From Candidatus Poriferisocius sp. (lineage in GTDB: Bacteria > Actinomycetota > Acidimicrobiia > Acidimicrobiales > Bin134), in contig NZ_OZ241836.1 of the NCBI RefSeq assembly GCF_965202595.1, positions 215,095 through 279,094 on the forward strand: a stretch of DNA of 64,000 bases, written 5' to 3'. The position numbers were made by a program, and so were the translations under genes. Shown here piece by piece: positions 1 to 64,000 of this stretch (within the stretch, counting starts at the first letter, position 1; the number at the start of each line of letters is the position of its first letter). The notes beneath the pieces were generated by a model, which was given only the letters and a program-made list of their open reading frames with translations, had not been told where the DNA came from and did no database searches.

Positions 1-258
1 CGGCCGGCCCCGCCGCCGCTTGCTGGTCAGCACCTTGCCGTTGCGGAACAGTTGACCACCCCACACTCCCCACGGCTCGCGCCGGGTGATGGCACCCTCC
101 AAGCACTGGGCCATCACCGGGCACCGGGCGCAGATGGCCTTGGCCTGCGAGATGTGCTGGAGTTCGTCGGAGAAGAAAATCTCCCCCAGTGAGGCGTCGT
201 CGGTGCGGCATGCGGCATCGAGCCTCCAGGGTGCGTTCTCGAAAAGCAGCGCCTCCAT
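1..258 (-). CDS. WhiB-family Fe-S transcriptional regulator; C-terminus runs off the window edge
   Basis: Not in the ORF track because it is truncated. Manual reverse translation from ATG 258-256 (AGGAG 6 nt upstream) gives MEALLFENAPWRLDAACRTDDASLGEIFFSDELQHISQAKAICARCPVMAQCLEGAITRREPWGVWGGQLFRNGKVLTSKRRRGRP. Four Cys (C-x25-C-x2-C-x5-C), the GVWGG turn and the basic tail are Wbl hallmarks. Confidence 0.85.
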   Translation of the reverse strand, partial: MEALLFENAPWRLDAACRTDDASLGEIFFSDELQHISQAKAICARCPVMAQCLEGAITRREPWGVWGGQLFRNGKVLTSKRRRGRP

Positions 259-580
259 GGACTTCTCCTTTCGGGGCGGTGGGATTGTTCGTCCCCATCG
301 GTTGGGATGGGGGCGGTCGTAAATTGAAAAAGCCGCCGGATTGTTCCGGCGGCCTGGAGGAAATTTGATCCTTGTAGGTGCTCTACGTGGATCCTCCCCG
401 AGACCTGATGCCGGTAGTCTTGTGACCGAACGTTCCCGGTGTGGGGTTGATGGCCCAGAAATACTGGCTGACACGGGCTATTTCAGGCATTGCTACGCGC
501 GCGTCGCGGCTGGAGCAGCCGGTAGCGAGGAAGCTCTTGCTGAACATGCCCAATACTCAACAGCCTATGAGCCGCGATGT

Positions 581-694
581 CAACTCATTTCCCGATCTGG
601 TTGTGCCGGTCGGCCTGGTTTGCCCGATCAACTCATTTCCCGATCGGCCTGGTTTGCCCGGTTTGCGCGATCGGTCTGATCTGGTTGTGCCGGT
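581..694 (-). repeat. Imperfect 48-bp duplication covering the 3' end and stop codon of the MBL-fold gene
   Basis: caactcatttcccgatc at 581 and 629; cggcctggtttgcccg at 611 and 645; gatctggttgtgccggt at 594 and 678. On the minus strand, GAAATGAGTTGA (with stop) occurs twice, 48 nt apart and in the same frame. Confidence 0.8.
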
Positions 695-1782
695 TCGAGC
701 TCGAAGGTCACCAGGCCATCGGGGGTGATGTCCCTGTGGGCCTCGCCGATCACGTTCAGATGCACGAGATGGGCGAAGGTCTCGCTGGCGGCCATGTCAC
801 CCCAGGCCCGTTCGCTGAACAGCACTCGCATGTAGTCCTCGACCGTGGCGCGGCCCAGCCGGGAGCCGGCCTGGCGCAGCACATCCAGACGTTCGTGATG
901 GTGCATGCAGATGTCGTCGGCCCTGGCCCCGATATCGGTGAACGGGTGCCCGTGGGCCGGCAGGGCCACGGTGGTGCTCCCCAGGGTATTCATCCGCTGC
1001 AAGGAGTCGAAGAACTCGGCCAGCGAGTCCTGGGTGTCGCTGCGCTTGTCGCTGCGGGTGTCGCTGCGCCCGGCAATATGGGGGGTGATGGTGGGCAGCA
1101 CGTGGTCGCCGGAGAACACCACCCCGTGAGCGGGGTCGTAGAGGCACAGGTGATCGCCGGTGTGGCCCGGAGTATGGAGCGCCACCCACTCCCGCCGGGC
1201 CAGGCGGATCATCTGACTGTCAACCACCGTCACGGTGGGGGTGGGGGTCCGGAACCAGCGGGCGTTGAAGTTGCCCATCCTGCGGAATCGCTGGATCTGT
1301 TCCCGGCGGGGCGGCGTTCGTCGGGTGCCCCAGGGGGTGGGTCGGCGGAAGGTCTCCTCGATTCGCTCCAGGATCTCCTCCTCCGACGCGCCGTCCTCGG
1401 CATCATGGGTTTCCGCGGCCTCCTCGCTATCCCACAGCGGGGCGAAGCTCTCGTGGGTCAAGATATCGGCCCCGGACTCCTCCCTCAGCCGCTCGGCCCC
1501 CCCGAAATGGTCGAAGTGGGAGTGGGTGATGATGGCGGTGTGGACATCGCCGATCTTGTAACCGGCCCGGTTCAGCCGGTCGACCAGGGCGTTCCAGGAG
1601 TCGGGGCCCGGTAGGCCGGGATCTACCACCGCCACCCCCCGCTCATCCTCCATGATGTAGCAGTTGACATGGCCCAGACCCGGCAGGTCCACCGGCAGCA
1701 TTGTGCGCAAAACCCCGGGTGCTACCTCGGCGATGTCGGTGGTGGCCTCCTCCTGCTCCTGCTTGCGGGGTTTGCCGGTCAT
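628..1782 (-). CDS. MBL-fold metallo-hydrolase
   Basis: 384-aa ORF with the HSHFDHFGG (HxHxDH) metallo-beta-lactamase motif. Its ATG overlaps the orn stop (ATGA at 1779-1782). Confidence 0.85.
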   Translation of the reverse strand: MTGKPRKQEQEEATTDIAEVAPGVLRTMLPVDLPGLGHVNCYIMEDERGVAVVDPGLPGPDSWNALVDRLNRAGYKIGDVHTAIITHSHFDHFGGAERLREESGADILTHESFAPLWDSEEAAETHDAEDGASEEEILERIEETFRRPTPWGTRRTPPRREQIQRFRRMGNFNARWFRTPTPTVTVVDSQMIRLARREWVALHTPGHTGDHLCLYDPAHGVVFSGDHVLPTITPHIAGRSDTRSDKRSDTQDSLAEFFDSLQRMNTLGSTTVALPAHGHPFTDIGARADDICMHHHERLDVLRQAGSRLGRATVEDYMRVLFSERAWGDMAASETFAHLVHLNVIGEAHRDITPDGLVTFELEPAQPDQTDRANRANQADREMS

Positions 1783-2363
1783 TGGCTGGTTCCTGCCTGT
1801 TCCTGCTTTTGAGGTTCGCCCGTTCCCGTTTGGGGGCGTAAAAAGTTGTCGCGGTAGTGGCGCAGCTCGGTCAGGCTCTCGCGGATGTCATCCAGGGCCC
1901 GATGGCCCTTGGCTTTTTTGGGGGCTCCCCGGTAAGCCGGCGGGTTCCACCGGCGGGCCAGCTCTTTGACGGTGGAGACATCTATTGAGCGATAGTGCAG
2001 GAAGTTCTCCACATCGGGAAGCTGGGCGGCCAGGAAGCGGCGGTCCACGCCGATGGAGTTGCCGCACAGCGGGACGGAGCGGGGTTTAGCTATGTGCATC
2101 TTGAAAAAGGCCAGGGTCATCTCACCGGCGGCTTCCAGGCTGAGTGTTGACGTTGTGATCTCCTCCAGTAGACCGCTTTTGGTGTGCATTTCCGCCACCA
2201 CTGGCTCCATGGATGCCAGAACTTCCGGGGGGGCCGACACCACCAGGTCGGGTCCTTCCGCCACCAGCTCCAGGTTGTCGTCGGTGATCAGGCTGGCGAT
2301 CTCCACGATCACGTCGCGGGTCGGGTCCAACCCTGTCATCTCCAGGTCGATCCATGCCAGCAT
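1779..2363 (-). CDS. orn: Oligoribonuclease
   Basis: 194-aa ORF. The N-terminus [22 protein letters not shown] is the DEDD exonuclease motif typical of Orn. Confidence 0.9.
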
Positions 2364-2869
2364 CCCGGGTTGACCCTAGAGCCTGGCCGGAGCCGAACCT
2401 GAGTCGGCGGGATTTAGCTAACCTCACCGCCGTGTTGGAGATACCCATTGTTCGCAGCAATCCCGATCTGCCTCTTCCCCGCTACGCCAACGAGGGCGAT
2501 GCCGGTGCCGACCTGGTGGCTTGTGAGGATGTGGAGTTGGCCCCGGGTGGGGGCCGGGGCCTCGTGCCCACCGGAACGTTCATTGCCATTCCCGAGGGCT
2601 ACGCCGGGTTCGTGCAGCCCCGAAGCGGTCTGGCCCTGCGTCACGGCGTTACCTGCTTGAACACTCCGGGGCTGATCGATTCCGGCTACCGGGGGGAGCT
2701 GAGGGTTCTGCTGGTCAACACCGATCCGACCGAGCCGTTCACCGTCCGCCGCGGCGAGCGGATCGCCCAGCTCGTGCTGCAAAAAGTGGAGCAGGCCAGC
2801 TTTGTCGAGGTGGAGGAACTGCCCCCGTCGTCACGAGGTTCGGGCGGGTTCGGTTCCACCGGCCGTTGA
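2354..2869 (+). CDS. dut: dUTP diphosphatase
   Basis: [24 protein letters not shown] and the C-terminal [10 protein letters not shown] are dUTPase motifs. Coordinates give the maximal ORF. GTG 2432 is a more likely start because it avoids a 5' overlap with divergent orn. Confidence 0.9.
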
Positions 2870-3310
2870 GGTTGTGGTTTTTGCGGGTGCAGGCGTTGAG
2901 GTTGTGGTTTTTGCGGTTGCGACTGTTGAGGTTGGTTGCGGGATGCAACCTGTGGTTTTCTGAAGCCAGAGGCGATGCCGGTCCGGGTCCAACTTCCATG
3001 AGTCCACCCGTAATCCGACCGTGGCCTCGAACCAGTCGATCCTGCCGGGGCGGATCGGGAAGTTGGGTTCAGGGTTGATCCGGGCCTGGATGGTCATGAT
3101 CCCGGCCTTGCCCCGATAGCTGAGGGTAATCGAGTCGCCGCTCCGCTCCGGATCCAGCAGCAGCACCATCGTTGCCTCCATGACCAGGCTCAGGTCGGAT
3201 ACCTCACCGGTAGCGAATCCCAGCAGTCGAGCAATGTGGGTGGCCGGGGTGCGAGCCATGGTGCTGTACTCGGGGGCCGCAGGCAACCGGACTCGCACGT
3301 CACCGTTCAC
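2831..3310 (-). CDS. Hypothetical protein with a Thr/Ala-rich repeat tail
   Basis: 159-aa ORF with good GC3 bias. I recognise no family with confidence. Confidence 0.4.
2864..2945. repeat. 30-bp tandem repeat (about 2.7 copies) starting at the dut stop codon
   Basis: cgttgaggttgtggtttttgcgg at 2864 and 2894, with a degenerate copy at 2924. On the minus strand it encodes the AKTTTST tail of ORF 2831..3310. Confidence 0.8.
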
Positions 3311-3372
3311 GGTTTTGAGTTTGCCACCTTTGTTGGGGGTTGTGGCGGGTTTTTTGTGGGGGGTACTTGCGC

Positions 3373-3387
3373 GGGGGGGGGGGGGGG
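3373..3387. repeat. Homopolymeric G15 tract in the divergent promoter region upstream of the Fn3 giant gene
   Basis: Counted directly: G at positions 3373-3387, 80 nt upstream of the GTG/ATG at 3467. Confidence 0.9.
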
Positions 3388-3466
3388 TGTGTGAGAGTGT
3401 AGTGGAGTAGTTATTCGTTTTGGCTGGGGCTTTGGGGTTCTGGTCGTTTCAGGAAAGGGTGGCTTC

Positions 3467-6400
3467 GTGATGGTTGACCGGTTTGGTTTCGGTTGGGTGG
3501 GGTTGCGCCGGTTTGGTGGGCCTCTGGTTGTTTTGGTGTTGTTGGGGTCGGTGTTGGTTTCGGTGGGGGGTGTGGTTGCGCAGGGGGGTGTGCCGGCGTA
3601 TCCGTTGTCGCCGAAGGTGGAGGTGTTGGGTGGTGGTCAGGTTCGGTTGTCGTGGGAATCACCGGGGTCGGGTGAGGTGCGTTATGAGTACATGTTTTCG
3701 CAATCGACTGATGCTGGGACCACGTGGGTTCCGCCGGTGGACAGGGTGGTGGATACTTCTACGGGGTTAGCGCCTGTTTCGGGGGATCGTAGTGGGGTTG
3801 TGTGGCGGCCGGTGCCCGGGGGTGGGGGTGCTCGGTCGGTGGTGGTGTCGGGTTTGACGGTTGGTAGCAGGTACCGGTTCTGGGTGCGGGCGGTGAACGC
3901 TGCGGGAGCGGGCAAAATTCGGGGTATTGGTCGGTCGGATGGGTATTTGATGTCTGGTGTTGCGCCGGTGCCGGCGGCTTTGCGGGCGGTTCCTGGGGAT
4001 TCCCAGGTGGAGTTGAAGTGGACCAAGGCTCGGGGTGAGGTGGTGGGGTCGGGGTTTGCTACTATTTTGCGGTACGAGTACGCGATCAAACAAGGTGATG
4101 GGGGTTGGTCGGCGTGGTCGCCGATACCGGATTTGATTTCGAACAATGCGGTTGTGGCGGCTGAGGATCGCGAGTCGTTCACGGTCACGGGTTTGACCAA
4201 CGATGTTGGGTATTCGTTCCGGGTGCGGGCGGTCAACAAGCATGGCAACGGTGCCACCGGTATGGTGGGGCCGGTGGTGGTAGCAGGCGTGCCGGGGGCT
4301 CCTCGTGGGTTTGTGGTGATGCCGGGGGATAAGTCGGCGTTGTTGTCGTGGCAGCCGCCGGGGGTGGTTGGCTCGCCGATAACGGGTTGGGAAGTCCGGT
4401 GGACGAGTTCGGGTTACAGCGATCTGGGTAGCGCGGCGTGGCAGAGGGTTCCTGGTGGGGCCGGGGCCAGGTCTTATTATGTGAGTGGTTTGGATAATAC
4501 CAAGAGTCATTTGTTTGAGGTGCGGGCTGTCAACGCGTTGGGTGGGGGTTTGGGGGCGCGTTCCGGGTTCGTGTATTTGGGTGCGCTGCTGGAGGTGCCT
4601 GGTGGGTTTAAGACGAGGAAGGTGATGGAGTCGTCGGTGACATTGGGGTGGGACCAGCCGGCTAATTTAGTTAGTGGTGGTGGTAGTGAGGGGTTTCGGC
4701 GTTATGAGTATTCGGTGTGGGCTGGTGATGGTGATTGGGGTGGTTGGGTGGCGATACCGGGTGACTACGCGACTAGTTCGTTCACGGTTCCGGGTTTGAT
4801 GGCGGGCACCGGGTACCGGTTCAGGTTGCGGGCGGTGAATAGTGTGGGTGCGGGTGCGGTGGCTGAGACGGGTGTTGTTTATCCGGGTACGGTGCCGCCG
4901 GCGCCGGCGGTGGTTGCGGAGGTGGTGTCGGATTACACTATAGGGTTGCATCAGGTGGTTTTGTCGTGGACGGGTTCCGATGGTGGTTCCCCGGTGACGA
5001 AGTGGCAGTTGAAACATGCGACAACGGTGGACGGGTTGACCAGCGCGTCGTGGCATGATTTGTGTGATAACACAGCGGGGGCGGATCCGACCTGTGGGGG
5101 GTTGTTGACGGTGACGCTGCCCAGGAATCGGACTTTTGATTACAAGAATGCAACTAGCTGTTTGGTTGTGTTGTGTGTGGGGAGTTTGAAGGTGGGGGAT
5201 CATTATTTCGTGTTGCGGGCGCAGAATGCCAGGGGTGTGGGTTTGGAGTCTGGGGTTGTGAGGGTGAATATCGCCAAGGGTGTTCCCTCTATGGCGACGA
5301 CGGCGGTTTTGAGGGGTTATACTGATGATCCCCGCACCAATGGTCGCCCTCACATGGGGGTAAGCTCTCCTGTGAGTTATCTTCATGGTGGTAAGCGTTT
5401 GCGGTTTGAGTATTCGTGGAAGGTCGGTGATGGGCCGTGGAGTGGATGGGCTACTCAACAGGGTAGCTTGAGTAGAGCTACCGAGACTTTCGATGAGGTC
5501 ACTTTCCGGGTTGGGGAGACTTACACGTTCAGGACCCGGACGGTGTCTGATTTGGGGGCGGGTTATGCGGTCGAGTCGGAACCGTTTGTGTTCGGGGCTC
5601 CGCCTTTGCCCGGTGCTGATGGTTGGACGGGTTTTGCTTTGACGCGTCCGGAAGTGTTGGCGGTGCCGGGTAATGGTCAGGTGAAGTTGAACATCGTCCG
5701 ACCCAAAGCGACGCTTGTAAGACGTGCTGATGGGTTTGTGGTTGGTTATGAGAATGCTTTCACCGATACCGATGGTACTTATGATGACACGGTTTGGGAG
5801 TATTCGTATCGTCCCGCCGGGGGTGAGTGGTCGCCGTGGGCGGTGTCCAATACGGGTCAAAGGTTCGCTGATCGGGCTGGGAACAGCGCCGATGTGGCTG
5901 GCGATGGGATCACGGTGTCGGGTTTGCGCAATGGGGTGGCTTATGAGTTCCGGGTTAGGGCGCTGAACCGGCACGGTACCGGTTGGTTGGTGGGTCCGGT
6001 GTTGTATTCCAACGGTGCCGGTTTGTACAACAAAGCCGGCGATGTTTACCCCGACAGGGTAGCCATACCAGGTGTGGCACCCCCCGCCCCCGCAGGGTTG
6101 ACGGCTGTTGGTGGTGATGGTCAGGTAACGCTGTCGTGGATGTCGGTGGGTTCGGGGGGTCCGCCGATCATCCGCTGGGAGTACATAAAACAGGAACGAA
6201 CCGCGGGTAGTACAACGTTCGGTGATTGGGATGGAAATTGGACTCCGGTTCCGGGTTCGGGGCCGTCTACGACTTCGGCGGTGATAAAGGGTTTGACCAA
6301 CGGCTCGACGTACCGGTTCCGCCTGCGGGCGGTGAACGCTTTGATGGCCTTCGACAGCGAGGGTGTTTTGGAGACTGTGACTACCTCTGTCAACAAGGGT

Positions 6401-7660
6401 GCGCAGGCGCAGTCGTTGCCGGTTACCCCTGGCAATACGCCCACTGCGCCTCGCCAGGTGCGGGTGGTGCCCGGTGATGGTGAGGTGAGGGTCTCTTTGT
6501 TGGCCCCGCAGAGTGGTTCTACGGTTTTGGGTTACGAGGTTCGGACGCGTCGCAGCGGTAGCAGCAGTTTTGATGCGTGGCAATCGCTGGGAGCTCGCAT
6601 CACCCCACCGGCCCGCCATTTGGCCGAATCAGTTGGTGTGCCGGTGCGGGGTTTGGTCAATGGGTTGGCCTATGACTTTGAGGTGCGGGCGGTGAACCAG
6701 TTCGGTGCCGGCCCCGCCGCAGGCGTGGTCGGCCCGGTAACACCAGTGGGCGCACCGACAGGCGGTTCGCTGCGAGCGGTTGCTGGTGATGGGCAGGTTT
6801 CGTTGTCGTGGGCTGCGGTGAACACGGGGGGTTCTGTGGTTACGGGTTGGCAGTACCGCATGAAAACCGATGGTGGGGGTTACGGTTCATGGACCGATGT
6901 CACCGGTGGAGCAGCAGCGCGCAGCCTGGTGGTGGATGGTTTGGGCAATGGGCGGGCCTATGCGTTTCAGGTGCGAGCCATAACCACCGATGTTCAGGTG
7001 ATTGGGGCGGCGTTCGAGTCCACCCCGGTCACCCCCTCAGCGGTGCCCCCCGCCCCCACAGTGAAAGCCACCGCTGCCAACACGATGCTTACTTTGAACT
7101 GGACCGCTGTTGATGGTGGGGCGGTGGGGGAGTCGTCGTGGGCTGCTGCGGTTACCGGGTGGCAGTACCGGATGAAAACCGGCACCGCTGGTTACGGGGC
7201 TTGGGTTGATGTGCCTGCCGCTACCACCACCCGCGACATCGATGGTCTCACCAACGGTGTTGCCTACACCTTTGAGGTCCGAGCGCTGAACAGGATTGGT
7301 GCTGGTACTGCCGTTACCGCCACGGCGACACCGGCGACGGTGCCTGATGCGCCGGCCGTTACCACCACGGCTGGTGACAAGACAGTGACAGTGAACTGGA
7401 CACCGGGTGGTGATGGGGGTTCTGTGGTGACGGGTTGGCAGTTGCGCACCGGCGATGCCGAGTGGGCCAACTACCCTGCGGGCACCACTTCGGTGCCGGT
7501 TCAGAATCTGACCAATGGCACTACCTACACCTTTCAGGTCAGAGCCCAAAACGATATGGGCAACGGTGCTGTTGGGGTTGCTACTGCAACCCCTGCTACC
7601 ACTCCCGCTGCACCCACGGTTACTACCATGCCTGGAGACGGCACCGTGACTTTGTCGTGA
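3467..7660 (+). CDS. Secreted multi-fibronectin-type-III repeat surface protein, N-terminal 1,397 codons, ending at an in-frame TGA
   Basis: N-terminal signal/anchor (LVVLVLLGSVLVSVGGVVAQG), then more than 12 repeats of roughly 90-100 aa with the pattern VxLxW...GGSPITGW.Y......W..V......Y.V.GL.NG..Y.F.VRA.N..G.G. Confidence 0.85.
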   Translation: MMVDRFGFGWVGLRRFGGPLVVLVLLGSVLVSVGGVVAQGGVPAYPLSPKVEVLGGGQVRLSWESPGSGEVRYEYMFSQSTDAGTTWVPPVDRVVDTSTGLAPVSGDRSGVVWRPVPGGGGARSVVVSGLTVGSRYRFWVRAVNAAGAGKIRGIGRSDGYLMSGVAPVPAALRAVPGDSQVELKWTKARGEVVGSGFATILRYEYAIKQGDGGWSAWSPIPDLISNNAVVAAEDRESFTVTGLTNDVGYSFRVRAVNKHGNGATGMVGPVVVAGVPGAPRGFVVMPGDKSALLSWQPPGVVGSPITGWEVRWTSSGYSDLGSAAWQRVPGGAGARSYYVSGLDNTKSHLFEVRAVNALGGGLGARSGFVYLGALLEVPGGFKTRKVMESSVTLGWDQPANLVSGGGSEGFRRYEYSVWAGDGDWGGWVAIPGDYATSSFTVPGLMAGTGYRFRLRAVNSVGAGAVAETGVVYPGTVPPAPAVVAEVVSDYTIGLHQVVLSWTGSDGGSPVTKWQLKHATTVDGLTSASWHDLCDNTAGADPTCGGLLTVTLPRNRTFDYKNATSCLVVLCVGSLKVGDHYFVLRAQNARGVGLESGVVRVNIAKGVPSMATTAVLRGYTDDPRTNGRPHMGVSSPVSYLHGGKRLRFEYSWKVGDGPWSGWATQQGSLSRATETFDEVTFRVGETYTFRTRTVSDLGAGYAVESEPFVFGAPPLPGADGWTGFALTRPEVLAVPGNGQVKLNIVRPKATLVRRADGFVVGYENAFTDTDGTYDDTVWEYSYRPAGGEWSPWAVSNTGQRFADRAGNSADVAGDGITVSGLRNGVAYEFRVRALNRHGTGWLVGPVLYSNGAGLYNKAGDVYPDRVAIPGVAPPAPAGLTAVGGDGQVTLSWMSVGSGGPPIIRWEYIKQERTAGSTTFGDWDGNWTPVPGSGPSTTSAVIKGLTNGSTYRFRLRAVNALMAFDSEGVLETVTTSVNKGAQAQSLPVTPGNTPTAPRQVRVVPGDGEVRVSLLAPQSGSTVLGYEVRTRRSGSSSFDAWQSLGARITPPARHLAESVGVPVRGLVNGLAYDFEVRAVNQFGAGPAAGVVGPVTPVGAPTGGSLRAVAGDGQVSLSWAAVNTGGSVVTGWQYRMKTDGGGYGSWTDVTGGAAARSLVVDGLGNGRAYAFQVRAITTDVQVIGAAFESTPVTPSAVPPAPTVKATAANTMLTLNWTAVDGGAVGESSWAAAVTGWQYRMKTGTAGYGAWVDVPAATTTRDIDGLTNGVAYTFEVRALNRIGAGTAVTATATPATVPDAPAVTTTAGDKTVTVNWTPGGDGGSVVTGWQLRTGDAEWANYPAGTTSVPVQNLTNGTTYTFQVRAQNDMGNGAVGVATATPATTPAAPTVTTMPGDGTVTLS

Positions 7661-7684
7661 ACACCGGGCACCGATGGGGGTTCG

Positions 7685-8776
7685 GTGGTGACGGGTTGGC
7701 ATTTGCGGGTTGATGATGGTGAGTGGGTGGATTTGACCGGGATGGGTTTGGGCGCTGATGCCACCTCGGTGCCGGTACCCAACCTGGTCAATGGCACCAG
7801 CTACACCTTCCACATACGAGCCCAAAACGCAATGGGTGCCGGTGCTGTGGCCTCGGTGTCGGCGACACCTGCTGCGGTACCGGCTGCTCCCAGCGTCACA
7901 GCGACGGCCACCGATGGGACCGTCACCGTCACTTGGATGGCGGGTGCCGATGGTGGTTCTGTGGTGACGGGTTGGCAGTGGCGCACACGGGTCGGGAGCG
8001 CCGGTTTCGGTGAGTGGGCCGATGTCGGTGCGGCCACGATGAGCACGGTCATAACCGGTACTAATACTGGTACCGGTCCGGTGACCTATACCTTTGAGGT
8101 GCGGGCCGTCAACGCAGTCGGTGCCGGTCCCGCGGGCACATCGTCCACCGTCACCTCCGGCGACGATGCTCCTGGTGGTGATACCCCCAGCGATGAGGTT
8201 TATTACTCCGGTCCGGTCACCGGTCCGAGTTTTTGTGCGGAGTTCTCTTTGGGTGGGGCCCGCTTGTTCGCTTTGGACAGCGATGGTGACGGGGTGGCCG
8301 ACACCTGCTCTTTGCCGTATACCCGGCGTGAGGCGATAGCCCGGAACAACGCGGTGATTACCCTGGCCAACCGGTATCCCGATTTGTACCGCCGACTCGT
8401 CAACGCCGAATGCGCCAACCAACCCGGTAGCGGGGCTTGTGGGGGTGATGAGTTGGCTGTGCCGGGGTTCCCGCCGCCCAATGACGGGGGCGCCTACTAC
8501 TCGGGGACCATCACCGGCCCCTCCTACTGCGCCAACCGCTCTTTGGGTGGGCCCACCACCTACCCGTTGGACAGCGATGGTGACGGTGTGGCCGATGTCT
8601 GCTCGTTGCCCTACACGCGGCGTGAGGCCATAGCCCGCCAAAAAGCCGGCGACACCCTGGCTGCCACCTACCGCGACGAGTACAGGGCCGCCCTTGCTGA
8701 GGAGTGCCGCCGCCTGGGTCGCGGCAACTATGGCGACAGCGTTGCCGATCTGAACAACGACATCTGCAACAACTAG
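7685..8776 (+). CDS. Continuation of the Fn3 repeat protein (same frame as 3467..7660) with a duplicated Cys/Asp-rich C-terminal module
   Basis: 7685-3467 is divisible by 3. The sequence right after the TGA (TPGTDGGSVVTGWHLR) continues the Fn3 repeat consensus. The C-terminus has 2 copies of DSDGDGVAD.CSLPYTRREAIAR. Confidence 0.8.
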   Translation: MVTGWHLRVDDGEWVDLTGMGLGADATSVPVPNLVNGTSYTFHIRAQNAMGAGAVASVSATPAAVPAAPSVTATATDGTVTVTWMAGADGGSVVTGWQWRTRVGSAGFGEWADVGAATMSTVITGTNTGTGPVTYTFEVRAVNAVGAGPAGTSSTVTSGDDAPGGDTPSDEVYYSGPVTGPSFCAEFSLGGARLFALDSDGDGVADTCSLPYTRREAIARNNAVITLANRYPDLYRRLVNAECANQPGSGACGGDELAVPGFPPPNDGGAYYSGTITGPSYCANRSLGGPTTYPLDSDGDGVADVCSLPYTRREAIARQKAGDTLAATYRDEYRAALAEECRRLGRGNYGDSVADLNNDICNN

Positions 8777-8827
8777 CCAACCAACCTCCACCGGCCCCTG
8801 CCGGGTAACCCGCCGGGGTAACCTGGT

Positions 8828-9610
8828 TTGGTGCTTCGTGTTGGCCTGATCGGCTGTGGTGCCATCGGATCGGTGGTGGCTCGGGAACTCTCGGCCGGAG
8901 CAGTTGGTGGGGTGGGGTTGACCGCGGTTTTGGATCCGGTCACTCAGCACCCGCTCAAGGTGGGTGATCTGGGTTCGCTGCTCTCCCTGTCGGATGTGGT
9001 GGTGGAGGCCGCCGGCCACGCCGCGCTCCGGGAGAACGGGGTGGCGGTGAGGGAGTCGGGTACCGATCTGCTGGTGGTGAGCATCGGTGCGTTGGCCGAT
9101 GAGGATCTTGAGGCCGAGTTGCGAGGAGCCGGGGGCGGTCACCTGTTCTTGAGTACCGGTGCCATCGGGGGCTTGGACATCCTGCGGGCGGCCATGCTCC
9201 TGGGGCCATTGGAGGAAGTGTTCATCACCAGCACCAAGCCTGCGGTGGCGCTGAGCCGGCCGTGGATGGATGCAGCCATGCGGGATGCTCTGGCCAGTGG
9301 GTCCGAGCCGGTCGAGGTGTTCAGCGGCACGGCCCGTGAGGCTTGTGGCCGCTTTCCCGAATCGGCCAACGTGACCGCCACCCTGGCGCTGGCCACCGTC
9401 GGTTTCGACCGGGTGCGGGTGCGCATAGTGGGCGACCCGGCAGTCACCGGAGTGCGTCATACCGTGGGCGCGGCGGGTGGGGCCGGCAGGTACGAGCTGT
9501 CGTTCGAGAACGCCGCTTCCCCCGGCAACCCTCGAACCAGCGCGGTCACCGCGTACTCGGTGCTTCGAGCCCTCGGCGACATTCGCCGCCCCGAGGTTTC
9601 ATTTCTCTGA
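8828..9610 (+). CDS. nadX: L-aspartate dehydrogenase
   Basis: 260 aa. VGLIGCGAIG Rossmann start, STGAIGGLD, FPESANVTATLALA and NPRTSAVTAYSVLRAL match the NadX pattern as I recall it from the Thermotoga enzyme. Confidence 0.8.
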   Translation: MVLRVGLIGCGAIGSVVARELSAGAVGGVGLTAVLDPVTQHPLKVGDLGSLLSLSDVVVEAAGHAALRENGVAVRESGTDLLVVSIGALADEDLEAELRGAGGGHLFLSTGAIGGLDILRAAMLLGPLEEVFITSTKPAVALSRPWMDAAMRDALASGSEPVEVFSGTAREACGRFPESANVTATLALATVGFDRVRVRIVGDPAVTGVRHTVGAAGGAGRYELSFENAASPGNPRTSAVTAYSVLRALGDIRRPEVSFL

Positions 9611-9754
9611 GCCACCGCCGGCGCGCTTTGTACCAAGTTCGCTACCAGGCTCGCCCCGGTATCAAAATCCAGTGGTTGCCGGTTTGATAAGGTGAGCCTG
9701 ATCACAGTCGTTTTATTGACTGCTCCCCCATGGGGTAGCGGCTGAGGAGGGGCC

Positions 9755-11038
9755 TTGCCTGGAATCGACCTTGAAACCCAATTTGTTTTCAACACCTTCG
9801 CGTTCTTGATCTGGGGAGCACTGGTCATGTGGATGTGCGCGGGCTTCACGATGCTGGAGTCCGGGGCAGTGCGCACCAAGAACGCCTCCATGATCTGCCT
9901 GAAGAACATAGGCGTATATTCCATTGCCGGATTGGCCTACTTCTTCATCGGCTACAACCTCATGTACGTGGATGTCGGCGACCTGATCGGCTCGTTGGAG
10001 TTTCTCTACAAGTCCAGCTCCGATGAGATCGCATTGCTGGGTGGCTCGGAGAGTGCAGTGGCCGATGTGGTGGATACGGGATATTCCAAGATGTCGTACT
10101 GGTTCTTCCAGATGGTTTTTGTAGCCACCACCGCCTCCATCGTCTCGGGTGCCATCGCGGAGCGGATCAAGTTGTGGTCGTTCTTCTTGTTCACCTTGAT
10201 CCTGACCGCGTTCATCTACCCGATTGTGGGTTCGTGGACCTGGGGCGGAGGATGGCTTGCTGAGGAGGGCTTCTATGACTTCGCCGGCTCATCCATAGTT
10301 CACGGCACCGGTGGTTGGGCCGCCCTGGCCGGCGTGATCGTGGTGGGGCCGCGGCTCGGCAAATTCAAGCGCGACGGCAGCGTGAAGGCCACCCCCCCCT
10401 CCAACGTTTTGGTGGTAACCCTGGGGGTGTTCATCCTGTGGTTCGGGTGGTTCGGCTTCAACGGTGGCTCCCAGCTTGCCCTGGGGAGCGCGTCCGACGC
10501 GGTGGCCATCAGCAACATACTGGTCAACACCAACCTGGCCGCGGCTGCGGGGGTTATCGCCGCCCTCTCCCTCTCGCGGCGCCTGCTTGGTCGCACCGAC
10601 CTGTTTGCCGGTCTGAACGGGGCAATCGCCGGGCTGGTGGCGATCACTGCGAGCCCGGAAATGGTCAACCACTGGTGGGCCGTTGTCATCGGCGCGGTTG
10701 GTGGGTTGCTGTGCACCATGGGCATCAAGCTCTTGGAGAAGCTCAAGCTGGACGATGTGGTTGGCGCGGTTCCTGCCCACCTCATCTCCGGCATCTGGGG
10801 CACCTTGGCGGTTACCATCAATGGCGACATCGGGGCCCGGTTCCACATACAGCTTCTGGGCATCGTTTCCATTGGGGCGTTCGTGTTCGTGGTTTCGTTC
10901 TTGGTGTGGAAGGTCTTGGATGTCCTGCTCGGGCTGCGGGTGTCACCCGAAGTCGAGCGCATGGGCCAAGATGTCGGGGAGCTCGGCCTCGAGGCCTACC
11001 CCGAGTTCGTGCTCATGCCCGAACCGTTCGACGAGTAG
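9755..11038 (+). CDS. amt: Ammonium transporter
   Basis: 427-aa polytopic ORF with Amt/MEP signatures (FTMLESGAVRTKN, DFAGSSIVHGTGGWAAL, VPAHLISGIWGTL). TTG start, preceded by GAGGAGGGG. Confidence 0.9.
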   Translation: MPGIDLETQFVFNTFAFLIWGALVMWMCAGFTMLESGAVRTKNASMICLKNIGVYSIAGLAYFFIGYNLMYVDVGDLIGSLEFLYKSSSDEIALLGGSESAVADVVDTGYSKMSYWFFQMVFVATTASIVSGAIAERIKLWSFFLFTLILTAFIYPIVGSWTWGGGWLAEEGFYDFAGSSIVHGTGGWAALAGVIVVGPRLGKFKRDGSVKATPPSNVLVVTLGVFILWFGWFGFNGGSQLALGSASDAVAISNILVNTNLAAAAGVIAALSLSRRLLGRTDLFAGLNGAIAGLVAITASPEMVNHWWAVVIGAVGGLLCTMGIKLLEKLKLDDVVGAVPAHLISGIWGTLAVTINGDIGARFHIQLLGIVSIGAFVFVVSFLVWKVLDVLLGLRVSPEVERMGQDVGELGLEAYPEFVLMPEPFDE

Positions 11039-11040
11039 CC

Positions 11041-11097
11041 CCTGGGTGGAAGACCGAAGCCTGGGTGGAAGGCTGAATCCTGGGTGGAAAACCGAAG
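11041..11097. repeat. 19-bp tandem repeat x3 in a convergent intergenic region
   Basis: cctgggtggaagaccgaag / cctgggtggaaggctgaat / cctgggtggaaaaccgaag. Confidence 0.85.
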
Positions 11098-11120
11098 CTA
11101 CCGGCCGGTAGGGCCGAGGC

Positions 11121-11873
11121 TCAGGTGCAGGGCTCAACCGGAGCCACGGTGGGGAGCCGGCCGGCTCTCATGGAGGTAACCGTGGTGCCGTTGGTTTCGA
11201 AGATTACCCGGTACTCGGCATCGGCCTCGTCAACGGGAACGTACTGGATCGAGTTGCCGTTGCCGTCAGGGTAAGGAGTTTTCAGCAGTCGAGCCCCGAA
11301 CAGCTCATCCAGTTCGGCCTCGGTTTTGCCCACTCCGGCTCCCGATCGGGTGGTGATGGTGGCGTTGGTTATGTCCACTCGCTCGATGGTGTTGTTGTGC
11401 ACCGTGAACACCACGCCCGAAGGTCCGTTGGCGGGGGCGACCAGGTAACAGGCACCCTCCTGGTCCCCCGTCCATTGGGTGGAGACGGCCTCGGCCGCGC
11501 TCTGCGGGGTCATGCCGAAGTAGAGCCCGCCGAGGCCCACGGTGCTGAGCTTTGACGAGCTACCGAAGGCCGGCTGGCTCAGGTCGATGGGCTCAGGCCG
11601 CTCCAACGGTTCTGGCGTTGCCTCGGGAATCGGTGTGGGCTCCTCGACCGGGGTGGGGGTGGGTTCCTCAATTGGGGCGGGGGTGGGTTCCTGCTCGTCG
11701 GGATCCTCGCCGGCCGGAGTTTGATCCACCGGTTCGGGGGTGGTCGCCGGTTCGGGTGCCTCCTCGGTACTGGTAGCGGTAGGGGTGGGCTCCTCCGCCG
11801 AGTCGTTGCCATCGCTGCCGCAGGCCATAAGCACGATAACCAGAAAAGCGAACAAAGCAATCGAACGACGCAT
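11121..11873 (-). CDS. Secreted lipoprotein with a Pro/Glu/Thr-rich linker
   Basis: Signal peptide with lipobox (FLVIVLMACGS), a PEPT-rich low-complexity region, then a globular C-terminal domain. Confidence 0.6.
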   Translation of the reverse strand: MRRSIALFAFLVIVLMACGSDGNDSAEEPTPTATSTEEAPEPATTPEPVDQTPAGEDPDEQEPTPAPIEEPTPTPVEEPTPIPEATPEPLERPEPIDLSQPAFGSSSKLSTVGLGGLYFGMTPQSAAEAVSTQWTGDQEGACYLVAPANGPSGVVFTVHNNTIERVDITNATITTRSGAGVGKTEAELDELFGARLLKTPYPDGNGNSIQYVPVDEADAEYRVIFETNGTTVTSMRAGRLPTVAPVEPCT

Positions 11874-11908
11874 AACTTCATCGTAGTAGCTGGAGTGACA
11901 TGTACGTG

Positions 11909-12002
11909 AGTAGGCCGCTTGGGACTCGAACAGGATGCCTTAGCGGTAGGCCGCTTGGGACTCGAGTGGAGCGCTTGAGAAGTAGGCCGCCTGGGACTCG
12001 AA
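11909..12002 (-). repeat. 36-bp tandem repeat: the 3' 22 nt of tRNA-Lys is present three times
   Basis: agtaggccgcttgggactcgaa at 11909, ggtaggccgcttgggactcgag at 11945, agtaggccgcctgggactcgaa at 11981. The last copy is the genuine T-arm/acceptor 3' half. Confidence 0.85.
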
Positions 12003-12055
12003 CCCAGCACCTTGAGATTAAAAGTCTCCTGCTCTACCTGATGAGCTAGCGGCCC
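11983..12055 (-). tRNA. tRNA-Lys (anticodon UUU)
   Basis: Manual cloverleaf on the minus strand: gggccgc ta gctc atcaggta gagc a ggaga cTTTTaa tctca aggtg ctggg ttcgagt cccag gcggcct a. It has GTTCGAGT in the T-loop, one mismatch at the base of the anticodon stem, and no encoded CCA. Confidence 0.85.
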
Positions 12056-12276
12056 ATCGTTACTGTATCGCCCCAGTGCGGTGATGGAATCGGTAATATG
12101 ACCGGGGTGGAAACCTGGGAGTCACTTTTGGGTGAGGTGGAGGGCGAAATTGTCGATGTGGAGGCGGTGCTTGCCGACCTGGACGACCTGGATGCCCTGC
12201 ACAACCGGGTTCGGGCCGCGGAGGACGATGGGAGCATCGACCACCGCCCCGTTCTGAAGAACTGCGCCGCCCGGCT

Positions 12277-12882
12277 TCACAGCAGGTCCGACACCGGAAC
12301 CTGAACATCCACGCCGTCGAGGGGGTGCACCCGTTCGCCGGCCACCAGCGAACCGGGGTGAGCCGTCACCCACCGGCCGCTCATGTTCGGAACCCGCCCG
12401 TTGGCGCAACCCAGGTGGGCTTCCAGGCAGTGGATAACCCCACCGTGGGTGACCACGATTGCCGACCGGGGGCCGATCACGGTGGCCAGCCGCCCGAGGC
12501 CGGCCATGATCCGAGCTGACAGGGCTTCGTCATCCTCCCAGCCCGGCGGTCGCCGACCGGTTTCCAGGTATCCGGGGTAGCGCTCTTCTATCTGGTTCCG
12601 GGTCAGCCCGGAGAACTCCCGGACATCTCGTTCGATCAATTCGGGGACCAGGATTGGCGGATCGCAGCCCCACGCCTGGGCGATGATCGCCGCGCTGGCG
12701 CGGGCCCGTTGCAGGGTGGATGTTGCCACCATGCCGGTCGGTTCGAGACGGGCGGCCGCCTCGGTTGCCTGCTGCCGGCCGAGGTCCGACAGCGGGGGAT
12801 CGGCTTGACCCTGCCAGCGCCGCATGGCGTTCCAGGTTGACTGCCCGTGCCGGAGCAAAAGAAGGCGAGCCACGCTATCCAC
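12277..12882 (-). CDS. Histidine phosphatase family protein (phosphoglycerate mutase-like)
   Basis: LLLLRHGQSTWN (RHG catalytic motif) and VVTHGGVI. Confidence 0.8.
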   Translation of the reverse strand: MDSVARLLLLRHGQSTWNAMRRWQGQADPPLSDLGRQQATEAAARLEPTGMVATSTLQRARASAAIIAQAWGCDPPILVPELIERDVREFSGLTRNQIEERYPGYLETGRRPPGWEDDEALSARIMAGLGRLATVIGPRSAIVVTHGGVIHCLEAHLGCANGRVPNMSGRWVTAHPGSLVAGERVHPLDGVDVQVPVSDLL

Positions 12883-12910
12883 GGTAGTGCCCGCCGCTCC
12901 GGGGTGACTC

Positions 12911-13010
12911 GACCAGGCCGGGGATTGGATTGCTCCGGGGCCACTTGACCAGGCCAGGGGATTCGACCCGGTTGGGTGTTATGCCCAGGCCGGGGGATTC
13001 GACCCGGTGG
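12911..13010. repeat. 36-bp imperfect tandem repeat x3 in a divergent intergenic region
   Basis: gaccaggccggggattgga (12911), gaccaggccaggggattcgacccgg (12947), gcccaggccgggggattcgacccgg (12983). Confidence 0.75.
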
Positions 13011-13044
13011 GGTCCCGGTGGGGTATTGCCGTAAACTTGGGCTC

Positions 13045-13281
13045 ATGGCCACGTTGCGGCTGTTTGCTCAGATCAGGGAAGCGGTGGGTACTGGGCGTGA
13101 CGAGGTTCCGGGGGCCACCGTCAACCAGGTGCTGGCCGCGGCGGTTGATCGCTACGGCCCGGCGTTTGCCGAGCAGCTTCAGATTTGCCGGGTATGGCTG
13201 AACGGCCAACCCGTCACCGGCTCCGAGCCAGTGAGCGATGGCGATGAGGTGGCTGTGCTGCCCCCTGTCTCGGGTGGGTAA
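13045..13281 (+). CDS. MoaD/ThiS-family sulfur-carrier protein
   Basis: MATLRLFAQIRE...GDEVAVLPPVSGG*: ubiquitin-like beta-grasp pattern with a C-terminal GG. The start is taken at the internal ATG of track ORF 12976..13281. Confidence 0.7.
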   Translation: MATLRLFAQIREAVGTGRDEVPGATVNQVLAAAVDRYGPAFAEQLQICRVWLNGQPVTGSEPVSDGDEVAVLPPVSGG

Positions 13282-13290
13282 CCTGATCCC

Positions 13291-14505
13291 ATGACCCGGC
13301 GGGTGGCGATCTTGTCCCTGCATACCTCCCCCCTGTCCCAACCCGGTGAGGGTGACAGCGGGGGCATGAACGTGTATGTCCGGGAGATGGCGGCGGCGCT
13401 GGCCCACTCCGGCAACGAGTGCCGGGTGTATGTGCGCCGCGGGCGCGGCGGCCAGGCCGATGAGGTGCCCATCGAGCCGGGGGTGACCGTGGTTCATGTG
13501 GACGCCGGGTCCCCCGATCTGGGCAAGGAGGAGCTTCACGAGGTGGTGGACCGGTTCGCCGATGGCGTGCTGGCCGATTTGCAGCGGCAGGGAGATCCCG
13601 ATGTGATCCATGCCAATTACTGGCTGTCCGGTGTGGCCGGTCACCGGATCAAGCACGCGCTGGAGGTACCTCTGGCCGTGACGTTCCACACGCTGGCCCG
13701 GGTGAAATCGGCTACCGGCGACGCTGAGTCCGAGCGCCGGGCCCGGGCCGAGACCGAGGTGATCGGTTGCGCCGATGTGGTTATAGCCTCCTGCGAGCCG
13801 GAGGCTCAGCAACTGCGGAGTTTCTACGACGCCCCGCCCGAGCGGATCGAACTGGCCGCCCCCGGAGTTGAGCATGCCCTGTTCTCGCCCGGTGATCGGG
13901 AGGGTGCTCGTAGAGCCCTCGGCCTGGGTAGCGGCCCGGTGCTGCTGTTCGTCGGCCGGATCCAGCCGCTGAAACGACCCCTTGTCGCGGTGGAGACCAT
14001 GGCCTGCCTGGCCCGTGAGGATGCTCGGCTGCTCATTGTGGGAGGCCCCAGCGGCCCGGAGGGCAACAACGAGTACCAGCGTCTGCGGGGCCGCATCCAG
14101 GCCCTGGGTTTGGAGGATCGGGTGACGTTGGTGCCCCCCTGCCCCCACCACTGGCTGTCCACTTACTACCGGGCCGCAGATGTAGTGCTGGTTCCCAGCC
14201 GGAGCGAGTCGTTCGGGTTGGTGGCTCTGGAGGCCGCGGCCTGCGGAACCCCGGTGGTGGCTGCCCCCGTCGGCGGCCTGCGCGCGGTGGTTGACGACGG
14301 TCGCACCGGTTTTCTCGTGGACGAGGCTGTGCCCGAAAACTTCGCCAACCGGGTGGCCGCGCTGGTGGACAACCCGCTGCTGGCGGCGGAGATGGCCATG
14401 AACGCGGCCGAGCGAGCCCGATCCTTCTCCTGGGCCGCCATGGCTCGGTCGTTGGGGGCCGTCTACCGAAGGGTCGAGTCCCGAGTACCCGTCTATTGCC
14501 AGTGA
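13291..14505 (+). CDS. mshA: D-inositol-3-phosphate glycosyltransferase (mycothiol biosynthesis), GT4
   Basis: The N-terminal VAILSLHTSPLSQPGEGDSGGMNVYV is the characteristic MshA signature. GT4 C-terminal motif: PSRSESFGLVALEAAACGTPVV. Confidence 0.8.
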   Translation: MTRRVAILSLHTSPLSQPGEGDSGGMNVYVREMAAALAHSGNECRVYVRRGRGGQADEVPIEPGVTVVHVDAGSPDLGKEELHEVVDRFADGVLADLQRQGDPDVIHANYWLSGVAGHRIKHALEVPLAVTFHTLARVKSATGDAESERRARAETEVIGCADVVIASCEPEAQQLRSFYDAPPERIELAAPGVEHALFSPGDREGARRALGLGSGPVLLFVGRIQPLKRPLVAVETMACLAREDARLLIVGGPSGPEGNNEYQRLRGRIQALGLEDRVTLVPPCPHHWLSTYYRAADVVLVPSRSESFGLVALEAAACGTPVVAAPVGGLRAVVDDGRTGFLVDEAVPENFANRVAALVDNPLLAAEMAMNAAERARSFSWAAMARSLGAVYRRVESRVPVYCQ

Positions 14506-14515
14506 TTTATTGCCA

Positions 14516-14648
14516 ATGACGCGGCCTGGTGGTGTTGATCTGTGGGGTTGTCGATGACGCGGCCTGGTGGTGTTGATGTGTGGGGTTGTCGATGACGCGG
14601 CCTGGTGGTGTTGATGTGTGGGGTTGTCGATGACGCGGCCTGGTGGTG
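14516..14648 (+). repeat. 38-bp tandem repeat (3 full units plus a partial one) encoding three ATGA-chained 13-codon mini-ORFs that lead into the next gene
   Basis: Mini-ORFs at 14516-14557, 14554-14595 and 14592-14633 (MTRPGGVD[L/V]WGCR*). Each stop overlaps the next ATG. The last ATG, at 14630, starts the downstream gene (MTRPGGDTGG...). Confidence 0.9.
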
Positions 14649-15118
14649 ATACCGGCGGCAATTTGGCGCTGACGGTTGAGGAGTTGGCTGCGCTGGGGTC
14701 GGCCATCGACGCGTGGCTGGACGATCAGCTCCGAACCAATCCGACCGTGTTGACGGTGGACCGGGGGGAACCCGGCCGGCACCGCTGGTACGTGCGGATG
14801 GTGGGGGAGGAGAAGGCGGTGTCAACCGTGTGGTTCACTCTCGGCCAACGCCAGTTGCACTGCGAGTGCTACTTCATGCCCGCCCCCGAGGAGAACGAGG
14901 GCCAACTGTACGAGTACCTGCTGCGCCGCAATCGTGATCTGGCCGGGTTGCGGTTCGCCATCGGTGTCGAGGATGCCGTGTTCCTGGTTACCGAGTTGCC
15001 GGTCCACGCGGTGACCGAGGCCGAGATGGATCGCATTCTGGGTTCGTTCTACGCCTACGTGGAGAGGTGGTTCCGTCCCTGCATGCGCATCGGCTACGAG
15101 TCACGGTTCAACCCTTAA
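14630..15118 (+). CDS. YbjN-like conserved hypothetical protein (the gene usually found next to mshA in actinobacteria)
   Basis: Track ORF 14618..15118; ATG 14630 is preferred. The family call rests on my recollection of the mshA neighbourhood and on sequence style only. Confidence 0.5.
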   Translation: MTRPGGDTGGNLALTVEELAALGSAIDAWLDDQLRTNPTVLTVDRGEPGRHRWYVRMVGEEKAVSTVWFTLGQRQLHCECYFMPAPEENEGQLYEYLLRRNRDLAGLRFAIGVEDAVFLVTELPVHAVTEAEMDRILGSFYAYVERWFRPCMRIGYESRFNP

Positions 15119-15127
15119 CATCTTTAG

Positions 15128-15156
15128 TTGATTTTCATGTATTTTCAGTATACAAT
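15128..15156 (+). promoter_or_regulatory. Candidate sigma-70-type promoter inside a ~55-bp AT-rich patch upstream of proC
   Basis: TTGATT (15128-15133), 17 nt spacer, TACAAT (15151-15156). The patch stands out in otherwise GC-rich DNA. Confidence 0.4.
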
Positions 15157-15234
15157 GATTATTCCTGGCCGGTGGGGGGATCGGGGAAGTCCTCCTGCCG
15201 GCCACTGTTACGGCTTGGGGATTTTTAAGTCCTG

Positions 15235-16104
15235 GTGATGAGGCCGCCCGCCTGCTATAGCAGTGAGGTGGCACTTCGGCTGCAATTGATTGGTGGCGGC
15301 CGCATGGGTGAGGCTCTGCTCGGTGGCTTGCTGGCCGGCGGGTGGGCACAGCCCGGCGAGCTGGCGGTGGTGGAACCGATCCCGGCCCGGCGAGCGGAGT
15401 TGGCGGGGCGGTTCCCTGGCCTGACCGTGGCCGAGCAGCCGATTGATGGGGTTGAGGATGTGGTTTTGGCGGTCAAACCGGATGATGCCGCCGGCGCGGC
15501 CACCCGTCTCCGGGAGGCCGGTGTCACCAGGGTGCTCAGCATCGTGGCCGGGGTCACAACTGCGGCTCTGGAGGCGGTTTGGGATGGCGGGGTCACCACT
15601 GCGGCTCTGGTGGGGGTTTGGGATGGCGAAGTCAGGGTTGTTCGAGCCATGCCCAACACACCGGCGCTGATCGGCACCGGGGCGGCGGCAATTGCTCCGG
15701 GGCGAGGGGCCACCGATGAAGACCTGGCGTGGGCCACCACCATCCTTGAGGCGGTGGGCACGGTGGCGGTGTGTGACGAGTCGATGCTGGACGCTGTCAC
15801 CGGGCTCTCGGGTTCGGGGCCGGCTTACGTGTTCTGGTTGGCTGAGACCTTGATGGCCGCGGGGGTGAAGGTCGGCCTTCCCGAGGCCATGGCTGATGCC
15901 CTCACCCGCCAGACCATTCTGGGGGCGGCCAAGCTGCTGGTGGAGTCCGGCGAGGCCCCTGCCGACCTGCGGGCCGCGGTGACCTCTCCGGGCGGCACCA
16001 CCGCTCGGGGAATCGCTGAACTGGAGGATCGCCGGGCCGGAGCGGCTTTCGTGGCCGCGGTGACCGCTGCCACCGAGCGTAGCCGGGAGCTGGGTAAATC
16101 CTGA
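15235..16104 (+). CDS. proC: Pyrroline-5-carboxylate reductase
   Basis: LIGGGRMGEALL Rossmann motif, VRAMPNTPA, and SPGGTTARGI near the C-terminus. GTG 15268 is a more likely start. Contains an in-frame 39-bp duplication at 15550-15627. Confidence 0.9.
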   Translation: MMRPPACYSSEVALRLQLIGGGRMGEALLGGLLAGGWAQPGELAVVEPIPARRAELAGRFPGLTVAEQPIDGVEDVVLAVKPDDAAGAATRLREAGVTRVLSIVAGVTTAALEAVWDGGVTTAALVGVWDGEVRVVRAMPNTPALIGTGAAAIAPGRGATDEDLAWATTILEAVGTVAVCDESMLDAVTGLSGSGPAYVFWLAETLMAAGVKVGLPEAMADALTRQTILGAAKLLVESGEAPADLRAAVTSPGGTTARGIAELEDRRAGAAFVAAVTAATERSRELGKS

Positions 16105-16249
16105 TCCTTGGGGCACTTGTGTCCTTGGGGCATTTGTGGAGGCGGGGGTGGATATTGATATTTGGGGTATTTGAGGGGACTGGGTGGCACCCGGTCGGCC
16201 ACTCGGCATAAGGTGATCGCCCTACCGCGGAGTTGAGGGGTATTTTGGT

Positions 16250-16444
16250 ATGGCAAAGCCTGAAGGACGGGAGCGACTCATGACCGTGGCCGAGGTTGCC
16301 ACTCTCATGAGAGTTTCGACGATGACGGTTTACCGGCTTATCAACGCGGGGGACCTTCCCTCCGTTCGGATTGGCAAGTCGTACCGATTGCGGGAGAGCG
16401 ATGTGGATCACTACCTGGCCAGCCGCTACACCCAGGCTGGTTGA
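16250..16444 (+). CDS. Excisionase/MerR-like helix-turn-helix DNA-binding protein
   Basis: MTVAEVATLMRVSTMTVYRLINAGDLPSVRIGKSYRLRESDVDHYL is the classic excisionase-family HTH. This is a conserved proC neighbour in actinobacteria. Confidence 0.75.
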   Translation: MAKPEGRERLMTVAEVATLMRVSTMTVYRLINAGDLPSVRIGKSYRLRESDVDHYLASRYTQAG

Positions 16445-16501
16445 GGGCGTGGATCGCTACCTGGTCGGCCGGTACTCCTGGGCCGGTTTGTACCGCCTCG
16501 G

Positions 16502-17389
16502 TTGATACCGCCTCGGGGCACTGGCGCAGCCTTGCGCTACGACACCGTCTCGTTCTTGTCCGATTACGGGCTGGGTGATGAATTCGTCGGGGTGGTGAAG
16601 TCGGTCATCCGGTCTCTGGCTCCCGAGGTGGTGGTGGTGGACATCACCCATGACATTGCTCCTCACGATGTCAGGGCCGGGGGCCTGGCCCTGGCTCGCA
16701 GCGCCCAGTACCTGGTACCCGGGGTGGTGCTGGCCGTGGTCGATCCCGGAGTGGGGGGCAAGCGGCGGGCCGTGGCGGTGGAAGTGGGAGGCGGAACCTC
16801 GGTGCTGGTCGGCCCCGACAACGGCCTGCTGGCCCCGGCGGTGGCCATGGTCGGGGGAGCGACCCGAGTGGTGGAGCTGACCGCCGAGAAATACCACCTT
16901 CGCTCTCCCGGCCCTACATTCGCGGGCCGCGACGTGTTCGCTCCGGTGGCCGCCCACCTGTGTTCGGGGGTCGGGCTCGAAGACGTGGGCACGCCGATCC
17001 CTATGCACTCCCTGACTCCGGGAGTCGTGCCGGTGAGCCGTACCGGCGGCGACCGGATCGATGCCGAGGTGCTTTGGATCGATCGATTCGGGAACTTGCA
17101 GCTCAACCTCGACCCCTCCGACATCGACCCTATGGGTGATGTGCTGAGGATCACCGCGGGCGGTGTGGGTCGCAACGCCCGCCGGGTCAACTGCTTCAGC
17201 GATGTGAGCACTGGTGATCTGGGGATACTGGTAGACTCCTACGGGTTGGCGGCCGTTGCGGTCAACCGAGGTTCGGCAGCGATGGAGTTGAACTGCAAGG
17301 AGGGTGACTCCATCATCGTCGAATCGGGGGAGTCCGCTTTGGCCACCCCGGTGCAACTTCAACCCAGACCCCCGGAGGTGCCGGCATGA
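16502..17389 (+). CDS. SAM hydroxide adenosyltransferase / SAM hydrolase family (DUF62)
   Basis: VSFLSDYGLGDEFVGVVKSVI, PGVVLAVVDPGVG, LVGPDNGLL and IDRFGNL match the fluorinase/chlorinase-like family. Confidence 0.75.
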   Translation: MIPPRGTGAALRYDTVSFLSDYGLGDEFVGVVKSVIRSLAPEVVVVDITHDIAPHDVRAGGLALARSAQYLVPGVVLAVVDPGVGGKRRAVAVEVGGGTSVLVGPDNGLLAPAVAMVGGATRVVELTAEKYHLRSPGPTFAGRDVFAPVAAHLCSGVGLEDVGTPIPMHSLTPGVVPVSRTGGDRIDAEVLWIDRFGNLQLNLDPSDIDPMGDVLRITAGGVGRNARRVNCFSDVSTGDLGILVDSYGLAAVAVNRGSAAMELNCKEGDSIIVESGESALATPVQLQPRPPEVPA

Positions 17390-17484
17390 GACCGGGAACC
17401 ACCATCGCTATCGCCGTGCCATGAGACCGGGAACCACCATCGTCATCGCCGTGCCATGAGACCGGGAACCACCATCGTCATCGC
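17386..17484 (+). repeat. 35-bp tandem repeat (2 units plus a partial one) encoding two ATGA-chained 12-codon mini-ORFs
   Basis: Mini-ORFs 17386-17424 (MRPGTTIAIAVP*) and 17421-17459 (MRPGTTIVIAVP*). The first ATG overlaps the upstream gene's stop (ATGA at 17386-17389). The last stop overlaps ATG 17456. Confidence 0.9.
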
Positions 17485-17545
17485 TGTTTTGCTGCTGGCC
17501 ATCCTGGTGGCGGCGGCGGTCCAATTGTTCGTGCTGGCTCGCTGA
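17456..17545 (+). CDS. 29-aa hydrophobic micro-protein
   Basis: MRPGTTIVIAVLLLAILVAAAVQLFVLAR*: a single predicted TM helix. It is the terminal member of the repeat chain and too short for the ORF track. Confidence 0.4.
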   Translation: MRPGTTIVIAVLLLAILVAAAVQLFVLAR

Positions 17546-17558
17546 TCGGTATTACCGG

Positions 17559-18200
17559 TTGACCGTTATGCCCATCGAGGAAGCCCTCTACCCGGTGAAC
17601 CTGCGGATCAGGGGTTACCGTTGCCTGGTGGTGGGGGGAGGCCAAGTGGCACTGGCCAAAACCGAAGGGCTGCTGGAAGCCGGGGCGAGGGTGGACGTGA
17701 TCGCCCCCGATCCGGTTCCCGATCTGGAGAACCGCGAGCGGGTTACCGTTCACCGCCGCCGTTACCGCTCCGGGGACGTGGTTGGTTACCGCCTCGTGGT
17801 GGCGGCCACCGGCAACCGGGAGATCAACGCTCAGGTGTACCGCGATGGCGAGTCGTCCGGGGTGTGGGTGAACAGCGCCGATGACCCCGAGAACTGCTCG
17901 TTCACCCTCCCCAGCAAGATGCGCCGGGGGCCGATCATGGTTACCTGCTCCACCGGCGGCCACAGCCCGGCCCTGTCCCGCTGGCTCCGCCGCCGTTTTG
18001 AGGAAGAGATCGGACCCGAGTACGAGACGCTGCTGGGTCTGCTCAGCGAGGCCCGGGAGCGGTTCCGGGCCGCGGGCGTGTCCACCGAGGACCTGGCTTG
18101 GCAACAGGCACTGGATTCGGGGATGCTGGAGATGATCCGCTCCGGTGAAACCCGACGAGCACGAGACATCGTCGACCGCCTGGTCGATAACCCCGGATGA
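17559..18200 (+). CDS. Precorrin-2 dehydrogenase / sirohydrochlorin ferrochelatase (siroheme synthase N-terminal domain type)
   Basis: CLVVGGGQVALAKTEGLLEAGARVDVIAP Rossmann motif and the overall CysG-N/SirC pattern. Sits upstream of hemA. Confidence 0.8.
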   Translation: MTVMPIEEALYPVNLRIRGYRCLVVGGGQVALAKTEGLLEAGARVDVIAPDPVPDLENRERVTVHRRRYRSGDVVGYRLVVAATGNREINAQVYRDGESSGVWVNSADDPENCSFTLPSKMRRGPIMVTCSTGGHSPALSRWLRRRFEEEIGPEYETLLGLLSEARERFRAAGVSTEDLAWQQALDSGMLEMIRSGETRRARDIVDRLVDNPG

Positions 18201-18204
18201 ACCA

Positions 18205-19455
18205 GTGTCAGTACTTGCCATAGGCCTCAACCATCGAACAGCGCCCCTCGGCCTGCTGGAGCAGATGACCATTGACGAGTCCCACCAACCCAAGGCGCTG
18301 ACCGACCTGATGGGGAGGGAGAACATATCCGAGGCGGTTGTGCTCTCCACCTGCAACCGCATCGAGGTTTACGCTTTTGCCGAGACCTTTCACGGGGCGT
18401 TCCAGAATGTGCGGGACTTTTTGTCCGAGACCGCTCATGTGCCCCCTGAGCGGTTCAGCGATGCTCTCTACGTCCACTACGAGGCCGATGCCGTGTCGCA
18501 CCTGTTCGCGGTGACCAGCGGTTTGGATTCCGCGGTACTGGGCGAGCATGAGATTCAGGGTCAGGTGAGGAACGCATGGGAGGCAGCCCGGCTGGAGGGC
18601 ACCTGCGGCACCACTCTGAATGCCCTGTTCCGTCATGCGGTGGAGGTTGGTAAGCGGGCCCGCTCCGAGACCGGCATCTCCCATCACATCACCTCGGTGT
18701 CCCACGCGGCCGTGGCTCTGGCCGGCGAGCGGCTGGGCGGGTTGGTCGGCCGTCGCATGATGGTGCTGGGAGCCGGGGACATGGGCGGGGGAATGGCCGC
18801 CGGCCTGGCCAACAGTGGGGTTGGAGAGGTTGTGGTGGCCAACCGCACCGCCGACCGGGCCGCGGAGCTGGCCCGCCGGGTGGGAGGCCGGTCGGTGGGT
18901 CTCGACGAGTTGGCCGCCGAGCTGGTGGCAGTGGATGTGCTTTTGACCTCCACCGGTGCGTCCTCGATGATTCTGGAGCACTGTGATGTGGCCGGGATCA
19001 TGGCCCGGCGGGGACACCGCCCGCTGCTGATCGTGGATGTGGCCGTACCCCGGGACGTGGATCCGACCGCGGGCAACCTGGACGGGGTAACCCTGCTGGA
19101 CATGGACGACCTGCGGGCCTTCGCCGACCGGGGCCTTCAGGAGCGTCGGGCCGAATCGGAACGGGTGCGAAACATCATCGGCCACGAGGTGAACCGCTAC
19201 ATGGATTACAGCTCGGCTCGGGAGGCGGCCCCCCTGGTAGCCGCGCTCCGGTCCCGGGCCGAGATCCTGCGCCGGGAGGAGCTGGATCGTCATGGCGGCG
19301 GGTTGTCGCCGGCCGAGCGGGAAGCAGCCGAGGCCGCCACCAGAAGGGTGGTGAACAAACTCCTGCACGAGCCCACCGTCAGGCTCAAGCAGGCTGCGGG
19401 GTCGCCGCGAGGTGATCGGTTGGCCGAAGCCCTACGGGATCTTTTCGATCTCTGA
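18205..19455 (+). CDS. hemA: Glutamyl-tRNA reductase
   Basis: GLNHRTAPL, STCNRIEVY and VLGAGDMG motifs. The start is set at GTG 18205, just after the upstream stop; the maximal ORF begins at 18145. Confidence 0.9.
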   Translation: MSVLAIGLNHRTAPLGLLEQMTIDESHQPKALTDLMGRENISEAVVLSTCNRIEVYAFAETFHGAFQNVRDFLSETAHVPPERFSDALYVHYEADAVSHLFAVTSGLDSAVLGEHEIQGQVRNAWEAARLEGTCGTTLNALFRHAVEVGKRARSETGISHHITSVSHAAVALAGERLGGLVGRRMMVLGAGDMGGGMAAGLANSGVGEVVVANRTADRAAELARRVGGRSVGLDELAAELVAVDVLLTSTGASSMILEHCDVAGIMARRGHRPLLIVDVAVPRDVDPTAGNLDGVTLLDMDDLRAFADRGLQERRAESERVRNIIGHEVNRYMDYSSAREAAPLVAALRSRAEILRREELDRHGGGLSPAEREAAEAATRRVVNKLLHEPTVRLKQAAGSPRGDRLAEALRDLFDL

Positions 19456-19459
19456 TCCA

Positions 19460-20434
19460 ATGCTGCGCGCCGCCACCCGAGGCAGCGCCTTGGCCCGCTG
19501 GCAAGCAGCCCACGTAGCCGATCTGCTGGGCGATGCCATCGACGTTCAACTGCTTGTTGTGACCACAACCGGCGACCGGCGAGCCGGCGAGCCCATATCG
19601 TCCATCGGCGGCAAGGGGGTGTTCGTCAAGGAGGTGCAGGCCGCGGTGCTGGACGGGCGGGCCGACCTGGCCGTCCACTCGGCCAAGGACCTGCCCGCCA
19701 CCACCCCCGATGGTCTGGTGGTGGCTGCGGTGCCCCCCCGGGCCGATCCTCGGGACGCGCTGGTGGGCAGCCGGTTGGACGACCTTCCCCCCAAAGGGTT
19801 GGTGGCCACCGGCTCGGCCCGCCGCCGGGTTCAGCTCCGCCGGCTCCGCCCCGATCTGCGGTTCGCCGAGTTGCGGGGCAACATTGACACCCGGCTGGCC
19901 AAGGTGCCCGACTACCACGCAGTGATCATGGCCAAAGCCGCCCTGGACCGGCTGGGCGAGCATCCGAGCGTTGTGGCGGCGCTGGGTCGGCGGGGCGAGC
20001 AACCGAGCGTTGTGGCCGCCCTGGAGCGGCTGGGCGAGCAACCGAACGTTGTGGATGTGTTGGGTCGGCGGCGCGAGCAGCCGGCCATCGTGGATGTGTT
20101 GGACTGCGAGGTTATGGTTCCTCAGGTGGGTCAAGGGGCCCTGGCGGTGGAGTGCCGGGAGGGCGATGATCGGGTCCGCTCCCTTCTGGCCGCCATCGAG
20201 GATCCAATGGCCCGGCGAGCGGTGGACGCCGAGCGGGCCTTTCTGTCCACCCTGGGCGGTGATTGCACCTTGCCCGCGGGAGCCCACGCCCGGATACTCG
20301 ACAACCGGGTGGTGATGCGGGCCGTGCTGGCCGGCGGTGTGGACGGCCGCTGCCACACCATGGTTGACGAGGGCAGCGACGGTGAATCCCTGGGCCAAGA
20401 CTTGGCCCGCCGGTTGCTTGCCGCGGCCCGATGA
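19460..20434 (+). CDS. hemC: Hydroxymethylbilane synthase (porphobilinogen deaminase) with a 39-bp x4 in-frame insertion
   Basis: LRAATRGSALARWQA, GKGVFVKE, RGNIDTRL and PQVGQGALAVECR motifs. ATG 19460 is preferred over the maximal ORF start at 19412. Confidence 0.9.
   Translation: MLRAATRGSALARWQAAHVADLLGDAIDVQLLVVTTTGDRRAGEPISSIGGKGVFVKEVQAAVLDGRADLAVHSAKDLPATTPDGLVVAAVPPRADPRDALVGSRLDDLPPKGLVATGSARRRVQLRRLRPDLRFAELRGNIDTRLAKVPDYHAVIMAKAALDRLGEHPSVVAALGRRGEQPSVVAALERLGEQPNVVDVLGRRREQPAIVDVLDCEVMVPQVGQGALAVECREGDDRVRSLLAAIEDPMARRAVDAERAFLSTLGGDCTLPAGAHARILDNRVVMRAVLAGGVDGRCHTMVDEGSDGESLGQDLARRLLAAAR
19955..20110 (+). repeat. In-frame 39-bp (13-aa) tandem repeat x4 inside hemC
   Basis: ggcgagca[t/a]ccgagcgttgtgg at 19955, 19994 and 20033, with a degenerate copy at 20072. 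Protein: GEHPSVVAALGRR GEQPSVVAALERL GEQPNVVDVLGRR REQPAIVDVLD. Confidence 0.9.
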
Positions 20435-20662
20435 CCGTTTATCCACGATGGCAGGGTTGATGGGCATGGCGTTGAACACTCGCCGGTTGCTTGCTGCGGC
20501 CCGATGACCGTTTATCCACGATGGCAGGGTTGATGGGCATGGCGTTGAACACTCGCCGGTTGCTTGCTGCGGCCCGATGACCGTTTATCCACGATGGCAG
20601 GGTTGATGGGCATGGCGTTGAACACCCGCCGGTTGCTTGCTGCGGCCCGATGACCGTTTACC
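20408..20662 (+). repeat. 73-bp tandem repeat (3 units plus a partial one) of the hemC-stop/cobA-start junction, encoding six chained mini-ORFs
   Basis: cgccggttgcttgc at 20408, 20481, 20554 and 20627. Mini-ORFs: 20431-20460, 20460-20507, 20504-20533, 20533-20580, 20577-20606, 20606-20653. They alternate between 9 aa (MTVYPRWQG) and 15 aa (MGMALNTRRLLAAAR), linked by ATGA and TGATG overlaps. Confidence 0.9.
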
Positions 20663-22170
20663 TGGTTGGTGCCGGGCCGGGCGATCCCGACCTTTTGACC
20701 CTGAGGGGGGCCGAGGTGTTGGCCGGTGCCGATGTGGTTGTGTACGACCGGCTCTCGGCCCCCTCGCTGCTGGATTTGGTTCCCGATGGGGCCGAGCGCG
20801 TATCAGTGGGCAAAACCCCCGGCGGTCCCCGCACTTCGCAGGAGGACATCAACGCCCTGTTGGTGGATCGGGGCCGAGCCGGCCGGCAAGTGGTGCGGCT
20901 CAAGGGGGGCGACCCTTTCGTGTTTGCTCGCGGTGGCGAGGAGGCCGCGGCGCTGGCTGCCGCGGGGGTTGCCTTTGAGATCGTGCCCGGTGTTACTGCC
21001 GCGGTGGCCGTTCCCGCCTATGCCGGGATCCCCGTGACCATGCGCTACTCCTCCACCTCCCTAACCGTGGTTACCGGTCACGAGGATCCGGCCAAGGGTG
21101 ATGTGTCGGGTGATGGGGAGGATCCGGCCAAAAGCGATGTGTCGGGTGATGGGGAGGACCTGGCCAAAAATGATGGGTCGGTCAATTGGGAAGCGGTGGC
21201 TGCTTTGGGGGGCACGGTTGTGGTGCTCATGGGGGCGGCTCGCTGCCGCGCCATCTGCGATCGGCTCATAGCGGCGGGCTTGGCCGCCGACACCCCGGCG
21301 GCTGCCGTTCAGTGGGGCACTCGCCCGGACCAGCGCACGCTACGAGCCACGGTGGGGACTCTGGCCGGTTTGAGCCCCGAACCGCCGAGCACCATTGTGA
21401 TCGGCGAGGTGGCAGCGGTGGATCTGGCCTGGTTCGAGAACCGGCCGCTGTTCGGGCGGCGCATCGTGGTGACCCGAGCCCAACCTCGGGCCTCGGCCCT
21501 GGCCGCTGAGCTGCGGCGGCGGGGAGCGGAAACCGTGGAGTTGCCGACCATCGCCTTCGAACCTCCCGACGACCTCGACCTCATGGCCCGGGCCGCGGCT
21601 CAGGTCGGTGGCTACGACTGGGTTGTGTTCACCTCGCCCACCGGGGTGGCCCGGTTCCTGGAGCAGCTTCGAGATGCTCGCGACCTGGGCGGGGTGCAGG
21701 TGGCAGCCATCGGGCCGGGGACGGCGGCCGCGCTGGCCGAGCGCAACGTCATTGCCGATCTGGTTCCGGGCCGGTTCGTGGCCGAGGCTCTGCTGGAGGC
21801 CATGCCCCGCGGGCCGGGACGGGTGCTCATCCCCCGAGCCGAGACCGCCCGCGACGTGCTGCCCGAGGGTTTGGCCGCCGCGGGTTGGGATGTGGATGTG
21901 GTTCCCGTGTACCGCACGGTGGCCCCGCCCCCCGATCCCACCGCCCCCGCCCGGCTGGCCGGGGCCGAGGTCATCACCTTCACCTCGTCCTCCACGGTGA
22001 CCAACTTCGTGGATATCCACGGCACCGGCGGGGTGCCCCCGGTGGTGGCCACCATTGGGCCGATTACCACCGCCACTGCCCGCAACCGGGGCCTGGAGGT
22101 AGCAGTGGAGGCCACCGAGCACACCATCGCCGGTTTGGTGGCCGCTCTGGAGGATTTCTTCACCCGCTGA
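20650..22170 (+). CDS. Fused uroporphyrinogen-III C-methyltransferase / uroporphyrinogen-III synthase
   Basis: N-terminal VYLVGAGPGDPDLLTLRG...VVRLKGGDPFVF (CobA/SUMT). The C-terminal half from about residue 270 is HemD-like (RIVVTR...VVFTSPTGV...ITFTSSSTV). Contains an in-frame 36-bp x2.8 repeat at 21082-21180. Confidence 0.9.
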   Translation: MTVYLVGAGPGDPDLLTLRGAEVLAGADVVVYDRLSAPSLLDLVPDGAERVSVGKTPGGPRTSQEDINALLVDRGRAGRQVVRLKGGDPFVFARGGEEAAALAAAGVAFEIVPGVTAAVAVPAYAGIPVTMRYSSTSLTVVTGHEDPAKGDVSGDGEDPAKSDVSGDGEDLAKNDGSVNWEAVAALGGTVVVLMGAARCRAICDRLIAAGLAADTPAAAVQWGTRPDQRTLRATVGTLAGLSPEPPSTIVIGEVAAVDLAWFENRPLFGRRIVVTRAQPRASALAAELRRRGAETVELPTIAFEPPDDLDLMARAAAQVGGYDWVVFTSPTGVARFLEQLRDARDLGGVQVAAIGPGTAAALAERNVIADLVPGRFVAEALLEAMPRGPGRVLIPRAETARDVLPEGLAAAGWDVDVVPVYRTVAPPPDPTAPARLAGAEVITFTSSSTVTNFVDIHGTGGVPPVVATIGPITTATARNRGLEVAVEATEHTIAGLVAALEDFFTR

Positions 22171-22280
22171 GAGGCGGCGGTTCCACCGGGGGCATTCGGA
22201 TTTCTTCGCCCGCTGAGATCCAATGGCTTTTCCCGCTCCTCACCGGGGGCGCTCGGATTTCTTTGCCCGCTGATATCCAA
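22151..22280 (+). repeat. The 3' end and stop of cobA/hemD is present three times (spacings 46 and 57 bp)
   Basis: ggatttctt[c/t][a/g]cccgctga at 22152, 22198 and 22255. The longer unit, caccgggggc..tcggatttctt.gcccgctga.atccaa, occurs at 22184 and 22241. Confidence 0.8.
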
Positions 22281-22339
22281 CCTTTCCGGGGCTTGCTCGC
22301 TGGTTGGCTGGGCCGATTTGAGTTCTAGGATCAGCCGGT

Positions 22340-23587
22340 ATGGCCACCAACCGGGATTTGTTCGAGCGGGCGCAGAGGGTCATTCCCGGGGGGGTCAACT
22401 CGCCGGTGCGCTCGTTCCGGTCGGTGGGGGGGACTCCCTACTTCGTGGCCCGGGCCGAGGGACCCTATGTGTGGGATGTGGAGGGGAACCGCTACATCGA
22501 CTACGTGCAGAGCTATGGCCCCGGCATTTTGGGCCATACCCATCCGGCGGTGACCGCGGCGATCGCCGAAGCGGCCGCGGGCGGTACCAGCTACGGGGCC
22601 CCCACCGAGCGCGAGGTGGTGCTGGCCGAGCTGCTGTGCGACCGGGTTCCCGGTTTGGCATGGACAAGGCTCACTTGCAGCGGTACCGAGGCGGCCATGG
22701 CTGCCGTCAGGCTGGCCCGGGGGGCAACCGGTCGCAGCAAGATCATCAAATTCGCCGGCTGCTACCACGGTCACAGCGACGCTCTTTTGGCGGCGGGGGG
22801 CAGCGGGGTGGCCAATCAGGGACTGGCCGGCTCGGCCGGGGTGACTCCCGGGGCGGTGGCCGACACCGTGGTGGCTCCTTACAACGAGATTCCCGAGATG
22901 GATGCCGAGGTGGCCGCAGTGCTGGTGGAACCGGTGGCGGCCAACATGGGGGTGGTGGCTCCGGCCCCCGGCTTTCTGGAGGGTTTGCGGGCGGCCTGTG
23001 ACCGATCCGGGGCCCTCCTGGTGTTCGATGAGGTGATAACCGGTTTCCGGCTGGCCCCCGGGGGGGCCACCGAGTGGTTCGGGGTCATCCCCGACCTGTG
23101 GTGCTTTGGCAAGGTGGTGGGGGGCGGCCTGCCCATCGGCGTTTTCGGGGGGCGATCCGAGCTGATGGACCACCTGGCCCCACTGGGTGGGGTGTACCAG
23201 GCCGGGACTCTGTCGGGGAACCCGCTGGCCACCGCGGCCGGTCTGGCCACGCTCGAGCTTTTGACCCCCGATGCCTACCGCACACTGGCCGGCACCGCCG
23301 CTCGGCTGGCCACTGGACTGGTGGCCGCTGCTGCTGCCGCCGGCGTGGCCTGCACGGTGCCCCGGGTGGGGTCGCTGCTCGGCCTGTTCTTCTGCGAGGA
23401 ACCCCCCTCGAACTTCGATCAGGCTCGGGCCGCCGCCGAGAACGGCATTTACCCCCGAGTGTTCCATGCCCTCCTGGATGCCGGCGTGTCGTTCGCCCCC
23501 GGCCCCTACGAGGCCCTGTTTCCAAGCCTGGCCCACACCGGTTCTCACTTAGATGCCACTGTTGAGGCTTTCGCGGCTGCTTTGTAG
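22340..23587 (+). CDS. hemL: Glutamate-1-semialdehyde 2,1-aminomutase
   Basis: RAQRVIPGGVNSPVRSF, YGP.ILGH, FDEVITGFR and GKVVGGGLPIG are canonical HemL motifs. Confidence 0.95.
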   Translation: MATNRDLFERAQRVIPGGVNSPVRSFRSVGGTPYFVARAEGPYVWDVEGNRYIDYVQSYGPGILGHTHPAVTAAIAEAAAGGTSYGAPTEREVVLAELLCDRVPGLAWTRLTCSGTEAAMAAVRLARGATGRSKIIKFAGCYHGHSDALLAAGGSGVANQGLAGSAGVTPGAVADTVVAPYNEIPEMDAEVAAVLVEPVAANMGVVAPAPGFLEGLRAACDRSGALLVFDEVITGFRLAPGGATEWFGVIPDLWCFGKVVGGGLPIGVFGGRSELMDHLAPLGGVYQAGTLSGNPLATAAGLATLELLTPDAYRTLAGTAARLATGLVAAAAAAGVACTVPRVGSLLGLFFCEEPPSNFDQARAAAENGIYPRVFHALLDAGVSFAPGPYEALFPSLAHTGSHLDATVEAFAAAL

Positions 23588-24789
23588 ATGTACTCGGCTG
23601 TTTTGGGGTTGTCGGGATCCATGAGGTTGGCCATGATGCGCAGGGCCCACTCCATGATCGGCCGGGATTGCATGCCGATCCGGGTTAGTTCCCGCAGCAG
23701 CGCCGGTTTGCCGATGAGCCGGGCAAACAGGCGGGCCACCCGAAAGTAATCCCCGTAGCATTCGTCCAGCAGGTTCGGGTACCGCCAGATCACCCCGCCG
23801 TCACCGGTGGCCAGGGCCTCGGCCACCAGATCGGCGGCCATCCGACCCGTCTCGTAGGCGTAGTCGATGCCCTCACCGTTGAACGGGTTGACCGACCCGG
23901 CCGCGTCCCCCACCACCAGGTGGTTGGGCCCCACCTTGGGGTTGACCGACCCGGCCATGGGCAGGCGCCCCCCCACCGGGTCCATCAGCGGCCGGTTGGG
24001 GTCGATCTCCCAGTGGGCGGGCAGGGTGGCCGCGAACTCCCGCATCAAGTGGGAGGTGTTGACCGAGGTGTAGTCACGAAACGTGGACAGCAGACCCACG
24101 CCCACGTTCACGCTCCCGTCGCCCACGGGGAAGATCCAGCCGTATCCCGGCAGTGAATTGCCGTTGCGGTCCCGCACATCCAGGGCGCTCTCGATCCAGG
24201 GGGTGTCGTGGAGCGGGCTCTCGAAGTATGTGCGGATGGCCATGCCCTGGGGGTAGGTCCGGTCCCGGGCCGTTCCCAGGGCCCGGCCGAACCGGGAGTT
24301 GGCCCCGTCGGCGACCACCACATAGCGGGCCCGTACCCGGTCGGTGCCGCCCGTTATGGTGTTCTTCACCTCGACCCCGTCCAGCAGCCCGTTGACCAGC
24401 AGCGGTCGGGTGGCTTCAACCCCGAGCCGGAGTTCGGCCCCCCCGGCTACCGCGTGGTCGGCCACCAGTTGGTCGAGCTCCCGCCTCCGCACCACATAGC
24501 CGTAGTCGGGGAATACCGGGTGGCGGGGCCAGGCCAATTCCATGGTCCGGCCATGGGCCACCGCCCGCAAACCCCGGTAACGGTGGTAGCGGATCATCCG
24601 GTGACCCAAACCCATGTCGTTCAGCGCCTTTACCGCCCGGGGGGTGAGTCCATCGCCGCACGTTTTGTCACGGGGGAACTGCTTGCGCTCCACCACCACC
24701 ACGTCCAGCCCGTGCCGGGCCGCCCAGTAGGCCGTGGCGGCTCCGGCCGGGCCACCGCCGACGACCAGAAGGTCGCGGGAAGTGGTCAG
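23545..24789 (-). CDS. Geranylgeranyl reductase family FAD-dependent oxidoreductase
   Basis: DLLVVGGGPAGAATAYWAARHG dinucleotide fold, RDKTCGDGLTPRA and GDAAGSVNPFNGEGI. No ATG or GTG lies near the fold. The start is inferred as CTG 24789, overlapping a TGA. The maximal ORF (to 24915) would overlap the upstream gene by about 100 nt. Confidence 0.75.
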   Translation of the reverse strand: MTTSRDLLVVGGGPAGAATAYWAARHGLDVVVVERKQFPRDKTCGDGLTPRAVKALNDMGLGHRMIRYHRYRGLRAVAHGRTMELAWPRHPVFPDYGYVVRRRELDQLVADHAVAGGAELRLGVEATRPLLVNGLLDGVEVKNTITGGTDRVRARYVVVADGANSRFGRALGTARDRTYPQGMAIRTYFESPLHDTPWIESALDVRDRNGNSLPGYGWIFPVGDGSVNVGVGLLSTFRDYTSVNTSHLMREFAATLPAHWEIDPNRPLMDPVGGRLPMAGSVNPKVGPNHLVVGDAAGSVNPFNGEGIDYAYETGRMAADLVAEALATGDGGVIWRYPNLLDECYGDYFRVARLFARLIGKPALLRELTRIGMQSRPIMEWALRIMANLMDPDNPKTAEYIYKAAAKASTVASK

Positions 24790-24829
24790 TTCTCCCCCAG
24801 AAGGTCGCGGGAAGTGGTCAGTTCTCCCC
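24765..24829 (-). repeat. 32-bp tandem duplication of the cytochrome-c-stop / reductase-start junction
   Basis: ccagaaggtcgcgggaagtggtcagttctccc at 24765 and 24797. On the minus strand this gives an 11-codon ORF (CTG 24821 to TGA 24786: LTTSRDLLGEN*) between the two genes. Confidence 0.8.
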
Positions 24830-25603
24830 GATCCCGGCCCCGGCGAGTAGGTTGCGCAGCGTGCTGGGGAAGACCTGCCCGATCTCGAAGTCCTCCGGTA
24901 ATGTTGCTCCGGCATCGAACAGCTCCTCCAGTTCGACCAGGTCGGCTTCCGAGGCTCCGCCGAGTTCGGCCCGCTCGAAGTAGGTAACCGCCAGTATCTC
25001 CCGGGCGCTCAGCTTGTCGCCGAAAGCGGGCATGCCGTTGGCGGCACCCACCGACAGATCACCGCCGTCGCCGTAGGGGGTGCCGGGTTCGGGCGGTGAG
25101 CCGTTGATCACCCAGATGACGTGGTCCTCCCAGTCGTTGAATGTTCGAATCACGTCGCCGTTGCTCAGCGCGGGGCCGACCCCACCTCCGCCCTCGGCCC
25201 CGTGGCAGCCGGCGCACCCGCCGTCGTTCTCGTAGACCTCGCGACCCAGGGCAACTATCTCGCTGTCCTGCTCCGGCGACTCCAGGGTACCGGCGAAGAT
25301 GATGGCCCAGAACGGCAGGAAGATCAGCACCGGTACCGCCCATACCGGGATCTTCTTGCGGGTCAGTGCGGCTTTGACCCAGGGCTTGATGGGTTCGGGT
25401 TGAGGCTTGGGATCCGGCTTCAGTTCGGGCAGTTCGGGTAGGGAGGGAGCCGTTGCCGCCGGGGTTCGGGTTTGGGCTACGGCGGGAGCGGCGGTGGTTT
25501 CCGAGGGGGGAACCGATGCGGCCGGTTCGCCGTCAACGGTCGCGCCGAGAGCCTTGCGGCGATCCTTCGATCGTTGCAGCAGATGCTCGGGTACCTCGGT
25601 CAA
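24818..25603 (-). CDS. Membrane-anchored monoheme class-I cytochrome c
   Basis: One CAGCH heme-binding motif, one TM helix (VWAVPVLIFLPFWAIIFAG), and an N-terminal MTEVPEHLLQRS motif. Confidence 0.75.
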   Translation of the reverse strand: MTEVPEHLLQRSKDRRKALGATVDGEPAASVPPSETTAAPAVAQTRTPAATAPSLPELPELKPDPKPQPEPIKPWVKAALTRKKIPVWAVPVLIFLPFWAIIFAGTLESPEQDSEIVALGREVYENDGGCAGCHGAEGGGGVGPALSNGDVIRTFNDWEDHVIWVINGSPPEPGTPYGDGGDLSVGAANGMPAFGDKLSAREILAVTYFERAELGGASEADLVELEELFDAGATLPEDFEIGQVFPSTLRNLLAGAGIGEN

Positions 25604-25678
25604 CGCTCCTCCGGTGTGCCTCCCGGCCGGCAGATCAGCCGACCCGGTGACACATTAGGCCCGCCCGGTGCCGGCGGC

Positions 25679-25753
25679 CCAACTATTCATCCCCCAAGTA
25701 TTCATCCCTCAAGTATTCATCCCCCAAGTATTCATCCCCCAACTATTCATGGC
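25679..25753. repeat. 15-bp direct repeat x5 (iteron-like) in the divergent control region of the respiratory cluster
   Basis: ccaactattcatccc, ccaagtattcatccc, tcaagtattcatccc, ccaagtattcatccc, ccaactattcatggc. Confidence 0.85.
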
Positions 25754-25876
25754 GTTCATAACCAACTGTTGCGGGGTCGCCTGGGCAAGGGGCATGGTTG
25801 GCGGGCACTTTGATGTGTAGTAGCGCGTGGCGCGGCTACTACTATCTTTGGCAACCGCACCCTTGAGGGGAGGAAC

Positions 25877-26461
25877 GTGGCCGCCAAGAGGCCCATAGAC
25901 AACGCTGTCACCAATTTCTACAAGGCCATGGGGGCGGTTTTTGCCCTGTTCATGGCCCTGTGGGCCTTTATTGCCGTTCACCAGTACGACGAGGGTCTGG
26001 GGGCTCCGTATTTCAATGTGGCCTTCACCGCCAGCTCGGTGGTGGCGGTTCTGGGTACGGTGGCCTTCCTGGAGTACGCCCGCCGCCGGCCGGTGGGGGC
26101 CTATCACACCTGGGGCGAGGCCATGCTGGCGGCAGCGGCGGTGTTCTTCCTGCTGTTCTGGGTCTACGGCGTGGTGCCCCATCAGTGGCTGGTGTACGCC
26201 GACAGCGAGCTGGGCTGGCGCAAGGACCGTCTCATCGAGGGCTACCATGTGGGTGGTCAGGGCATCATTGCCTGGGCTCTGCCGTTCGACCTTCCCTACC
26301 TGGTGCTGCGAGATGTTGTGGCGGTGCTGATCTACGGCGTGGGTCTGGCCGGGAACGTGGCCGGTTGGATGGTGTGGCAGAACCGGGGCAAGACCGCCCC
26401 GGTGGAGGTGGAGAAGTCCGAGTACGGGCGACCGATCGTGAAAAAGGGGGTAACGGTCTGA
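25877..26461 (+). CDS. Integral membrane protein of unknown function; first gene of the Rieske/cytochrome b cluster
   Basis: 194-aa ORF with about 4-5 hydrophobic segments. Its stop overlaps the next ATG (TGATG at 26459-26463). Confidence 0.5.
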   Translation: MAAKRPIDNAVTNFYKAMGAVFALFMALWAFIAVHQYDEGLGAPYFNVAFTASSVVAVLGTVAFLEYARRRPVGAYHTWGEAMLAAAAVFFLLFWVYGVVPHQWLVYADSELGWRKDRLIEGYHVGGQGIIAWALPFDLPYLVLRDVVAVLIYGVGLAGNVAGWMVWQNRGKTAPVEVEKSEYGRPIVKKGVTV

Positions 26462-26952
26462 TGGCCGACGGCGATACCAACCCCCCCGAACCGGGGGTCA
26501 GTGAGCAGGAGTACGAGAAGTTCGACACGCTGTGGACGACGATTGCCAACGCCAACCCCCCCATGCCGGAGTTCCGGGACGACTACGTGCTGGTTGAGGT
26601 GGACAACGAGTACCTCCAGAGCCAGGTGAAGCCCAAGCAGTTCATCCACATCGATCAGTCCGAATGCATCATGTGCGAGGGTTGTGTGGACATCTGCCCG
26701 TGGAAGTGCATTCACATGGTGACCCCGGATGCGGTGGACATGGCGGTGGGGGCCGAGCAGCCCGGTGTGGACCCCAGCGACCATGTGATCTTCACCATCG
26801 ACGAGGATGCCTGTACCCGCTGCGCCCTGTGTGTGGATCGGTGCCCCACCGGTGTGATTACCCTGGGCCGGCTGGGCGATCCGGGGGGAGACGGCGACCC
26901 CCACCAGCGTATGACCAGCTACGGCTACGGCTACGGGATGAGATTGGCCTAG
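26461..26952 (+). CDS. 2x[4Fe-4S] dicluster ferredoxin-domain protein
   Basis: CIMCEGCVDICP and CTRCALCVDRCP motifs. The ATG is internal to the long track ORF 25960..26952. Confidence 0.8.
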   Translation: MADGDTNPPEPGVSEQEYEKFDTLWTTIANANPPMPEFRDDYVLVEVDNEYLQSQVKPKQFIHIDQSECIMCEGCVDICPWKCIHMVTPDAVDMAVGAEQPGVDPSDHVIFTIDEDACTRCALCVDRCPTGVITLGRLGDPGGDGDPHQRMTSYGYGYGMRLA

Positions 26953-26992
26953 AACTAGGCCCGGACGAACGCAACAGGACACGGGGAGAAAC

Positions 26993-27778
26993 GTGGCAAA
27001 ACAGCCCAGACCACCGGCGAGCGAGCGGGCCAAGCAGGCCGTCAGCGGCATGCTGAGCGATGTTCAGGGGTCGCAGGCCTGGTCGTCCATATTCCGTCCG
27101 GGTTCCATCTTCAGGAAGGGCTACAGCGACAGCCCCCGGAACCGCAGCTACGTCATCATGAACAGCGTGCTCTACCACCTTCATCCGGTGAAGGTGAAGC
27201 GTCACGCGGTGAAGGTCAGCTACACCTTGTGCCTGGGCGGCCTCAGCTTCTTCCTGTTCATCCTGCTCACGGTGACCGGTATCTTCTTGATGTTCTTCTA
27301 CCGGCCCACCGCCGCCCAGGCCTGGGACGACATCTACAACCTCCAGACCTCGGTCACCTTCGGGCTTCTGGTGCGGAACATGCACCGGTGGGCCGCGCAC
27401 CTCATGGTGATAACCGTGTTTTTGCACATGGCCCGGGTTTTCTACCACGGGGCCTACAAGCCGCCCCGGGAGTTCAACTGGGTCATAGGGGTCATCCTTT
27501 TGACCCTCACCCTGCTGCTGTCGTTCACCGGCTACCTGCTTCCCTGGGACCAGTTGGCCCTGTGGGCGGTGACGGTGGGAACCAACATGATGGGCTTCAC
27601 CCCGGTATTCGGCGATCAAGTGCGCTTCGTGCTGCTCGGCGGGGTGGAGATCGGCACTGACACCTTGCTGCGATGGTATGTGTTGCACGTGCTGATGTTG
27701 CCCTTCGTGATCGTCATTTTCATGGCTATCCACTTCTGGCGAGTTAGAAAGGACGGAGGTATTTCCGGGCCCCTCTAA
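26993..27778 (+). CDS. Cytochrome b, N-terminal (b6-like) subunit
   Basis: 261 aa, four TM helices, with conserved His pairs (NMHRWAAHLMV, and LRWYVLHVL...AIHFWRVRKDG). Confidence 0.85.
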   Translation: MAKQPRPPASERAKQAVSGMLSDVQGSQAWSSIFRPGSIFRKGYSDSPRNRSYVIMNSVLYHLHPVKVKRHAVKVSYTLCLGGLSFFLFILLTVTGIFLMFFYRPTAAQAWDDIYNLQTSVTFGLLVRNMHRWAAHLMVITVFLHMARVFYHGAYKPPREFNWVIGVILLTLTLLLSFTGYLLPWDQLALWAVTVGTNMMGFTPVFGDQVRFVLLGGVEIGTDTLLRWYVLHVLMLPFVIVIFMAIHFWRVRKDGGISGPL

Positions 27779-27784
27779 GGAGCG

Positions 27785-28621
27785 ATGCCACCACGCCGCT
27801 CCGGCCCCACCCCAAAGCCCATGGCCGAAGTTCCCGAACATCTCCTGAAGCGGGCCCAGCAGGCTCGCGAGCGCGCCGAGGCCCAGCAGGGCAGTGCCGG
27901 TTCCGACGCGCCCGGTTCCGACGCGCCCGGTTCTGCCGATGCCCCGTCCGGGGAATCCTCGGGTGGTCCCCGGATTCCCGATCACCTGCTGGACCGGTCC
28001 CGGTCGGCTCGCGAGCAGGCCGCCTCCGGGGGGTCCGGGGGGTTGGCCCCCGCACCGGCCACCGGTGCCGCCACCGCAGTGGCCGCCGCCCCGGCGGTGG
28101 CTCAGCCGGCGGCCACCGGACCGGGAGGCGGTACCCAGCGGTTGCTCACCGTGGTCAAGTCGGGCTCGATCCAAGATGTCAAGGCCATGCCCGCCGACAA
28201 GGTCCATGTCTGGCCCCACCTGCTGGTGGTGGAGTTCGTGGCTGCGCTGGTCTTCACCGCCTTCACCTTGATCTTCTCGATCTTCGTGAACGCCCCGCTG
28301 CTGGAGCTGGCCAACTTCAACGAGACCCCCAACCCGTCCAAGGCCCCCTGGTACTTCCTCGGCCTTCAGGAGCTGCTCACCATGTTCCACCCGATGGTGG
28401 CCGGGGTGACCATTCCCGGAATCGGGTTGTTCCTGCTGATTTTGGCCCCCTACATCGACCGCAATCCCAGCAAGCGACCCGAGGATCGCAAGTTCGCCAT
28501 CTCGATCATGACCATTCACCTGATGTTCTGGGCCACGCTGGTTCTCATCGGCTCGTTCTTCCGGGGCCCCGGCTTCAACTTCGTCTTCCCGTGGGAAGCC
28601 GGTCTCTTCTTCGATCTCTAG
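27785..28621 (+). CDS. Cytochrome b C-terminal domain / subunit-IV-like protein with a long low-complexity N-terminus
   Basis: PNPSKAPWYFLGLQELL corresponds to the PEWYFL motif of the cytochrome b C-terminal half/PetD. The N-terminus carries two [VI]P[ED]HLL.R motifs. Confidence 0.7.
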   Translation: MPPRRSGPTPKPMAEVPEHLLKRAQQARERAEAQQGSAGSDAPGSDAPGSADAPSGESSGGPRIPDHLLDRSRSAREQAASGGSGGLAPAPATGAATAVAAAPAVAQPAATGPGGGTQRLLTVVKSGSIQDVKAMPADKVHVWPHLLVVEFVAALVFTAFTLIFSIFVNAPLLELANFNETPNPSKAPWYFLGLQELLTMFHPMVAGVTIPGIGLFLLILAPYIDRNPSKRPEDRKFAISIMTIHLMFWATLVLIGSFFRGPGFNFVFPWEAGLFFDL

Positions 28622-28624
28622 GAA

Positions 28625-29497
28625 TTGCCCGTGGGTATTGCACTCTCCATCGCCATACCGATCATCGTGGTGGCCGCCGCGATCATGCTGGTGGCCGCGG
28701 CCCGCCGCCGGGAGACCATGGCCGCCGAGGGGCACCTGAACCGGGAGACCCGCCGCCGGGATCGCGGCCGGGTGGCCGTCGACGGCGAACCCGTTGCCGG
28801 CCCCACCGGCCGGGAGGTGGAGAGGGCCGCGGTGGTGGCTCGCCAATCCGCCGGCACCGAGGTGGTGGAGGCGGTGGATGCGTCGGTCGAGGAGTGGACC
28901 CCGCCCCATCCCGAGATGGTCGGGGTGAGCCGCCGCCAGTTCCTGAATCGCAGCACGGTGGCCATGATGGGTTTTGGCCTCAGTGGTTTCGGTGCCGCTT
29001 GCATAGCCTTCTTGTGGCCGCCGTTCGTCACCGGTTTCGGTGCCGACGTGAACGTGGGCCTGGTGGACGATGTGAAGTCCCGCATCAAGGATGAGAACGG
29101 TTTCCTTTATATTCCCGAGGGTCGCGCCTGGGTGACGGAGTACCCGCAAGCCGCCTTGCAGAAGGCGCAGAACGTGTACAGCGCTCCGGAGTTGGCGGGG
29201 ATCGAGTCCGGGCTGATTGCCTTGTTCCAGAAGTGCCCCCATCTGGGGTGCCGGGTGCCGTCGTGTTTGACCTCGCAGTGGTTCGAGTGCCCGTGCCACG
29301 GATCCCGCTACAACCAGGTGGGCGAGAAGCGGGGTGGGCCCGCTCCCCGGGGCATGGACAGGTTCGCCATGTCGGTCAACTCCAAGGGGGAGTTCATCAT
29401 CCGCACCGGCACCATTATCCAGGGGCCCCCCATCGGGGTGAACACCACCGGCCAGGAGCCCGAGGGGCCGAGCTGTCTTGGGGGAGCATCGCACTGA
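28625..29497 (+). CDS. Rieske [2Fe-2S] subunit
   Basis: CPHLGC and CPCHGS boxes. Confidence 0.85.
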   Translation: MPVGIALSIAIPIIVVAAAIMLVAAARRRETMAAEGHLNRETRRRDRGRVAVDGEPVAGPTGREVERAAVVARQSAGTEVVEAVDASVEEWTPPHPEMVGVSRRQFLNRSTVAMMGFGLSGFGAACIAFLWPPFVTGFGADVNVGLVDDVKSRIKDENGFLYIPEGRAWVTEYPQAALQKAQNVYSAPELAGIESGLIALFQKCPHLGCRVPSCLTSQWFECPCHGSRYNQVGEKRGGPAPRGMDRFAMSVNSKGEFIIRTGTIIQGPPIGVNTTGQEPEGPSCLGGASH

Positions 29498-29573
29498 TGT
29501 TCGAGTATCCCCGCCGATTCGATGCTCCAACCTGGTGGGGGCCGAGCTGTCTTGGGGGAGCATCGCACTGATG
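29466..29573 (+). repeat. 74-bp duplication of the Rieske-stop / cytochrome-c-start junction, encoding one 24-codon bridging mini-ORF
   Basis: ggccgagctgtcttgggggagcatcgcactgatg at 29466 and 29540. Mini-ORF 29497-29571 (MFEYPRRFDAPTWWGPSCLGGASH*). TGATG overlaps at both ends. Confidence 0.9.
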
Positions 29574-30917
29574 CCCCTGCTTGCCGCTTCTACCCAGCGC
29601 AATCTGGGCATGGCCATCGCGGTTGTCGCCATTGTTGGCTTTGCCATCTACCTCATCTACAACGTGTTGTGGGCGGGTCGGGAGGAGAGGGGATCGGAGC
29701 TGGAGCTGGCCCCCAACCGCAAGCCCTACATGAACGATCAGGAGCTGGAGACCAGAAGGTTGGACCTGGCCCTGGCCGGGGGGCTGGCAACCCTGGTCAT
29801 CATCGGCGTGGCCCTGCCCCTGTACTGGTTGGGGGAGCCGGGCCGCCAGCAGGGCTACGTGGAGGACTCCCGGAGGCAGTTCACCAGCCGGGGGGGCGAG
29901 ATGTTCGAGGAGCAATGCTCGGACTGTCACGGCGGCGGCGGTTTGGGTGGCTCCACCGCCACGACGATCGTGGACGACAGCGGCAATTTCGTGACCCCGG
30001 TCCAGTGGGAGGTTCCCGCGCTCACCACCACGCTGTACCGCTTCTCCGAGGACGAGGTGCGTCACATCCTCAATTACGGCCGCCCCCCCACCCCCATGCA
30101 AGCGTGGGGGGCACCCGGCGGAGGTCCTTTGACCACCCAGCAGGTTGACGAGCTCATCCAGTACATTCAGAGCATCCAGCTCTCCCCCGAGGAGGTGGAG
30201 CAAGAAGTGCTGGACGGCCTCATCCTTCAAGTTCGCGGGGACGTGTTGGAGGCCAACCCCGAGCTGGGGGCGCGATTGGCCGAGGCCAACGATGCGGTGA
30301 GGCAGGCGGGGGCCGACGAGGCCGCGGCCGAGGCTGCCGCCCGCAACCTGGCCGCGGTCGAGCAGGAGATTCGCGAGACCAGCGAGCAGTACATACGTGA
30401 TCTGCCCGGGGTGGATGGGGCATCGGCGGCCCGGGGGGAGCTGCTGTTCAACAACGGGGTTTACGGCTGCGCCCGCTGCCACACCCCGAGGGACTCGTGG
30501 CGGTTCACCGTACCCGAGGAAGCGCCCGGGGAGGATCCGAAGACCTACGAACAGGGTTCCCCCGAGGAGGCCGAGGTCGTCGCCCGGTTGGGGTCGCTGA
30601 TCCCCGAGCGGGAACCCGGCGGGGGTGCGTTCGGCCCCAACCTCACCAACGGGTCCACCAAGCGCCAGTTCGACACCGCCGGTGACCATGCCGGCTTCGT
30701 CGCCGAGGGTTCCCAGGAGGGGAAGGCTTTCGGCAACTTCGGCCAGGGCGACGGTGGGGGTCAGATGCCGGCCTTTGGTGTTTGCGTGGGTGACCGGGAC
30801 TCGGGTGAGCGCAGCCCGATCCACGGTTTCTGCACCTTGACCGACGGCAGTCCCCGACCCGGGATGTTGACCCCCGAACAAATCGACGACATCGTGGCTT
30901 ACGAGCGGGGGTTGTAG
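29571..30917 (+). CDS. Membrane-anchored diheme cytochrome c
   Basis: Two heme motifs (CSDCH, CARCH) and an N-terminal TM helix. The start is set at ATG 29571 (MPLLAAST...), within track ORF 29478..30917. Confidence 0.8.
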   Translation: MPLLAASTQRNLGMAIAVVAIVGFAIYLIYNVLWAGREERGSELELAPNRKPYMNDQELETRRLDLALAGGLATLVIIGVALPLYWLGEPGRQQGYVEDSRRQFTSRGGEMFEEQCSDCHGGGGLGGSTATTIVDDSGNFVTPVQWEVPALTTTLYRFSEDEVRHILNYGRPPTPMQAWGAPGGGPLTTQQVDELIQYIQSIQLSPEEVEQEVLDGLILQVRGDVLEANPELGARLAEANDAVRQAGADEAAAEAAARNLAAVEQEIRETSEQYIRDLPGVDGASAARGELLFNNGVYGCARCHTPRDSWRFTVPEEAPGEDPKTYEQGSPEEAEVVARLGSLIPEREPGGGAFGPNLTNGSTKRQFDTAGDHAGFVAEGSQEGKAFGNFGQGDGGGQMPAFGVCVGDRDSGERSPIHGFCTLTDGSPRPGMLTPEQIDDIVAYERGL

Positions 30918-30994
30918 GCAAGCATGGGAGAATTGTTCAGCTTCATTCCGGCCCCGTACCTGGCTTACGAGTGGGGGTTGTAGGCAAGCATGGG
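30896..30994 (+). repeat. 66-bp duplication of the cytochrome-c-stop / next-gene-start junction with a 19-codon mini-ORF
   Basis: ggcttacgag.gggggttgtaggcaagcatggg at 30896 and 30962. Mini-ORF 30924-30983 (MGELFSFIPAPYLAYEWGL*). The 6-nt stop-to-ATG spacing is preserved in both copies. Confidence 0.85.
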
Positions 30995-32126
30995 CTCGGT
31001 TATTTCCTTGCTGGTTGCACCCGCAGCCATCTCGTTCGACAACGAGGTGCGCGGCCTGCTGGTGGTGTTGCTGGGCTCGGCCATCCTCATGGGATCGGTG
31101 TGGCTCATCGTGTCCACCAACACCGGCTTTCGCCTGGGGTCCCTCATCGCCATATCGGCCATATTCGGGTGGACGGCCATCATGTCGTTGATCTGGGCCC
31201 TCTACGGCATCGGCCTCCAGGGAGCCCGCCCCACCTGGGAGGTCCAGGCCATCCATATCGGCAACCCATCGGTGACGGCCAATGAGGCCAACCCCCCTCC
31301 CGGGATTCTGGATGACCTGCCCAACCCGGTGACCTGCGACCGGCTCGGCGATCAGGACTGCCTGCCCCGGGCCATCGAAATCGTCAGGACCCTGGGTAGC
31401 AGCGAGGTGCGGGCCGAGTTGGACTCCATTGATGGTGAGACCATCAGGGCCGAGGTCTCCGCATTCCACGCCGCTCTGGCCGGCAACGACTCCCGCAAGC
31501 TCACCGGGGCCGAACTCGAGGCCGACATCGAGCGCCTGATCGACCAGCAGCGCATCCGCAACGAGGATCTGACCCTGAGCGAGTTGAAGGGCATCGCTCC
31601 CGGGTTGATCGACGAGGCCCAGAGCCGAGGCTGGCTGGAGCTGGGCGACTGGAATCTGGAGGCCACCCAGGCCGCCGGGGAGGCCATAACCGAGGCCGGC
31701 GACTACCTGACCCAGGCCGATCTGGGATTCGGGCCCACCGATGACCAGAGCAACAGCTTCGTGGTGCTGGATGCCTTCCAGCAGGGTGGCAAACCTCCAC
31801 GGCTGAGCGATGGGGTTTGGGAGCGGGTCAGCAACAAGGTGATCACCAGCGCCATGCCCCGCCATCCCACCAACTACACGGTGGTGCAGGTGCAGCGGTC
31901 GCTGTACAAGCCGACCGTGGCTGGCCAGGCCCCTCCCCCCGTCGAGGTGGATACCGGCGAGCCGGTCATCTCGGTGCTTTTACGCCGCAACCTGGGCCGT
32001 TTCCGCCTACCCGGCATTTTGGTGGCCATAGGTTCCGGGTTGCTGTTTTTGGCATCCCTGCTGATGCTCCACACCCGCGACCTGGAGGTTCGCCGCCGCT
32101 TGGAGGGCGGGAGCGCGGCCCCGTGA
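30990..32126 (+). CDS. Membrane protein of unknown function (last gene before nuoA)
   Basis: 378-aa ORF with N-terminal TM helices, a large soluble domain and a C-terminal TM helix. Confidence 0.5.
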   Translation: MGSVISLLVAPAAISFDNEVRGLLVVLLGSAILMGSVWLIVSTNTGFRLGSLIAISAIFGWTAIMSLIWALYGIGLQGARPTWEVQAIHIGNPSVTANEANPPPGILDDLPNPVTCDRLGDQDCLPRAIEIVRTLGSSEVRAELDSIDGETIRAEVSAFHAALAGNDSRKLTGAELEADIERLIDQQRIRNEDLTLSELKGIAPGLIDEAQSRGWLELGDWNLEATQAAGEAITEAGDYLTQADLGFGPTDDQSNSFVVLDAFQQGGKPPRLSDGVWERVSNKVITSAMPRHPTNYTVVQVQRSLYKPTVAGQAPPPVEVDTGEPVISVLLRRNLGRFRLPGILVAIGSGLLFLASLLMLHTRDLEVRRRLEGGSAAP

Positions 32127-32146
32127 TCGACCGGGGGTAGATCGCG

Positions 32147-32680
32147 ATGACCGGCCAGTACCTGCCGATCCTCGCCCTCGGGGTGCTGGCCGTGTTGTTT
32201 GCCGCCCTCAGCTTCGGTGCATCCCGCCTGCTGGCTCCCCGGCGGCAGACCCGGGCCAAGCTGGCTCCCTACGAGTGCGGGGTCGCCGAGAGCGGTGATG
32301 TCCCGGAGCGGTTCGGGGTGCGGTTCTTTCTCATCGCCATGATCTTCATAGTCTTCGACATCGAGATCATCTTCTTGTACCCCTGGGCGGTGTCCTACCG
32401 GGGGTTGGGTCTGTTCGGCCTGGTGGCCATGGGGGTGTTCGCCCTGGTGGTGTTCGAGTCCTTCGTCTATCTCATAGGCAACGGGGCTCTGGACTGGGGG
32501 CCGGCGCGGTCCTCGTGGCGGCGCGACCCCCGGGTGTTGGCCCACCGCACCAGCGACACCACCATCCGCCGGGTTGGTTTGGACGGTCGCGGTTCTGCGG
32601 GTGGGGTTGGTTTGGATGGTCGCGGTTCTGCGGGTGGGGTTGGTTTGGATGGTCGCGGTTCTGCGGGGGAGGCGGCGTGA
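32147..32680 (+). CDS. nuoA: NADH-quinone oxidoreductase subunit A with a repeat-expanded C-terminal tail
   Basis: PYECG, and [21 protein letters not shown]. The tail carries [11 protein letters not shown] x3. Confidence 0.9.
32571..32669 (+). repeat. In-frame 33-bp tandem repeat x3 at the nuoA 3' end
   Basis: gggttggtttgga[c/t]ggtcgcggttctgcgggtg at 32571, 32604 and 32637. Confidence 0.9.
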
Positions 32681-33297
32681 AGTTGCCGCTTCTGGGCGAT
32701 TCCGAGGCCATCGCCGGCCGGGGCCTGGAGGGATTGGACCACAATTTTTTGACCGGCAGGATCGAGGATCTGGTCAAGTGGTCCCGGGCCCGAAGCTGCT
32801 GGCCCGCCACCTTCGGCTTGGCTTGCTGCGCCATAGAGATGATGGCCACCGGTGGGGCCCACTACGACCTGGCCCGTTACGGCATGGAGGTGTTCAGAGC
32901 CTCTCCCCGCCAGGCCGATCTGATGATCGTGGCCGGCCGCGTCTCGCAGAAGATGGCTCCCATACTGCGCCGCATATACGACCAGATGATGGAGCCCAAG
33001 TGGGTGATCTCCATGGGGGTATGCGCTTCCAGCGGCGGCATGTTCAACAACTACGCCATCGTGCAGGGGGTGGATCAGATCGTGCCGGTGGATGTGTACG
33101 CCCCCGGCTGCCCGCCCGGCCCGGAGACGCTCATGCACGCCATCTTGACCCTCCACGACAAGATCCTCAGCGGGGAGATCACCCGCCGCCGGGATCAAAC
33201 CGGGGCTGGGGCCAACCTGACGGTGAGCGAGAGCGGGGGGCCCGGTACCACGGGGGGTGCCAAAGGTAGTACCACGGGTGTGGTTATTCGCGCATGA
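32677..33297 (+). CDS. nuoB: NADH-quinone oxidoreductase subunit B
   Basis: [20 protein letters not shown] and GCPPGPE motifs. GTG start overlaps the nuoA stop (GTGA). Confidence 0.9.
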
Positions 33298-33728
33298 GCG
33301 ATTCGGTGCTGCATGTGCCTCGTGAGCAGCTCATCGAAACGGTGAGCCGCTTGCGGGATGGTGGCTACGTGATGGTTTTGGACGTGACCGCGGTGGACTA
33401 CCTTCAGCATCCGGGCCGCGACGACCTGCCCCCCGAGGTGACCGCCGAGCGGTTCGAGGTGGTGGTCACCCTCATCTCCCACGCCGAGTTGGCCCGGATC
33501 AGGCTGCGGGTGCAGGTGCCCGCCGAGGATCCCACCGTGCCCACCCTGTTCGACCTCTTTCCCGGTACCGAGGCCCTGGAGCGGGAGGTGGCCGACATGT
33601 TCGGCATAGTTTTCGAGGGCCATCCCGATCCCACCCGCATCCTTATGCCCCCCGACTGGGACGGTCACCCGCTGCGCAAGGACTTCTCGGTCGGTCGCAT
33701 ACCGGTTCAGTTCAAGGCAACCCGATGA
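33294..33728 (+). CDS. nuoC: NADH-quinone oxidoreductase subunit C
   Basis: [17 protein letters not shown] and HPLRKDF motifs. ATGA overlap with nuoB. Confidence 0.9.
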
Positions 33729-35104
33729 GCGCCAGCGCTCCCGGTGCTGTGGTTGATGCCGGTGCTGCCGGTGCCGGTGCTGTGATTGATGCCGGTGCTG
33801 CCGCCCCTGGCACCGTGGTTGATGCCGGTGCTGCCGGTGCCGCGGACACGGCCGAAGCCGTTTGCCGGCGGGAGGGTAGCGCGGTGCTCAGGATCGGTGA
33901 GGACGACGGTGAGCGTTTGGAGGCCGAGGCCGGCACCAGCGCCACCAGCATGGTCATGAACATGGGGCCCCAGCATCCCAGTACCCACGGTGTGCTGCGG
34001 CTCATGCTGGAGATGGATGGGGAGACCGTGATGCGGTCCAAGCCGGTCATCGGCTACCTCCACACCGGTATGGAGAAGACCGCCGAAACCCTCACCTACC
34101 TCCAGGGCCCCACCAACGTCACCCGCATGGATTACGCCTCGCCGCTGTTCAGCGAGCTGGCCTTCTCGATGGCCACCGAGGCGTTGCTGGGCCTGGAACT
34201 GCCCCCCCGAGCCGTATGGATCAGGATGCTCATGTGCGAGTTGAACCGCATCAGCTCGCACCTGCTGTTCCAGGCCACCAACGGCATGGACATCGGGGCG
34301 GTGTCGATGATGCTGTACGGCTGGCGGGAGCGGGAGGAGGTTCTCCGGCTGCTGGAGAAGATCACCGGGCTGCGGATGAACCACAACTACATCCGGCCCG
34401 GCGGGGTGGCTGCTGACCTTCCCGATGGCTGGCGGGACGGCGTGCTTTCCCTGATCGACACCCTGCCCGCCCGGCTCGACGAGTTCGACACCCTGCTCAC
34501 CGGCCAGCCCATCTACCGGCAAAGGTTGCAGGGCGTGGGGGTGATCAACCCCGCCGAGTGCCTGGCCCTGGGGGTGACCGGGCCCATCCTGCGCTCCACC
34601 GGCTACGCCTGGGACCTGCGGCGCGACATGCCCTATCTGGCCTATGACCAGGTGGATTTCGACGTGGTGGTGGGCACCTACGGGGACTGCTTCGACCGCT
34701 ACGCCATCCGGTTGAACGAGATAAGGGAATCGATTCGCATAGTGGCTCAGATCCTCGACCGGATGCCCGCCGGTGACTACCGGGTACAGGACAAGAAGGT
34801 CACCCCGCCGCCCCGGGCCCGTATTGATGAGTCGATGGAGGCCCTCATCCACCACTTCAAGATCTTCACCGAGGGGTTCAAGGTGCCGGCCGGTGAGGTG
34901 TATGCCGCCGTGGAATCCCCCCGGGGCGAGCTGGGCTGTTACATGGTGTCCGATGGCTCGGCGGTGCCCTACCGCATGCACATCCGCGGCCCCAGCTTCG
35001 TGAACCTGCAAACCCTGCCTCACCTGATGCGGGGGGGCCTGGTGGCCGACGCGGTGGCCATCATCTCCTCGGTGGATCCCATTATGGGAGAGGTGGACCG
35101 GTAG
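33725..35104 (+). CDS. nuoD: NADH-quinone oxidoreductase subunit D with a repeat-expanded N-terminus
   Basis: MNMGPQHPSTHGVLRL, and ESPRGELG near the C-terminus. Confidence 0.95.
   Translation: MSASAPGAVVDAGAAGAGAVIDAGAAAPGTVVDAGAAGAADTAEAVCRREGSAVLRIGEDDGERLEAEAGTSATSMVMNMGPQHPSTHGVLRLMLEMDGETVMRSKPVIGYLHTGMEKTAETLTYLQGPTNVTRMDYASPLFSELAFSMATEALLGLELPPRAVWIRMLMCELNRISSHLLFQATNGMDIGAVSMMLYGWREREEVLRLLEKITGLRMNHNYIRPGGVAADLPDGWRDGVLSLIDTLPARLDEFDTLLTGQPIYRQRLQGVGVINPAECLALGVTGPILRSTGYAWDLRRDMPYLAYDQVDFDVVVGTYGDCFDRYAIRLNEIRESIRIVAQILDRMPAGDYRVQDKKVTPPPRARIDESMEALIHHFKIFTEGFKVPAGEVYAAVESPRGELGCYMVSDGSAVPYRMHIRGPSFVNLQTLPHLMRGGLVADAVAIISSVDPIMGEVDR
33743..33841 (+). repeat. In-frame 33-bp tandem repeat x3 at the nuoD 5' end
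   Basis: ggtgctgtggttgatgccggtgctgccggtgcc at 33743, with copies at 33776 and 33809. Protein: GAVVDAGAAGA GAVIDAGAAAP GTVVDAGAAGA. Confidence 0.85.
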
Positions 35105-35106
35105 CC

Positions 35107-35745
35107 ATGGCCCGCCTGAACGCGGCCAACCTGCCGGTGGCCCGGGAGATAATCAGCCGGTACCCGGTTGCCCGGTCGGCGCTCATCCCACTTCTTCACC
35201 TGGCCCAGGAGCAGGACGGCTACGTCACCGAGGAGGCCATGGTCCACATTGCCGAGTTGGTGGGGGTCACCCCGGCCGAGGTCATGGGCACGGGCAGCTT
35301 TTACGAGATGCTCAAGCGGGCTCCGGTGGGTGATTACGTGGTCAACATATGTCACGGCATCTCCTGCCACCTGCTCGGCGCGGCCGATCTGATCCATCAC
35401 GCCGAGGCCACCCTGGGGGTGAAGCCCGGCGGGACCACCGGCGACGGCAGGATCACCCTGGAAGCGGTTGAGTGCATCGCCGCCTGCACCGAGGCCCCCT
35501 GCTTGCAGGTGAACTACCGGTACCGCAACCGGGTCACCCCCGAAGCCTTCGACCGGTTGGTGGCCGAACTGCGGGCCGGTACCTCCGGGGTTGCCCCCCA
35601 TGGCAAGCTGGCCAATGTCCGCCAGCACGTGAGCAATGACCGCCGGGCCGGGGTGTCACCCCCCGATGGCCAGGGCGAGCCCGCCTGGATGGCCCGCAAC
35701 CCCTCCGACAATGTGGATGGTTCCAACAACGGGGGTGTTTCGTGA
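35107..35745 (+). CDS. nuoE: NADH-quinone oxidoreductase subunit E
   Basis: [2Fe-2S] thioredoxin-like pattern (ICHGISCHL ... CIAACTEAP). Confidence 0.9.
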   Translation: MARLNAANLPVAREIISRYPVARSALIPLLHLAQEQDGYVTEEAMVHIAELVGVTPAEVMGTGSFYEMLKRAPVGDYVVNICHGISCHLLGAADLIHHAEATLGVKPGGTTGDGRITLEAVECIAACTEAPCLQVNYRYRNRVTPEAFDRLVAELRAGTSGVAPHGKLANVRQHVSNDRRAGVSPPDGQGEPAWMARNPSDNVDGSNNGGVS

Positions 35746-37166
35746 TGGTGGTGGATGGGGGTGTGCGGATTGTTACGTCCCGCTTCGATGTGTCCGACGG
35801 GCACACAATGGCTGGCTATCAGCGTACTGGGGGGTATGAAGGGTTGCGGCGGGCGCTGGGGATGACCCCGGAGCAGGTCCACGACGAGGTTCGTGCCGCC
35901 AGCCTGCTGGGCCGGGGCGGGGCCGGGTTCCCCGCCGGGGTCAAGTGGGGGTTCTGCCCGCCCGGGGTCTGGCCCCGCTACCTGGTGGTGAACGGTGACG
36001 AGTCGGAACCCGGCACCTACAAGGATCGCCTCCTCATGGAGCGTGACCCCCACCAGCTCATCGAGGGTTGCCTGATCGCCTGCTACGCCCTCGGCCTCTC
36101 CCAGTGCTTCCTGTACGTGCGGGGCGAGATGGCCCATGCCCAGGAGCGGCTGGCCGCCGCTCTCAACGAGGCCTACGAGGCCGGGTACGTGGGCCGCAAC
36201 GTGCTCGGTGCCGGCGACTTCTCGGTGGACATCACCCTGCACTGGGGGGCCGGGGCCTACATCGTGGGGGAGGAGACCGCCCTGATCGAGAGCCTGGAGG
36301 GCAAGCGGGGTATGCCCCGATTGAAACCGCCCTACTTCCCGGCTTCCATAGGTCTCTACGGCAAACCCACCATCGTCAACAACGTGGAAACCCTGTCCAA
36401 CCTGCCGTGGATCTTGGCCAAAGGGGGAGCGGCCTTCGCCGCGATGGGGGCGGACGGCTCCACCGGTACCCGGGTGTTCGCAGTGTCGGGCCACGTGGTT
36501 TCCCCCGGCGTGTTCGAGGTTCCCTTCGGCACCACCACATTTCGCGACATCATCTTCGATCCCCGGTACGCCGGTGGCCTCCACCCCGGCCGTACCCTCA
36601 AGACGTTCATCCCCGGCGGGGCGTCGGCTCCCTGGTTCTTCGAGGAGCACCTTGACTTGCCCCTGGAGAAGACCACGGTGGACAAGGCCGGCTCGATGCT
36701 CGGCTCGGGAGCCATCGTGGTCATGGACGACACCACCGACGTGGTGAGGGCCTGCCACAACGTGGTGCGCTTCTTCGCCCGGGAATCCTGCGGCAAGTGC
36801 ACCCCGTGCCGGGAAGGCACCTCGTGGATGGAGAAGATCCTCAGCCGCATCCTGGACGGTCAGGGCCGACCCGATGACCTGGAACTACTGATCGACGTGG
36901 GCGACAACATCAGCCCGGGCGGGCACTGGCCCCCCCGCCAGACCACCATATGCCCGCTGGGCCCATCGGCGGTCTCACCAATCGCCTCCGCGCTGGGCCG
37001 GTTCCGCGACGAGTTCGAGGCCTACCTGCCCGCTGATGCTGTTGTGCCCGCTGACGCTGTTGTGCCGGCTGACGCTGTGATGCCCGCTGACGCTGTTGTG
37101 CCGGCTGATGCTGTGATGCCGGCCACTTCGGTGACCATAACTGCGAGTTCGGGAGCGGCACCGTGA
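35742..37166 (+). CDS. nuoF: NADH-quinone oxidoreductase subunit F with a repeat-expanded C-terminus
   Basis: GRGGAGFPAG, YLVVNGDESEPG and ESCGKCTPCREG motifs. Confidence 0.95.
   Translation: MMVVDGGVRIVTSRFDVSDGHTMAGYQRTGGYEGLRRALGMTPEQVHDEVRAASLLGRGGAGFPAGVKWGFCPPGVWPRYLVVNGDESEPGTYKDRLLMERDPHQLIEGCLIACYALGLSQCFLYVRGEMAHAQERLAAALNEAYEAGYVGRNVLGAGDFSVDITLHWGAGAYIVGEETALIESLEGKRGMPRLKPPYFPASIGLYGKPTIVNNVETLSNLPWILAKGGAAFAAMGADGSTGTRVFAVSGHVVSPGVFEVPFGTTTFRDIIFDPRYAGGLHPGRTLKTFIPGGASAPWFFEEHLDLPLEKTTVDKAGSMLGSGAIVVMDDTTDVVRACHNVVRFFARESCGKCTPCREGTSWMEKILSRILDGQGRPDDLELLIDVGDNISPGGHWPPRQTTICPLGPSAVSPIASALGRFRDEFEAYLPADAVVPADAVVPADAVMPADAVVPADAVMPATSVTITASSGAAP
37029..37118 (+). repeat. In-frame 18-bp tandem repeat x5 at the nuoF 3' end
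   Basis: cc[c/g]gctga[t/c]gctgt[t/g][g/a]tg at 37029, 37047, 37065, 37083 and 37101. Protein: PADAV[V/M] x5. Confidence 0.9.
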
Positions 37167-39790
37167 ACCGGCCGGAAACCGTGGTCAACATCACCGTCAA
37201 CAACCGGTCGGTGCAAGCCACCCCCGGAGAGTGGGTGATTGCCGCTGCCGAACGGGCCGGGGTGTACATCCCCCACTTTTGCTACCACCCCCGCATGAAC
37301 TCGGTGGGCATGTGCCGCATGTGCATCGTGGACATCGACACCGGGCGCGGCCCCGCCCTGCAACCCTCCTGCATGGTGCCGGTCAGCGAGGGAATGGTGG
37401 TGGACACCACCTCCGAGCAGACCCGCAAGGCTCAGGAGGGGGTGCTGGAGTTCCTGCTGTTGAACCACCCGCTGGACTGCCCGGTGTGCGACAAGGGCGG
37501 CGAGTGCCCCCTCCAGGACCAAACCATGTCCCACGGCCCCGGCGAGAGCCGCTTGGTGGAGGAGAAGCGCCATTTCGAGAAGCCCATCCCGGTGAACGAT
37601 CTGGTTTATCTGGACCGGGAGCGCTGCATCCTCTGCGATCGCTGCACCCGGTTTGCCGATGAGGTGGCTGGGGACCCGCTCATCACGTTCCAGGATCGGG
37701 GGGATCGGACTCAGGTCAACACCTTCCCCAATCTGCCCTTCTCCTCGTACTTCAGCGGCAACACCGTGCAGATCTGCCCGGTGGGGGCCCTCACCGCTCG
37801 ACCCTACCGGTTCAAGGCCCGCCCCTGGGACCTCACCGAGGTGGAGTCCACCTTCCCCAACCCCATGGGTGATCGGGTGGTGGTGCAGGCCTCTCGCGAC
37901 CAGGTGCTGCGCTACCAGGGAGTGGACAGCGACGCGGTCAACTGGGGGTGGCTCACCGACAAGGATCGGTTCGCATTCGAAGCTCTTGATCGGGGGCCAC
38001 GGCTGACGGTGCCGCTGGTTCGGGGCTCCTCGATGAGTGGCTCCGACCCCGGCGGCCAGGAGCTGGTGGAGTCCTCCTGGCATCAAGCCCTCAACCGGGC
38101 CGCGGAGGCCATCCGGGCTGCGGTGGCCGACCGGGGTCCGGGGTCGGTGGCGATACTGGGTGGGGCCCGCTCGACCAACGAGGACCAGTACGCCTGGGCT
38201 CGCCTGGCCAAGGGGGTTATCGGCACCGACCATGTTGACGCTCAGCTCGACGACGGCCTGCCCGCCGATGTCGTGCTCGGCCTGCCTCGGGCCACCATCA
38301 ATCGGGCCTGCACCCCCGGCGGCACCGTGATCTTGATGGCACCCGATCCCAAGGAGGAACAAGGCACCCTCTACCTGCGGCTCCGCCACGCCGTGACCAA
38401 CGACGGCGTGCAGCTCATCGAGCTGACCCCCCGAGCCACCGGTTTGAGCCATCTCGCCGCCCACCGGCTGCACCACCGCCCCGGTGAGGTTGCCGCGGTG
38501 GCGGCGGCCCTGGTGGGCGGCGATATCGATGTCGGACCCGCCGGTGAGATCGGCGGGGTTCCCGGTCCGGTGCTGGCCGCTGCGGCGGCCGGGCTGGTGG
38601 CCCGAGCCGATCAACCCATAACCGTGATCCTGGGTCGCCCTTCGCTGGCCGAGTCGGCCGCCCCTACGGTGGAGGCCGCCGCCGAACTGTCCAAGCTGGC
38701 CCGGCTGCTCGCCGCGGGCGGGCGACCCGGCATGAGTTTCCTGCCCGTACTGCACCGGGGCAACGTGTTCGGCGCGCTCGACATGGGTCTGGCTCCCGGT
38801 CTGCTGCCGGGCCGGGTGTCCCGGGCCGATGGTGGCTCGGCGGTGGCCGAGTTTTGGGGTTCGTTACCGGCGGACCCGGGCGCTGGGGCCGGCATCGCCA
38901 CCGGCGCTGCCACCGGCGCTGGGGCTGGTGCTGTCACCGGCGCTGCCACCGGCGCTGCCACCGGCGCTGGGGCCGGCGGGATCCTGGAAGCGGCCGCAGG
39001 GGGACGAATCGAGGTGCTGATCCTTTTGGGGGCCGATCCTTTGGGCGACGTTCCCAACGCCAAGCTGGCCGAGACCGCTCTGGCCGGGGTGGGCACCATC
39101 ATTGCCTCCGACTTGTTCCTGAACCCCTCCGCGGCCCGGGCCGACATCGTTTTCCCGGTCACGGCGTTCGGTGAGCATCGGGGTACCCACACCAACCTGG
39201 AGGGTCGGATCACCCGGCAGCGCCAGATTGTCACCCCTCCGGGTACGGCCCGGACCAACTGGTCCATCGCCACCGATCTGGCTCGGTTGCTGGGCACCGA
39301 TTTCGGGTTTGCCGACCCCGAGGCGGTGTGGTCCGAGATCACCCGGGTGGCCCCGTCGCACCGGGACCTGACCCTGGAGGCCGTGGAAGCCGAAACCGAT
39401 GGCGTGGTGGTTGCCGGTAGCTCCATCGTGTTCACCCCGCCCGGCGAACCGGTGCCGGTACCCCCGGCCGATGCCTACGGCCTGCGGTTGGTGTCGTCGC
39501 GCCGCATGTACGACCGGGGCACGCTGCTTCAGCACTCCCCCTCCCTGGCCGGTTTGGCTCCCACGGCGGTGCTGGCCGTGAACCCCTCCGACTTTCAGGG
39601 TGTCGGGGTGGATCCCGGTACCGAGGTTCAGGTCGTCTCCCCGGTCGGTGAGATGACCGTGCCGCTGGTGGTCGACCCCGGTGTGCCCCGAGGGACCGCA
39701 GCTTTTGGCTACAACCACCCCGACCGCGATGTACGAGAACTCATCGACCCGGCCGCGGTGGTTACCGATGTGAGGATTCAGACCCGATGA
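37163..39790 (+). CDS. nuoG: NADH-quinone oxidoreductase subunit G
   Basis: N-terminal 2Fe-2S/4Fe-4S Cys clusters (CYHPRMNSVGMCRMC, HPLDCPVCDKGGECPLQD, CILCDRC) and a molybdopterin-like domain. A GA/T-rich low-complexity insertion lies around 38870-38990. Confidence 0.95.
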   Translation: MNRPETVVNITVNNRSVQATPGEWVIAAAERAGVYIPHFCYHPRMNSVGMCRMCIVDIDTGRGPALQPSCMVPVSEGMVVDTTSEQTRKAQEGVLEFLLLNHPLDCPVCDKGGECPLQDQTMSHGPGESRLVEEKRHFEKPIPVNDLVYLDRERCILCDRCTRFADEVAGDPLITFQDRGDRTQVNTFPNLPFSSYFSGNTVQICPVGALTARPYRFKARPWDLTEVESTFPNPMGDRVVVQASRDQVLRYQGVDSDAVNWGWLTDKDRFAFEALDRGPRLTVPLVRGSSMSGSDPGGQELVESSWHQALNRAAEAIRAAVADRGPGSVAILGGARSTNEDQYAWARLAKGVIGTDHVDAQLDDGLPADVVLGLPRATINRACTPGGTVILMAPDPKEEQGTLYLRLRHAVTNDGVQLIELTPRATGLSHLAAHRLHHRPGEVAAVAAALVGGDIDVGPAGEIGGVPGPVLAAAAAGLVARADQPITVILGRPSLAESAAPTVEAAAELSKLARLLAAGGRPGMSFLPVLHRGNVFGALDMGLAPGLLPGRVSRADGGSAVAEFWGSLPADPGAGAGIATGAATGAGAGAVTGAATGAATGAGAGGILEAAAGGRIEVLILLGADPLGDVPNAKLAETALAGVGTIIASDLFLNPSAARADIVFPVTAFGEHRGTHTNLEGRITRQRQIVTPPGTARTNWSIATDLARLLGTDFGFADPEAVWSEITRVAPSHRDLTLEAVEAETDGVVVAGSSIVFTPPGEPVPVPPADAYGLRLVSSRRMYDRGTLLQHSPSLAGLAPTAVLAVNPSDFQGVGVDPGTEVQVVSPVGEMTVPLVVDPGVPRGTAAFGYNHPDRDVRELIDPAAVVTDVRIQTR

Positions 39791-39840
39791 CGGCTGACCC
39801 GGCTGCGGTGGTTACCGATGTGAGGATCCGGACCCGATGA
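39746..39840 (+). repeat. 50-bp duplication of the nuoG/nuoH junction with a 17-codon bridging mini-ORF
   Basis: gacccggc.gcggtggttaccgatgtgaggat.c.gacccgatga at 39746 and 39796. Mini-ORF 39787-39840 (MTADPAAVVTDVRIRTR*). ATGA overlaps at both ends. Confidence 0.9.
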
Positions 39841-41063
39841 ACGTCGCCCCGGCGCTTTTGGGTCCGACCGTGTTCGGCCTCGACCCGCTCTACATCGGGG
39901 GGGTGGGCCTGGCCGAGGTTCTCATCACCCTGCTCAAGGTGGGGGTGGCTTTTGCTCTTCTGCTGATGGCGGTCATGCTGATGATCTGGTTCGAACGCAA
40001 GTTGATCGGCGACATGCAGAACCGTATCGGGCCTGCGCTGGCCGGGCCGTTCGGCATCTTCCAGACCCTGGCCGACGGGATCAAGCTGTTCTTCAAGGAG
40101 GACCTGATCCCCGACCGCTCCGACCGGTTGGTGTTCAAGCTGGCCCCCTACCTGTCGCTGGTGCCTGCCTTTTTGGTGTTCGCCGTGATCCCCGTGGGCG
40201 GCGATTTCAGCGGTGGCAACGGGCGGGTCAGCCTGTTCGGTCACGAGACCTTCCTCCAGGTGTCCGACCCGCCGGTGGGCATCCTGCTGGTGCTGGCCAT
40301 GTCGTCGGTGGCCGTTTACGGGGTGATGCTGGCCGGGTGGTCGTCGGGCTCCAAGTATCCCCTGCTGGCGTCGGTGCGGGCCTCGGCCCAGATGGTTTCC
40401 TACGAGGCCGCACTGGGTTTGTCGCTGGCCGCGGTGCTGCTGAAATCGGGCAGCCTGTCCACCCACCTGATCGTTTCCGAGCAGTCGGTGTGGAACTGGA
40501 ACCTGTGGGTTACATGGGTGGTGCCCATGGTCGTCTTCTTGATCGCTGCCACCGCCGAACTGAACCGGCCCCCCTTCGACCTGGTGGAGGCCGAGCAGGA
40601 GCTGGTCGGCGGCTTCCACACCGAGTACAGCTCCATCCGGTTCGCCCTGTTCTACCTGGCCGAGTTCATGAACACCATCACGATGTCGGCCATCGTGGTG
40701 ACCCTGTTCCTGGGCGGGCCCAACGGTCCCGACTTCACCTCGGTGGGCTGGCTGTCGGGGTTGCTGTGGTTCTTGGGCAAGCTGCTGATCCTGCTGTTCA
40801 CCTTTGTGTGGTTGCGGGCCACCCTGCCCCGCTTCCGCTACGACCAGCTCATGGACCTGGGTTGGAAATTGCTCATCCCCCTGTCGCTGGGGTGGCTGCT
40901 GGTGCTGGCCTCCTACGACGTGGCCGGGGATCGGGGCTGGAACCGCTTCGCCACCGTGCTGGCGGTGATGGCGGTGATGGCCGCTCTGGCCGGGTTGTTG
41001 AGCCTGGCCCTGCGAAATGCCCGCCGCCACCGGGAGTTGGATCCCCAAGGTGGTTTTGCCTGA
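39837..41063 (+). CDS. nuoH: NADH-quinone oxidoreductase subunit H
   Basis: WFERKLIGDMQNRIGP and EAEQELVGGFHTEYS motifs. Confidence 0.95.
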   Translation: MNVAPALLGPTVFGLDPLYIGGVGLAEVLITLLKVGVAFALLLMAVMLMIWFERKLIGDMQNRIGPALAGPFGIFQTLADGIKLFFKEDLIPDRSDRLVFKLAPYLSLVPAFLVFAVIPVGGDFSGGNGRVSLFGHETFLQVSDPPVGILLVLAMSSVAVYGVMLAGWSSGSKYPLLASVRASAQMVSYEAALGLSLAAVLLKSGSLSTHLIVSEQSVWNWNLWVTWVVPMVVFLIAATAELNRPPFDLVEAEQELVGGFHTEYSSIRFALFYLAEFMNTITMSAIVVTLFLGGPNGPDFTSVGWLSGLLWFLGKLLILLFTFVWLRATLPRFRYDQLMDLGWKLLIPLSLGWLLVLASYDVAGDRGWNRFATVLAVMAVMAALAGLLSLALRNARRHRELDPQGGFA

Positions 41064-41130
41064 TGGGATACCTTGAGTTCACCCGATGGTGGCTGGATCC
41101 CCAAGGTGGTTTTGCCTGATGGGATACCTT
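41039..41130 (+). repeat. 56-bp duplication of the nuoH/nuoI junction with an 18-codon bridging mini-ORF
   Basis: ggatccccaaggtggttttgcctgatgggatacctt at 41039 and 41095. Mini-ORF 41063-41119 (MGYLEFTRWWLDPQGGFA*). TGATG overlaps at both ends. Confidence 0.9.
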
Positions 41131-41775
41131 CAGGGCTTTGCCGTCACCCTTCGCAAGTTGTTCAAGGGCACCGAGACCGGTCGGGTGGTCACCAGCCAGT
41201 ACCCCGACGAGAAGCGTCCCAAACCCGAGCGCTTCCACGGCCGCCACGTGCTGAACCGCTACGAGGACGGCATGGAGAAGTGCATCGGGTGCGAGCTGTG
41301 CGCCGGGGTCTGCCCGGCCCGGTGCATTTATGTTCGGGGGGCCGACAACCAGCCCGATGATCCGGTTTCGCCCGGCGAGCGATACGGCTATGTCTACGAG
41401 ATCAACTACCTGCGGTGCATCCACTGCGACCTGTGCGTGGAGGCCTGCCCCACCGAGGCCATAACCGAGTCGAAACTGTTCGAGTTCTCGTTCACCGACC
41501 GGGCCGATGCCATCTACACCAAGGACGAGCTGGTGGTGGATGACGATGGCCGCCCCCAGCAGCTTCCCTGGGAACACTGGAATCCCGGTGACGATCAGCA
41601 CACCTCGGCCTGGGTCCGGGCCACATCCCCCTCGGGGCGGGCCGACTACGAGGGTCGGGTGGCCTGGTCGGGCGAGCTGGGCTACGGCATCCGCGCCCCC
41701 GAGCGGGGTCAGTCGGCCGGCGACGAGTCCCCCGCCGATTATGACCAGGAAGATCTTGGCGGGGGTCACCACTGA
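41119..41775 (+). CDS. nuoI: NADH-quinone oxidoreductase subunit I
   Basis: CIGCELCAGVCP and CIHCDLCVEACP motifs. The start is at the second junction copy (MGYLQGFAVTLRK). Confidence 0.95.
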   Translation: MGYLQGFAVTLRKLFKGTETGRVVTSQYPDEKRPKPERFHGRHVLNRYEDGMEKCIGCELCAGVCPARCIYVRGADNQPDDPVSPGERYGYVYEINYLRCIHCDLCVEACPTEAITESKLFEFSFTDRADAIYTKDELVVDDDGRPQQLPWEHWNPGDDQHTSAWVRATSPSGRADYEGRVAWSGELGYGIRAPERGQSAGDESPADYDQEDLGGGHH

Positions 41776-41818
41776 TGGAGACAGCGGTTCGCAAAGCCCA
41801 TGGCGGGGGTCACCACTG

Positions 41819-41826
<8 letters not shown>
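41758..41826 (+). repeat. 44-bp duplication of the nuoI/nuoJ junction with a 14-codon bridging mini-ORF
   Basis: ggcgggggtcaccactgatggagac at 41758 and 41802. Mini-ORF 41775-41819 (METAVRKAHGGGHH*). Confidence 0.9.
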
Positions 41827-42356
<530 letters not shown>

Positions 42357-42370
<14 letters not shown>

Positions 42371-42461
42371 TGGTCACCGCATTCTGGTATGTCCGTTGCC
42401 GGCCACCGCGGGGGCTGCGACCGGCCCCCGGTGAAGACTGATGGTCACCGCATCCTGGTAT
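42357..42461 (+). repeat. 71-bp duplication of the nuoJ/nuoK junction with a 23-codon bridging mini-ORF
   Basis: ccggtgaagactgatggtcaccgcat.ctggtat at 42357 and 42428. Mini-ORF 42370-42441 (MVTAFWYVRCRPPRGLRPAPGED*). Confidence 0.9.
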
Positions 42462-42743
42462 CTGGTGCTGGCTGGCGCGCTGTTCACCATCGGGGCGGTG
42501 GGCCTGCTGGTGCGGCGGAACCCGCTGATCATGTTCATGTGCGTGGAGCTGATGCTCAACGCGGTCAACCTCACCTTCATCACCTTCGGGCGGGAGCTGA
42601 ATGACATCGGGGGGCAGGTGTCGGTGTTCTTCGTGCTGGTGGTGGCCGCGGCCGAGGTGGTGGTGGGTCTGGCCATCGTGGTGGCCATCAAGCGCCACCA
42701 ACCCCGGGCCACCGCCGACGACCTTGCGGCCCTGAAGGGTTAG
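42441..42743 (+). CDS. nuoK: NADH-quinone oxidoreductase subunit K
   Basis: 100 aa: LVLAGALFTIGAVGLLVRRNPLIMFMCVELMLNAVNL. Confidence 0.95.
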   Translation: MVTASWYLVLAGALFTIGAVGLLVRRNPLIMFMCVELMLNAVNLTFITFGRELNDIGGQVSVFFVLVVAAAEVVVGLAIVVAIKRHQPRATADDLAALKG

Positions 42744-42843
42744 TGGGTACATGAGCATGCTCGTGGATGCTGAAGGGTTAGTGGGTACATGAGCACCCTC
42801 GTGGATGCTGAAGGGTTAGTGGGTACATGAGCACGCTCGTGGA
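42732..42843 (+). repeat. 38-bp tandem repeat x3 of the nuoK/nuoL junction with two chained 13-codon mini-ORFs
   Basis: ctgaagggttagtgggtacatgagca..ctcgtggat at 42732, 42770 and 42808. Mini-ORFs 42751-42792 (MSMLVDAEGLVGT*) and 42789-42830 (MSTLVDAEGLVGT*), ATGA-chained to the nuoL ATG at 42827. Confidence 0.9.
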
Positions 42844-44722
42844 TCTGGTGTGGCTGATCCCCGCCTTCCCGCTGGCCGGGGTTCTGATCCTCGTGGTTTC
42901 GGGGCGCAGGCTGGGCGAACCCCGGGCCGGCTGGCTGGCCACCGCCATGATGGGCGGATCGTTCGTGACCACGCTGCTGGTGTTCATCGGGCTCCTGGGC
43001 CACGACGGTGAGGAGCGTCAAAAGGTGCTCACCCTGTTCGAGTGGGTACCCGCGGGGCGGCTGGCGGTGGACATCGGCTTTCTGGCCGACCCGCTGGCCA
43101 TCACCATGGCCTTGTTCGTGACCGGGGTCGGAGCTCTCATCCACCTTTACTCCATCGGCTACATGCACGGCGACGAGGGGTTCTCCCGGTTCTTCGTGTA
43201 CCTCAACCTGTTCGCCTTCTCCATGCTCATGCTGGTGCTGGGCGACAACCTCCTGCTCACCTTCCTGGGCTGGGAGGGGGTGGGGGCCTGCTCCTACCTG
43301 CTCATCTCGTTCTGGTTCACCGACGAAACCAACGCCACCGCGGGCAAGAAGGCGTTCGTCACCAACCGGGTGGGCGACTGGGGCTTCTTGGTGGCCATGT
43401 TCCTGGCGTTCTTGACCTTCGGGTCGCTCCAGTACGGCGAGATCTTCTACGACCTGGAGTCCAACGGGGTGGCCGCTGGCACCGCGTCGGCCATCGTGGT
43501 GCTGCTGCTGGTGGGCGCGGCCGGCAAATCAGCCCAGTTCCCGCTGCACATCTGGCTGCCCGATGCCATGGCCGGCCCCACCCCGGTGTCGGCGCTCATT
43601 CACGCCGCCACCATGGTCACCGCCGGGGTTTACCTGCTGATCCGCATGAACCCGATCATTGCCGAGGCCCACGGGTGGGTGCCCGACCTGATCATGTGGT
43701 TGGGTCTGGGGACCGCGCTGATGGCCGCCACCATCGCGGTGGCCCAGAACGACATCAAGAAGGTGCTGGCCTACTCCACGGTCAGCCAGCTCGGGTTCAT
43801 GTTCGTGGCGGTGGGGTCGGGGGCCTACGTGGCCGCCATCTTCCACATGGTAACCCACGCCTTTTTCAAGGCCCTCCTGTTCCTGGGGGCCGGGTCGGTG
43901 ATCCACGCCATGCACGGCGATCAGGATCTTCGCCGCTACGGCGGTCTGGCCCGATTTCTGCCCGTTACCTCGATGACCTTCGTGGCCGGCTGGCTGGCCA
44001 TTGCCGGCGTTCCCCCGTTCTCCGGTTTCTGGTCCAAGGACGAGATCCTGGTTTACGCCTATGGCGAGAACAAGCTGCTGTGGCTGCTGCTGCTGGTGAC
44101 CGCGGTGCTCACCGCCTTCTACATGACCCGGCTGGTGCTCATGACGTTCTTCGGCCCCCGCCGCTGGGCGGGCGAAGCAGCCGATCCCCACGAGTCGCCG
44201 TGGACGATGACCGCTCCCCTGGTGGTTCTGGCCGCCCTGGCCGTGGTGGCCGGGGTGGTGAACCTGCCGTTTGCCTCCAGCACCCACTTCTTGGGGAACT
44301 GGCTGGATCCGGCCTTTTTCGGCAATGCCTCTCACCTGAGCCTCGGCGGGGGCACCAAATGGGTGCTGGCCGCCGTTGCCATCGTGGGCAGCCTTCTGGG
44401 AGTCTCGGCCGGGGCCGCGGTGTACGCCCGGCGCCGGGTGGATCCGGCTCGCCTCGAGCACCCCTTCCTGGCCCGGGCCTGGCGCATCGATGAGCTGGTC
44501 ACCGCCTTCATGGGTGGTCCCGGCCGCCGGGCGTTCGAGCGCACCACCCGGTTTGATGAGCAGGTGGTGGACGGCGCGGTCAACGCCACCGGCGCTTTGA
44601 TCCGCCGGGCCGGAACCAAACTGCGGGTGTCGCAAACCGGCCTGGTGCGCAGTTACGCCCTGGGTATCGCCGCCGGGGCAGTGGCACTTTTGGCCTGGTT
44701 CCTGTCGCGGGCGGGGTTGTGA
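42827..44722 (+). CDS. nuoL: NADH-quinone oxidoreductase subunit L
   Basis: 631 aa, with antiporter-like motifs (WEGVGACSYLLISFW, KSAQFPLHIWLPDAMAGPTPVSALIHAATMVTAG). Confidence 0.95.
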   Translation: MSTLVDLVWLIPAFPLAGVLILVVSGRRLGEPRAGWLATAMMGGSFVTTLLVFIGLLGHDGEERQKVLTLFEWVPAGRLAVDIGFLADPLAITMALFVTGVGALIHLYSIGYMHGDEGFSRFFVYLNLFAFSMLMLVLGDNLLLTFLGWEGVGACSYLLISFWFTDETNATAGKKAFVTNRVGDWGFLVAMFLAFLTFGSLQYGEIFYDLESNGVAAGTASAIVVLLLVGAAGKSAQFPLHIWLPDAMAGPTPVSALIHAATMVTAGVYLLIRMNPIIAEAHGWVPDLIMWLGLGTALMAATIAVAQNDIKKVLAYSTVSQLGFMFVAVGSGAYVAAIFHMVTHAFFKALLFLGAGSVIHAMHGDQDLRRYGGLARFLPVTSMTFVAGWLAIAGVPPFSGFWSKDEILVYAYGENKLLWLLLLVTAVLTAFYMTRLVLMTFFGPRRWAGEAADPHESPWTMTAPLVVLAALAVVAGVVNLPFASSTHFLGNWLDPAFFGNASHLSLGGGTKWVLAAVAIVGSLLGVSAGAAVYARRRVDPARLEHPFLARAWRIDELVTAFMGGPGRRAFERTTRFDEQVVDGAVNATGALIRRAGTKLRVSQTGLVRSYALGIAAGAVALLAWFLSRAGL

Positions 44723-44795
44723 TGTTCCGTAGCCGATCATCTGGCCCATTCCGGCAACTTTTGGCCTGGTTCCTGTCGCGGGCGGGGTTGTGATG
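44686..44795 (+). repeat. 71-bp duplication of the nuoL/nuoM junction with a 23-codon bridging mini-ORF
   Basis: acttttggcctggttcctgtcgcgggcggggttgtgatg at 44686 and 44757. Mini-ORF 44722-44793 (MFRSRSSGPFRQLLAWFLSRAGL*). Confidence 0.9.
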
Positions 44796-46382
44796 GACGG
44801 ATCCAGCATTTTGGCGGCCATAATCTTTTTGCCCCTGGTGGGTGCGGTTGCCCTCGCGCTGGTGGCCCCGTCCCGCTCGACGGTGCTCAAACCGGTGGCA
44901 GTGGCCACCTCGTCGGCCACCGGGGCCCTCACCCTCTGGCTGATGGCCGCCTTCGACAGCGGTGACAGCGGCTTCCAGTTCACCCAGGTGGCCGGGTGGA
45001 TCGATTCGGCCGGCATCTCCTGGCATGTGGGGGTGGACGGCATCTCGCTGTTCCTGGTCGTGCTCACCGGGGTGCTGTTCCCCATTGCCATCGTGGCCTG
45101 TGACCCACCCCATAACGCCAAGGCCTACTACGTCTGGCTGCTGGTGCTGGAGACCGGCTGCCTCGGGGTGTTCCTGGCGCTGGATCTGGTGCTGTTCTTC
45201 CTGTTCTTCGAGATCGTGCTGGTGCCGATGTACTTCCTCATCGGCTCCTGGGGTCACGACAACCGCCGCTACGCCGCCACCAAGTTCTTCCTCTTCACCA
45301 TGCTGGGCTCGGCCCTGATGCTGGTGGGAATGCTCACCCTGGCTCTGCTCACCGCCCACCACACCGGCAACGCCGTCACGTTCAACGTCGTAGAGCTGGC
45401 CCAAAGCGCCGGTGAGCTGCCCACCATCACCGCCCGCTGGGTGTTCCTGTCGTTCGTTTTGGCCTTTGCGGTGAAGGTTCCCATGTTCCCGGTGCATACC
45501 TGGTTGCCCGATGCCCACACCGAGGCCCCCACCGCCGGCTCGGTGATCCTGGCCGGGGTCATGCTCAAGCTGGGTACCTACGGTCTGGTCCGTTTCGGCC
45601 TGTACCTGTTTCCCGAGGCCACCCGCTACTTCGCTCCGCTCATGTTCACCCTGGGGGTGATCGGCATCCTCTACGGCGCGGTGGTGGCCACCATGCAGCG
45701 TGACCTGAAGCGCCTGGTGGCCTACTCATCGGTGGCCCACCTCGGTTTCATCGTGCTGGGCATATTCGCCCTCAACACCGAGGGACTGGAGGGCGGCCTG
45801 CTCCAGATGGTCAACCACGGGCTGTCCACCGGGGCGTTGTTCCTGCTGGTGGGGTTCATCTACGAGCGTCGCCACACCCGCCGGATCTCCGAGCTGGTGG
45901 GTCTGCAAAAGGCCGCCCCGGTTCTGGCCGCGGTGTTCACCGTGGTGATGCTGTCGTCGGTGGGGCTCCCCGGGCTCAACGGCTTCGTCGGCGAGTTCCT
46001 CATCCTGACCGGGGCGTTCGTGGCTCACCGCTGGTGGGCGGTGGTGGCCACCGCCGGGGTGATTCTGGCCGCGCTCTACCTGTTGTGGGCCTACCAGAGG
46101 GTGTTTCACGGCACCCCCGACGGCAAGAACGCGTCCACGCCCGACCTCACATGGCAGGAGAAGCTGGTGATGCTGCCGCTGGTGGGCCTCATCGTGTTCT
46201 TGGGGGTGTACCCCAAACCGGTGATAGAGAGGATGGAACCAGCGGTGAACGCCCTGATCGAGCACATGGAACGGGTCGAGGGGTTCGAGTCGCCCACGGT
46301 GGGTGATCGACCCGGCGGCAGCTTCGAGGAGCTGCGCGACCTCCGGGTGGATCACGATGACACCGGGGAGGGTCACCACTGA
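44790..46382 (+). CDS. nuoM: NADH-quinone oxidoreductase subunit M
   Basis: FAVKVPMFPVHTWLPDAHTEAPTAGSVILAGVMLKLGTYG. Start is GTG 44790 or ATG 44793. Confidence 0.95.
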   Translation: MMDGSSILAAIIFLPLVGAVALALVAPSRSTVLKPVAVATSSATGALTLWLMAAFDSGDSGFQFTQVAGWIDSAGISWHVGVDGISLFLVVLTGVLFPIAIVACDPPHNAKAYYVWLLVLETGCLGVFLALDLVLFFLFFEIVLVPMYFLIGSWGHDNRRYAATKFFLFTMLGSALMLVGMLTLALLTAHHTGNAVTFNVVELAQSAGELPTITARWVFLSFVLAFAVKVPMFPVHTWLPDAHTEAPTAGSVILAGVMLKLGTYGLVRFGLYLFPEATRYFAPLMFTLGVIGILYGAVVATMQRDLKRLVAYSSVAHLGFIVLGIFALNTEGLEGGLLQMVNHGLSTGALFLLVGFIYERRHTRRISELVGLQKAAPVLAAVFTVVMLSSVGLPGLNGFVGEFLILTGAFVAHRWWAVVATAGVILAALYLLWAYQRVFHGTPDGKNASTPDLTWQEKLVMLPLVGLIVFLGVYPKPVIERMEPAVNALIEHMERVEGFESPTVGDRPGGSFEELRDLRVDHDDTGEGHH

Positions 46383-47881
46383 TGCTCCCGATGCCGGCCC
46401 AGGTGGTTTCCCCCGACACCCCCGACATCGAGTGGTTGGCCCTGACCCCCCATCTGGTGATGGCTGGGGCCGCGGTGGTGCTGCTGACCATCGTTTCGGT
46501 GGCCGGCCGCCGGCTGCCGGGTTGGTTCGCGGCGGCGTGGACGGTGGCGGCCGGGGTGGCGGTGCTGATCACCGCCGTGCCGGTATGGCTGCGGGTACAC
46601 GACCAGGGGCCGTCCTCGGCGGTGGCGGGAGCCATTGGCGTGGACAAGTTCTCGGTGTTCTTGATCGTGCTGCTGGCCGGGGTTGTGGTGCTGGCCGCCC
46701 TGGTGGCCGATGGCTTCCTGCGCCGGGAGAGTCTGGATGGTCCCGCCTTCTATGCATTGTTGATGTTGTCGGCGGCCGGGGGCATGACCATGGCCTCGGG
46801 CAACGACCTGATCGTGCTGTTCCTGGGGCTGGAGATCCTGTCGCTGGCGGTTTACGTCCTGGTGGCCATGCACCTGCGCCGATCCGAATCCCAGGAGGCG
46901 GGCATAAAGTACTTCGTGCTGGGAGCGTTCGCGTCGGCGTTCTTGCTGTACGGAATTGCCCTGGTTTACGGGGCCACCGGGTCGACCAACCTGGTGGACA
47001 TCCAGGAGTCGGTGACGGGCCAACCCGGTAGTGACGGCGCGCTGCTGATGGCCGGGCTGGCCATGCTGCTGGTGGGGTTCGGCTTCAAAGTGGCTGCGGT
47101 GCCGTTCCACGCCTGGACCCCCGATGTGTACCAGGGGGCACCGTCACCGGTGGTGTCGTACATGGCCGCCGGGGTGAAAGCGGCCGGGTTTGCCGCCCTG
47201 ACCCGGGTGTTCGTGGCTGCCTTCGGGGCGCAGGCCGGGGACTGGAAGCCGGTGATCCTCGGCCTGGCCGTGGCCAGTCTGGCCGTGGGATCGCTGCTGG
47301 CCATCGTGCAGGCCGACGTGAAGCGAATCCTGGCCTACTCCTCGATCAGCCACGCCGGTTTCATCCTCGTGGGGGTGCAGTCCGCCACCGACGCCGGGAC
47401 GGCTGCGGTGCTGTTCTATCTGGCGGCCTACGCGGCCATGGCCCTGGGCAGCTTCGCGGTGGTGACCCTGGTCAGCGCCCCCGGCGACGAGGGGGTCAGC
47501 ATTGGTGATCTGCGGGGCCTGGCCGCCCGCCGCCCGGTGCTCGCCGGTGCCTTCACCCTGCTGCTGCTGTCGCAGGCCGGCATACCGTTCACTGCCGGCT
47601 TCTGGGCCAAGTTCGAGGTTATCGCCGCCGCCGTGGATGCTCGATCCTTCTGGCTGGCGGTGATAGCCATGCTGGCCGCGGTGGTAGCGGCGTTCCTGTA
47701 CCTGCGGATCGTGGTGTCCATGTACCTGGAGGCTCCCGACCCCGATGCCCCCCGCATCAGCATCCCCCGCGGCCCCGCCCTGGCCATCGCCATCGTGGTG
47801 CTGTTCACGGTGGTTATAGGTGTCTACCCCGAGCCCCTCACCAACCTGGCCGGCGACGCACTGCCCATCATCATGGACTAG
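46382..47881 (+). CDS. nuoN: NADH-quinone oxidoreductase subunit N
   Basis: FGFKVAAVPFHAWTPDVYQGAPSPVVSYMAAGVK. TGATG overlap with nuoM (not duplicated). Confidence 0.95.
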   Translation: MLPMPAQVVSPDTPDIEWLALTPHLVMAGAAVVLLTIVSVAGRRLPGWFAAAWTVAAGVAVLITAVPVWLRVHDQGPSSAVAGAIGVDKFSVFLIVLLAGVVVLAALVADGFLRRESLDGPAFYALLMLSAAGGMTMASGNDLIVLFLGLEILSLAVYVLVAMHLRRSESQEAGIKYFVLGAFASAFLLYGIALVYGATGSTNLVDIQESVTGQPGSDGALLMAGLAMLLVGFGFKVAAVPFHAWTPDVYQGAPSPVVSYMAAGVKAAGFAALTRVFVAAFGAQAGDWKPVILGLAVASLAVGSLLAIVQADVKRILAYSSISHAGFILVGVQSATDAGTAAVLFYLAAYAAMALGSFAVVTLVSAPGDEGVSIGDLRGLAARRPVLAGAFTLLLLSQAGIPFTAGFWAKFEVIAAAVDARSFWLAVIAMLAAVVAAFLYLRIVVSMYLEAPDPDAPRISIPRGPALAIAIVVLFTVVIGVYPEPLTNLAGDALPIIMD

Positions 47882-50371
47882 TTGACAACTTCAACACTGT
47901 TATAAAATTTGAAAAATACACTGTTCAAGTAAGTGACTTCTTCTGAAATACTGTCACAATTTTTTCAAATTACTACTGTAGTTGAGTTTACCAATATAGG
48001 ACTCCATGAAATCCCAATCCGGTAATCCGGGTTTTATTACAGGCAAAGGTATCCGTGATCGTTCCAAGCGGGCTTTCACAAGGGCATATCCGTAGTTGTA
48101 GGTGCCCTTGTGAGCGAAATCCATCACAGTCACTAGAAAGATGCCAATACCTGCGCTCATTCTCTCGTGCCTGATAATGTTTACCTTGTTACCCTTCAAG
48201 AACTCATCTGGCTGATAGAAGGCCACTACTCCCTCTGCTCCTATCGTTATACAGTTCCCCTCATAGGATGTGTCATGCCTACCGAAGCCGTCCACCCCGT
48301 TGTTAGACGCGGTACGCGTGATGTACGGCAGGCTGCCTTCAATAAGCTCTCTCTTATCGGTGTAAGGTCCAAGGGTAACAGCGAACGTTTCTCCGATATT
48401 GAAATACTCCCATTCCCTGTCAGTGAGCCGAAGATCAGATTCAGATATGGGTTGTGAATGTACGGCGTTAAGCTTACCCTGAGAAAACATAGCTCCTGTG
48501 AGTAATCTCAAAGAATACTGGAAGTCTTCCTGTGTCAACTGCCGGTAATCTCGCGTAATACAGGCCTCTGCGCACCACTCATCAGCTGGGTTAAGCTCTC
48601 TCATTTCACTGAAATATGGGACTTCATCTCTGTTGAGGAAATGCCTTACCCACTGATCTCGAATGGAAGGCCACTTGTTGTCCGGATCTACTCGACCCTT
48701 GTGCATCTCCACCACATAGCCGTCATCTTTGGCAAGTGCCAGCCAGACTTTTTTACCTTTTGGATGTGGGCGATGGGCTATAATCACCATGACGCAGGTA
48801 ACAGCGCTAGCTTTGGAGTTAAAAAACAGTTGATTTGGCATGGACAACACTGCTTCCAGCGTGTGTTTTTTCATCAACTTTGACTTGAAGTTGATGATCT
48901 TGTCACTTGTGGATAGAGCTGACTGCATGGGAATGATGGCAATACAGATGCCTCCATCACCTAAAATATCAAGGTTATTGAGTACAAACTCCCACTCTTC
49001 TTTGTCGTGTCTTTTGTTCGATTTATATGGAGGGTTGAGCATTCCTACAGTGGGCCGTTTAATTTTCATTCTTGCAATAATATCGGTATCGAAACAACTT
49101 GCTTGCTCTATATTGGATTTGCCATCTTGATGTATAAACATGTTGGAGACAGCCAGTGGAAAAATGTCAGCCTGTAGTTCAACTCCGAAAAGCTGGCTGT
49201 TCTTTATACGGGTTTCTAGTTCTTCCGATCCCTTAGCATCTGTAATCATACGTTTCATAGCGCTGATCAGGAATCCCCCAGTACCTGCACAATTATCGTA
49301 GACTATGGAGGACTTATTCACCTGGGCTAGATCTGCAAATAACTCGGTTATATGCGGTGGTGTAAGAACTATACCCAGGCCCTTATCCTTGTTGGCATAT
49401 CTCAGGAACTCAACGTACAGTTCGCCTAGGACATCCCGGTATTCATGGTTTTTGATGAAGGAGTTTATTTCGCTATCTATCTGCTGTACTAACTCTCTCA
49501 GTTCCCCATCCTTTTGAATCAAAGCTGTCTCGTGTTCAATGAATGAGAACTTCTGTTCCAGCAATCTAAGTTTTTCCTCATCCAAGTCGGCCTTCAACTC
49601 TGCTAGGACTCGTTTCTGAATATCCTTTGCCAATTCTACCGAGTCGTTTTCCGCGCCATATGATCTTTTGAAGGACGGATTCTCCAAAGCTATTAGTATA
49701 GCACTTATCAAGAGTGCTCTGTTGCTTTCAGCGACTTTGTTTCTATGTAAACGCTCATTCAATATACGAAGAAAACTCTTCAAAGAATCGTAGTCTTGCC
49801 TGTACTTATCAGGATTATTGTAGTAGCCCCGAATATAATCTGACGGAGAAAGCAAAGTTTCATCAAATATTGGAGTCGGGCACGCAACTCCTTTGAGGTG
49901 TAGAAAATGGGAAATTCTGGCATCTGTGTGAGTTTCTCCACTGATACCTATACAAATCACGTCGAATTCTTTTGATAGGTAAGACGAGTAATGCATGGCA
50001 CCATCAACCGCAAATTCGATGGGACGGTCCCGGTCAGGACTCTCATGTTTGTTCCGGTCAGCCTTGCACTCGATCACGATTAAAAGATCGGGTTCGTCTT
50101 TCAAAGTAACCAGGAACTCGGGATAACCTCGTCCTGCCCCTCCTTTCGATGCCGATGCCAGCAGTTTTTCGATTCGGCGGTGCTTGGATTTTTGCTCTTC
50201 CACTTCTACCTGGTCGGCGTACTGCCTGAAGTGGGATCGAACTATTTCCTCTGTGTTTCTCTCGTTAGGCACTGTTCGTTACTGGCTTCCTTGAGAGCGG
50301 TCGACCGGAGCACTCCATTTCACTTTCTCCATGAGCACATAGTACAGGTGGTGCGTGACAATTTGTGTGAT
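47882..50371. other. AT-rich islet 1 (about 2.5 kb), filling the space between the stop codons of convergent nuoN and the PQQ dehydrogenase gene
   Basis: An abrupt compositional switch is visible in the raw sequence at both edges. Hand counts on a few 60-nt lines give roughly 30-50% G+C, against roughly 65-70% in the flanks. No integrase or transposase is present. Confidence 0.8.
47954..50272 (-). CDS. Single-chain Type IIG-like restriction-modification enzyme (PD-ExK nuclease + gamma N6-adenine methyltransferase + HsdS-like target recognition domain)
   Basis: 772 aa. The N-terminus has PDLLIVIECK (D...ExK). The centre has VLTPPHITELFADL, DNCAGTGGFL (motif I) and MLNPPY (motif IV). The C-terminal ~270 aa show the HsdS TRD pattern ending in IPLPV. 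Confidence 0.7.
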   Translation of the reverse strand: MPNERNTEEIVRSHFRQYADQVEVEEQKSKHRRIEKLLASASKGGAGRGYPEFLVTLKDEPDLLIVIECKADRNKHESPDRDRPIEFAVDGAMHYSSYLSKEFDVICIGISGETHTDARISHFLHLKGVACPTPIFDETLLSPSDYIRGYYNNPDKYRQDYDSLKSFLRILNERLHRNKVAESNRALLISAILIALENPSFKRSYGAENDSVELAKDIQKRVLAELKADLDEEKLRLLEQKFSFIEHETALIQKDGELRELVQQIDSEINSFIKNHEYRDVLGELYVEFLRYANKDKGLGIVLTPPHITELFADLAQVNKSSIVYDNCAGTGGFLISAMKRMITDAKGSEELETRIKNSQLFGVELQADIFPLAVSNMFIHQDGKSNIEQASCFDTDIIARMKIKRPTVGMLNPPYKSNKRHDKEEWEFVLNNLDILGDGGICIAIIPMQSALSTSDKIINFKSKLMKKHTLEAVLSMPNQLFFNSKASAVTCVMVIIAHRPHPKGKKVWLALAKDDGYVVEMHKGRVDPDNKWPSIRDQWVRHFLNRDEVPYFSEMRELNPADEWCAEACITRDYRQLTQEDFQYSLRLLTGAMFSQGKLNAVHSQPISESDLRLTDREWEYFNIGETFAVTLGPYTDKRELIEGSLPYITRTASNNGVDGFGRHDTSYEGNCITIGAEGVVAFYQPDEFLKGNKVNIIRHERMSAGIGIFLVTVMDFAHKGTYNYGYALVKARLERSRIPLPVIKPGLPDWDFMESYIGKLNYSSNLKKL

Positions 50372-51805
50372 CTAACCCGCTGCGTCCAGCCGGTACACGG
50401 TGCCGTCGAAGCTCAGCGCGTACAGCTCCCCACCGGCATCCTCACCGAATGAGACCAGGGAGACGGGTGGGACGGAGACCCCCAGTTCGATCCGGGTGAA
50501 CATCCCCTGGTCGTCAACGCTCAGCCCCCACAGGTGGCCGGCGCAGTAGTCCCCGAACACGTAGGTTCCCACCAGGTCGGGAATGGCCGATCCCCGGTAG
50601 ACATGGCCGCCGGTGATCGAGCAGCCGTCCTCATGGCTGTACACGTGGATGGGTGGCACCAGGTCATCGGGGGTTGCGGTGCCGGAGAACCGCTCGTTTC
50701 CCTCGAACAGCGGCCACCCCAGGTTGGTCCCCGGCTCCCAGCCGTCGCCGGCCGCCAGCCTGTGAATCTCTTCCCACTCGTTCTGCCCGACATCGGCGAT
50801 CCACAGGTCGCCGGTGGTCCGGTCGAATGAGAACCGCCATGGGTTGCGGGCCCCGTAGGCCCAGATCTCGGGGCGGGCCCCGCCATCGGTGAAGGGGTTG
50901 CCGGGGGGAATGGTGTAGCCGGTTCCACCGCCGGCTTCGGGGTCGATGCGGATCATGGCCCCCAGAACCGAGTTCAGGTTCTGGCCGTGTCCGAAGGTGT
51001 CGTTGGCCCCACCCCCGTCCCCTAATCCGATCCAGAGGTGGCCGTCGGGTCCGAAGACCAGGTGGCCGCCGTTGTGGTTGCAAGCCGGTTGGGTCACGTC
51101 CAGCACCCTCCGGCCCCCATCCTCCAGAACCCGTTGCCCGGCCATGGGATACTCCACAACCTGGTTGTTGCCCTCCAGGTCGGTGTAGTGGGCGTAGAGT
51201 TTCGATCCGTCGGGGGAGAAGGCGATGCCCAGCAGTCCCATTTCGCATCTATTGGTGGTCAGATCGCCGATGTCCAGCACCGTTAGGGGAGGCTCATCAC
51301 CGCCGGCGGCCAGGAGCCACACCTGCCCGCCACGGGAGGCCACGTAAAGATCGCCCGGATCGCCGGTGCCCGGCCGGGCAACCAGGGCAATAGGTTCGGT
51401 CAGCGACACCACCGGGGCCAGCATCAGCAATGGCGCATTGGGTTGGTTGGGGTCGTTGGGTGTTGGCGGATTGGGTTGGTTGGGGTCGTTGGGTGTTGGC
51501 GGATTGGGTTGGTCGGGGGTTGCTGGTTGTGTTGGCTGCTGGGGTGGGGTTGATGTTGGGGTTGGTTCTGGGGGTTGGTTGGTGGTTGCTGGTTGTGTTG
51601 GCTGCGGGCGTGGGGTCGCATTGGTGGTTTCGGGGTCTCCGATACCTTCGTCGTTACCGCCCCCGCAGGCACCGGCCACCAGGCATACCCCGGCGATGAC
51701 CACCACCATTTGGCCCCGGGAGTTCGCGATCAAGTTCGCAGCAAGCCGGCTCGCTGACCGCAACCTGATGTGAGTAAGCATTCGGATCAGGAAGCTCGCG
51801 ATCAA
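50372..51805 (-). CDS. PQQ-dependent sugar (glucose/sorbosone) dehydrogenase, secreted or lipoprotein, with a Pro-rich repeat linker
   Basis: NHNGGHLVFGPDGHLWIGLGDGG, GNPF, EIWAYGARNPWRFSFD and GWPLFEG motifs. The N-terminal 24 codons lie in a 72-bp junction duplication, so TTG 51733 may be the ancestral start. A 33-bp in-frame repeat lies at 51437-51515. Confidence 0.8.
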   Translation of the reverse strand: MIASFLIRMLTHIRLRSASRLAANLIANSRGQMVVVIAGVCLVAGACGGGNDEGIGDPETTNATPRPQPTQPATTNQPPEPTPTSTPPQQPTQPATPDQPNPPTPNDPNQPNPPTPNDPNQPNAPLLMLAPVVSLTEPIALVARPGTGDPGDLYVASRGGQVWLLAAGGDEPPLTVLDIGDLTTNRCEMGLLGIAFSPDGSKLYAHYTDLEGNNQVVEYPMAGQRVLEDGGRRVLDVTQPACNHNGGHLVFGPDGHLWIGLGDGGGANDTFGHGQNLNSVLGAMIRIDPEAGGGTGYTIPPGNPFTDGGARPEIWAYGARNPWRFSFDRTTGDLWIADVGQNEWEEIHRLAAGDGWEPGTNLGWPLFEGNERFSGTATPDDLVPPIHVYSHEDGCSITGGHVYRGSAIPDLVGTYVFGDYCAGHLWGLSVDDQGMFTRIELGVSVPPVSLVSFGEDAGGELYALSFDGTVYRLDAAG

Positions 51806-52641
51806 GTTCGCAGGGGTCTCATCAACCCCTCCTGTACCACCGAGGCCACCAGATCACCGCTGCGGGTCCAGGCCGTACCCCAGGCCAAACCTCGGGCGTT
51901 GGATGCCGAATTCGACACTTGATCCAGAAAGATCCAGTCGTTCATGCTCAGCGGCCGGTGGAACCACATGGCGTGGTCCAAGCTGGCCATCTGCATGTCC
52001 ACATCGTTGCCCTGCACCGGGTGGGGGCGGGTGGCGGTGTCCAGAACCGTCAGGTCGCTGGCGTAGGTGAACATGCAGGTGTGCAGTACCGGGTCGTCGG
52101 GTAGGGTGCCGGTCGCCCGCAACCACACCTGAAGCCGGGGTTCCCGGCTCTCGGATCGTTTCGCCGGCGACCCGGTCGCATAGCGCAGCTCGATCGGGCG
52201 TTTCATCCGGCCCTGGTCATCCACCGGGAAACCGGGCCATACGAAAGGTTCCAGCTCCTCGGGATCGGGTATCCCGGTGGGGAAGTGGGTTTGGTGTTCG
52301 AAGCCGTCCTCCCGGCTCTGGAAGGAGGCCGACATGGCGAAGATGGGTTTGCCGTGCTGGATGGTGGTCACCCTGCGGGTGGTGAACGAGCGGCCGTCCC
52401 GCACCCGCTCCACCAGGTACACCAGGGGAGCCATAACATCGCCGGGACGGATGAAGTAGGCGTGAAGGCTGTGGACCGCCCGGCTCTCCACGGTGCGAGC
52501 TGCGGCCACCAGGGCCTGGCCGGCTACTTGACCGCCGAACACCCGCTGGCGGTCCTCTGTGGGGCTGACCCCCCGGAAGATGTCCTTCTCGATGGGTTCC
52601 AGATCCAGTAGCTCGACCAGATCATCCACCTCCGACTGCAT
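51802..52641 (-). CDS. tesB: Acyl-CoA thioesterase II
   Basis: LLDLEPIEKDIFRG....RQRVFGGQVAGQAL...HSLHAYFIRPGD parallels the E. coli TesB N-terminus. Double hot-dog length (279 aa). Confidence 0.9.
   Translation of the reverse strand: MQSEVDDLVELLDLEPIEKDIFRGVSPTEDRQRVFGGQVAGQALVAAARTVESRAVHSLHAYFIRPGDVMAPLVYLVERVRDGRSFTTRRVTTIQHGKPIFAMSASFQSREDGFEHQTHFPTGIPDPEELEPFVWPGFPVDDQGRMKRPIELRYATGSPAKRSESREPRLQVWLRATGTLPDDPVLHTCMFTYASDLTVLDTATRPHPVQGNDVDMQMASLDHAMWFHRPLSMNDWIFLDQVSNSASNARGLAWGTAWTRSGDLVASVVQEGLMRPLRT
52472..52551. repeat. Left copy of an 80-bp direct repeat (inside intact tesB)
   Basis: 76/80 identical to 54530-54609 by manual alignment. Confidence 0.85.
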
Positions 52642-52835
52642 GACCGGCTCATTCTACCGCCTTGAACCCGTGGCTGATGCATCTATCTGAAAATGTCCAC
52701 GTCTAACGGCCAAATAATCGGCTACCCACAAGTTCATGTCTGTAACAAACTCGTCAAACCACTCTGGTGGCATCTCATATGCTTTCTGTTTCCCTCTGGA
52801 AGTGTCCGTTTTCTACTCTAATGCATCAACATTTT

Positions 52836-53555
52836 TTAGAAGGGTAGGCGGTTGTTATAAGAAGCTTTGATTAACCGATTCTCAGCAGCAGTGAAATAGG
52901 CTTGGTCCAATTCAGCACCTAGGAAGCGTCGTTTCAGGTTTAGCGCTGCTACACCAGTTGATCCGACACCCATAAATGGATCATAAACAAGATCACCTTC
53001 TAGGGTGGCCAAATTTATTATATGTTCCAACACACGTACTGGTTTCTGCGTTGGGTGTTTAGGGTCTTTCAATCGTTCCCTGCCCATGCAGATAGGAGTT
53101 TCAATAAAGTTGTGCATATCAGACTGTTTCCCGAAGTTCCAGGTATGCCCTTTGTTCCACACACAAATAATTAGTTCACATGAGTTGAGAAATCCTGCTT
53201 TTCTGATCTTGGGTGCAGGGTTAGTTTTGTGCCAGACCATAAACTGAAACGTGTCAAACTCTGGGTCGAAAGCGTCATGCCACTGTCCCAACAAGTTATA
53301 ACTAGTGAAGGCAAAAATGTTTCCAGTTGGTTTCAAAATGCGTGTGAATTCATGTAACCACTTGGCTGGTATGAACTCTTCTCTATCCCATTCTGCTAGA
53401 TCATTGTTGAGATCAGAACGCCAGTTAAATTTCATGTTGCCAGTCGAATATGGGCTGAGATTGTATGGAGGGTCTGTGAGGATAAGGTCAACGGTGTGGT
53501 CAGGTATTGTTTTGATGTGCTCAGCGCTGTCAGCCCACACTGTTTCATATTCCAT
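52836..53555 (-). CDS. Beta-class N4/N6 DNA methyltransferase
   Basis: DLILTDPPYN (motif IV) lies near the N-terminus and DPFMGVGSTGVAA (motif I) near the C-terminus. That order and the 239-aa size fit the N6_N4_Mtase family. Confidence 0.85.
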   Translation of the reverse strand: MEYETVWADSAEHIKTIPDHTVDLILTDPPYNLSPYSTGNMKFNWRSDLNNDLAEWDREEFIPAKWLHEFTRILKPTGNIFAFTSYNLLGQWHDAFDPEFDTFQFMVWHKTNPAPKIRKAGFLNSCELIICVWNKGHTWNFGKQSDMHNFIETPICMGRERLKDPKHPTQKPVRVLEHIINLATLEGDLVYDPFMGVGSTGVAALNLKRRFLGAELDQAYFTAAENRLIKASYNNRLPF

Positions 53556-53556
53556 A

Positions 53557-54396
53557 TTATTCTCCCAAGTAGGTGTTTCGTATAGAGTCTAAAGCTAGTC
53601 GGATATAGTGTGCACTGTCCCTGTATGCTTTCAATACCCATTCATAACCGTTGTCTGATTGGCACACAAAGTTCCAAAAGTCTTGACCTATCAATAGTTC
53701 TTCGTCTGCAAAAAATTGTCGTACTCTTTCTTGTGCCCACGGTTGGCCTTCTCCAAATCTGTTATAGGCAGTAGCGAAGAAAGTACGGACTGTGGCATCC
53801 TCGGAAAGCTGATTGGTCAGTATCGTATATTGTTCCATAATAGCTTCTTTTTCAGAGCGTGCCTTCTTGTTGTCCAGGTCACCGCCTATCTTTAGTTCTA
53901 TCAGGTAGTGTTTGTTAGCTGCTCTGTCAATCAGATAATAGTCAGACCCGTGCTGTTTTATGATAGGTGAACCTTTTACTGATTTGTGCAGCTTTCTGTA
54001 GTCAGATAGAGATGGTGTTGCCCGTCGGCTTTTATAACTTTCTAATATCGCAGCGATGGTCGATATTTGATCTTCACTTATAAAGCCAGATATATTATTG
54101 TGAACCTCAAACGAGAGTTCTGCAATTTGGATTGCTAGTTTTTCTAACATGTTGCCTAGCGAACTGTCTAGTGATCGAACTAAAGCAGTATAGTATCGTA
54201 TTTCCGGCCCTAAAGCTTCAATAAAAATATTGTGTATTTTCATGTTTATCACGCCATTAGGGTTGTTTACTTCACTTTCGTGGCGCAGCTTAAACCCTTC
54301 CGCGTATGCCATCACACAGCCGCGTACAAGCGTTTCAACTGCCAGTTGCTTGGGTGTGTTGTCGTGCGTCATGCGGCCCCTGTTTCCAATTTTCAT
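53557..54396 (-). CDS. Probable Type II restriction endonuclease, partner of the adjacent methyltransferase
   Basis: 279-aa AT-rich ORF ending 1 nt before the methyltransferase start. It has a candidate PD-(D/E)xK-like core (DYYLIDRAANKHYLIELKIGGDLDNKK). It resembles the TdeIII-type family from memory only; this is unverified. Confidence 0.5.
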   Translation of the reverse strand: MKIGNRGRMTHDNTPKQLAVETLVRGCVMAYAEGFKLRHESEVNNPNGVINMKIHNIFIEALGPEIRYYTALVRSLDSSLGNMLEKLAIQIAELSFEVHNNISGFISEDQISTIAAILESYKSRRATPSLSDYRKLHKSVKGSPIIKQHGSDYYLIDRAANKHYLIELKIGGDLDNKKARSEKEAIMEQYTILTNQLSEDATVRTFFATAYNRFGEGQPWAQERVRQFFADEELLIGQDFWNFVCQSDNGYEWVLKAYRDSAHYIRLALDSIRNTYLGE

Positions 54397-54529
54397 TGCT
54401 GGTATTGTGTCAGACAGGAGTGACAGTTTTGCATTTTACCTGGTCAGATGTGATTTTGTTCATATTTGGTATAAACCTATAATAGGCCGAGCGGAGTAAG
54501 TCAAGAAGAAATACGCTGGGACAATCCTG

Positions 54530-54609
54530 GACCGCCCGGCCCTCCACGGTACGAGCCGCGGCCACCAGGGCCTGGCCGGCCACTTGACCGCCGAACACCC
54601 GCTGGCGCA
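54530..54609 (-). pseudogene. Orphan 80-bp fragment of tesB (codons ~31-57); right copy of the direct repeat bounding islet 2
   Basis: Encodes RQRVFGGQVAGQALVAAARTVEGRAVQ, versus RQRVFGGQVAGQALVAAARTVESRAVH in tesB. Homology stops abruptly on both sides. Confidence 0.8.
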
Positions 54610-54692
54610 CCAGCGTCGGCGCCGGGTGGTGGGGTGGGGCTGGCTTCGCCTACCCTCGGTTCAGGGGGTCTGGGCTACGCTTTCCTTCTCCC

Positions 54693-55322
54693 ATGTCGCT
54701 TCTTGTTTCGGCCCGCGCCCACTTGGTGGACTACAGGCACCGCCTGCTGCGTTACGGCGGGGCATCGGCGGTGGGGGTGGTGTTGGGGCAGACCATCCTG
54801 CGAGTGTGCTACGACCTGCTGGGATGGTCGGCGTTGGTGGCCAACCTGGTGGCGTTCCTTATAGCCAACATCCCCGTGTACCACCTGAACCGGTCATGGG
54901 TGTGGGACCGATCGGGTCCCAGTAGCTGGAGGCGCGAGGTGCTGCCCTTCTGGCTGGTTTCCTTCGCGGGGCTGGCCCTGTCGTCGCTTGCCGTGGGTTT
55001 GATCGACCGGGTGACCGGCAACGGCTGGTTGATCACCGTGGCATCGGTGGGGGCGTTCGGCACGGTATGGCTGGTGAAGTACGCGGTGTGCGACCAGTAC
55101 CTGTTCGGCCCCCCAGGCCAAAGCGGCGACCATGACGGTCCCAATCGGGAGATGGCAGGGGATCACAACGATCCCAATCGGGAGATGGCTGGGGATCACG
55201 ACAGCTCCAATCGGGGAATGGCTGGGGATCACGACAGCTCCAACCGGGGGATGGCAGGGGATCACAACAGCTCCAATCGGGGAATGGCAGGCGATGGAGC
55301 CCGACCGGCGGGCGTTCGCTGA
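54693..55322 (+). CDS. GtrA-family membrane protein with a repeat-expanded C-terminal tail
   Basis: GASAVGVVLGQ, FLIANIPVYHLNRSWVW and VKYAVCDQYLF fit the GtrA pattern. The tail is GDH[DN]..NR[EG]MA x5. Confidence 0.75.
   Translation: MSLLVSARAHLVDYRHRLLRYGGASAVGVVLGQTILRVCYDLLGWSALVANLVAFLIANIPVYHLNRSWVWDRSGPSSWRREVLPFWLVSFAGLALSSLAVGLIDRVTGNGWLITVASVGAFGTVWLVKYAVCDQYLFGPPGQSGDHDGPNREMAGDHNDPNREMAGDHDSSNRGMAGDHDSSNRGMAGDHNSSNRGMAGDGARPAGVR
55125..55295 (+). repeat. In-frame 33-bp tandem repeat x5 at the GtrA 3' end, abutting the next gene's start
   Basis: Units encode GDHDGPNREMA, GDHNDPNREMA, GDHDSSNRGMA, GDHDSSNRGMA and GDHNSSNRGMA. Confidence 0.9.
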
Positions 55323-55923
55323 GGCCGCCCGGGGTTTCATGCCCCCCGACGAGGGGTTGGCTCTGAACCGGGCCGCGTGCGGCCTGGGCGTGGATGGGCC
55401 GCTTTTGGAGGTGGGCAGCTATTGCGGCAAGTCCTCGGTCTATTTGGGTGATGCCGCCCAGTCCCAGGGGCGGCTGCTTTTCGCTCTGGATCATCACCGG
55501 GGATCGGAGGAGAACCAGCCCGGTTGGGAGTGGCACGAGCCCGACCTGGTGGACCCCGAGGTGGGCCTGATCGACACCCTGCCCCATTTCCGCCGCACTG
55601 TTAACCGGGCCGGGCTGGAGCCGTGGGTGGTGGCGGTGGTGGGTGACTCGGTGACCATCGCCCGGAACTGGTCCACCCCGCTGGCCTTTCTGTTCATCGA
55701 CGGCGGTCACGGCCCCGAGCCGGCCCACGCCGACTACGAGAACTGGGTGCCCCACGTGGCCATCGGGGGCCGGTTGGCCATCCACGATGTGTTTCCCGAT
55801 CCCGCCGACGGTGGCCGCCCGCCCTACGAGATCTACTGCCGGGCCATGGACTCGGGAGCGTTCACCGAACTGGCCGCCACCGGCTCGCTGCGGATACTCA
55901 CCCGCCACGCCCCCGGAATCTGA
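55294..55923 (+). CDS. Class I SAM-dependent methyltransferase (Methyltransf_24-like)
   Basis: LLEVGSYCGKSSVYL and FLFIDGGH motifs. The start is set at ATG 55294. The longer track ORF from 55132 only reads the GtrA repeat in another frame. Confidence 0.7.
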   Translation: MEPDRRAFAEAARGFMPPDEGLALNRAACGLGVDGPLLEVGSYCGKSSVYLGDAAQSQGRLLFALDHHRGSEENQPGWEWHEPDLVDPEVGLIDTLPHFRRTVNRAGLEPWVVAVVGDSVTIARNWSTPLAFLFIDGGHGPEPAHADYENWVPHVAIGGRLAIHDVFPDPADGGRPPYEIYCRAMDSGAFTELAATGSLRILTRHAPGI

Positions 55924-55980
55924 CCGGGTTCGAGGGATGAACCTCCCAGGCCGGTCCCAGACTTCAACCCAACGCCTTTA

Positions 55981-57255
55981 GTGCACAGTGCCGAGCCAGT
56001 GGTTGGCCGGGTTCGTTACGGTGACAGGCGTACCTGGTTATCCGCTTGTGGCCCGGTTCGTTACGGTGATGGGGTGGACAATGAGGAGAGGCTGGCATCG
56101 GGCGAGGCGTGGAGGGAGTTCTGCGAACGGCTCAAAGCGTCGGGTGACCGCCTGCTGGGCCCTGACTTCCCCGGCGGGGCGAGGGAGCGAGCCGAGGGGT
56201 ACCGCCACCTGAGCCGGCTTCTCATGCAGGGGTTGCTGGAGCAGGTGGAGATGAGCGATCGGGACTTTCCGGTCATGTACCGTCACAACGACGACATCAT
56301 GCGTTGGGGTGGGCCCAACGTGGACAACACCTACTGGCGGGCTCCTGTCAGCGCTCAACACACCTACCGGGTCACCGGTTGGCTGCCACCGGGGGCGCTG
56401 TTCGTGATTCAGAGCGCCCACGGTGAGATGCACCAGAACCGGCCGGGCATATGCGCCGAGCGTTCCAACGACGACTTCGCCGTGGACCCCGATGGCAGCT
56501 TCACCTTCGTGGTCAGCTCCGCTCCTCATGACGGCAACTGGCTTCCCATCGACGAGGATACCGATCGCATCTCCATACGGGAGTACAACGTTGAATGGGG
56601 TGCTGCCCAACCGGGCCGGTTCTTCATCGAGCGGGTGGGCAATGAGGGTGGGCATCCCGCACCCCTGAATCCTGCCGGTTTCGTCGGTGCCCTGGACCGA
56701 GCCATGACCTGGGCCGACGACGCTCTGGTGTTCTGGAACCGGTGGATGGATCAAAGCCGCGGATCCGCGCCGCCCAACGTGTTCTACGGCCCGCGCTCGG
56801 TACCGGGCGGGGCCGCCGCCATCGGCTACGGCGGTTGTTCCTACCAGTTGGCTCCCGACGAGGCCATGATCGTGACCTGCGACATACCCCAGGCCCGGTA
56901 CTGGTCGTTCATGATCTACAGCTACGCCTGGTTCGAGTCGCTGGACTTCGCCAACCGCACGGTCAGCCTGAACAACGCCCAGATTGCCACCGACCCCGAC
57001 GGCCGTTTCCGGCTGGTGGTGGCCCACACAGACCCCGGTGTGCAGAATTGGCTCGATACCGAGGCCCGCCCCGAAGCCCTAATTTCCTTCCGCTGGGTGC
57101 AAAGCACCACCATGCCCACTCCCGAGGCCCAGGTAGTCCCCTTCTCCCAGCTAGGCCAATATCTACCCGATTTCATCACCCGAACCACCCCCGCCCAACG
57201 CATCGACCAAATAAACCTCCGTCGCCACTCCCGAGCCCTCCGCTTCCGCTGCTAA
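55981..57255 (+). CDS. Conserved hypothetical protein (DUF1214-like, from memory)
   Basis: 424-aa maximal ORF with host-like codon bias. GTG 56074 is a plausible start. A 45-bp duplication (ggcc.ggttcgttacggtga at 56005 and 56050) lies at the 5' end. Confidence 0.45.
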   Translation: MHSAEPVVGRVRYGDRRTWLSACGPVRYGDGVDNEERLASGEAWREFCERLKASGDRLLGPDFPGGARERAEGYRHLSRLLMQGLLEQVEMSDRDFPVMYRHNDDIMRWGGPNVDNTYWRAPVSAQHTYRVTGWLPPGALFVIQSAHGEMHQNRPGICAERSNDDFAVDPDGSFTFVVSSAPHDGNWLPIDEDTDRISIREYNVEWGAAQPGRFFIERVGNEGGHPAPLNPAGFVGALDRAMTWADDALVFWNRWMDQSRGSAPPNVFYGPRSVPGGAAAIGYGGCSYQLAPDEAMIVTCDIPQARYWSFMIYSYAWFESLDFANRTVSLNNAQIATDPDGRFRLVVAHTDPGVQNWLDTEARPEALISFRWVQSTTMPTPEAQVVPFSQLGQYLPDFITRTTPAQRIDQINLRRHSRALRFRC

Positions 57256-58600
57256 TCCTATAGTTGTTCTCTGAGCACTCGAAGAAGGCGGTCATGCTCT
57301 GTATCCAAAAGTTCCTTTTGTGCTTCAAATTCTTCCAGTGCCTCAAAAAACTCTTTAACCATCTCTCTCTGGTTATCAATGGGTATAACTGGAATGGGAA
57401 TACATTCAATATGTTTTTTGTAAATGTGAGGCTGCCCTGTCCCTTGTTGTCTACTGTAAATTTCATTTTGGCGGCTTTTTACGCAAGCATAAAGGTATCC
57501 AGTTAGAAATTTAAATTCATCCCTACTATATACTACAATACTATCTGATGCCCATATAGGCCCACTGTGCCACCAAACATAGCATGAGTAGGCACCGCTC
57601 TTGCTTATAGTAAAGCAATTTCCGCGGTGTGTAAAATTTTTGTGGTTGTACGGACTGGACCCACCGCCAGCAATAACAGGTATATTTCCTGGGAGTATCT
57701 CCTGCTTTGTGATTGATTTCCCATTCTCTAAATAAGCAACATTTTTTAGTAATACATAGTCGACACTTTCAGGAACAGGCCATAGTGAATTGGTTAGTGC
57801 AGCAAACACGTTTTTCATGTTACGGGTTTTGACGACAGAGACTGAGCGATTCATATCCTCAGGAATCGGGTCAGGTTCATCCTGGTATGATAACTGCCAT
57901 ACTTCCTCCTTCTGACAAAGAGTTGAAACACCGTAGCAAACAGGCTTCATCAGCGTCCTTCGCATCACTGTCAACCAGGCGAATCTCACCCCTGCTGAGA
58001 CTTTGGGAAAATGGAATGTTGGAGAAGACAACTTGGAATTTGTTCTCTGGAGGGTTGTTTATGCTGTTAATTTGAGTCACACCTGAGTGGCCATCTCCGA
58101 ACAGAATCATATTCATTTTCGCTATTCGTGCGTTGCTAGTTATTTCTTGCCCAAATATGGTTTTGGTTTGAAGAATCTCTATATCCCGAGGTGACCTCCC
58201 AGCTTTGAAGCTAAGGTGTTTGTATGATTCTACTAGAAATCCACCTGTGCCACAGAAGAGATCGAATACTGTCTGCCTAAACTCTGGATCAACAAGTTTT
58301 ACCATAAATCGGACAATATGTCTGGGTGTGAAGTATTCACCAAGGTCATTCTGAATGGTTGTACGCTGAATAAAATGCTCAAATGCAACTCCTTTTATGT
58401 CTTCATCAACACTTGACAAACTTAAAGGGTTCAATTCTAATATAATTTTCTTTAGTACTTTTCCATCCTTAATTTTGGTTTCAGAAATAACCTCACTAGC
58501 ACCGTATCGACATCTGCGACAGTTACCCCTGAACCACAAAACACCAGGTCAGAAGGGGTGTCTTTAGCGCCGTACATAAGTCGTGTTCTGGTCAGATCAA
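57256..58600. other. AT-rich islet 3 (about 1.3 kb) between two convergent host genes
   Basis: A sharp compositional switch follows the stop at 57255. The right edge is fuzzier, around 58550-58660. Confidence 0.7.
57258..58539 (-). pseudogene. Decayed Type I/IIG-like methyltransferase-specificity (M-S) gene: frameshifted and truncated
   Basis: ORF 57877..58539 has the YFTPRHIVRFMV, DLFCGTGGFL and SNIPFS N6-MTase motifs, but lacks the N-terminal domain and ends early. The overlapping ORF 57258..58031, in another frame, encodes one HsdS-type TRD plus a conserved helix. A further frame break lies near 58540-58590. Confidence 0.7.
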
Positions 58601-58664
58601 GTCAACACCCGATGAGCAAGCGAGTTTGGCGACCCCGGCGCTCCCTTGAACACGGGGGGAAGGG

Positions 58665-59744
58665 TTAGCCGATGGTGATTAGTTCGGGTAGGGATTGGTG
58701 GTTGGAAAAGATGGTGGCGGCGGGGGAGCCTCCGGCTAGGGCGTCGGCGGCCAGGATGACGGCGGCGGCGGTGTAGGTGGAGCGCTCGGCGGCGGGGAAG
58801 TGGGTTCGCTCGGGGTGGACCATGCCGGTGAAGTAGGAGCCGTCGTCGGCCCGCAGATCCTGCACCCATTCGAACATCTCGGTAGCGATGTCCCGCCGGC
58901 CCACGCCCAGGTGGGCGATGATGCACTCGCAGGTTTCCGCTGCGGTGACCCACGGTCGGTCCGAAACGCAGCGCACCCCGTGGCCGTCCATCACGAACTG
59001 GTCGAAGCGGGAGGCCAGCATGCTCCGACCGGCCTGCCCGGTGACCACCCCGGACAGAACCGGGTAGTACCAGTCCATGGCCCAGCGGTGCTTGGGCGCA
59101 AAAGCACCGGGCTGGGTACGGATCACATCGGCCAACCGGGCGGCACTCAACTCCCAGTCGGGGCGCTCGTGGCCCAGCTCCTCACCAATGGCGATGGCCG
59201 CCCTCAGGCTGTGACAGATACTGGACGATCCGGTCAGAAGGGCGAACGACCACGGCGTGCCGTCGGCGTGGCGGGCCCAGCGGATCTCCCCCCGGGGCAG
59301 TTGCAGATCGAGCACGAAATCCACCGCCGGTTCCACCACCGTCCACATCGTCTCCAAGAAGCCCCGATCGCCGGTACACAGGTAGTGGTGCCACACCCCG
59401 GTGGCCACGTAGCCCACGCAGTTGGCATCCAGCTTGTCCTGTTCCACGCCGTCGGCCAGGTAGTACTGGTGCCAGGCTCCGTCGGACCGCTGGTTGTCCA
59501 CCAGCCACTGGTAGGCCCGCTCGGCCTCGGCCCGAAACCCCATAACCATGAGAGCCATGGCCGCCTCCACGTGGTTCCACGGATCGGCATGACCGCCGGG
59601 GAACCAGGGGATCATCCCGCTGGGCAGTTGCCAGGCGGCAATGCTGCTCGCGGTCAACTCCAGTTCGGCTGAAGACAGAACCCCGGCCACCTGAGGGACA
59701 AAAAGCCCTGCCTCTTTATGGTTATGGGGTTCAGGCGGCGACAC
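58665..59744 (-). CDS. Alpha/alpha-barrel protein (prenyltransferase / terpene-cyclase-like repeat family)
   Basis: 359 aa with recurrent aromatic-rich DGxW/GGW-like repeats (QRSDGAWHQYY, RADDGSYFTG). The family assignment is tentative. Confidence 0.4.
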   Translation of the reverse strand: MSPPEPHNHKEAGLFVPQVAGVLSSAELELTASSIAAWQLPSGMIPWFPGGHADPWNHVEAAMALMVMGFRAEAERAYQWLVDNQRSDGAWHQYYLADGVEQDKLDANCVGYVATGVWHHYLCTGDRGFLETMWTVVEPAVDFVLDLQLPRGEIRWARHADGTPWSFALLTGSSSICHSLRAAIAIGEELGHERPDWELSAARLADVIRTQPGAFAPKHRWAMDWYYPVLSGVVTGQAGRSMLASRFDQFVMDGHGVRCVSDRPWVTAAETCECIIAHLGVGRRDIATEMFEWVQDLRADDGSYFTGMVHPERTHFPAAERSTYTAAAVILAADALAGGSPAATIFSNHQSLPELITIG

Positions 59745-60483
59745 TCTTGGCCTCCTTCAAATGGCTGGAACCTGATTTCCGGCTGTAAAGCACCAGGCTC
59801 TTGCCCAGGACCGGACTCAGAACCCGGTCAGCAATTCGGGTAATTCTGGGTTGGTCAACAATATCCCATTCCAGGAGTCGGCGGTAAGCCGCAACCAGCC
59901 GGTGGTTATCGTTGTTCGGACCCACCGCGCACCGCAACCACCAGTAGGGGCTGTGCAGCCCATGAGCGTGGTGGCTGGAGAACGGGGTGAGGCCGGCGCA
60001 CCGGAGCCGACCGCGGAGCTGTCCGTGCCGGTAGATGCGCACGTGGCCGCCCACCGCTCGGGGGGCGTGGTACTCGTCCGACAGGGCCCAGCAGATCTTC
60101 TCGGGTAGCCAGGTGGGTACGGTCACGGCCAGGACCCCGCCGGGTCGCAGCACCCGGGCCAGCTCGGTCAGGGCCTGCTCGTCGGAGTGCACGTGCTCGA
60201 GCACCTCCGAGGCGATGATCCGGTCGAATACCCGGTCGGCAAAAGGTAGGCGGGTGGCATCGCCCCGGACGGTTTGGCAGGTTCCGCGGTACCGCTCGCC
60301 GGCCTCCGACATGGCGGCAAAGGTGGCCCTCACCTGGGCCAGCTCTGTCGATGCCAGATCGCAGGCCACCACGTGCGCCCCCAATCGAGCAGCCTCATAG
60401 GCGTGGCGCCCGAAACCGCACCCCAGATCCAGGAGCTGCTCGCCGGGTTTCAACCCCAGCCGGTTGTAGTCAACGGTCAGCAC
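59731..60483 (-). CDS. Class I SAM-dependent methyltransferase
   Basis: LLDLGCGFGRHA (motif I), VVACDL and RVLRPGGVLAV. GTG start at 60483. Confidence 0.8.
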   Translation of the reverse strand: MLTVDYNRLGLKPGEQLLDLGCGFGRHAYEAARLGAHVVACDLASTELAQVRATFAAMSEAGERYRGTCQTVRGDATRLPFADRVFDRIIASEVLEHVHSDEQALTELARVLRPGGVLAVTVPTWLPEKICWALSDEYHAPRAVGGHVRIYRHGQLRGRLRCAGLTPFSSHHAHGLHSPYWWLRCAVGPNNDNHRLVAAYRRLLEWDIVDQPRITRIADRVLSPVLGKSLVLYSRKSGSSHLKEAKSVAA

Positions 60484-60647
60484 CTGCTGTCCAGCAGTAC
60501 CCGGTAGTGCTCCGCTGGGGAGGAGGGCCGTATTCTCACCGTCACGCGTGCCATTCGTTGAGCAGTACCCGGTAGTGCTCCGCTGGGGATGCGGTTTGGG
60601 TTCTCACCGTCACGCGTGCCATTCGTTGAGCAGTACCCGGTAGTGCT
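60477..60647 (-). repeat. 68-bp tandem repeat (2 units plus a partial one) of the GT4-stop / methyltransferase-start junction, with two chained mini-ORFs
   Basis: The tca (stop) recurs at 60610 and 60542. Minus-strand mini-ORFs: 60613-60542 (VTVRTQTASPAEHYRVLLNEWHA*) and 60545-60477 (VTVRIRPSSPAEHYRVLLDSRC*). They are GTGA-chained, and the last overlaps the methyltransferase GTG by 7 nt. Confidence 0.85.
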
Positions 60648-61869
60648 CAACGGTCTTTTCCGCAGTGTGGTGCCAACTCCAGCGGCTCCTCACCCGTTCC
60701 CGCCCGGCTTGGCCTATCCGAGCGGCCATGGCCGGATTGTCCAGAATCCGAACGAGCGCCCCGGCCAATGCCTCGCTGTCTGCGGGGGGCACCAGCAGGC
60801 AGGTCTCGCCGCTGGTGCCGGCCACCTCGGGCAGCGCCCCGCCGGTGGTGGCCACCAGCGGTGTGGCGCTGGACATGGTTTCGATGGCCGGCAGCGAGAA
60901 CCCCTCGTACAGCGAGGGCACCACTGCCACTGAGCTGGTGGCGTACAGCTCCACAATGCGGTCATCGGGCACCCCCGACACGAACTCCACCACCTCGCCC
61001 AGTCCCAGGCTGTTGATGGTGGAGGAGGATGCACCCCCCTCGCGGGGTTTTCCGATCACGATCAGCCGCACATCCCGCTCGGTGCGCAACTTGGCCACCG
61101 CCTCCAGCAGGTAGCGCAGGCCCTTCATGGGCACATCCGCGCTGGCGGTGGTGATGATCTGCCCCGGCCGGCGGTCCACGCCGGGAAGCGGGCGGAACAG
61201 CTCGGTATCCACCCCCACCGGTACCACATGCATCCGGCCATGGGGTACCCGCTGGTCCCGGGCTATGTCGTCGAGGGACGACTCCGACACGGTGATGATG
61301 CGCCGCAAGCGGCGGGCCACCCGGGCCTGCATCCGGATGAAGGAGTACCAGCGTCGCTTGCCGAAACGATCCATCATCCCCCGGGCGTGCTCGAGCTCCA
61401 GTTGGCGGTCCACGGTGATGGGATGGTGGATGGTGGCCAGTACCGGTAGCCCGTCCCGCTCCATGCCCAAAAGCCCGTAGCCCAATGACTGGTTGTCGTG
61501 CACGATATCGAATTCCCCGGCTCGGGAGCGCAGTGCCTGCCAGGCCCGGAGCGAGAAGGCCAGCGGTTCGGAGAAGGCTCCGGTCATGAACGAGCCCACC
61601 TCGGCGGCATCGGCCCACGATTTGATCTCCCAGAATCCGGGTAACCGGCCCGGGTAGGCATCGTTGAAGATATCCAGGCTGGGAAGCCGGTGAAGCGGTA
61701 CCCGAGGGTCCAGAACCGGGTAGGGCTGCCCGCTCAGCACCTCCACGTGGTGCCCCAGATCGGTCAGCGCCCGACTCAGGTGATGGACGTACACGCCCTG
61801 GCCCCCGCAATGGGGTTTGCCCCGGTACGAAAGCAGGGCAATCCTGAGGGATCGATCCTCCGGGGCCAT
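60610..61869 (-). CDS. GT4-family glycosyltransferase
   Basis: IALLSYRGKPHCGGQGVYVHHLSRAL, and PSLYEGFSLPAIETMSSATPLV (EX7E region). Confidence 0.85.
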   Translation of the reverse strand: MAPEDRSLRIALLSYRGKPHCGGQGVYVHHLSRALTDLGHHVEVLSGQPYPVLDPRVPLHRLPSLDIFNDAYPGRLPGFWEIKSWADAAEVGSFMTGAFSEPLAFSLRAWQALRSRAGEFDIVHDNQSLGYGLLGMERDGLPVLATIHHPITVDRQLELEHARGMMDRFGKRRWYSFIRMQARVARRLRRIITVSESSLDDIARDQRVPHGRMHVVPVGVDTELFRPLPGVDRRPGQIITTASADVPMKGLRYLLEAVAKLRTERDVRLIVIGKPREGGASSSTINSLGLGEVVEFVSGVPDDRIVELYATSSVAVVPSLYEGFSLPAIETMSSATPLVATTGGALPEVAGTSGETCLLVPPADSEALAGALVRILDNPAMAARIGQAGRERVRSRWSWHHTAEKTVEHYRVLLNEWHA

Positions 61870-61875
61870 GACCTA

Positions 61876-61981
61876 CAAGGTTCTCGGAATCAGGTTGGTT
61901 GGGTCAAATATCAGTTGTTGAGGGGTTTGGTGGAGCAGGTGGGCAAGGTTCTCGGAATCAGGTTGGTTGGGTCAAATATCA
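61876..61981 (-). repeat. 68-bp duplication of the lnt 3' end/stop region upstream of the GT4 gene
   Basis: caaggttctcggaatcaggttggttgggtcaaatatcag at 61876 and 61944. Confidence 0.85.
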
Positions 61982-63456
61982 GGCTTTGGGGGTTTGGGGG
62001 TTATGGTTCGCGAGCGGAAAGCCCAGGCGGCAACCCCGATTGCCAGGGCCAGGGCAACCATGGGCCAGGGGCCGGCTCGGGTGGCGAGGGTTTGGCCGGT
62101 CCGCAGCTCGACGGGAGCTTGGATCACTGCTTGTTCGGAAACGCCGGTGCGCTGGTAAACGTTTCCGCCGGGGTCCACGAACGCGCTGAAACCGGTTGGA
62201 GATGCCTGCGCCACCCACCGCCCCGTCTCCAGGGCCCGCAACCGGGAGCTGGCAACCTGCTGGGTCTGCACGATGGTGAGCCAGTAGCTGGACCCGTTGG
62301 TGGGGTTCAACAGCACCTCACCACCGTTGCCGATGGCATCCCGAGCCCGATCCTCGAAGAAGACCTCCCAGCTTATTGATACCCCCAGGCGACCCGCGGG
62401 GGTGTCCAGCACCGCGGGGGCGTTCCCCCGCCGCATGTCCTGGGCCGGTAGGTAGTCGGGGGCCAGCGGCTCGATGAGCCACCGCAGCGGCACGTACTCC
62501 CCGAACGGCACCAGCCGCACCTTGTCGTAGCGGCCCGCCGGGGTTCCCTCAGGGGTGAACACCGCAACGAAGTTGGCTCCTGCGCCGCCGGGCAGGTCTT
62601 CGATCACCCCGGCCACCAGGGTGGTGTTCAGTTCCTGGGCCAGCTCGGCCAACCGTTGCTGCTGGGGGCTGGCGGCGAACAGGCCCTGCACGTCCACCAC
62701 GTCCTCGGGCCACACCACCAGATCCACCGGTGGTTGCACCAGTTGGCTGGCTTCCCAGTGCCGTTCGAACACCACGGCCGGGTCGGTGTTCGCGGCTCGG
62801 GTCCGCTGGGGTCCTCCCCCCTGCACCAGGGCCACGTCGATGGTGCCGAGCGCCGAACCCTGGGGGGCTACCGCGGCCCAGCCCCAGAATCCCACCACCA
62901 CCACCGCCAGAACCAGTGCGGTCTGCCAATGGCGGTGCAAAGCTGCGGCCACAACCATGGCCACCGCTACCGCCACCCCCACCAGTAGCAACGGGCCCAG
63001 CACCCGAACGGTGATGGCCCATGGGCTGTCCACCTGGCTCATGGGCAGGGTGGACAGTGGCACCCCGCCGAAGGGCCACCGCCACCGTATCGCTCCGGCC
63101 AGCACGAACAGGCCGGGCAGGGCAACCCACCGGCCGATCCCCGGTGGGCAAGCCACCCCCACCGAGCCGTAAAGAATCGAGAACACCACGCCAACGGCCA
63201 GGTAACCGGGAAGGGTGAAATCGACCATCCACAATGTGGAGGGAAACAACCAGCCGGCCCCGAATCCCAACCCCCGCCAGGCCCGGGCCCATAAGGGTTG
63301 ATCGGCCAGCAGGCGCTCCAGAACCACCAGCGCCACCAGCGCGAGGGGCCACCATCCCCAGGGTGGCATCGACAGGGCAACCAGTCCCCCAGCCCCCAAG
63401 GAGCCCACCGCCGGCACCCCGCTGGTGCGAGCCCAAAGCCCGGGTGCGAAGTTCAC
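61972..63456 (-). CDS. lnt: Apolipoprotein N-acyltransferase
   Basis: N-terminal polytopic membrane domain plus a C-terminal CN-hydrolase domain (VVWPED..., FGEYVP, ISWEVFF). GTG start at 63456. Confidence 0.8.
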   Translation of the reverse strand: MNFAPGLWARTSGVPAVGSLGAGGLVALSMPPWGWWPLALVALVVLERLLADQPLWARAWRGLGFGAGWLFPSTLWMVDFTLPGYLAVGVVFSILYGSVGVACPPGIGRWVALPGLFVLAGAIRWRWPFGGVPLSTLPMSQVDSPWAITVRVLGPLLLVGVAVAVAMVVAAALHRHWQTALVLAVVVVGFWGWAAVAPQGSALGTIDVALVQGGGPQRTRAANTDPAVVFERHWEASQLVQPPVDLVVWPEDVVDVQGLFAASPQQQRLAELAQELNTTLVAGVIEDLPGGAGANFVAVFTPEGTPAGRYDKVRLVPFGEYVPLRWLIEPLAPDYLPAQDMRRGNAPAVLDTPAGRLGVSISWEVFFEDRARDAIGNGGEVLLNPTNGSSYWLTIVQTQQVASSRLRALETGRWVAQASPTGFSAFVDPGGNVYQRTGVSEQAVIQAPVELRTGQTLATRAGPWPMVALALAIGVAAWAFRSRTITPKPPKPDI

Positions 63457-63524
63457 TGGTATCTCATTGCCACGGGCATCTCATCGCCACTGGCATCTCA
63501 TCGCCGCGGGTATCTCATCGCCAA
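63453..63524 (-). repeat. 17-bp tandem repeat x4 encoding four ATGA-chained 4-6-codon mini-ORFs, ending on the lnt GTG
   Basis: tcat at 63464, 63481, 63498 and 63515; tcac at 63453. Minus-strand ORFs, verified base by base: MRYPRR* (63518-63498), MRCQWR* (63501-63481), MRCPWQ* (63484-63464), MRYQ* (63467-63453). Confidence 0.9.
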
Positions 63525-63543
63525 AGGATGCACCAGGTGCCGG

Positions 63544-64000
63544 CTACCGGGGGCCCGGGGCACCATTTGTGGCGGCAAGGGCTGCCTGGCGACCCTGATG
63601 GATGCAGGCCGGGATGCCCAATCCTCGGGCCCACGCCCCGGTGACCTGTACCCAGGGCGCGTCTTTGGACAACGCTTGTTCGATGGTGGTCACCAACTCC
63701 AGGTGGCCGGGGAAATACTGCGGCAGGGAGTGCTCCCAGCGGCTGATGCGCACATGCTGGGGCGTGGCGTTCAGCCCCATCGTCGTTTCCAAGTCCGACA
63801 TCACCACCCCCAGCAGGGCCTCGTCGCTCAGGTACAGCAGCTCGTTGTCGCCGTACCGGCCCAGGGACACTCTCATTATCACGGTGTTCGGCGATGCCAG
63901 GTGGGCCCACTTGCTTGAGGCCCATGAGCAGGCGGTGATGCTGAGGCCCTCCACGGCCGGTACCAGAAAACCCGATCCGGCCAGGGGGTGTTTCACGGCG
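63544..64000 (-). CDS. hemY: Protoporphyrinogen/coproporphyrinogen III oxidase, C-terminal part (5' end outside the window)
   Basis: GFLVP, SSKWAH, RWEHSLPQYFPGH and GLGIPACI match the HemY/CgoX C-terminal pattern. Confidence 0.75.
   Translation of the reverse strand, partial: AVKHPLAGSGFLVPAVEGLSITACSWASSKWAHLASPNTVIMRVSLGRYGDNELLYLSDEALLGVVMSDLETTMGLNATPQHVRISRWEHSLPQYFPGHLELVTTIEQALSKDAPWVQVTGAWARGLGIPACIHQGRQAALAATNGAPGPR

Follow-up and report, generated by a model that had tools for sequence, protein, structure and literature searches.

A 17-bp tandem array of ATGA-linked mini-ORFs between hemY and lnt in the sponge symbiont Candidatus Poriferisocius

The MIRUs of mycobacteria occur at about 41 loci in 4.4 Mb, and the canonical units measure 53, 77 and 101 bp, all of the form 3n+2; unit lengths of ~46–101 bp have reportedly been found overall. 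MIRUs were described in 1997 (Supply et al. 1997), and their ORFs are coupled at −4 nt according to the passage of a review that cites this work (PMC12548453, ref. 77). According to the same review, translational coupling by termination–reinitiation takes place where ORFs overlap by ATGA (−4) (Huber et al. 2019, 2023). Coupling is most efficient at spacings of −4 to +3 nt and persists up to ~+25–40 nt, and short ORFs are able to bring ribosomes to a downstream gene (PMC12548453). Dense, young tandem repeats have also been described in Borg elements, in which they are genome-specific and arise independently at each locus, with periods divisible by 3 inside ORFs (bioRxiv 10.1101/2022.05.18.492195). 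Coupling is not a topic of the Erdman tandem-repeat paper, and a literature search for stop–start-chained junction arrays outside mycobacteria, Poriferisocius included, returned no relevant earlier description.

Here we describe such an array in a 64-kb stretch of DNA (hereafter the window) from Candidatus Poriferisocius sp. (Acidimicrobiia), an uncultured sponge symbiont. The array sits on the minus strand between two genes of the same direction, and the identity of these genes, like that of the genes flanking the other arrays reported below, rests on Pfam or NCBIfam matches. Upstream lies the 3′ part of a hemY-like gene (63544–64000, truncated by the window end), which matches NCBIfam models of the protoporphyrinogen oxidase family with E values of 1e-35 to 1e-24. 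Its stop codon (TAG, 63546–63544) is at the ancestral position, since the number of residues after QGRQAA equals that in relatives. Downstream lies lnt (61972–63456), which encodes a 494-aa apolipoprotein N-acyltransferase (TIGR00546, 2e-62; Pfam LNT_N and CN_hydrolase), and its GTG at 63456 is the earliest possible start of this ORF.

The array occupies 63453–63524 and comprises ~4 copies of the unit ATGAGATGCCAGTGGCG, partial ends included. TRF analysis gave a period of 17 with 3.7 copies and 86% matches over 63461–63523. An earlier note on this DNA had read the whole interval as 17-bp units; the period was borne out, while 63524–63519 (TTGGCG) turned out to be a partial unit only and the last link to be 11 nt long. 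Four mini-ORFs were found, chained by three ATGA links as that note had described, encoding MRYPRR (63498–63518, ATG at 63518), MRCQWR (63481–63501, ATG at 63501), MRCPWQ (63464–63484, ATG at 63484) and MRYQ (63453–63467, ATG at 63467), each followed by a stop. Every stop is the TGA within the next ATGA, until the last TGA is shared with the lnt start in a GTGA (63456–63453); this final overlap, also proposed earlier, was confirmed and is in register with the earliest start that lnt can have. Stop/start spacing is −4 at all links of the array and at the lnt link, and +25 at the hemY link. The 25-nt gap from the hemY stop to the first ATG (63519–63543) was as previously noted; the relay itself does not extend to hemY, the spacer having neither an overlapping start nor a Shine-Dalgarno sequence (SD). 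A scan of 63000–64000 detected neither promoters nor terminators within the junction or the array, its sole terminator-like match lying within hemY (63985–63971).

The copies differ at unit positions 8, 11, 13 and 17, and all four differences alter an amino acid and none hits the ATGA; that seven substitutions should all spare the ATGA has a probability of ~0.15 by simple arithmetic, which is not significant. The unit has no other site in the window at ≤3 mismatches, and a degenerate exact pattern derived from it matched, among 81 loci, only contig L001, a duplicate of the window locus that is 100% identical across 4981 nt including the array and is possibly the same data as the window's assembly. 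A frameshift of hemY into the chain was considered, as a +1 shift in a CCCCC run would place the end of hemY precisely on the first ATGA; it was rejected because the length of hemY is the ancestral one and the CGGTAG ending recurs in the sister species.

The hemY–lnt array resembles a MIRU in its working, yet it is unrelated to MIRUs and not a member of that family. In both, tandem units lie between co-directional operon genes, and each unit's ORF ends in a −4-nt overlap with the start of the unit or gene that follows. However, the present unit measures 17 bp with an 11-nt link, against the ~46–101 bp said to hold for MIRUs, and its first mini-ORF start, unlike that of a MIRU, does not overlap the upstream stop, lying 25 nt beyond the TAG. 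The unit is found at one locus only, whereas MIRU units are dispersed and apparently mobile, and Poriferisocius units come from local gene ends (the downstream N-terminus and the upstream C-terminus) rather than from the insertion of a mobile element. The hosts also differ (Acidimicrobiia vs Mycobacterium), and the window is far denser in arrays, with 8 at junctions in 64 kb. Compared with ATGA-coupled ORF pairs, the array has the same −4 overlap at each link and likewise, if GTG 63456 is the start in use, a downstream start without a strong SD; by contrast, the overlap occurs four to five times via product-less ORFs of 4–6 codons, and the first step is +25. Short uORFs that deliver ribosomes offer a similar parallel, a non-functional ORF that would serve solely to carry a ribosome to the following start, but such a uORF is single, whereas hemY–lnt holds a tandem series made by duplication. 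Borg repeats are alike in their high density, youth and independent origin at each locus; those between Borg genes are A-rich with no reported 3n+2 or stop–start rule, whereas Poriferisocius arrays are GC-rich and span junctions. Phase-variable simple-sequence contingency loci share a slippage-prone repeat beside a start codon. At hemY–lnt, unlike at these loci, the frame relation is the same whatever the copy number, and on/off switching is excluded because the chain always closes.

At least eight junction arrays, each between co-directional genes, are present in the window. Besides hemY–lnt (period 17), they lie between GT4 and YbjN (period 38), SAM_HAT and a 29-aa ORF (35), hemC and cobA-hemD (73, composed of 26 + 47 with two ORFs per unit), cytochrome c and an FAD oxidoreductase (32), nuoG and nuoH (50), nuoK and nuoL (38), and GT4 and a methyltransferase (68). 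The period is 2 mod 3 in seven of the eight (P=0.0026 against a uniform expectation). The chain is closed in 7/8 under a strict ATG/GTG/TTG test, a binomial P of ~1e-5 when random periods of 10–80 nt close a chain with P=0.145 per array. Among three intergenic arrays outside such junctions that were tested (periods 19, 36 and 15), none closed a chain. For a random 17-mer in tandem, the probability that a start/stop chain closes on one strand is 0.127, so the hemY–lnt array is not significant by itself; the context of the other arrays and of the relatives makes its chain pattern convincing. A dispersed repeat family was rejected: the unit is confined to the hemY–lnt locus, and the arrays are mutually unrelated, the eight units having in common only words of 7–9 nt (E≥0.18).

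The same junction was compared in ~30 related Ca. Poriferisocius species, which showed a direct overlap, by ATGA or by TAATG, or else links made of mini-ORFs. These links are 11, 35, 41, 53, 56 or 59 nt long, all 3n+2, a regularity that follows by construction from a chain search demanding overlaps, so that independent support comes from the invariant ATGAs and from the periods that TRF detected. A link of 41 nt is homologous in nine species, with both ATGA motifs invariant and the length retained in 7/9, and its interior has diverged between species (MKTCVRVAEGAITR, MSSRASLTEGAVAR and MMISASLTMGAVAR). The exceptions are L012 and L016, where the ORF of a 40-nt link stops 5 nt beyond the lnt ATG, and L029, with a 22-bp duplication. 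The fourth mini-ORF of the window is similar in length to the 11-nt links of relatives, which encode MSSR, MSLQ, MRGR and VSRP, and in L013 the junction carries an 11-bp array of CCGATGAGCAG in 3.2 copies, encoding MSSR twice. The locus had been put forward as the smallest relay, which is wrong in view of the 11-nt links present here and in relatives, and the L013 array contradicts the idea that 17 bp is close to the shortest workable unit; in principle, periods of 5 or 8 nt are conceivable.

The first ATG of the window array has a homologue in ATGAGCAGCCCGCGA of other relatives and in an ATG of the sister species L026. In L026, this ATG is the lnt start itself, with a GGAGG Shine-Dalgarno sequence (TAG-GAGG-...-ATG) that is absent from the window's junction, and no array is found here, whereas chain arrays of 74 bp and 68 bp are found at other junctions of L026. 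Junction states are interleaved across species on a rough Lnt tree, suggesting that they turn over fast between species. The comparison shows that the architecture, the ATGA overlaps together with a 3n+2 period, has been preserved, and that unit sequence and peptide are free to vary. The collections searched yielded no strain variant of the locus: the lnt protein cluster at 90% has a single member, an exact-protein look-up returned only the 100% identical contig and no copy-number variant, the lnt 5′ end found 0 matches in a metagenome DNA scan, and protein scans returned relatives only, at ≤83% identity (≤80% in the metagenome protein scan).

On balance, with confidence only a little above even, we read the array from these sequence comparisons as a tandem duplication that arose locally from the start region of lnt and has been kept since its 3n+2 period allows repeated termination–reinitiation. 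Once the two sister species had separated, replication slippage would have locally duplicated the lnt 5′ end together with the ATGA context of its start. With a period of 17 (18 − 1), an ORF opened by the ATG of one copy would stop at the TGA in the ATGA of the next; given a 3n+2 period and one ATGA per unit, any copy number would yield a closed chain of ORFs of 4–6 codons. The ATGA overlaps and the 3n+2 pattern fit a hand-on of ribosomes by termination–reinitiation, from which we infer that the mini-ORFs would be translated and that ribosomes would traverse the array, through serial events at −4 overlaps, to an lnt start devoid of an SD. They might be loaded from hemY after scanning 25 nt downstream, or by weak direct initiation in the unstructured leader. 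Loading would be the weak step of the relay because of the 25-nt gap from hemY and the lack of a usable SD at the first ATG, and five reinitiations in series could leave little flux. The mini-ORF peptides probably lack any function in themselves, because they are not conserved; functional peptides were rejected on this ground, both for the copies and for the relatives. The array would be a frame-safe repeat, tolerated and variable in copy number, not a device selected in itself. In what would be a genome-wide pattern of the lineage, of which hemY–lnt is one case, tandem duplications spanning a junction would survive only if the stop–start chain is kept. As a tentative extension, for which we see some chance but distinctly less than even, the Ca. 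Poriferisocius lineage (the window genome and the sister OZ220474.1) may have undergone a burst of tandem duplication, with selection leaving 3n periods in genes and 3n+2 chains at junctions.

The rival that fares best, which we nevertheless hold to be doubtful, treats the array as a passive, neutral slippage repeat. lnt would then initiate independently, either directly at GTG 63456, within an unstructured leader, or at the in-frame GTG of Val17 (63406–63408), 16 codons downstream, and the 3n+2 period would reflect only selection against out-of-frame ribosomes crossing the lnt start and no ribosome delivery. GTG 63408 is a possible independent start, being preceded by an SD-like GGGGTG with an anti-SD duplex of −9.2 kcal/mol, and the leader is less structured than its shuffles (z=+1.37). 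The 25 nt between hemY and the chain, the SD-driven, uncoupled lnt start of L026, and the fact that a single array of this kind lies within chance expectation are also in keeping with a passive repeat. Against it, GTG 63456 lacks an SD: its anti-SD duplex of −2.7 kcal/mol, a value shared by the second to fourth ATGs of the array, is weaker than background (random mean −4.2; other window genes −9 to −13 kcal/mol), and the first ATG (63518) attains −5.1 kcal/mol solely via a GGTG 13 nt off. The use of GTG 63408 is at odds with the WARTSG residues upstream of Val17, which agree with relatives, with the coding-like third-position GC of 13/16 in 63456–63408, and with the 494-aa product given by both the gene caller and RefSeq (WP_419918998.1). 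Moreover, that each link keeps the exact −4 register, at 8 junctions and across species, exceeds what avoidance of occlusion would need.

Less probable still, and in our view unlikely, is an adaptive expression rheostat, in which copy number itself is selected, each extra reinitiation cuts the flux into lnt, and slippage tunes the hemY:lnt ratio or the Lnt level fast and reversibly. The junction state does differ among close species, the chain would by sequence logic stay intact at any copy number, arrays occur in operons with ratio-sensitive subunits such as nuo, and the introduction of a paper on MIRU proposes that it controls downstream translation (PMC7884335). However, the copies at hemY–lnt have diverged (86% identity), so that this array is not in fast turnover now, and the pattern is explicable by tolerance alone.

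Regulatory leader peptides or an attenuator gating lnt, by sensing charged tRNA or a small molecule or by stalling at rare AGA, Cys or Trp codons, are very unlikely. The position upstream of a gene and the AGA as second codon of every copy would suit this reading, but the peptides differ among the copies and are unrelated in relatives (MSSR, MSLQ, MKTC and others), the same architecture recurs at seven unrelated junctions with unrelated units, and the features of a leader-peptide attenuator are missing here, there being neither alternative RNA structures nor a terminator nor an Rfam family. An RNA element was likewise rejected, as the region has no Rfam match at E≤1 and folds below its shuffles. 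That an assembly or sequencing artefact inflated one copy is hardly credible: although assemblies are error-prone at tandem repeats and the sole other contig may share data with this one, the copies differ at four positions and so are no stutter, such arrays occur in many independent MAGs from different projects, and the last copy creates the first possible start of the lnt ORF.

For the single locus, the consequence is modest, concerning the translation of Lnt, a lipoprotein-maturation enzyme, in an uncultured sponge symbiont. For annotation, provided that ribosomes really cross the arrays, a 3n+2 period with an NTGA in each unit would offer a simple rule to separate tolerated from disruptive junction repeats and to aid the placement of start codons. 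If ribosomes do traverse the arrays, hemY–lnt and its seven siblings in the window would make a compact natural test bed for the number and the cost of serial −4 reinitiations, and a MIRU-like architecture could arise repeatedly by local duplication at junctions, without a mobile element; such an origin bears on how MIRUs themselves began. If the tentative lineage-wide burst is real, hundreds of operon junctions, including those of nuo and haem genes, would each involve 2–5 successive termination–reinitiations, a natural genome-scale demonstration of serial reinitiation in which copy number could serve as a heritable, frame-safe dial on the product ratio of neighbouring genes.

The hemY-lnt junction carries, on the minus strand, a 17-bp tandem repeat of chained mini-ORFs (window 63453-63524; TRF period 17, 3.7 copies, 86% matches). 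The hemY-like ORF stops at TAG 63546-63544, and the first mini-ORF ATG follows at 63518, 25 nt past that stop, as the earlier note had placed it. On the minus strand the array reads ATGAGATACCCGCGGCG / ATGAGATGCCAGTGGCG / ATGAGATGCCCGTGGCA / ATGAGATACCA-GTGAAC and encodes MRYPRR (63518-63498), MRCQWR (63501-63481), MRCPWQ (63484-63464) and MRYQ (63467-63453), the stop at every link being the TGA within the following ATGA. The final TGA lies inside GTGA 63456-63453, and the GTG there is the earliest start codon of a 494-aa ORF (61972-63456). Sequence reading and ORF coordinates thus bear out the three ATGA links and the terminal overlap with lnt described in that note. Its span and description of the 17-bp units were also right, except that 63524-63519 is a partial unit and the last link is 11 nt; its proposal that 17 bp is close to the shortest possible unit fails, since 11-nt links occur here and in relatives.

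The 494-aa ORF was identified as lnt (TIGR00546 match, 2e-62; Pfam LNT_N and CN_hydrolase), and an independent gene call agrees with RefSeq (WP_419918998.1, Candidatus Poriferisocius sp.) on the product. No Shine-Dalgarno (SD) sequence was found at the lnt GTG or at the second to fourth ATGs (SD duplex energy -2.7 kcal/mol each); the first ATG reached -5.1 kcal/mol, solely via a GGTG 13 nt distant. The background mean was -4.2 kcal/mol, and other window genes scored -9 to -13 kcal/mol. In the main rival explanation, lnt initiates independently at GTG 63408 (Val17), which is preceded by an SD-like GGGGTG (-9.2 kcal/mol); against this start, the WARTSG residues upstream match relatives, codon-position GC upstream is coding-like, and both annotations choose 63456.

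The origin of the array was approached through the sister species (OZ220474.1, locus L026; rough NJ tree of Lnt). In both genomes hemY ends ...CGGTAG. The sister continues with GAGGCACCCCGGCG-ATGATG, a GGAGG SD plus the lnt start, and lacks the array; the window continues with CCGGCACC...TTTGGCG-ATGAGATACCCGCGGCG, and its ATGAGATACCCGCG aligns with ATGAGCAGCCCGCG of other relatives. This comparison makes ATG 63518 homologous to the ancestral lnt start. The array thus probably derives from a duplicated lnt 5' end, with the SD lost beforehand or at the same time, and the true lnt start would have shifted 62 nt downstream, to the GTG. An attractive alternative is that the array might serve as a copy-number rheostat; against it, the array is not young, since its copies are 86% identical. 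A leader-peptide attenuator is disfavoured: neither promoter nor terminator was found at the junction, which matched no Rfam family and showed no stable structure (z=+1.37), and the mini-ORF peptides lack conservation, all four variable unit positions being non-synonymous. An assembly or sequencing artefact is likewise disfavoured, and the array is a real, correctly read feature. Contig L001, a duplicate of the window locus, matches the window at 100% identity over 4981 nt, array included.

By itself, the array is not beyond chance: the probability of a closed start/stop chain on a given strand is 0.127 for a tandemly repeated random 17-mer and 0.145 for random periods of 10-80 nt. In context it is beyond chance. 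The window holds 27 tandem arrays (period 10 or more, TRF score 60 or more), or 4.2 per 10 kb, compared with 0.5 per 10 kb in relatives' lnt loci. Eight of them separate co-directional genes assigned by Pfam or NCBIfam: 14516-14648 (period 38, GT4 to YbjN), 17385-17484 (35, SAM_HAT to a 29-aa ORF), 20408-20660 (73, hemC to cobA-hemD), 24765-24829 (32, cytochrome c to FAD oxidoreductase), 39744-39853 (50, nuoG to nuoH), 42732-42844 (38, nuoK to nuoL), 60493-60648 (68, GT4 to methyltransferase) and 63453-63524 (17, hemY to lnt). Periods are 2 mod 3 in seven of the eight (P=0.0026), and with a strict ATG/GTG/TTG criterion seven of eight gave a closed chain (0.145 expected per array; binomial P about 1e-5). 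No closed chain was present in the three intergenic arrays tested off co-directional junctions (periods 19, 36 and 15), and intragenic arrays of the window have periods divisible by 3. In several arrays the mini-ORF joins the downstream protein's N-terminus to the upstream protein's C-terminus, as before nuoL (MSTLVDLVW...), where the mini-ORF reads MSTLVD+AEGLVGT. The eight units are unrelated in sequence, and the 17-bp unit was found at no other site in the window or fetched loci, which together indicate local duplications rather than a dispersed element.

Individual arrays differ in detail. The hemC/cobA-hemD array (plus strand; 3.5 copies, 98% identical) has two chained ORFs per unit, MTVYPRWQG via ATGA and LMGMALNTRRLLAAAR via TTGA; with one link of 26 nt and one of 47 nt, it closes despite its 3n+1 period. 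The 32-bp unit at 24765-24829 (minus strand, two copies, 100% identity) closes through CTGA overlaps only, (L)TTSRDLLGEN then LTTSRDLLVVGGGPAG..., which would imply a CTG start for the FAD oxidoreductase, or another start. The 35-bp chain after SAM_HAT finishes (17456-17545, plus strand) in a 29-aa hydrophobic ORF (MRPGTTIVIAVLLLAILVAAAVQLFVLAR), which could encode a small membrane protein or simply mark where the chain ends before the NAD_binding_7 gene at 17559. The 68-bp array (60477-60648, minus strand) copies the GT4 gene's final 13 codons (AEHYRVLLNEWHA). The overlap between the last mini-ORF of this array and the annotated methyltransferase GTG is 7 nt (GTGCTGA); with CTG as the start it would be the usual -4. 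TRF missed a repeat at the lnt-to-GT4 junction (61869-61997, minus strand; two copies of about 67-68 bp) whose homologue in L026 (4921-5095) is an intact 68-bp chain array with TTGA links (LTPPTGFREPCEPATGPTLSPSI). An internal TGA breaks the window copy into shorter ORFs, with TTGA and CTGA as the links between them; arrays can thus survive speciation and can decay. Upstream of hemY, at a junction outside the window, which ends within hemY, L026 carries a 74-bp array (1368-1620; 3.4 copies, 96% identical) encoding MRTAVVGGG...GRTTP three times through ATGA, then hemY (MRVAVVGGGITG...). In-frame 33-bp arrays occur at or near ORF 5' ends at 33741-33842 (ORF 33725-35104, nuoD, Pfam 49-kDa subunit), 55141-55295 (55132-55923, methyltransferase; frame and start call tentative) and 32571-32667 (about 56 nt into ORF 32515-33297), and may represent the 3n class of junction duplication, adding N-terminal repeats. 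A 19-bp array between convergent genes (11041-11098, 3.1 copies), a non-junction control, is chainless.

A genome scan with Lnt recovered about 30 Ca. Poriferisocius species (75-83% identity); three metagenome contigs came in addition. The hemY stop and the lnt start overlap without an intervening link (...CGCCCGATGAGCAGCCC...) in L002, L005, L019, L020, L021, L024, L025, L038 and L082-84, and through TAATG in place of an ATGA-type overlap in L023. Elsewhere 11-nt mini-ORF links occur (MSSR, MSLQ/MSLR, MRGR, VSRP), including an 11-bp array of 3.2 copies in L013, together with links of 53 nt (L018), 56+11 (L028), 11+59+11 (L022) and 35+11 (L003). A 41-nt link is homologous in nine species, both ATGAs being invariant, the interior diverged and the length kept in 7/9. 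Because the chain tracer demanded overlaps, these 3n+2 lengths are not independent evidence, which comes from TRF periods and the conserved ATGAs. Three loci are exceptions to the chain rule: in L012 and L016 (about 2940-2990) a 1-nt deletion has shortened the 41-nt link to 40 nt, and its mini-ORF stops at the TAG in ATGAGTAG, 5 nt beyond the lnt ATG, and L029 (2917-2961) has a 22-bp duplication within a 23-codon ORF overlapping the lnt GTG start. Junction states are intermixed among close relatives (rough NJ tree of Lnt), suggesting that gain and loss are frequent.

We are somewhat inclined to read the hemY-lnt array as a tolerated relay. hemY and lnt would share one transcript, and ribosomes terminating at each TGA would restart on the overlapping ATG or GTG, restart at -4 overlaps having been described (PMC12548453), with serial hand-over supplying the SD-less lnt start. 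Duplicating any ATGA start context with a 3n+2 period would yield such a chain automatically. With 3n+1, ribosomes would cross the true start out of frame, and with 3n the protein would be lengthened. These frame consequences would explain the observed filter without an adaptive role for the repeat. Ribosome loading is the weak step, because the hemY stop lies 25 nt upstream with no overlap; at comparable spacings coupling ranges from unchanged to abolished, by species and context (PMC12548453, section 6).

The nearest known system is the mycobacterial interspersed repetitive unit (MIRU, 1997), and the hemY-lnt array would work alike; it differs in unit size, in the dispersal or family relationship of its units, in host, and in having no overlap with hemY. 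Intergenic units of Borg tandem repeats are not reported to follow a frame rule (bioRxiv 10.1101/2022.05.18.492195), and, unlike in phase-variable repeats, the hemY-lnt register is unbroken at any copy number. Such arrays were not found described in the literature for Poriferisocius or other Acidimicrobiia. The single locus is modest, being short and degenerate, with a broken first link and a putative function. The tandem-array density of the window and its mod-3 split suggest a lineage-specific duplication burst filtered by translation, and the genome-wide pattern of junction arrays is more interesting than the single hemY-lnt locus.
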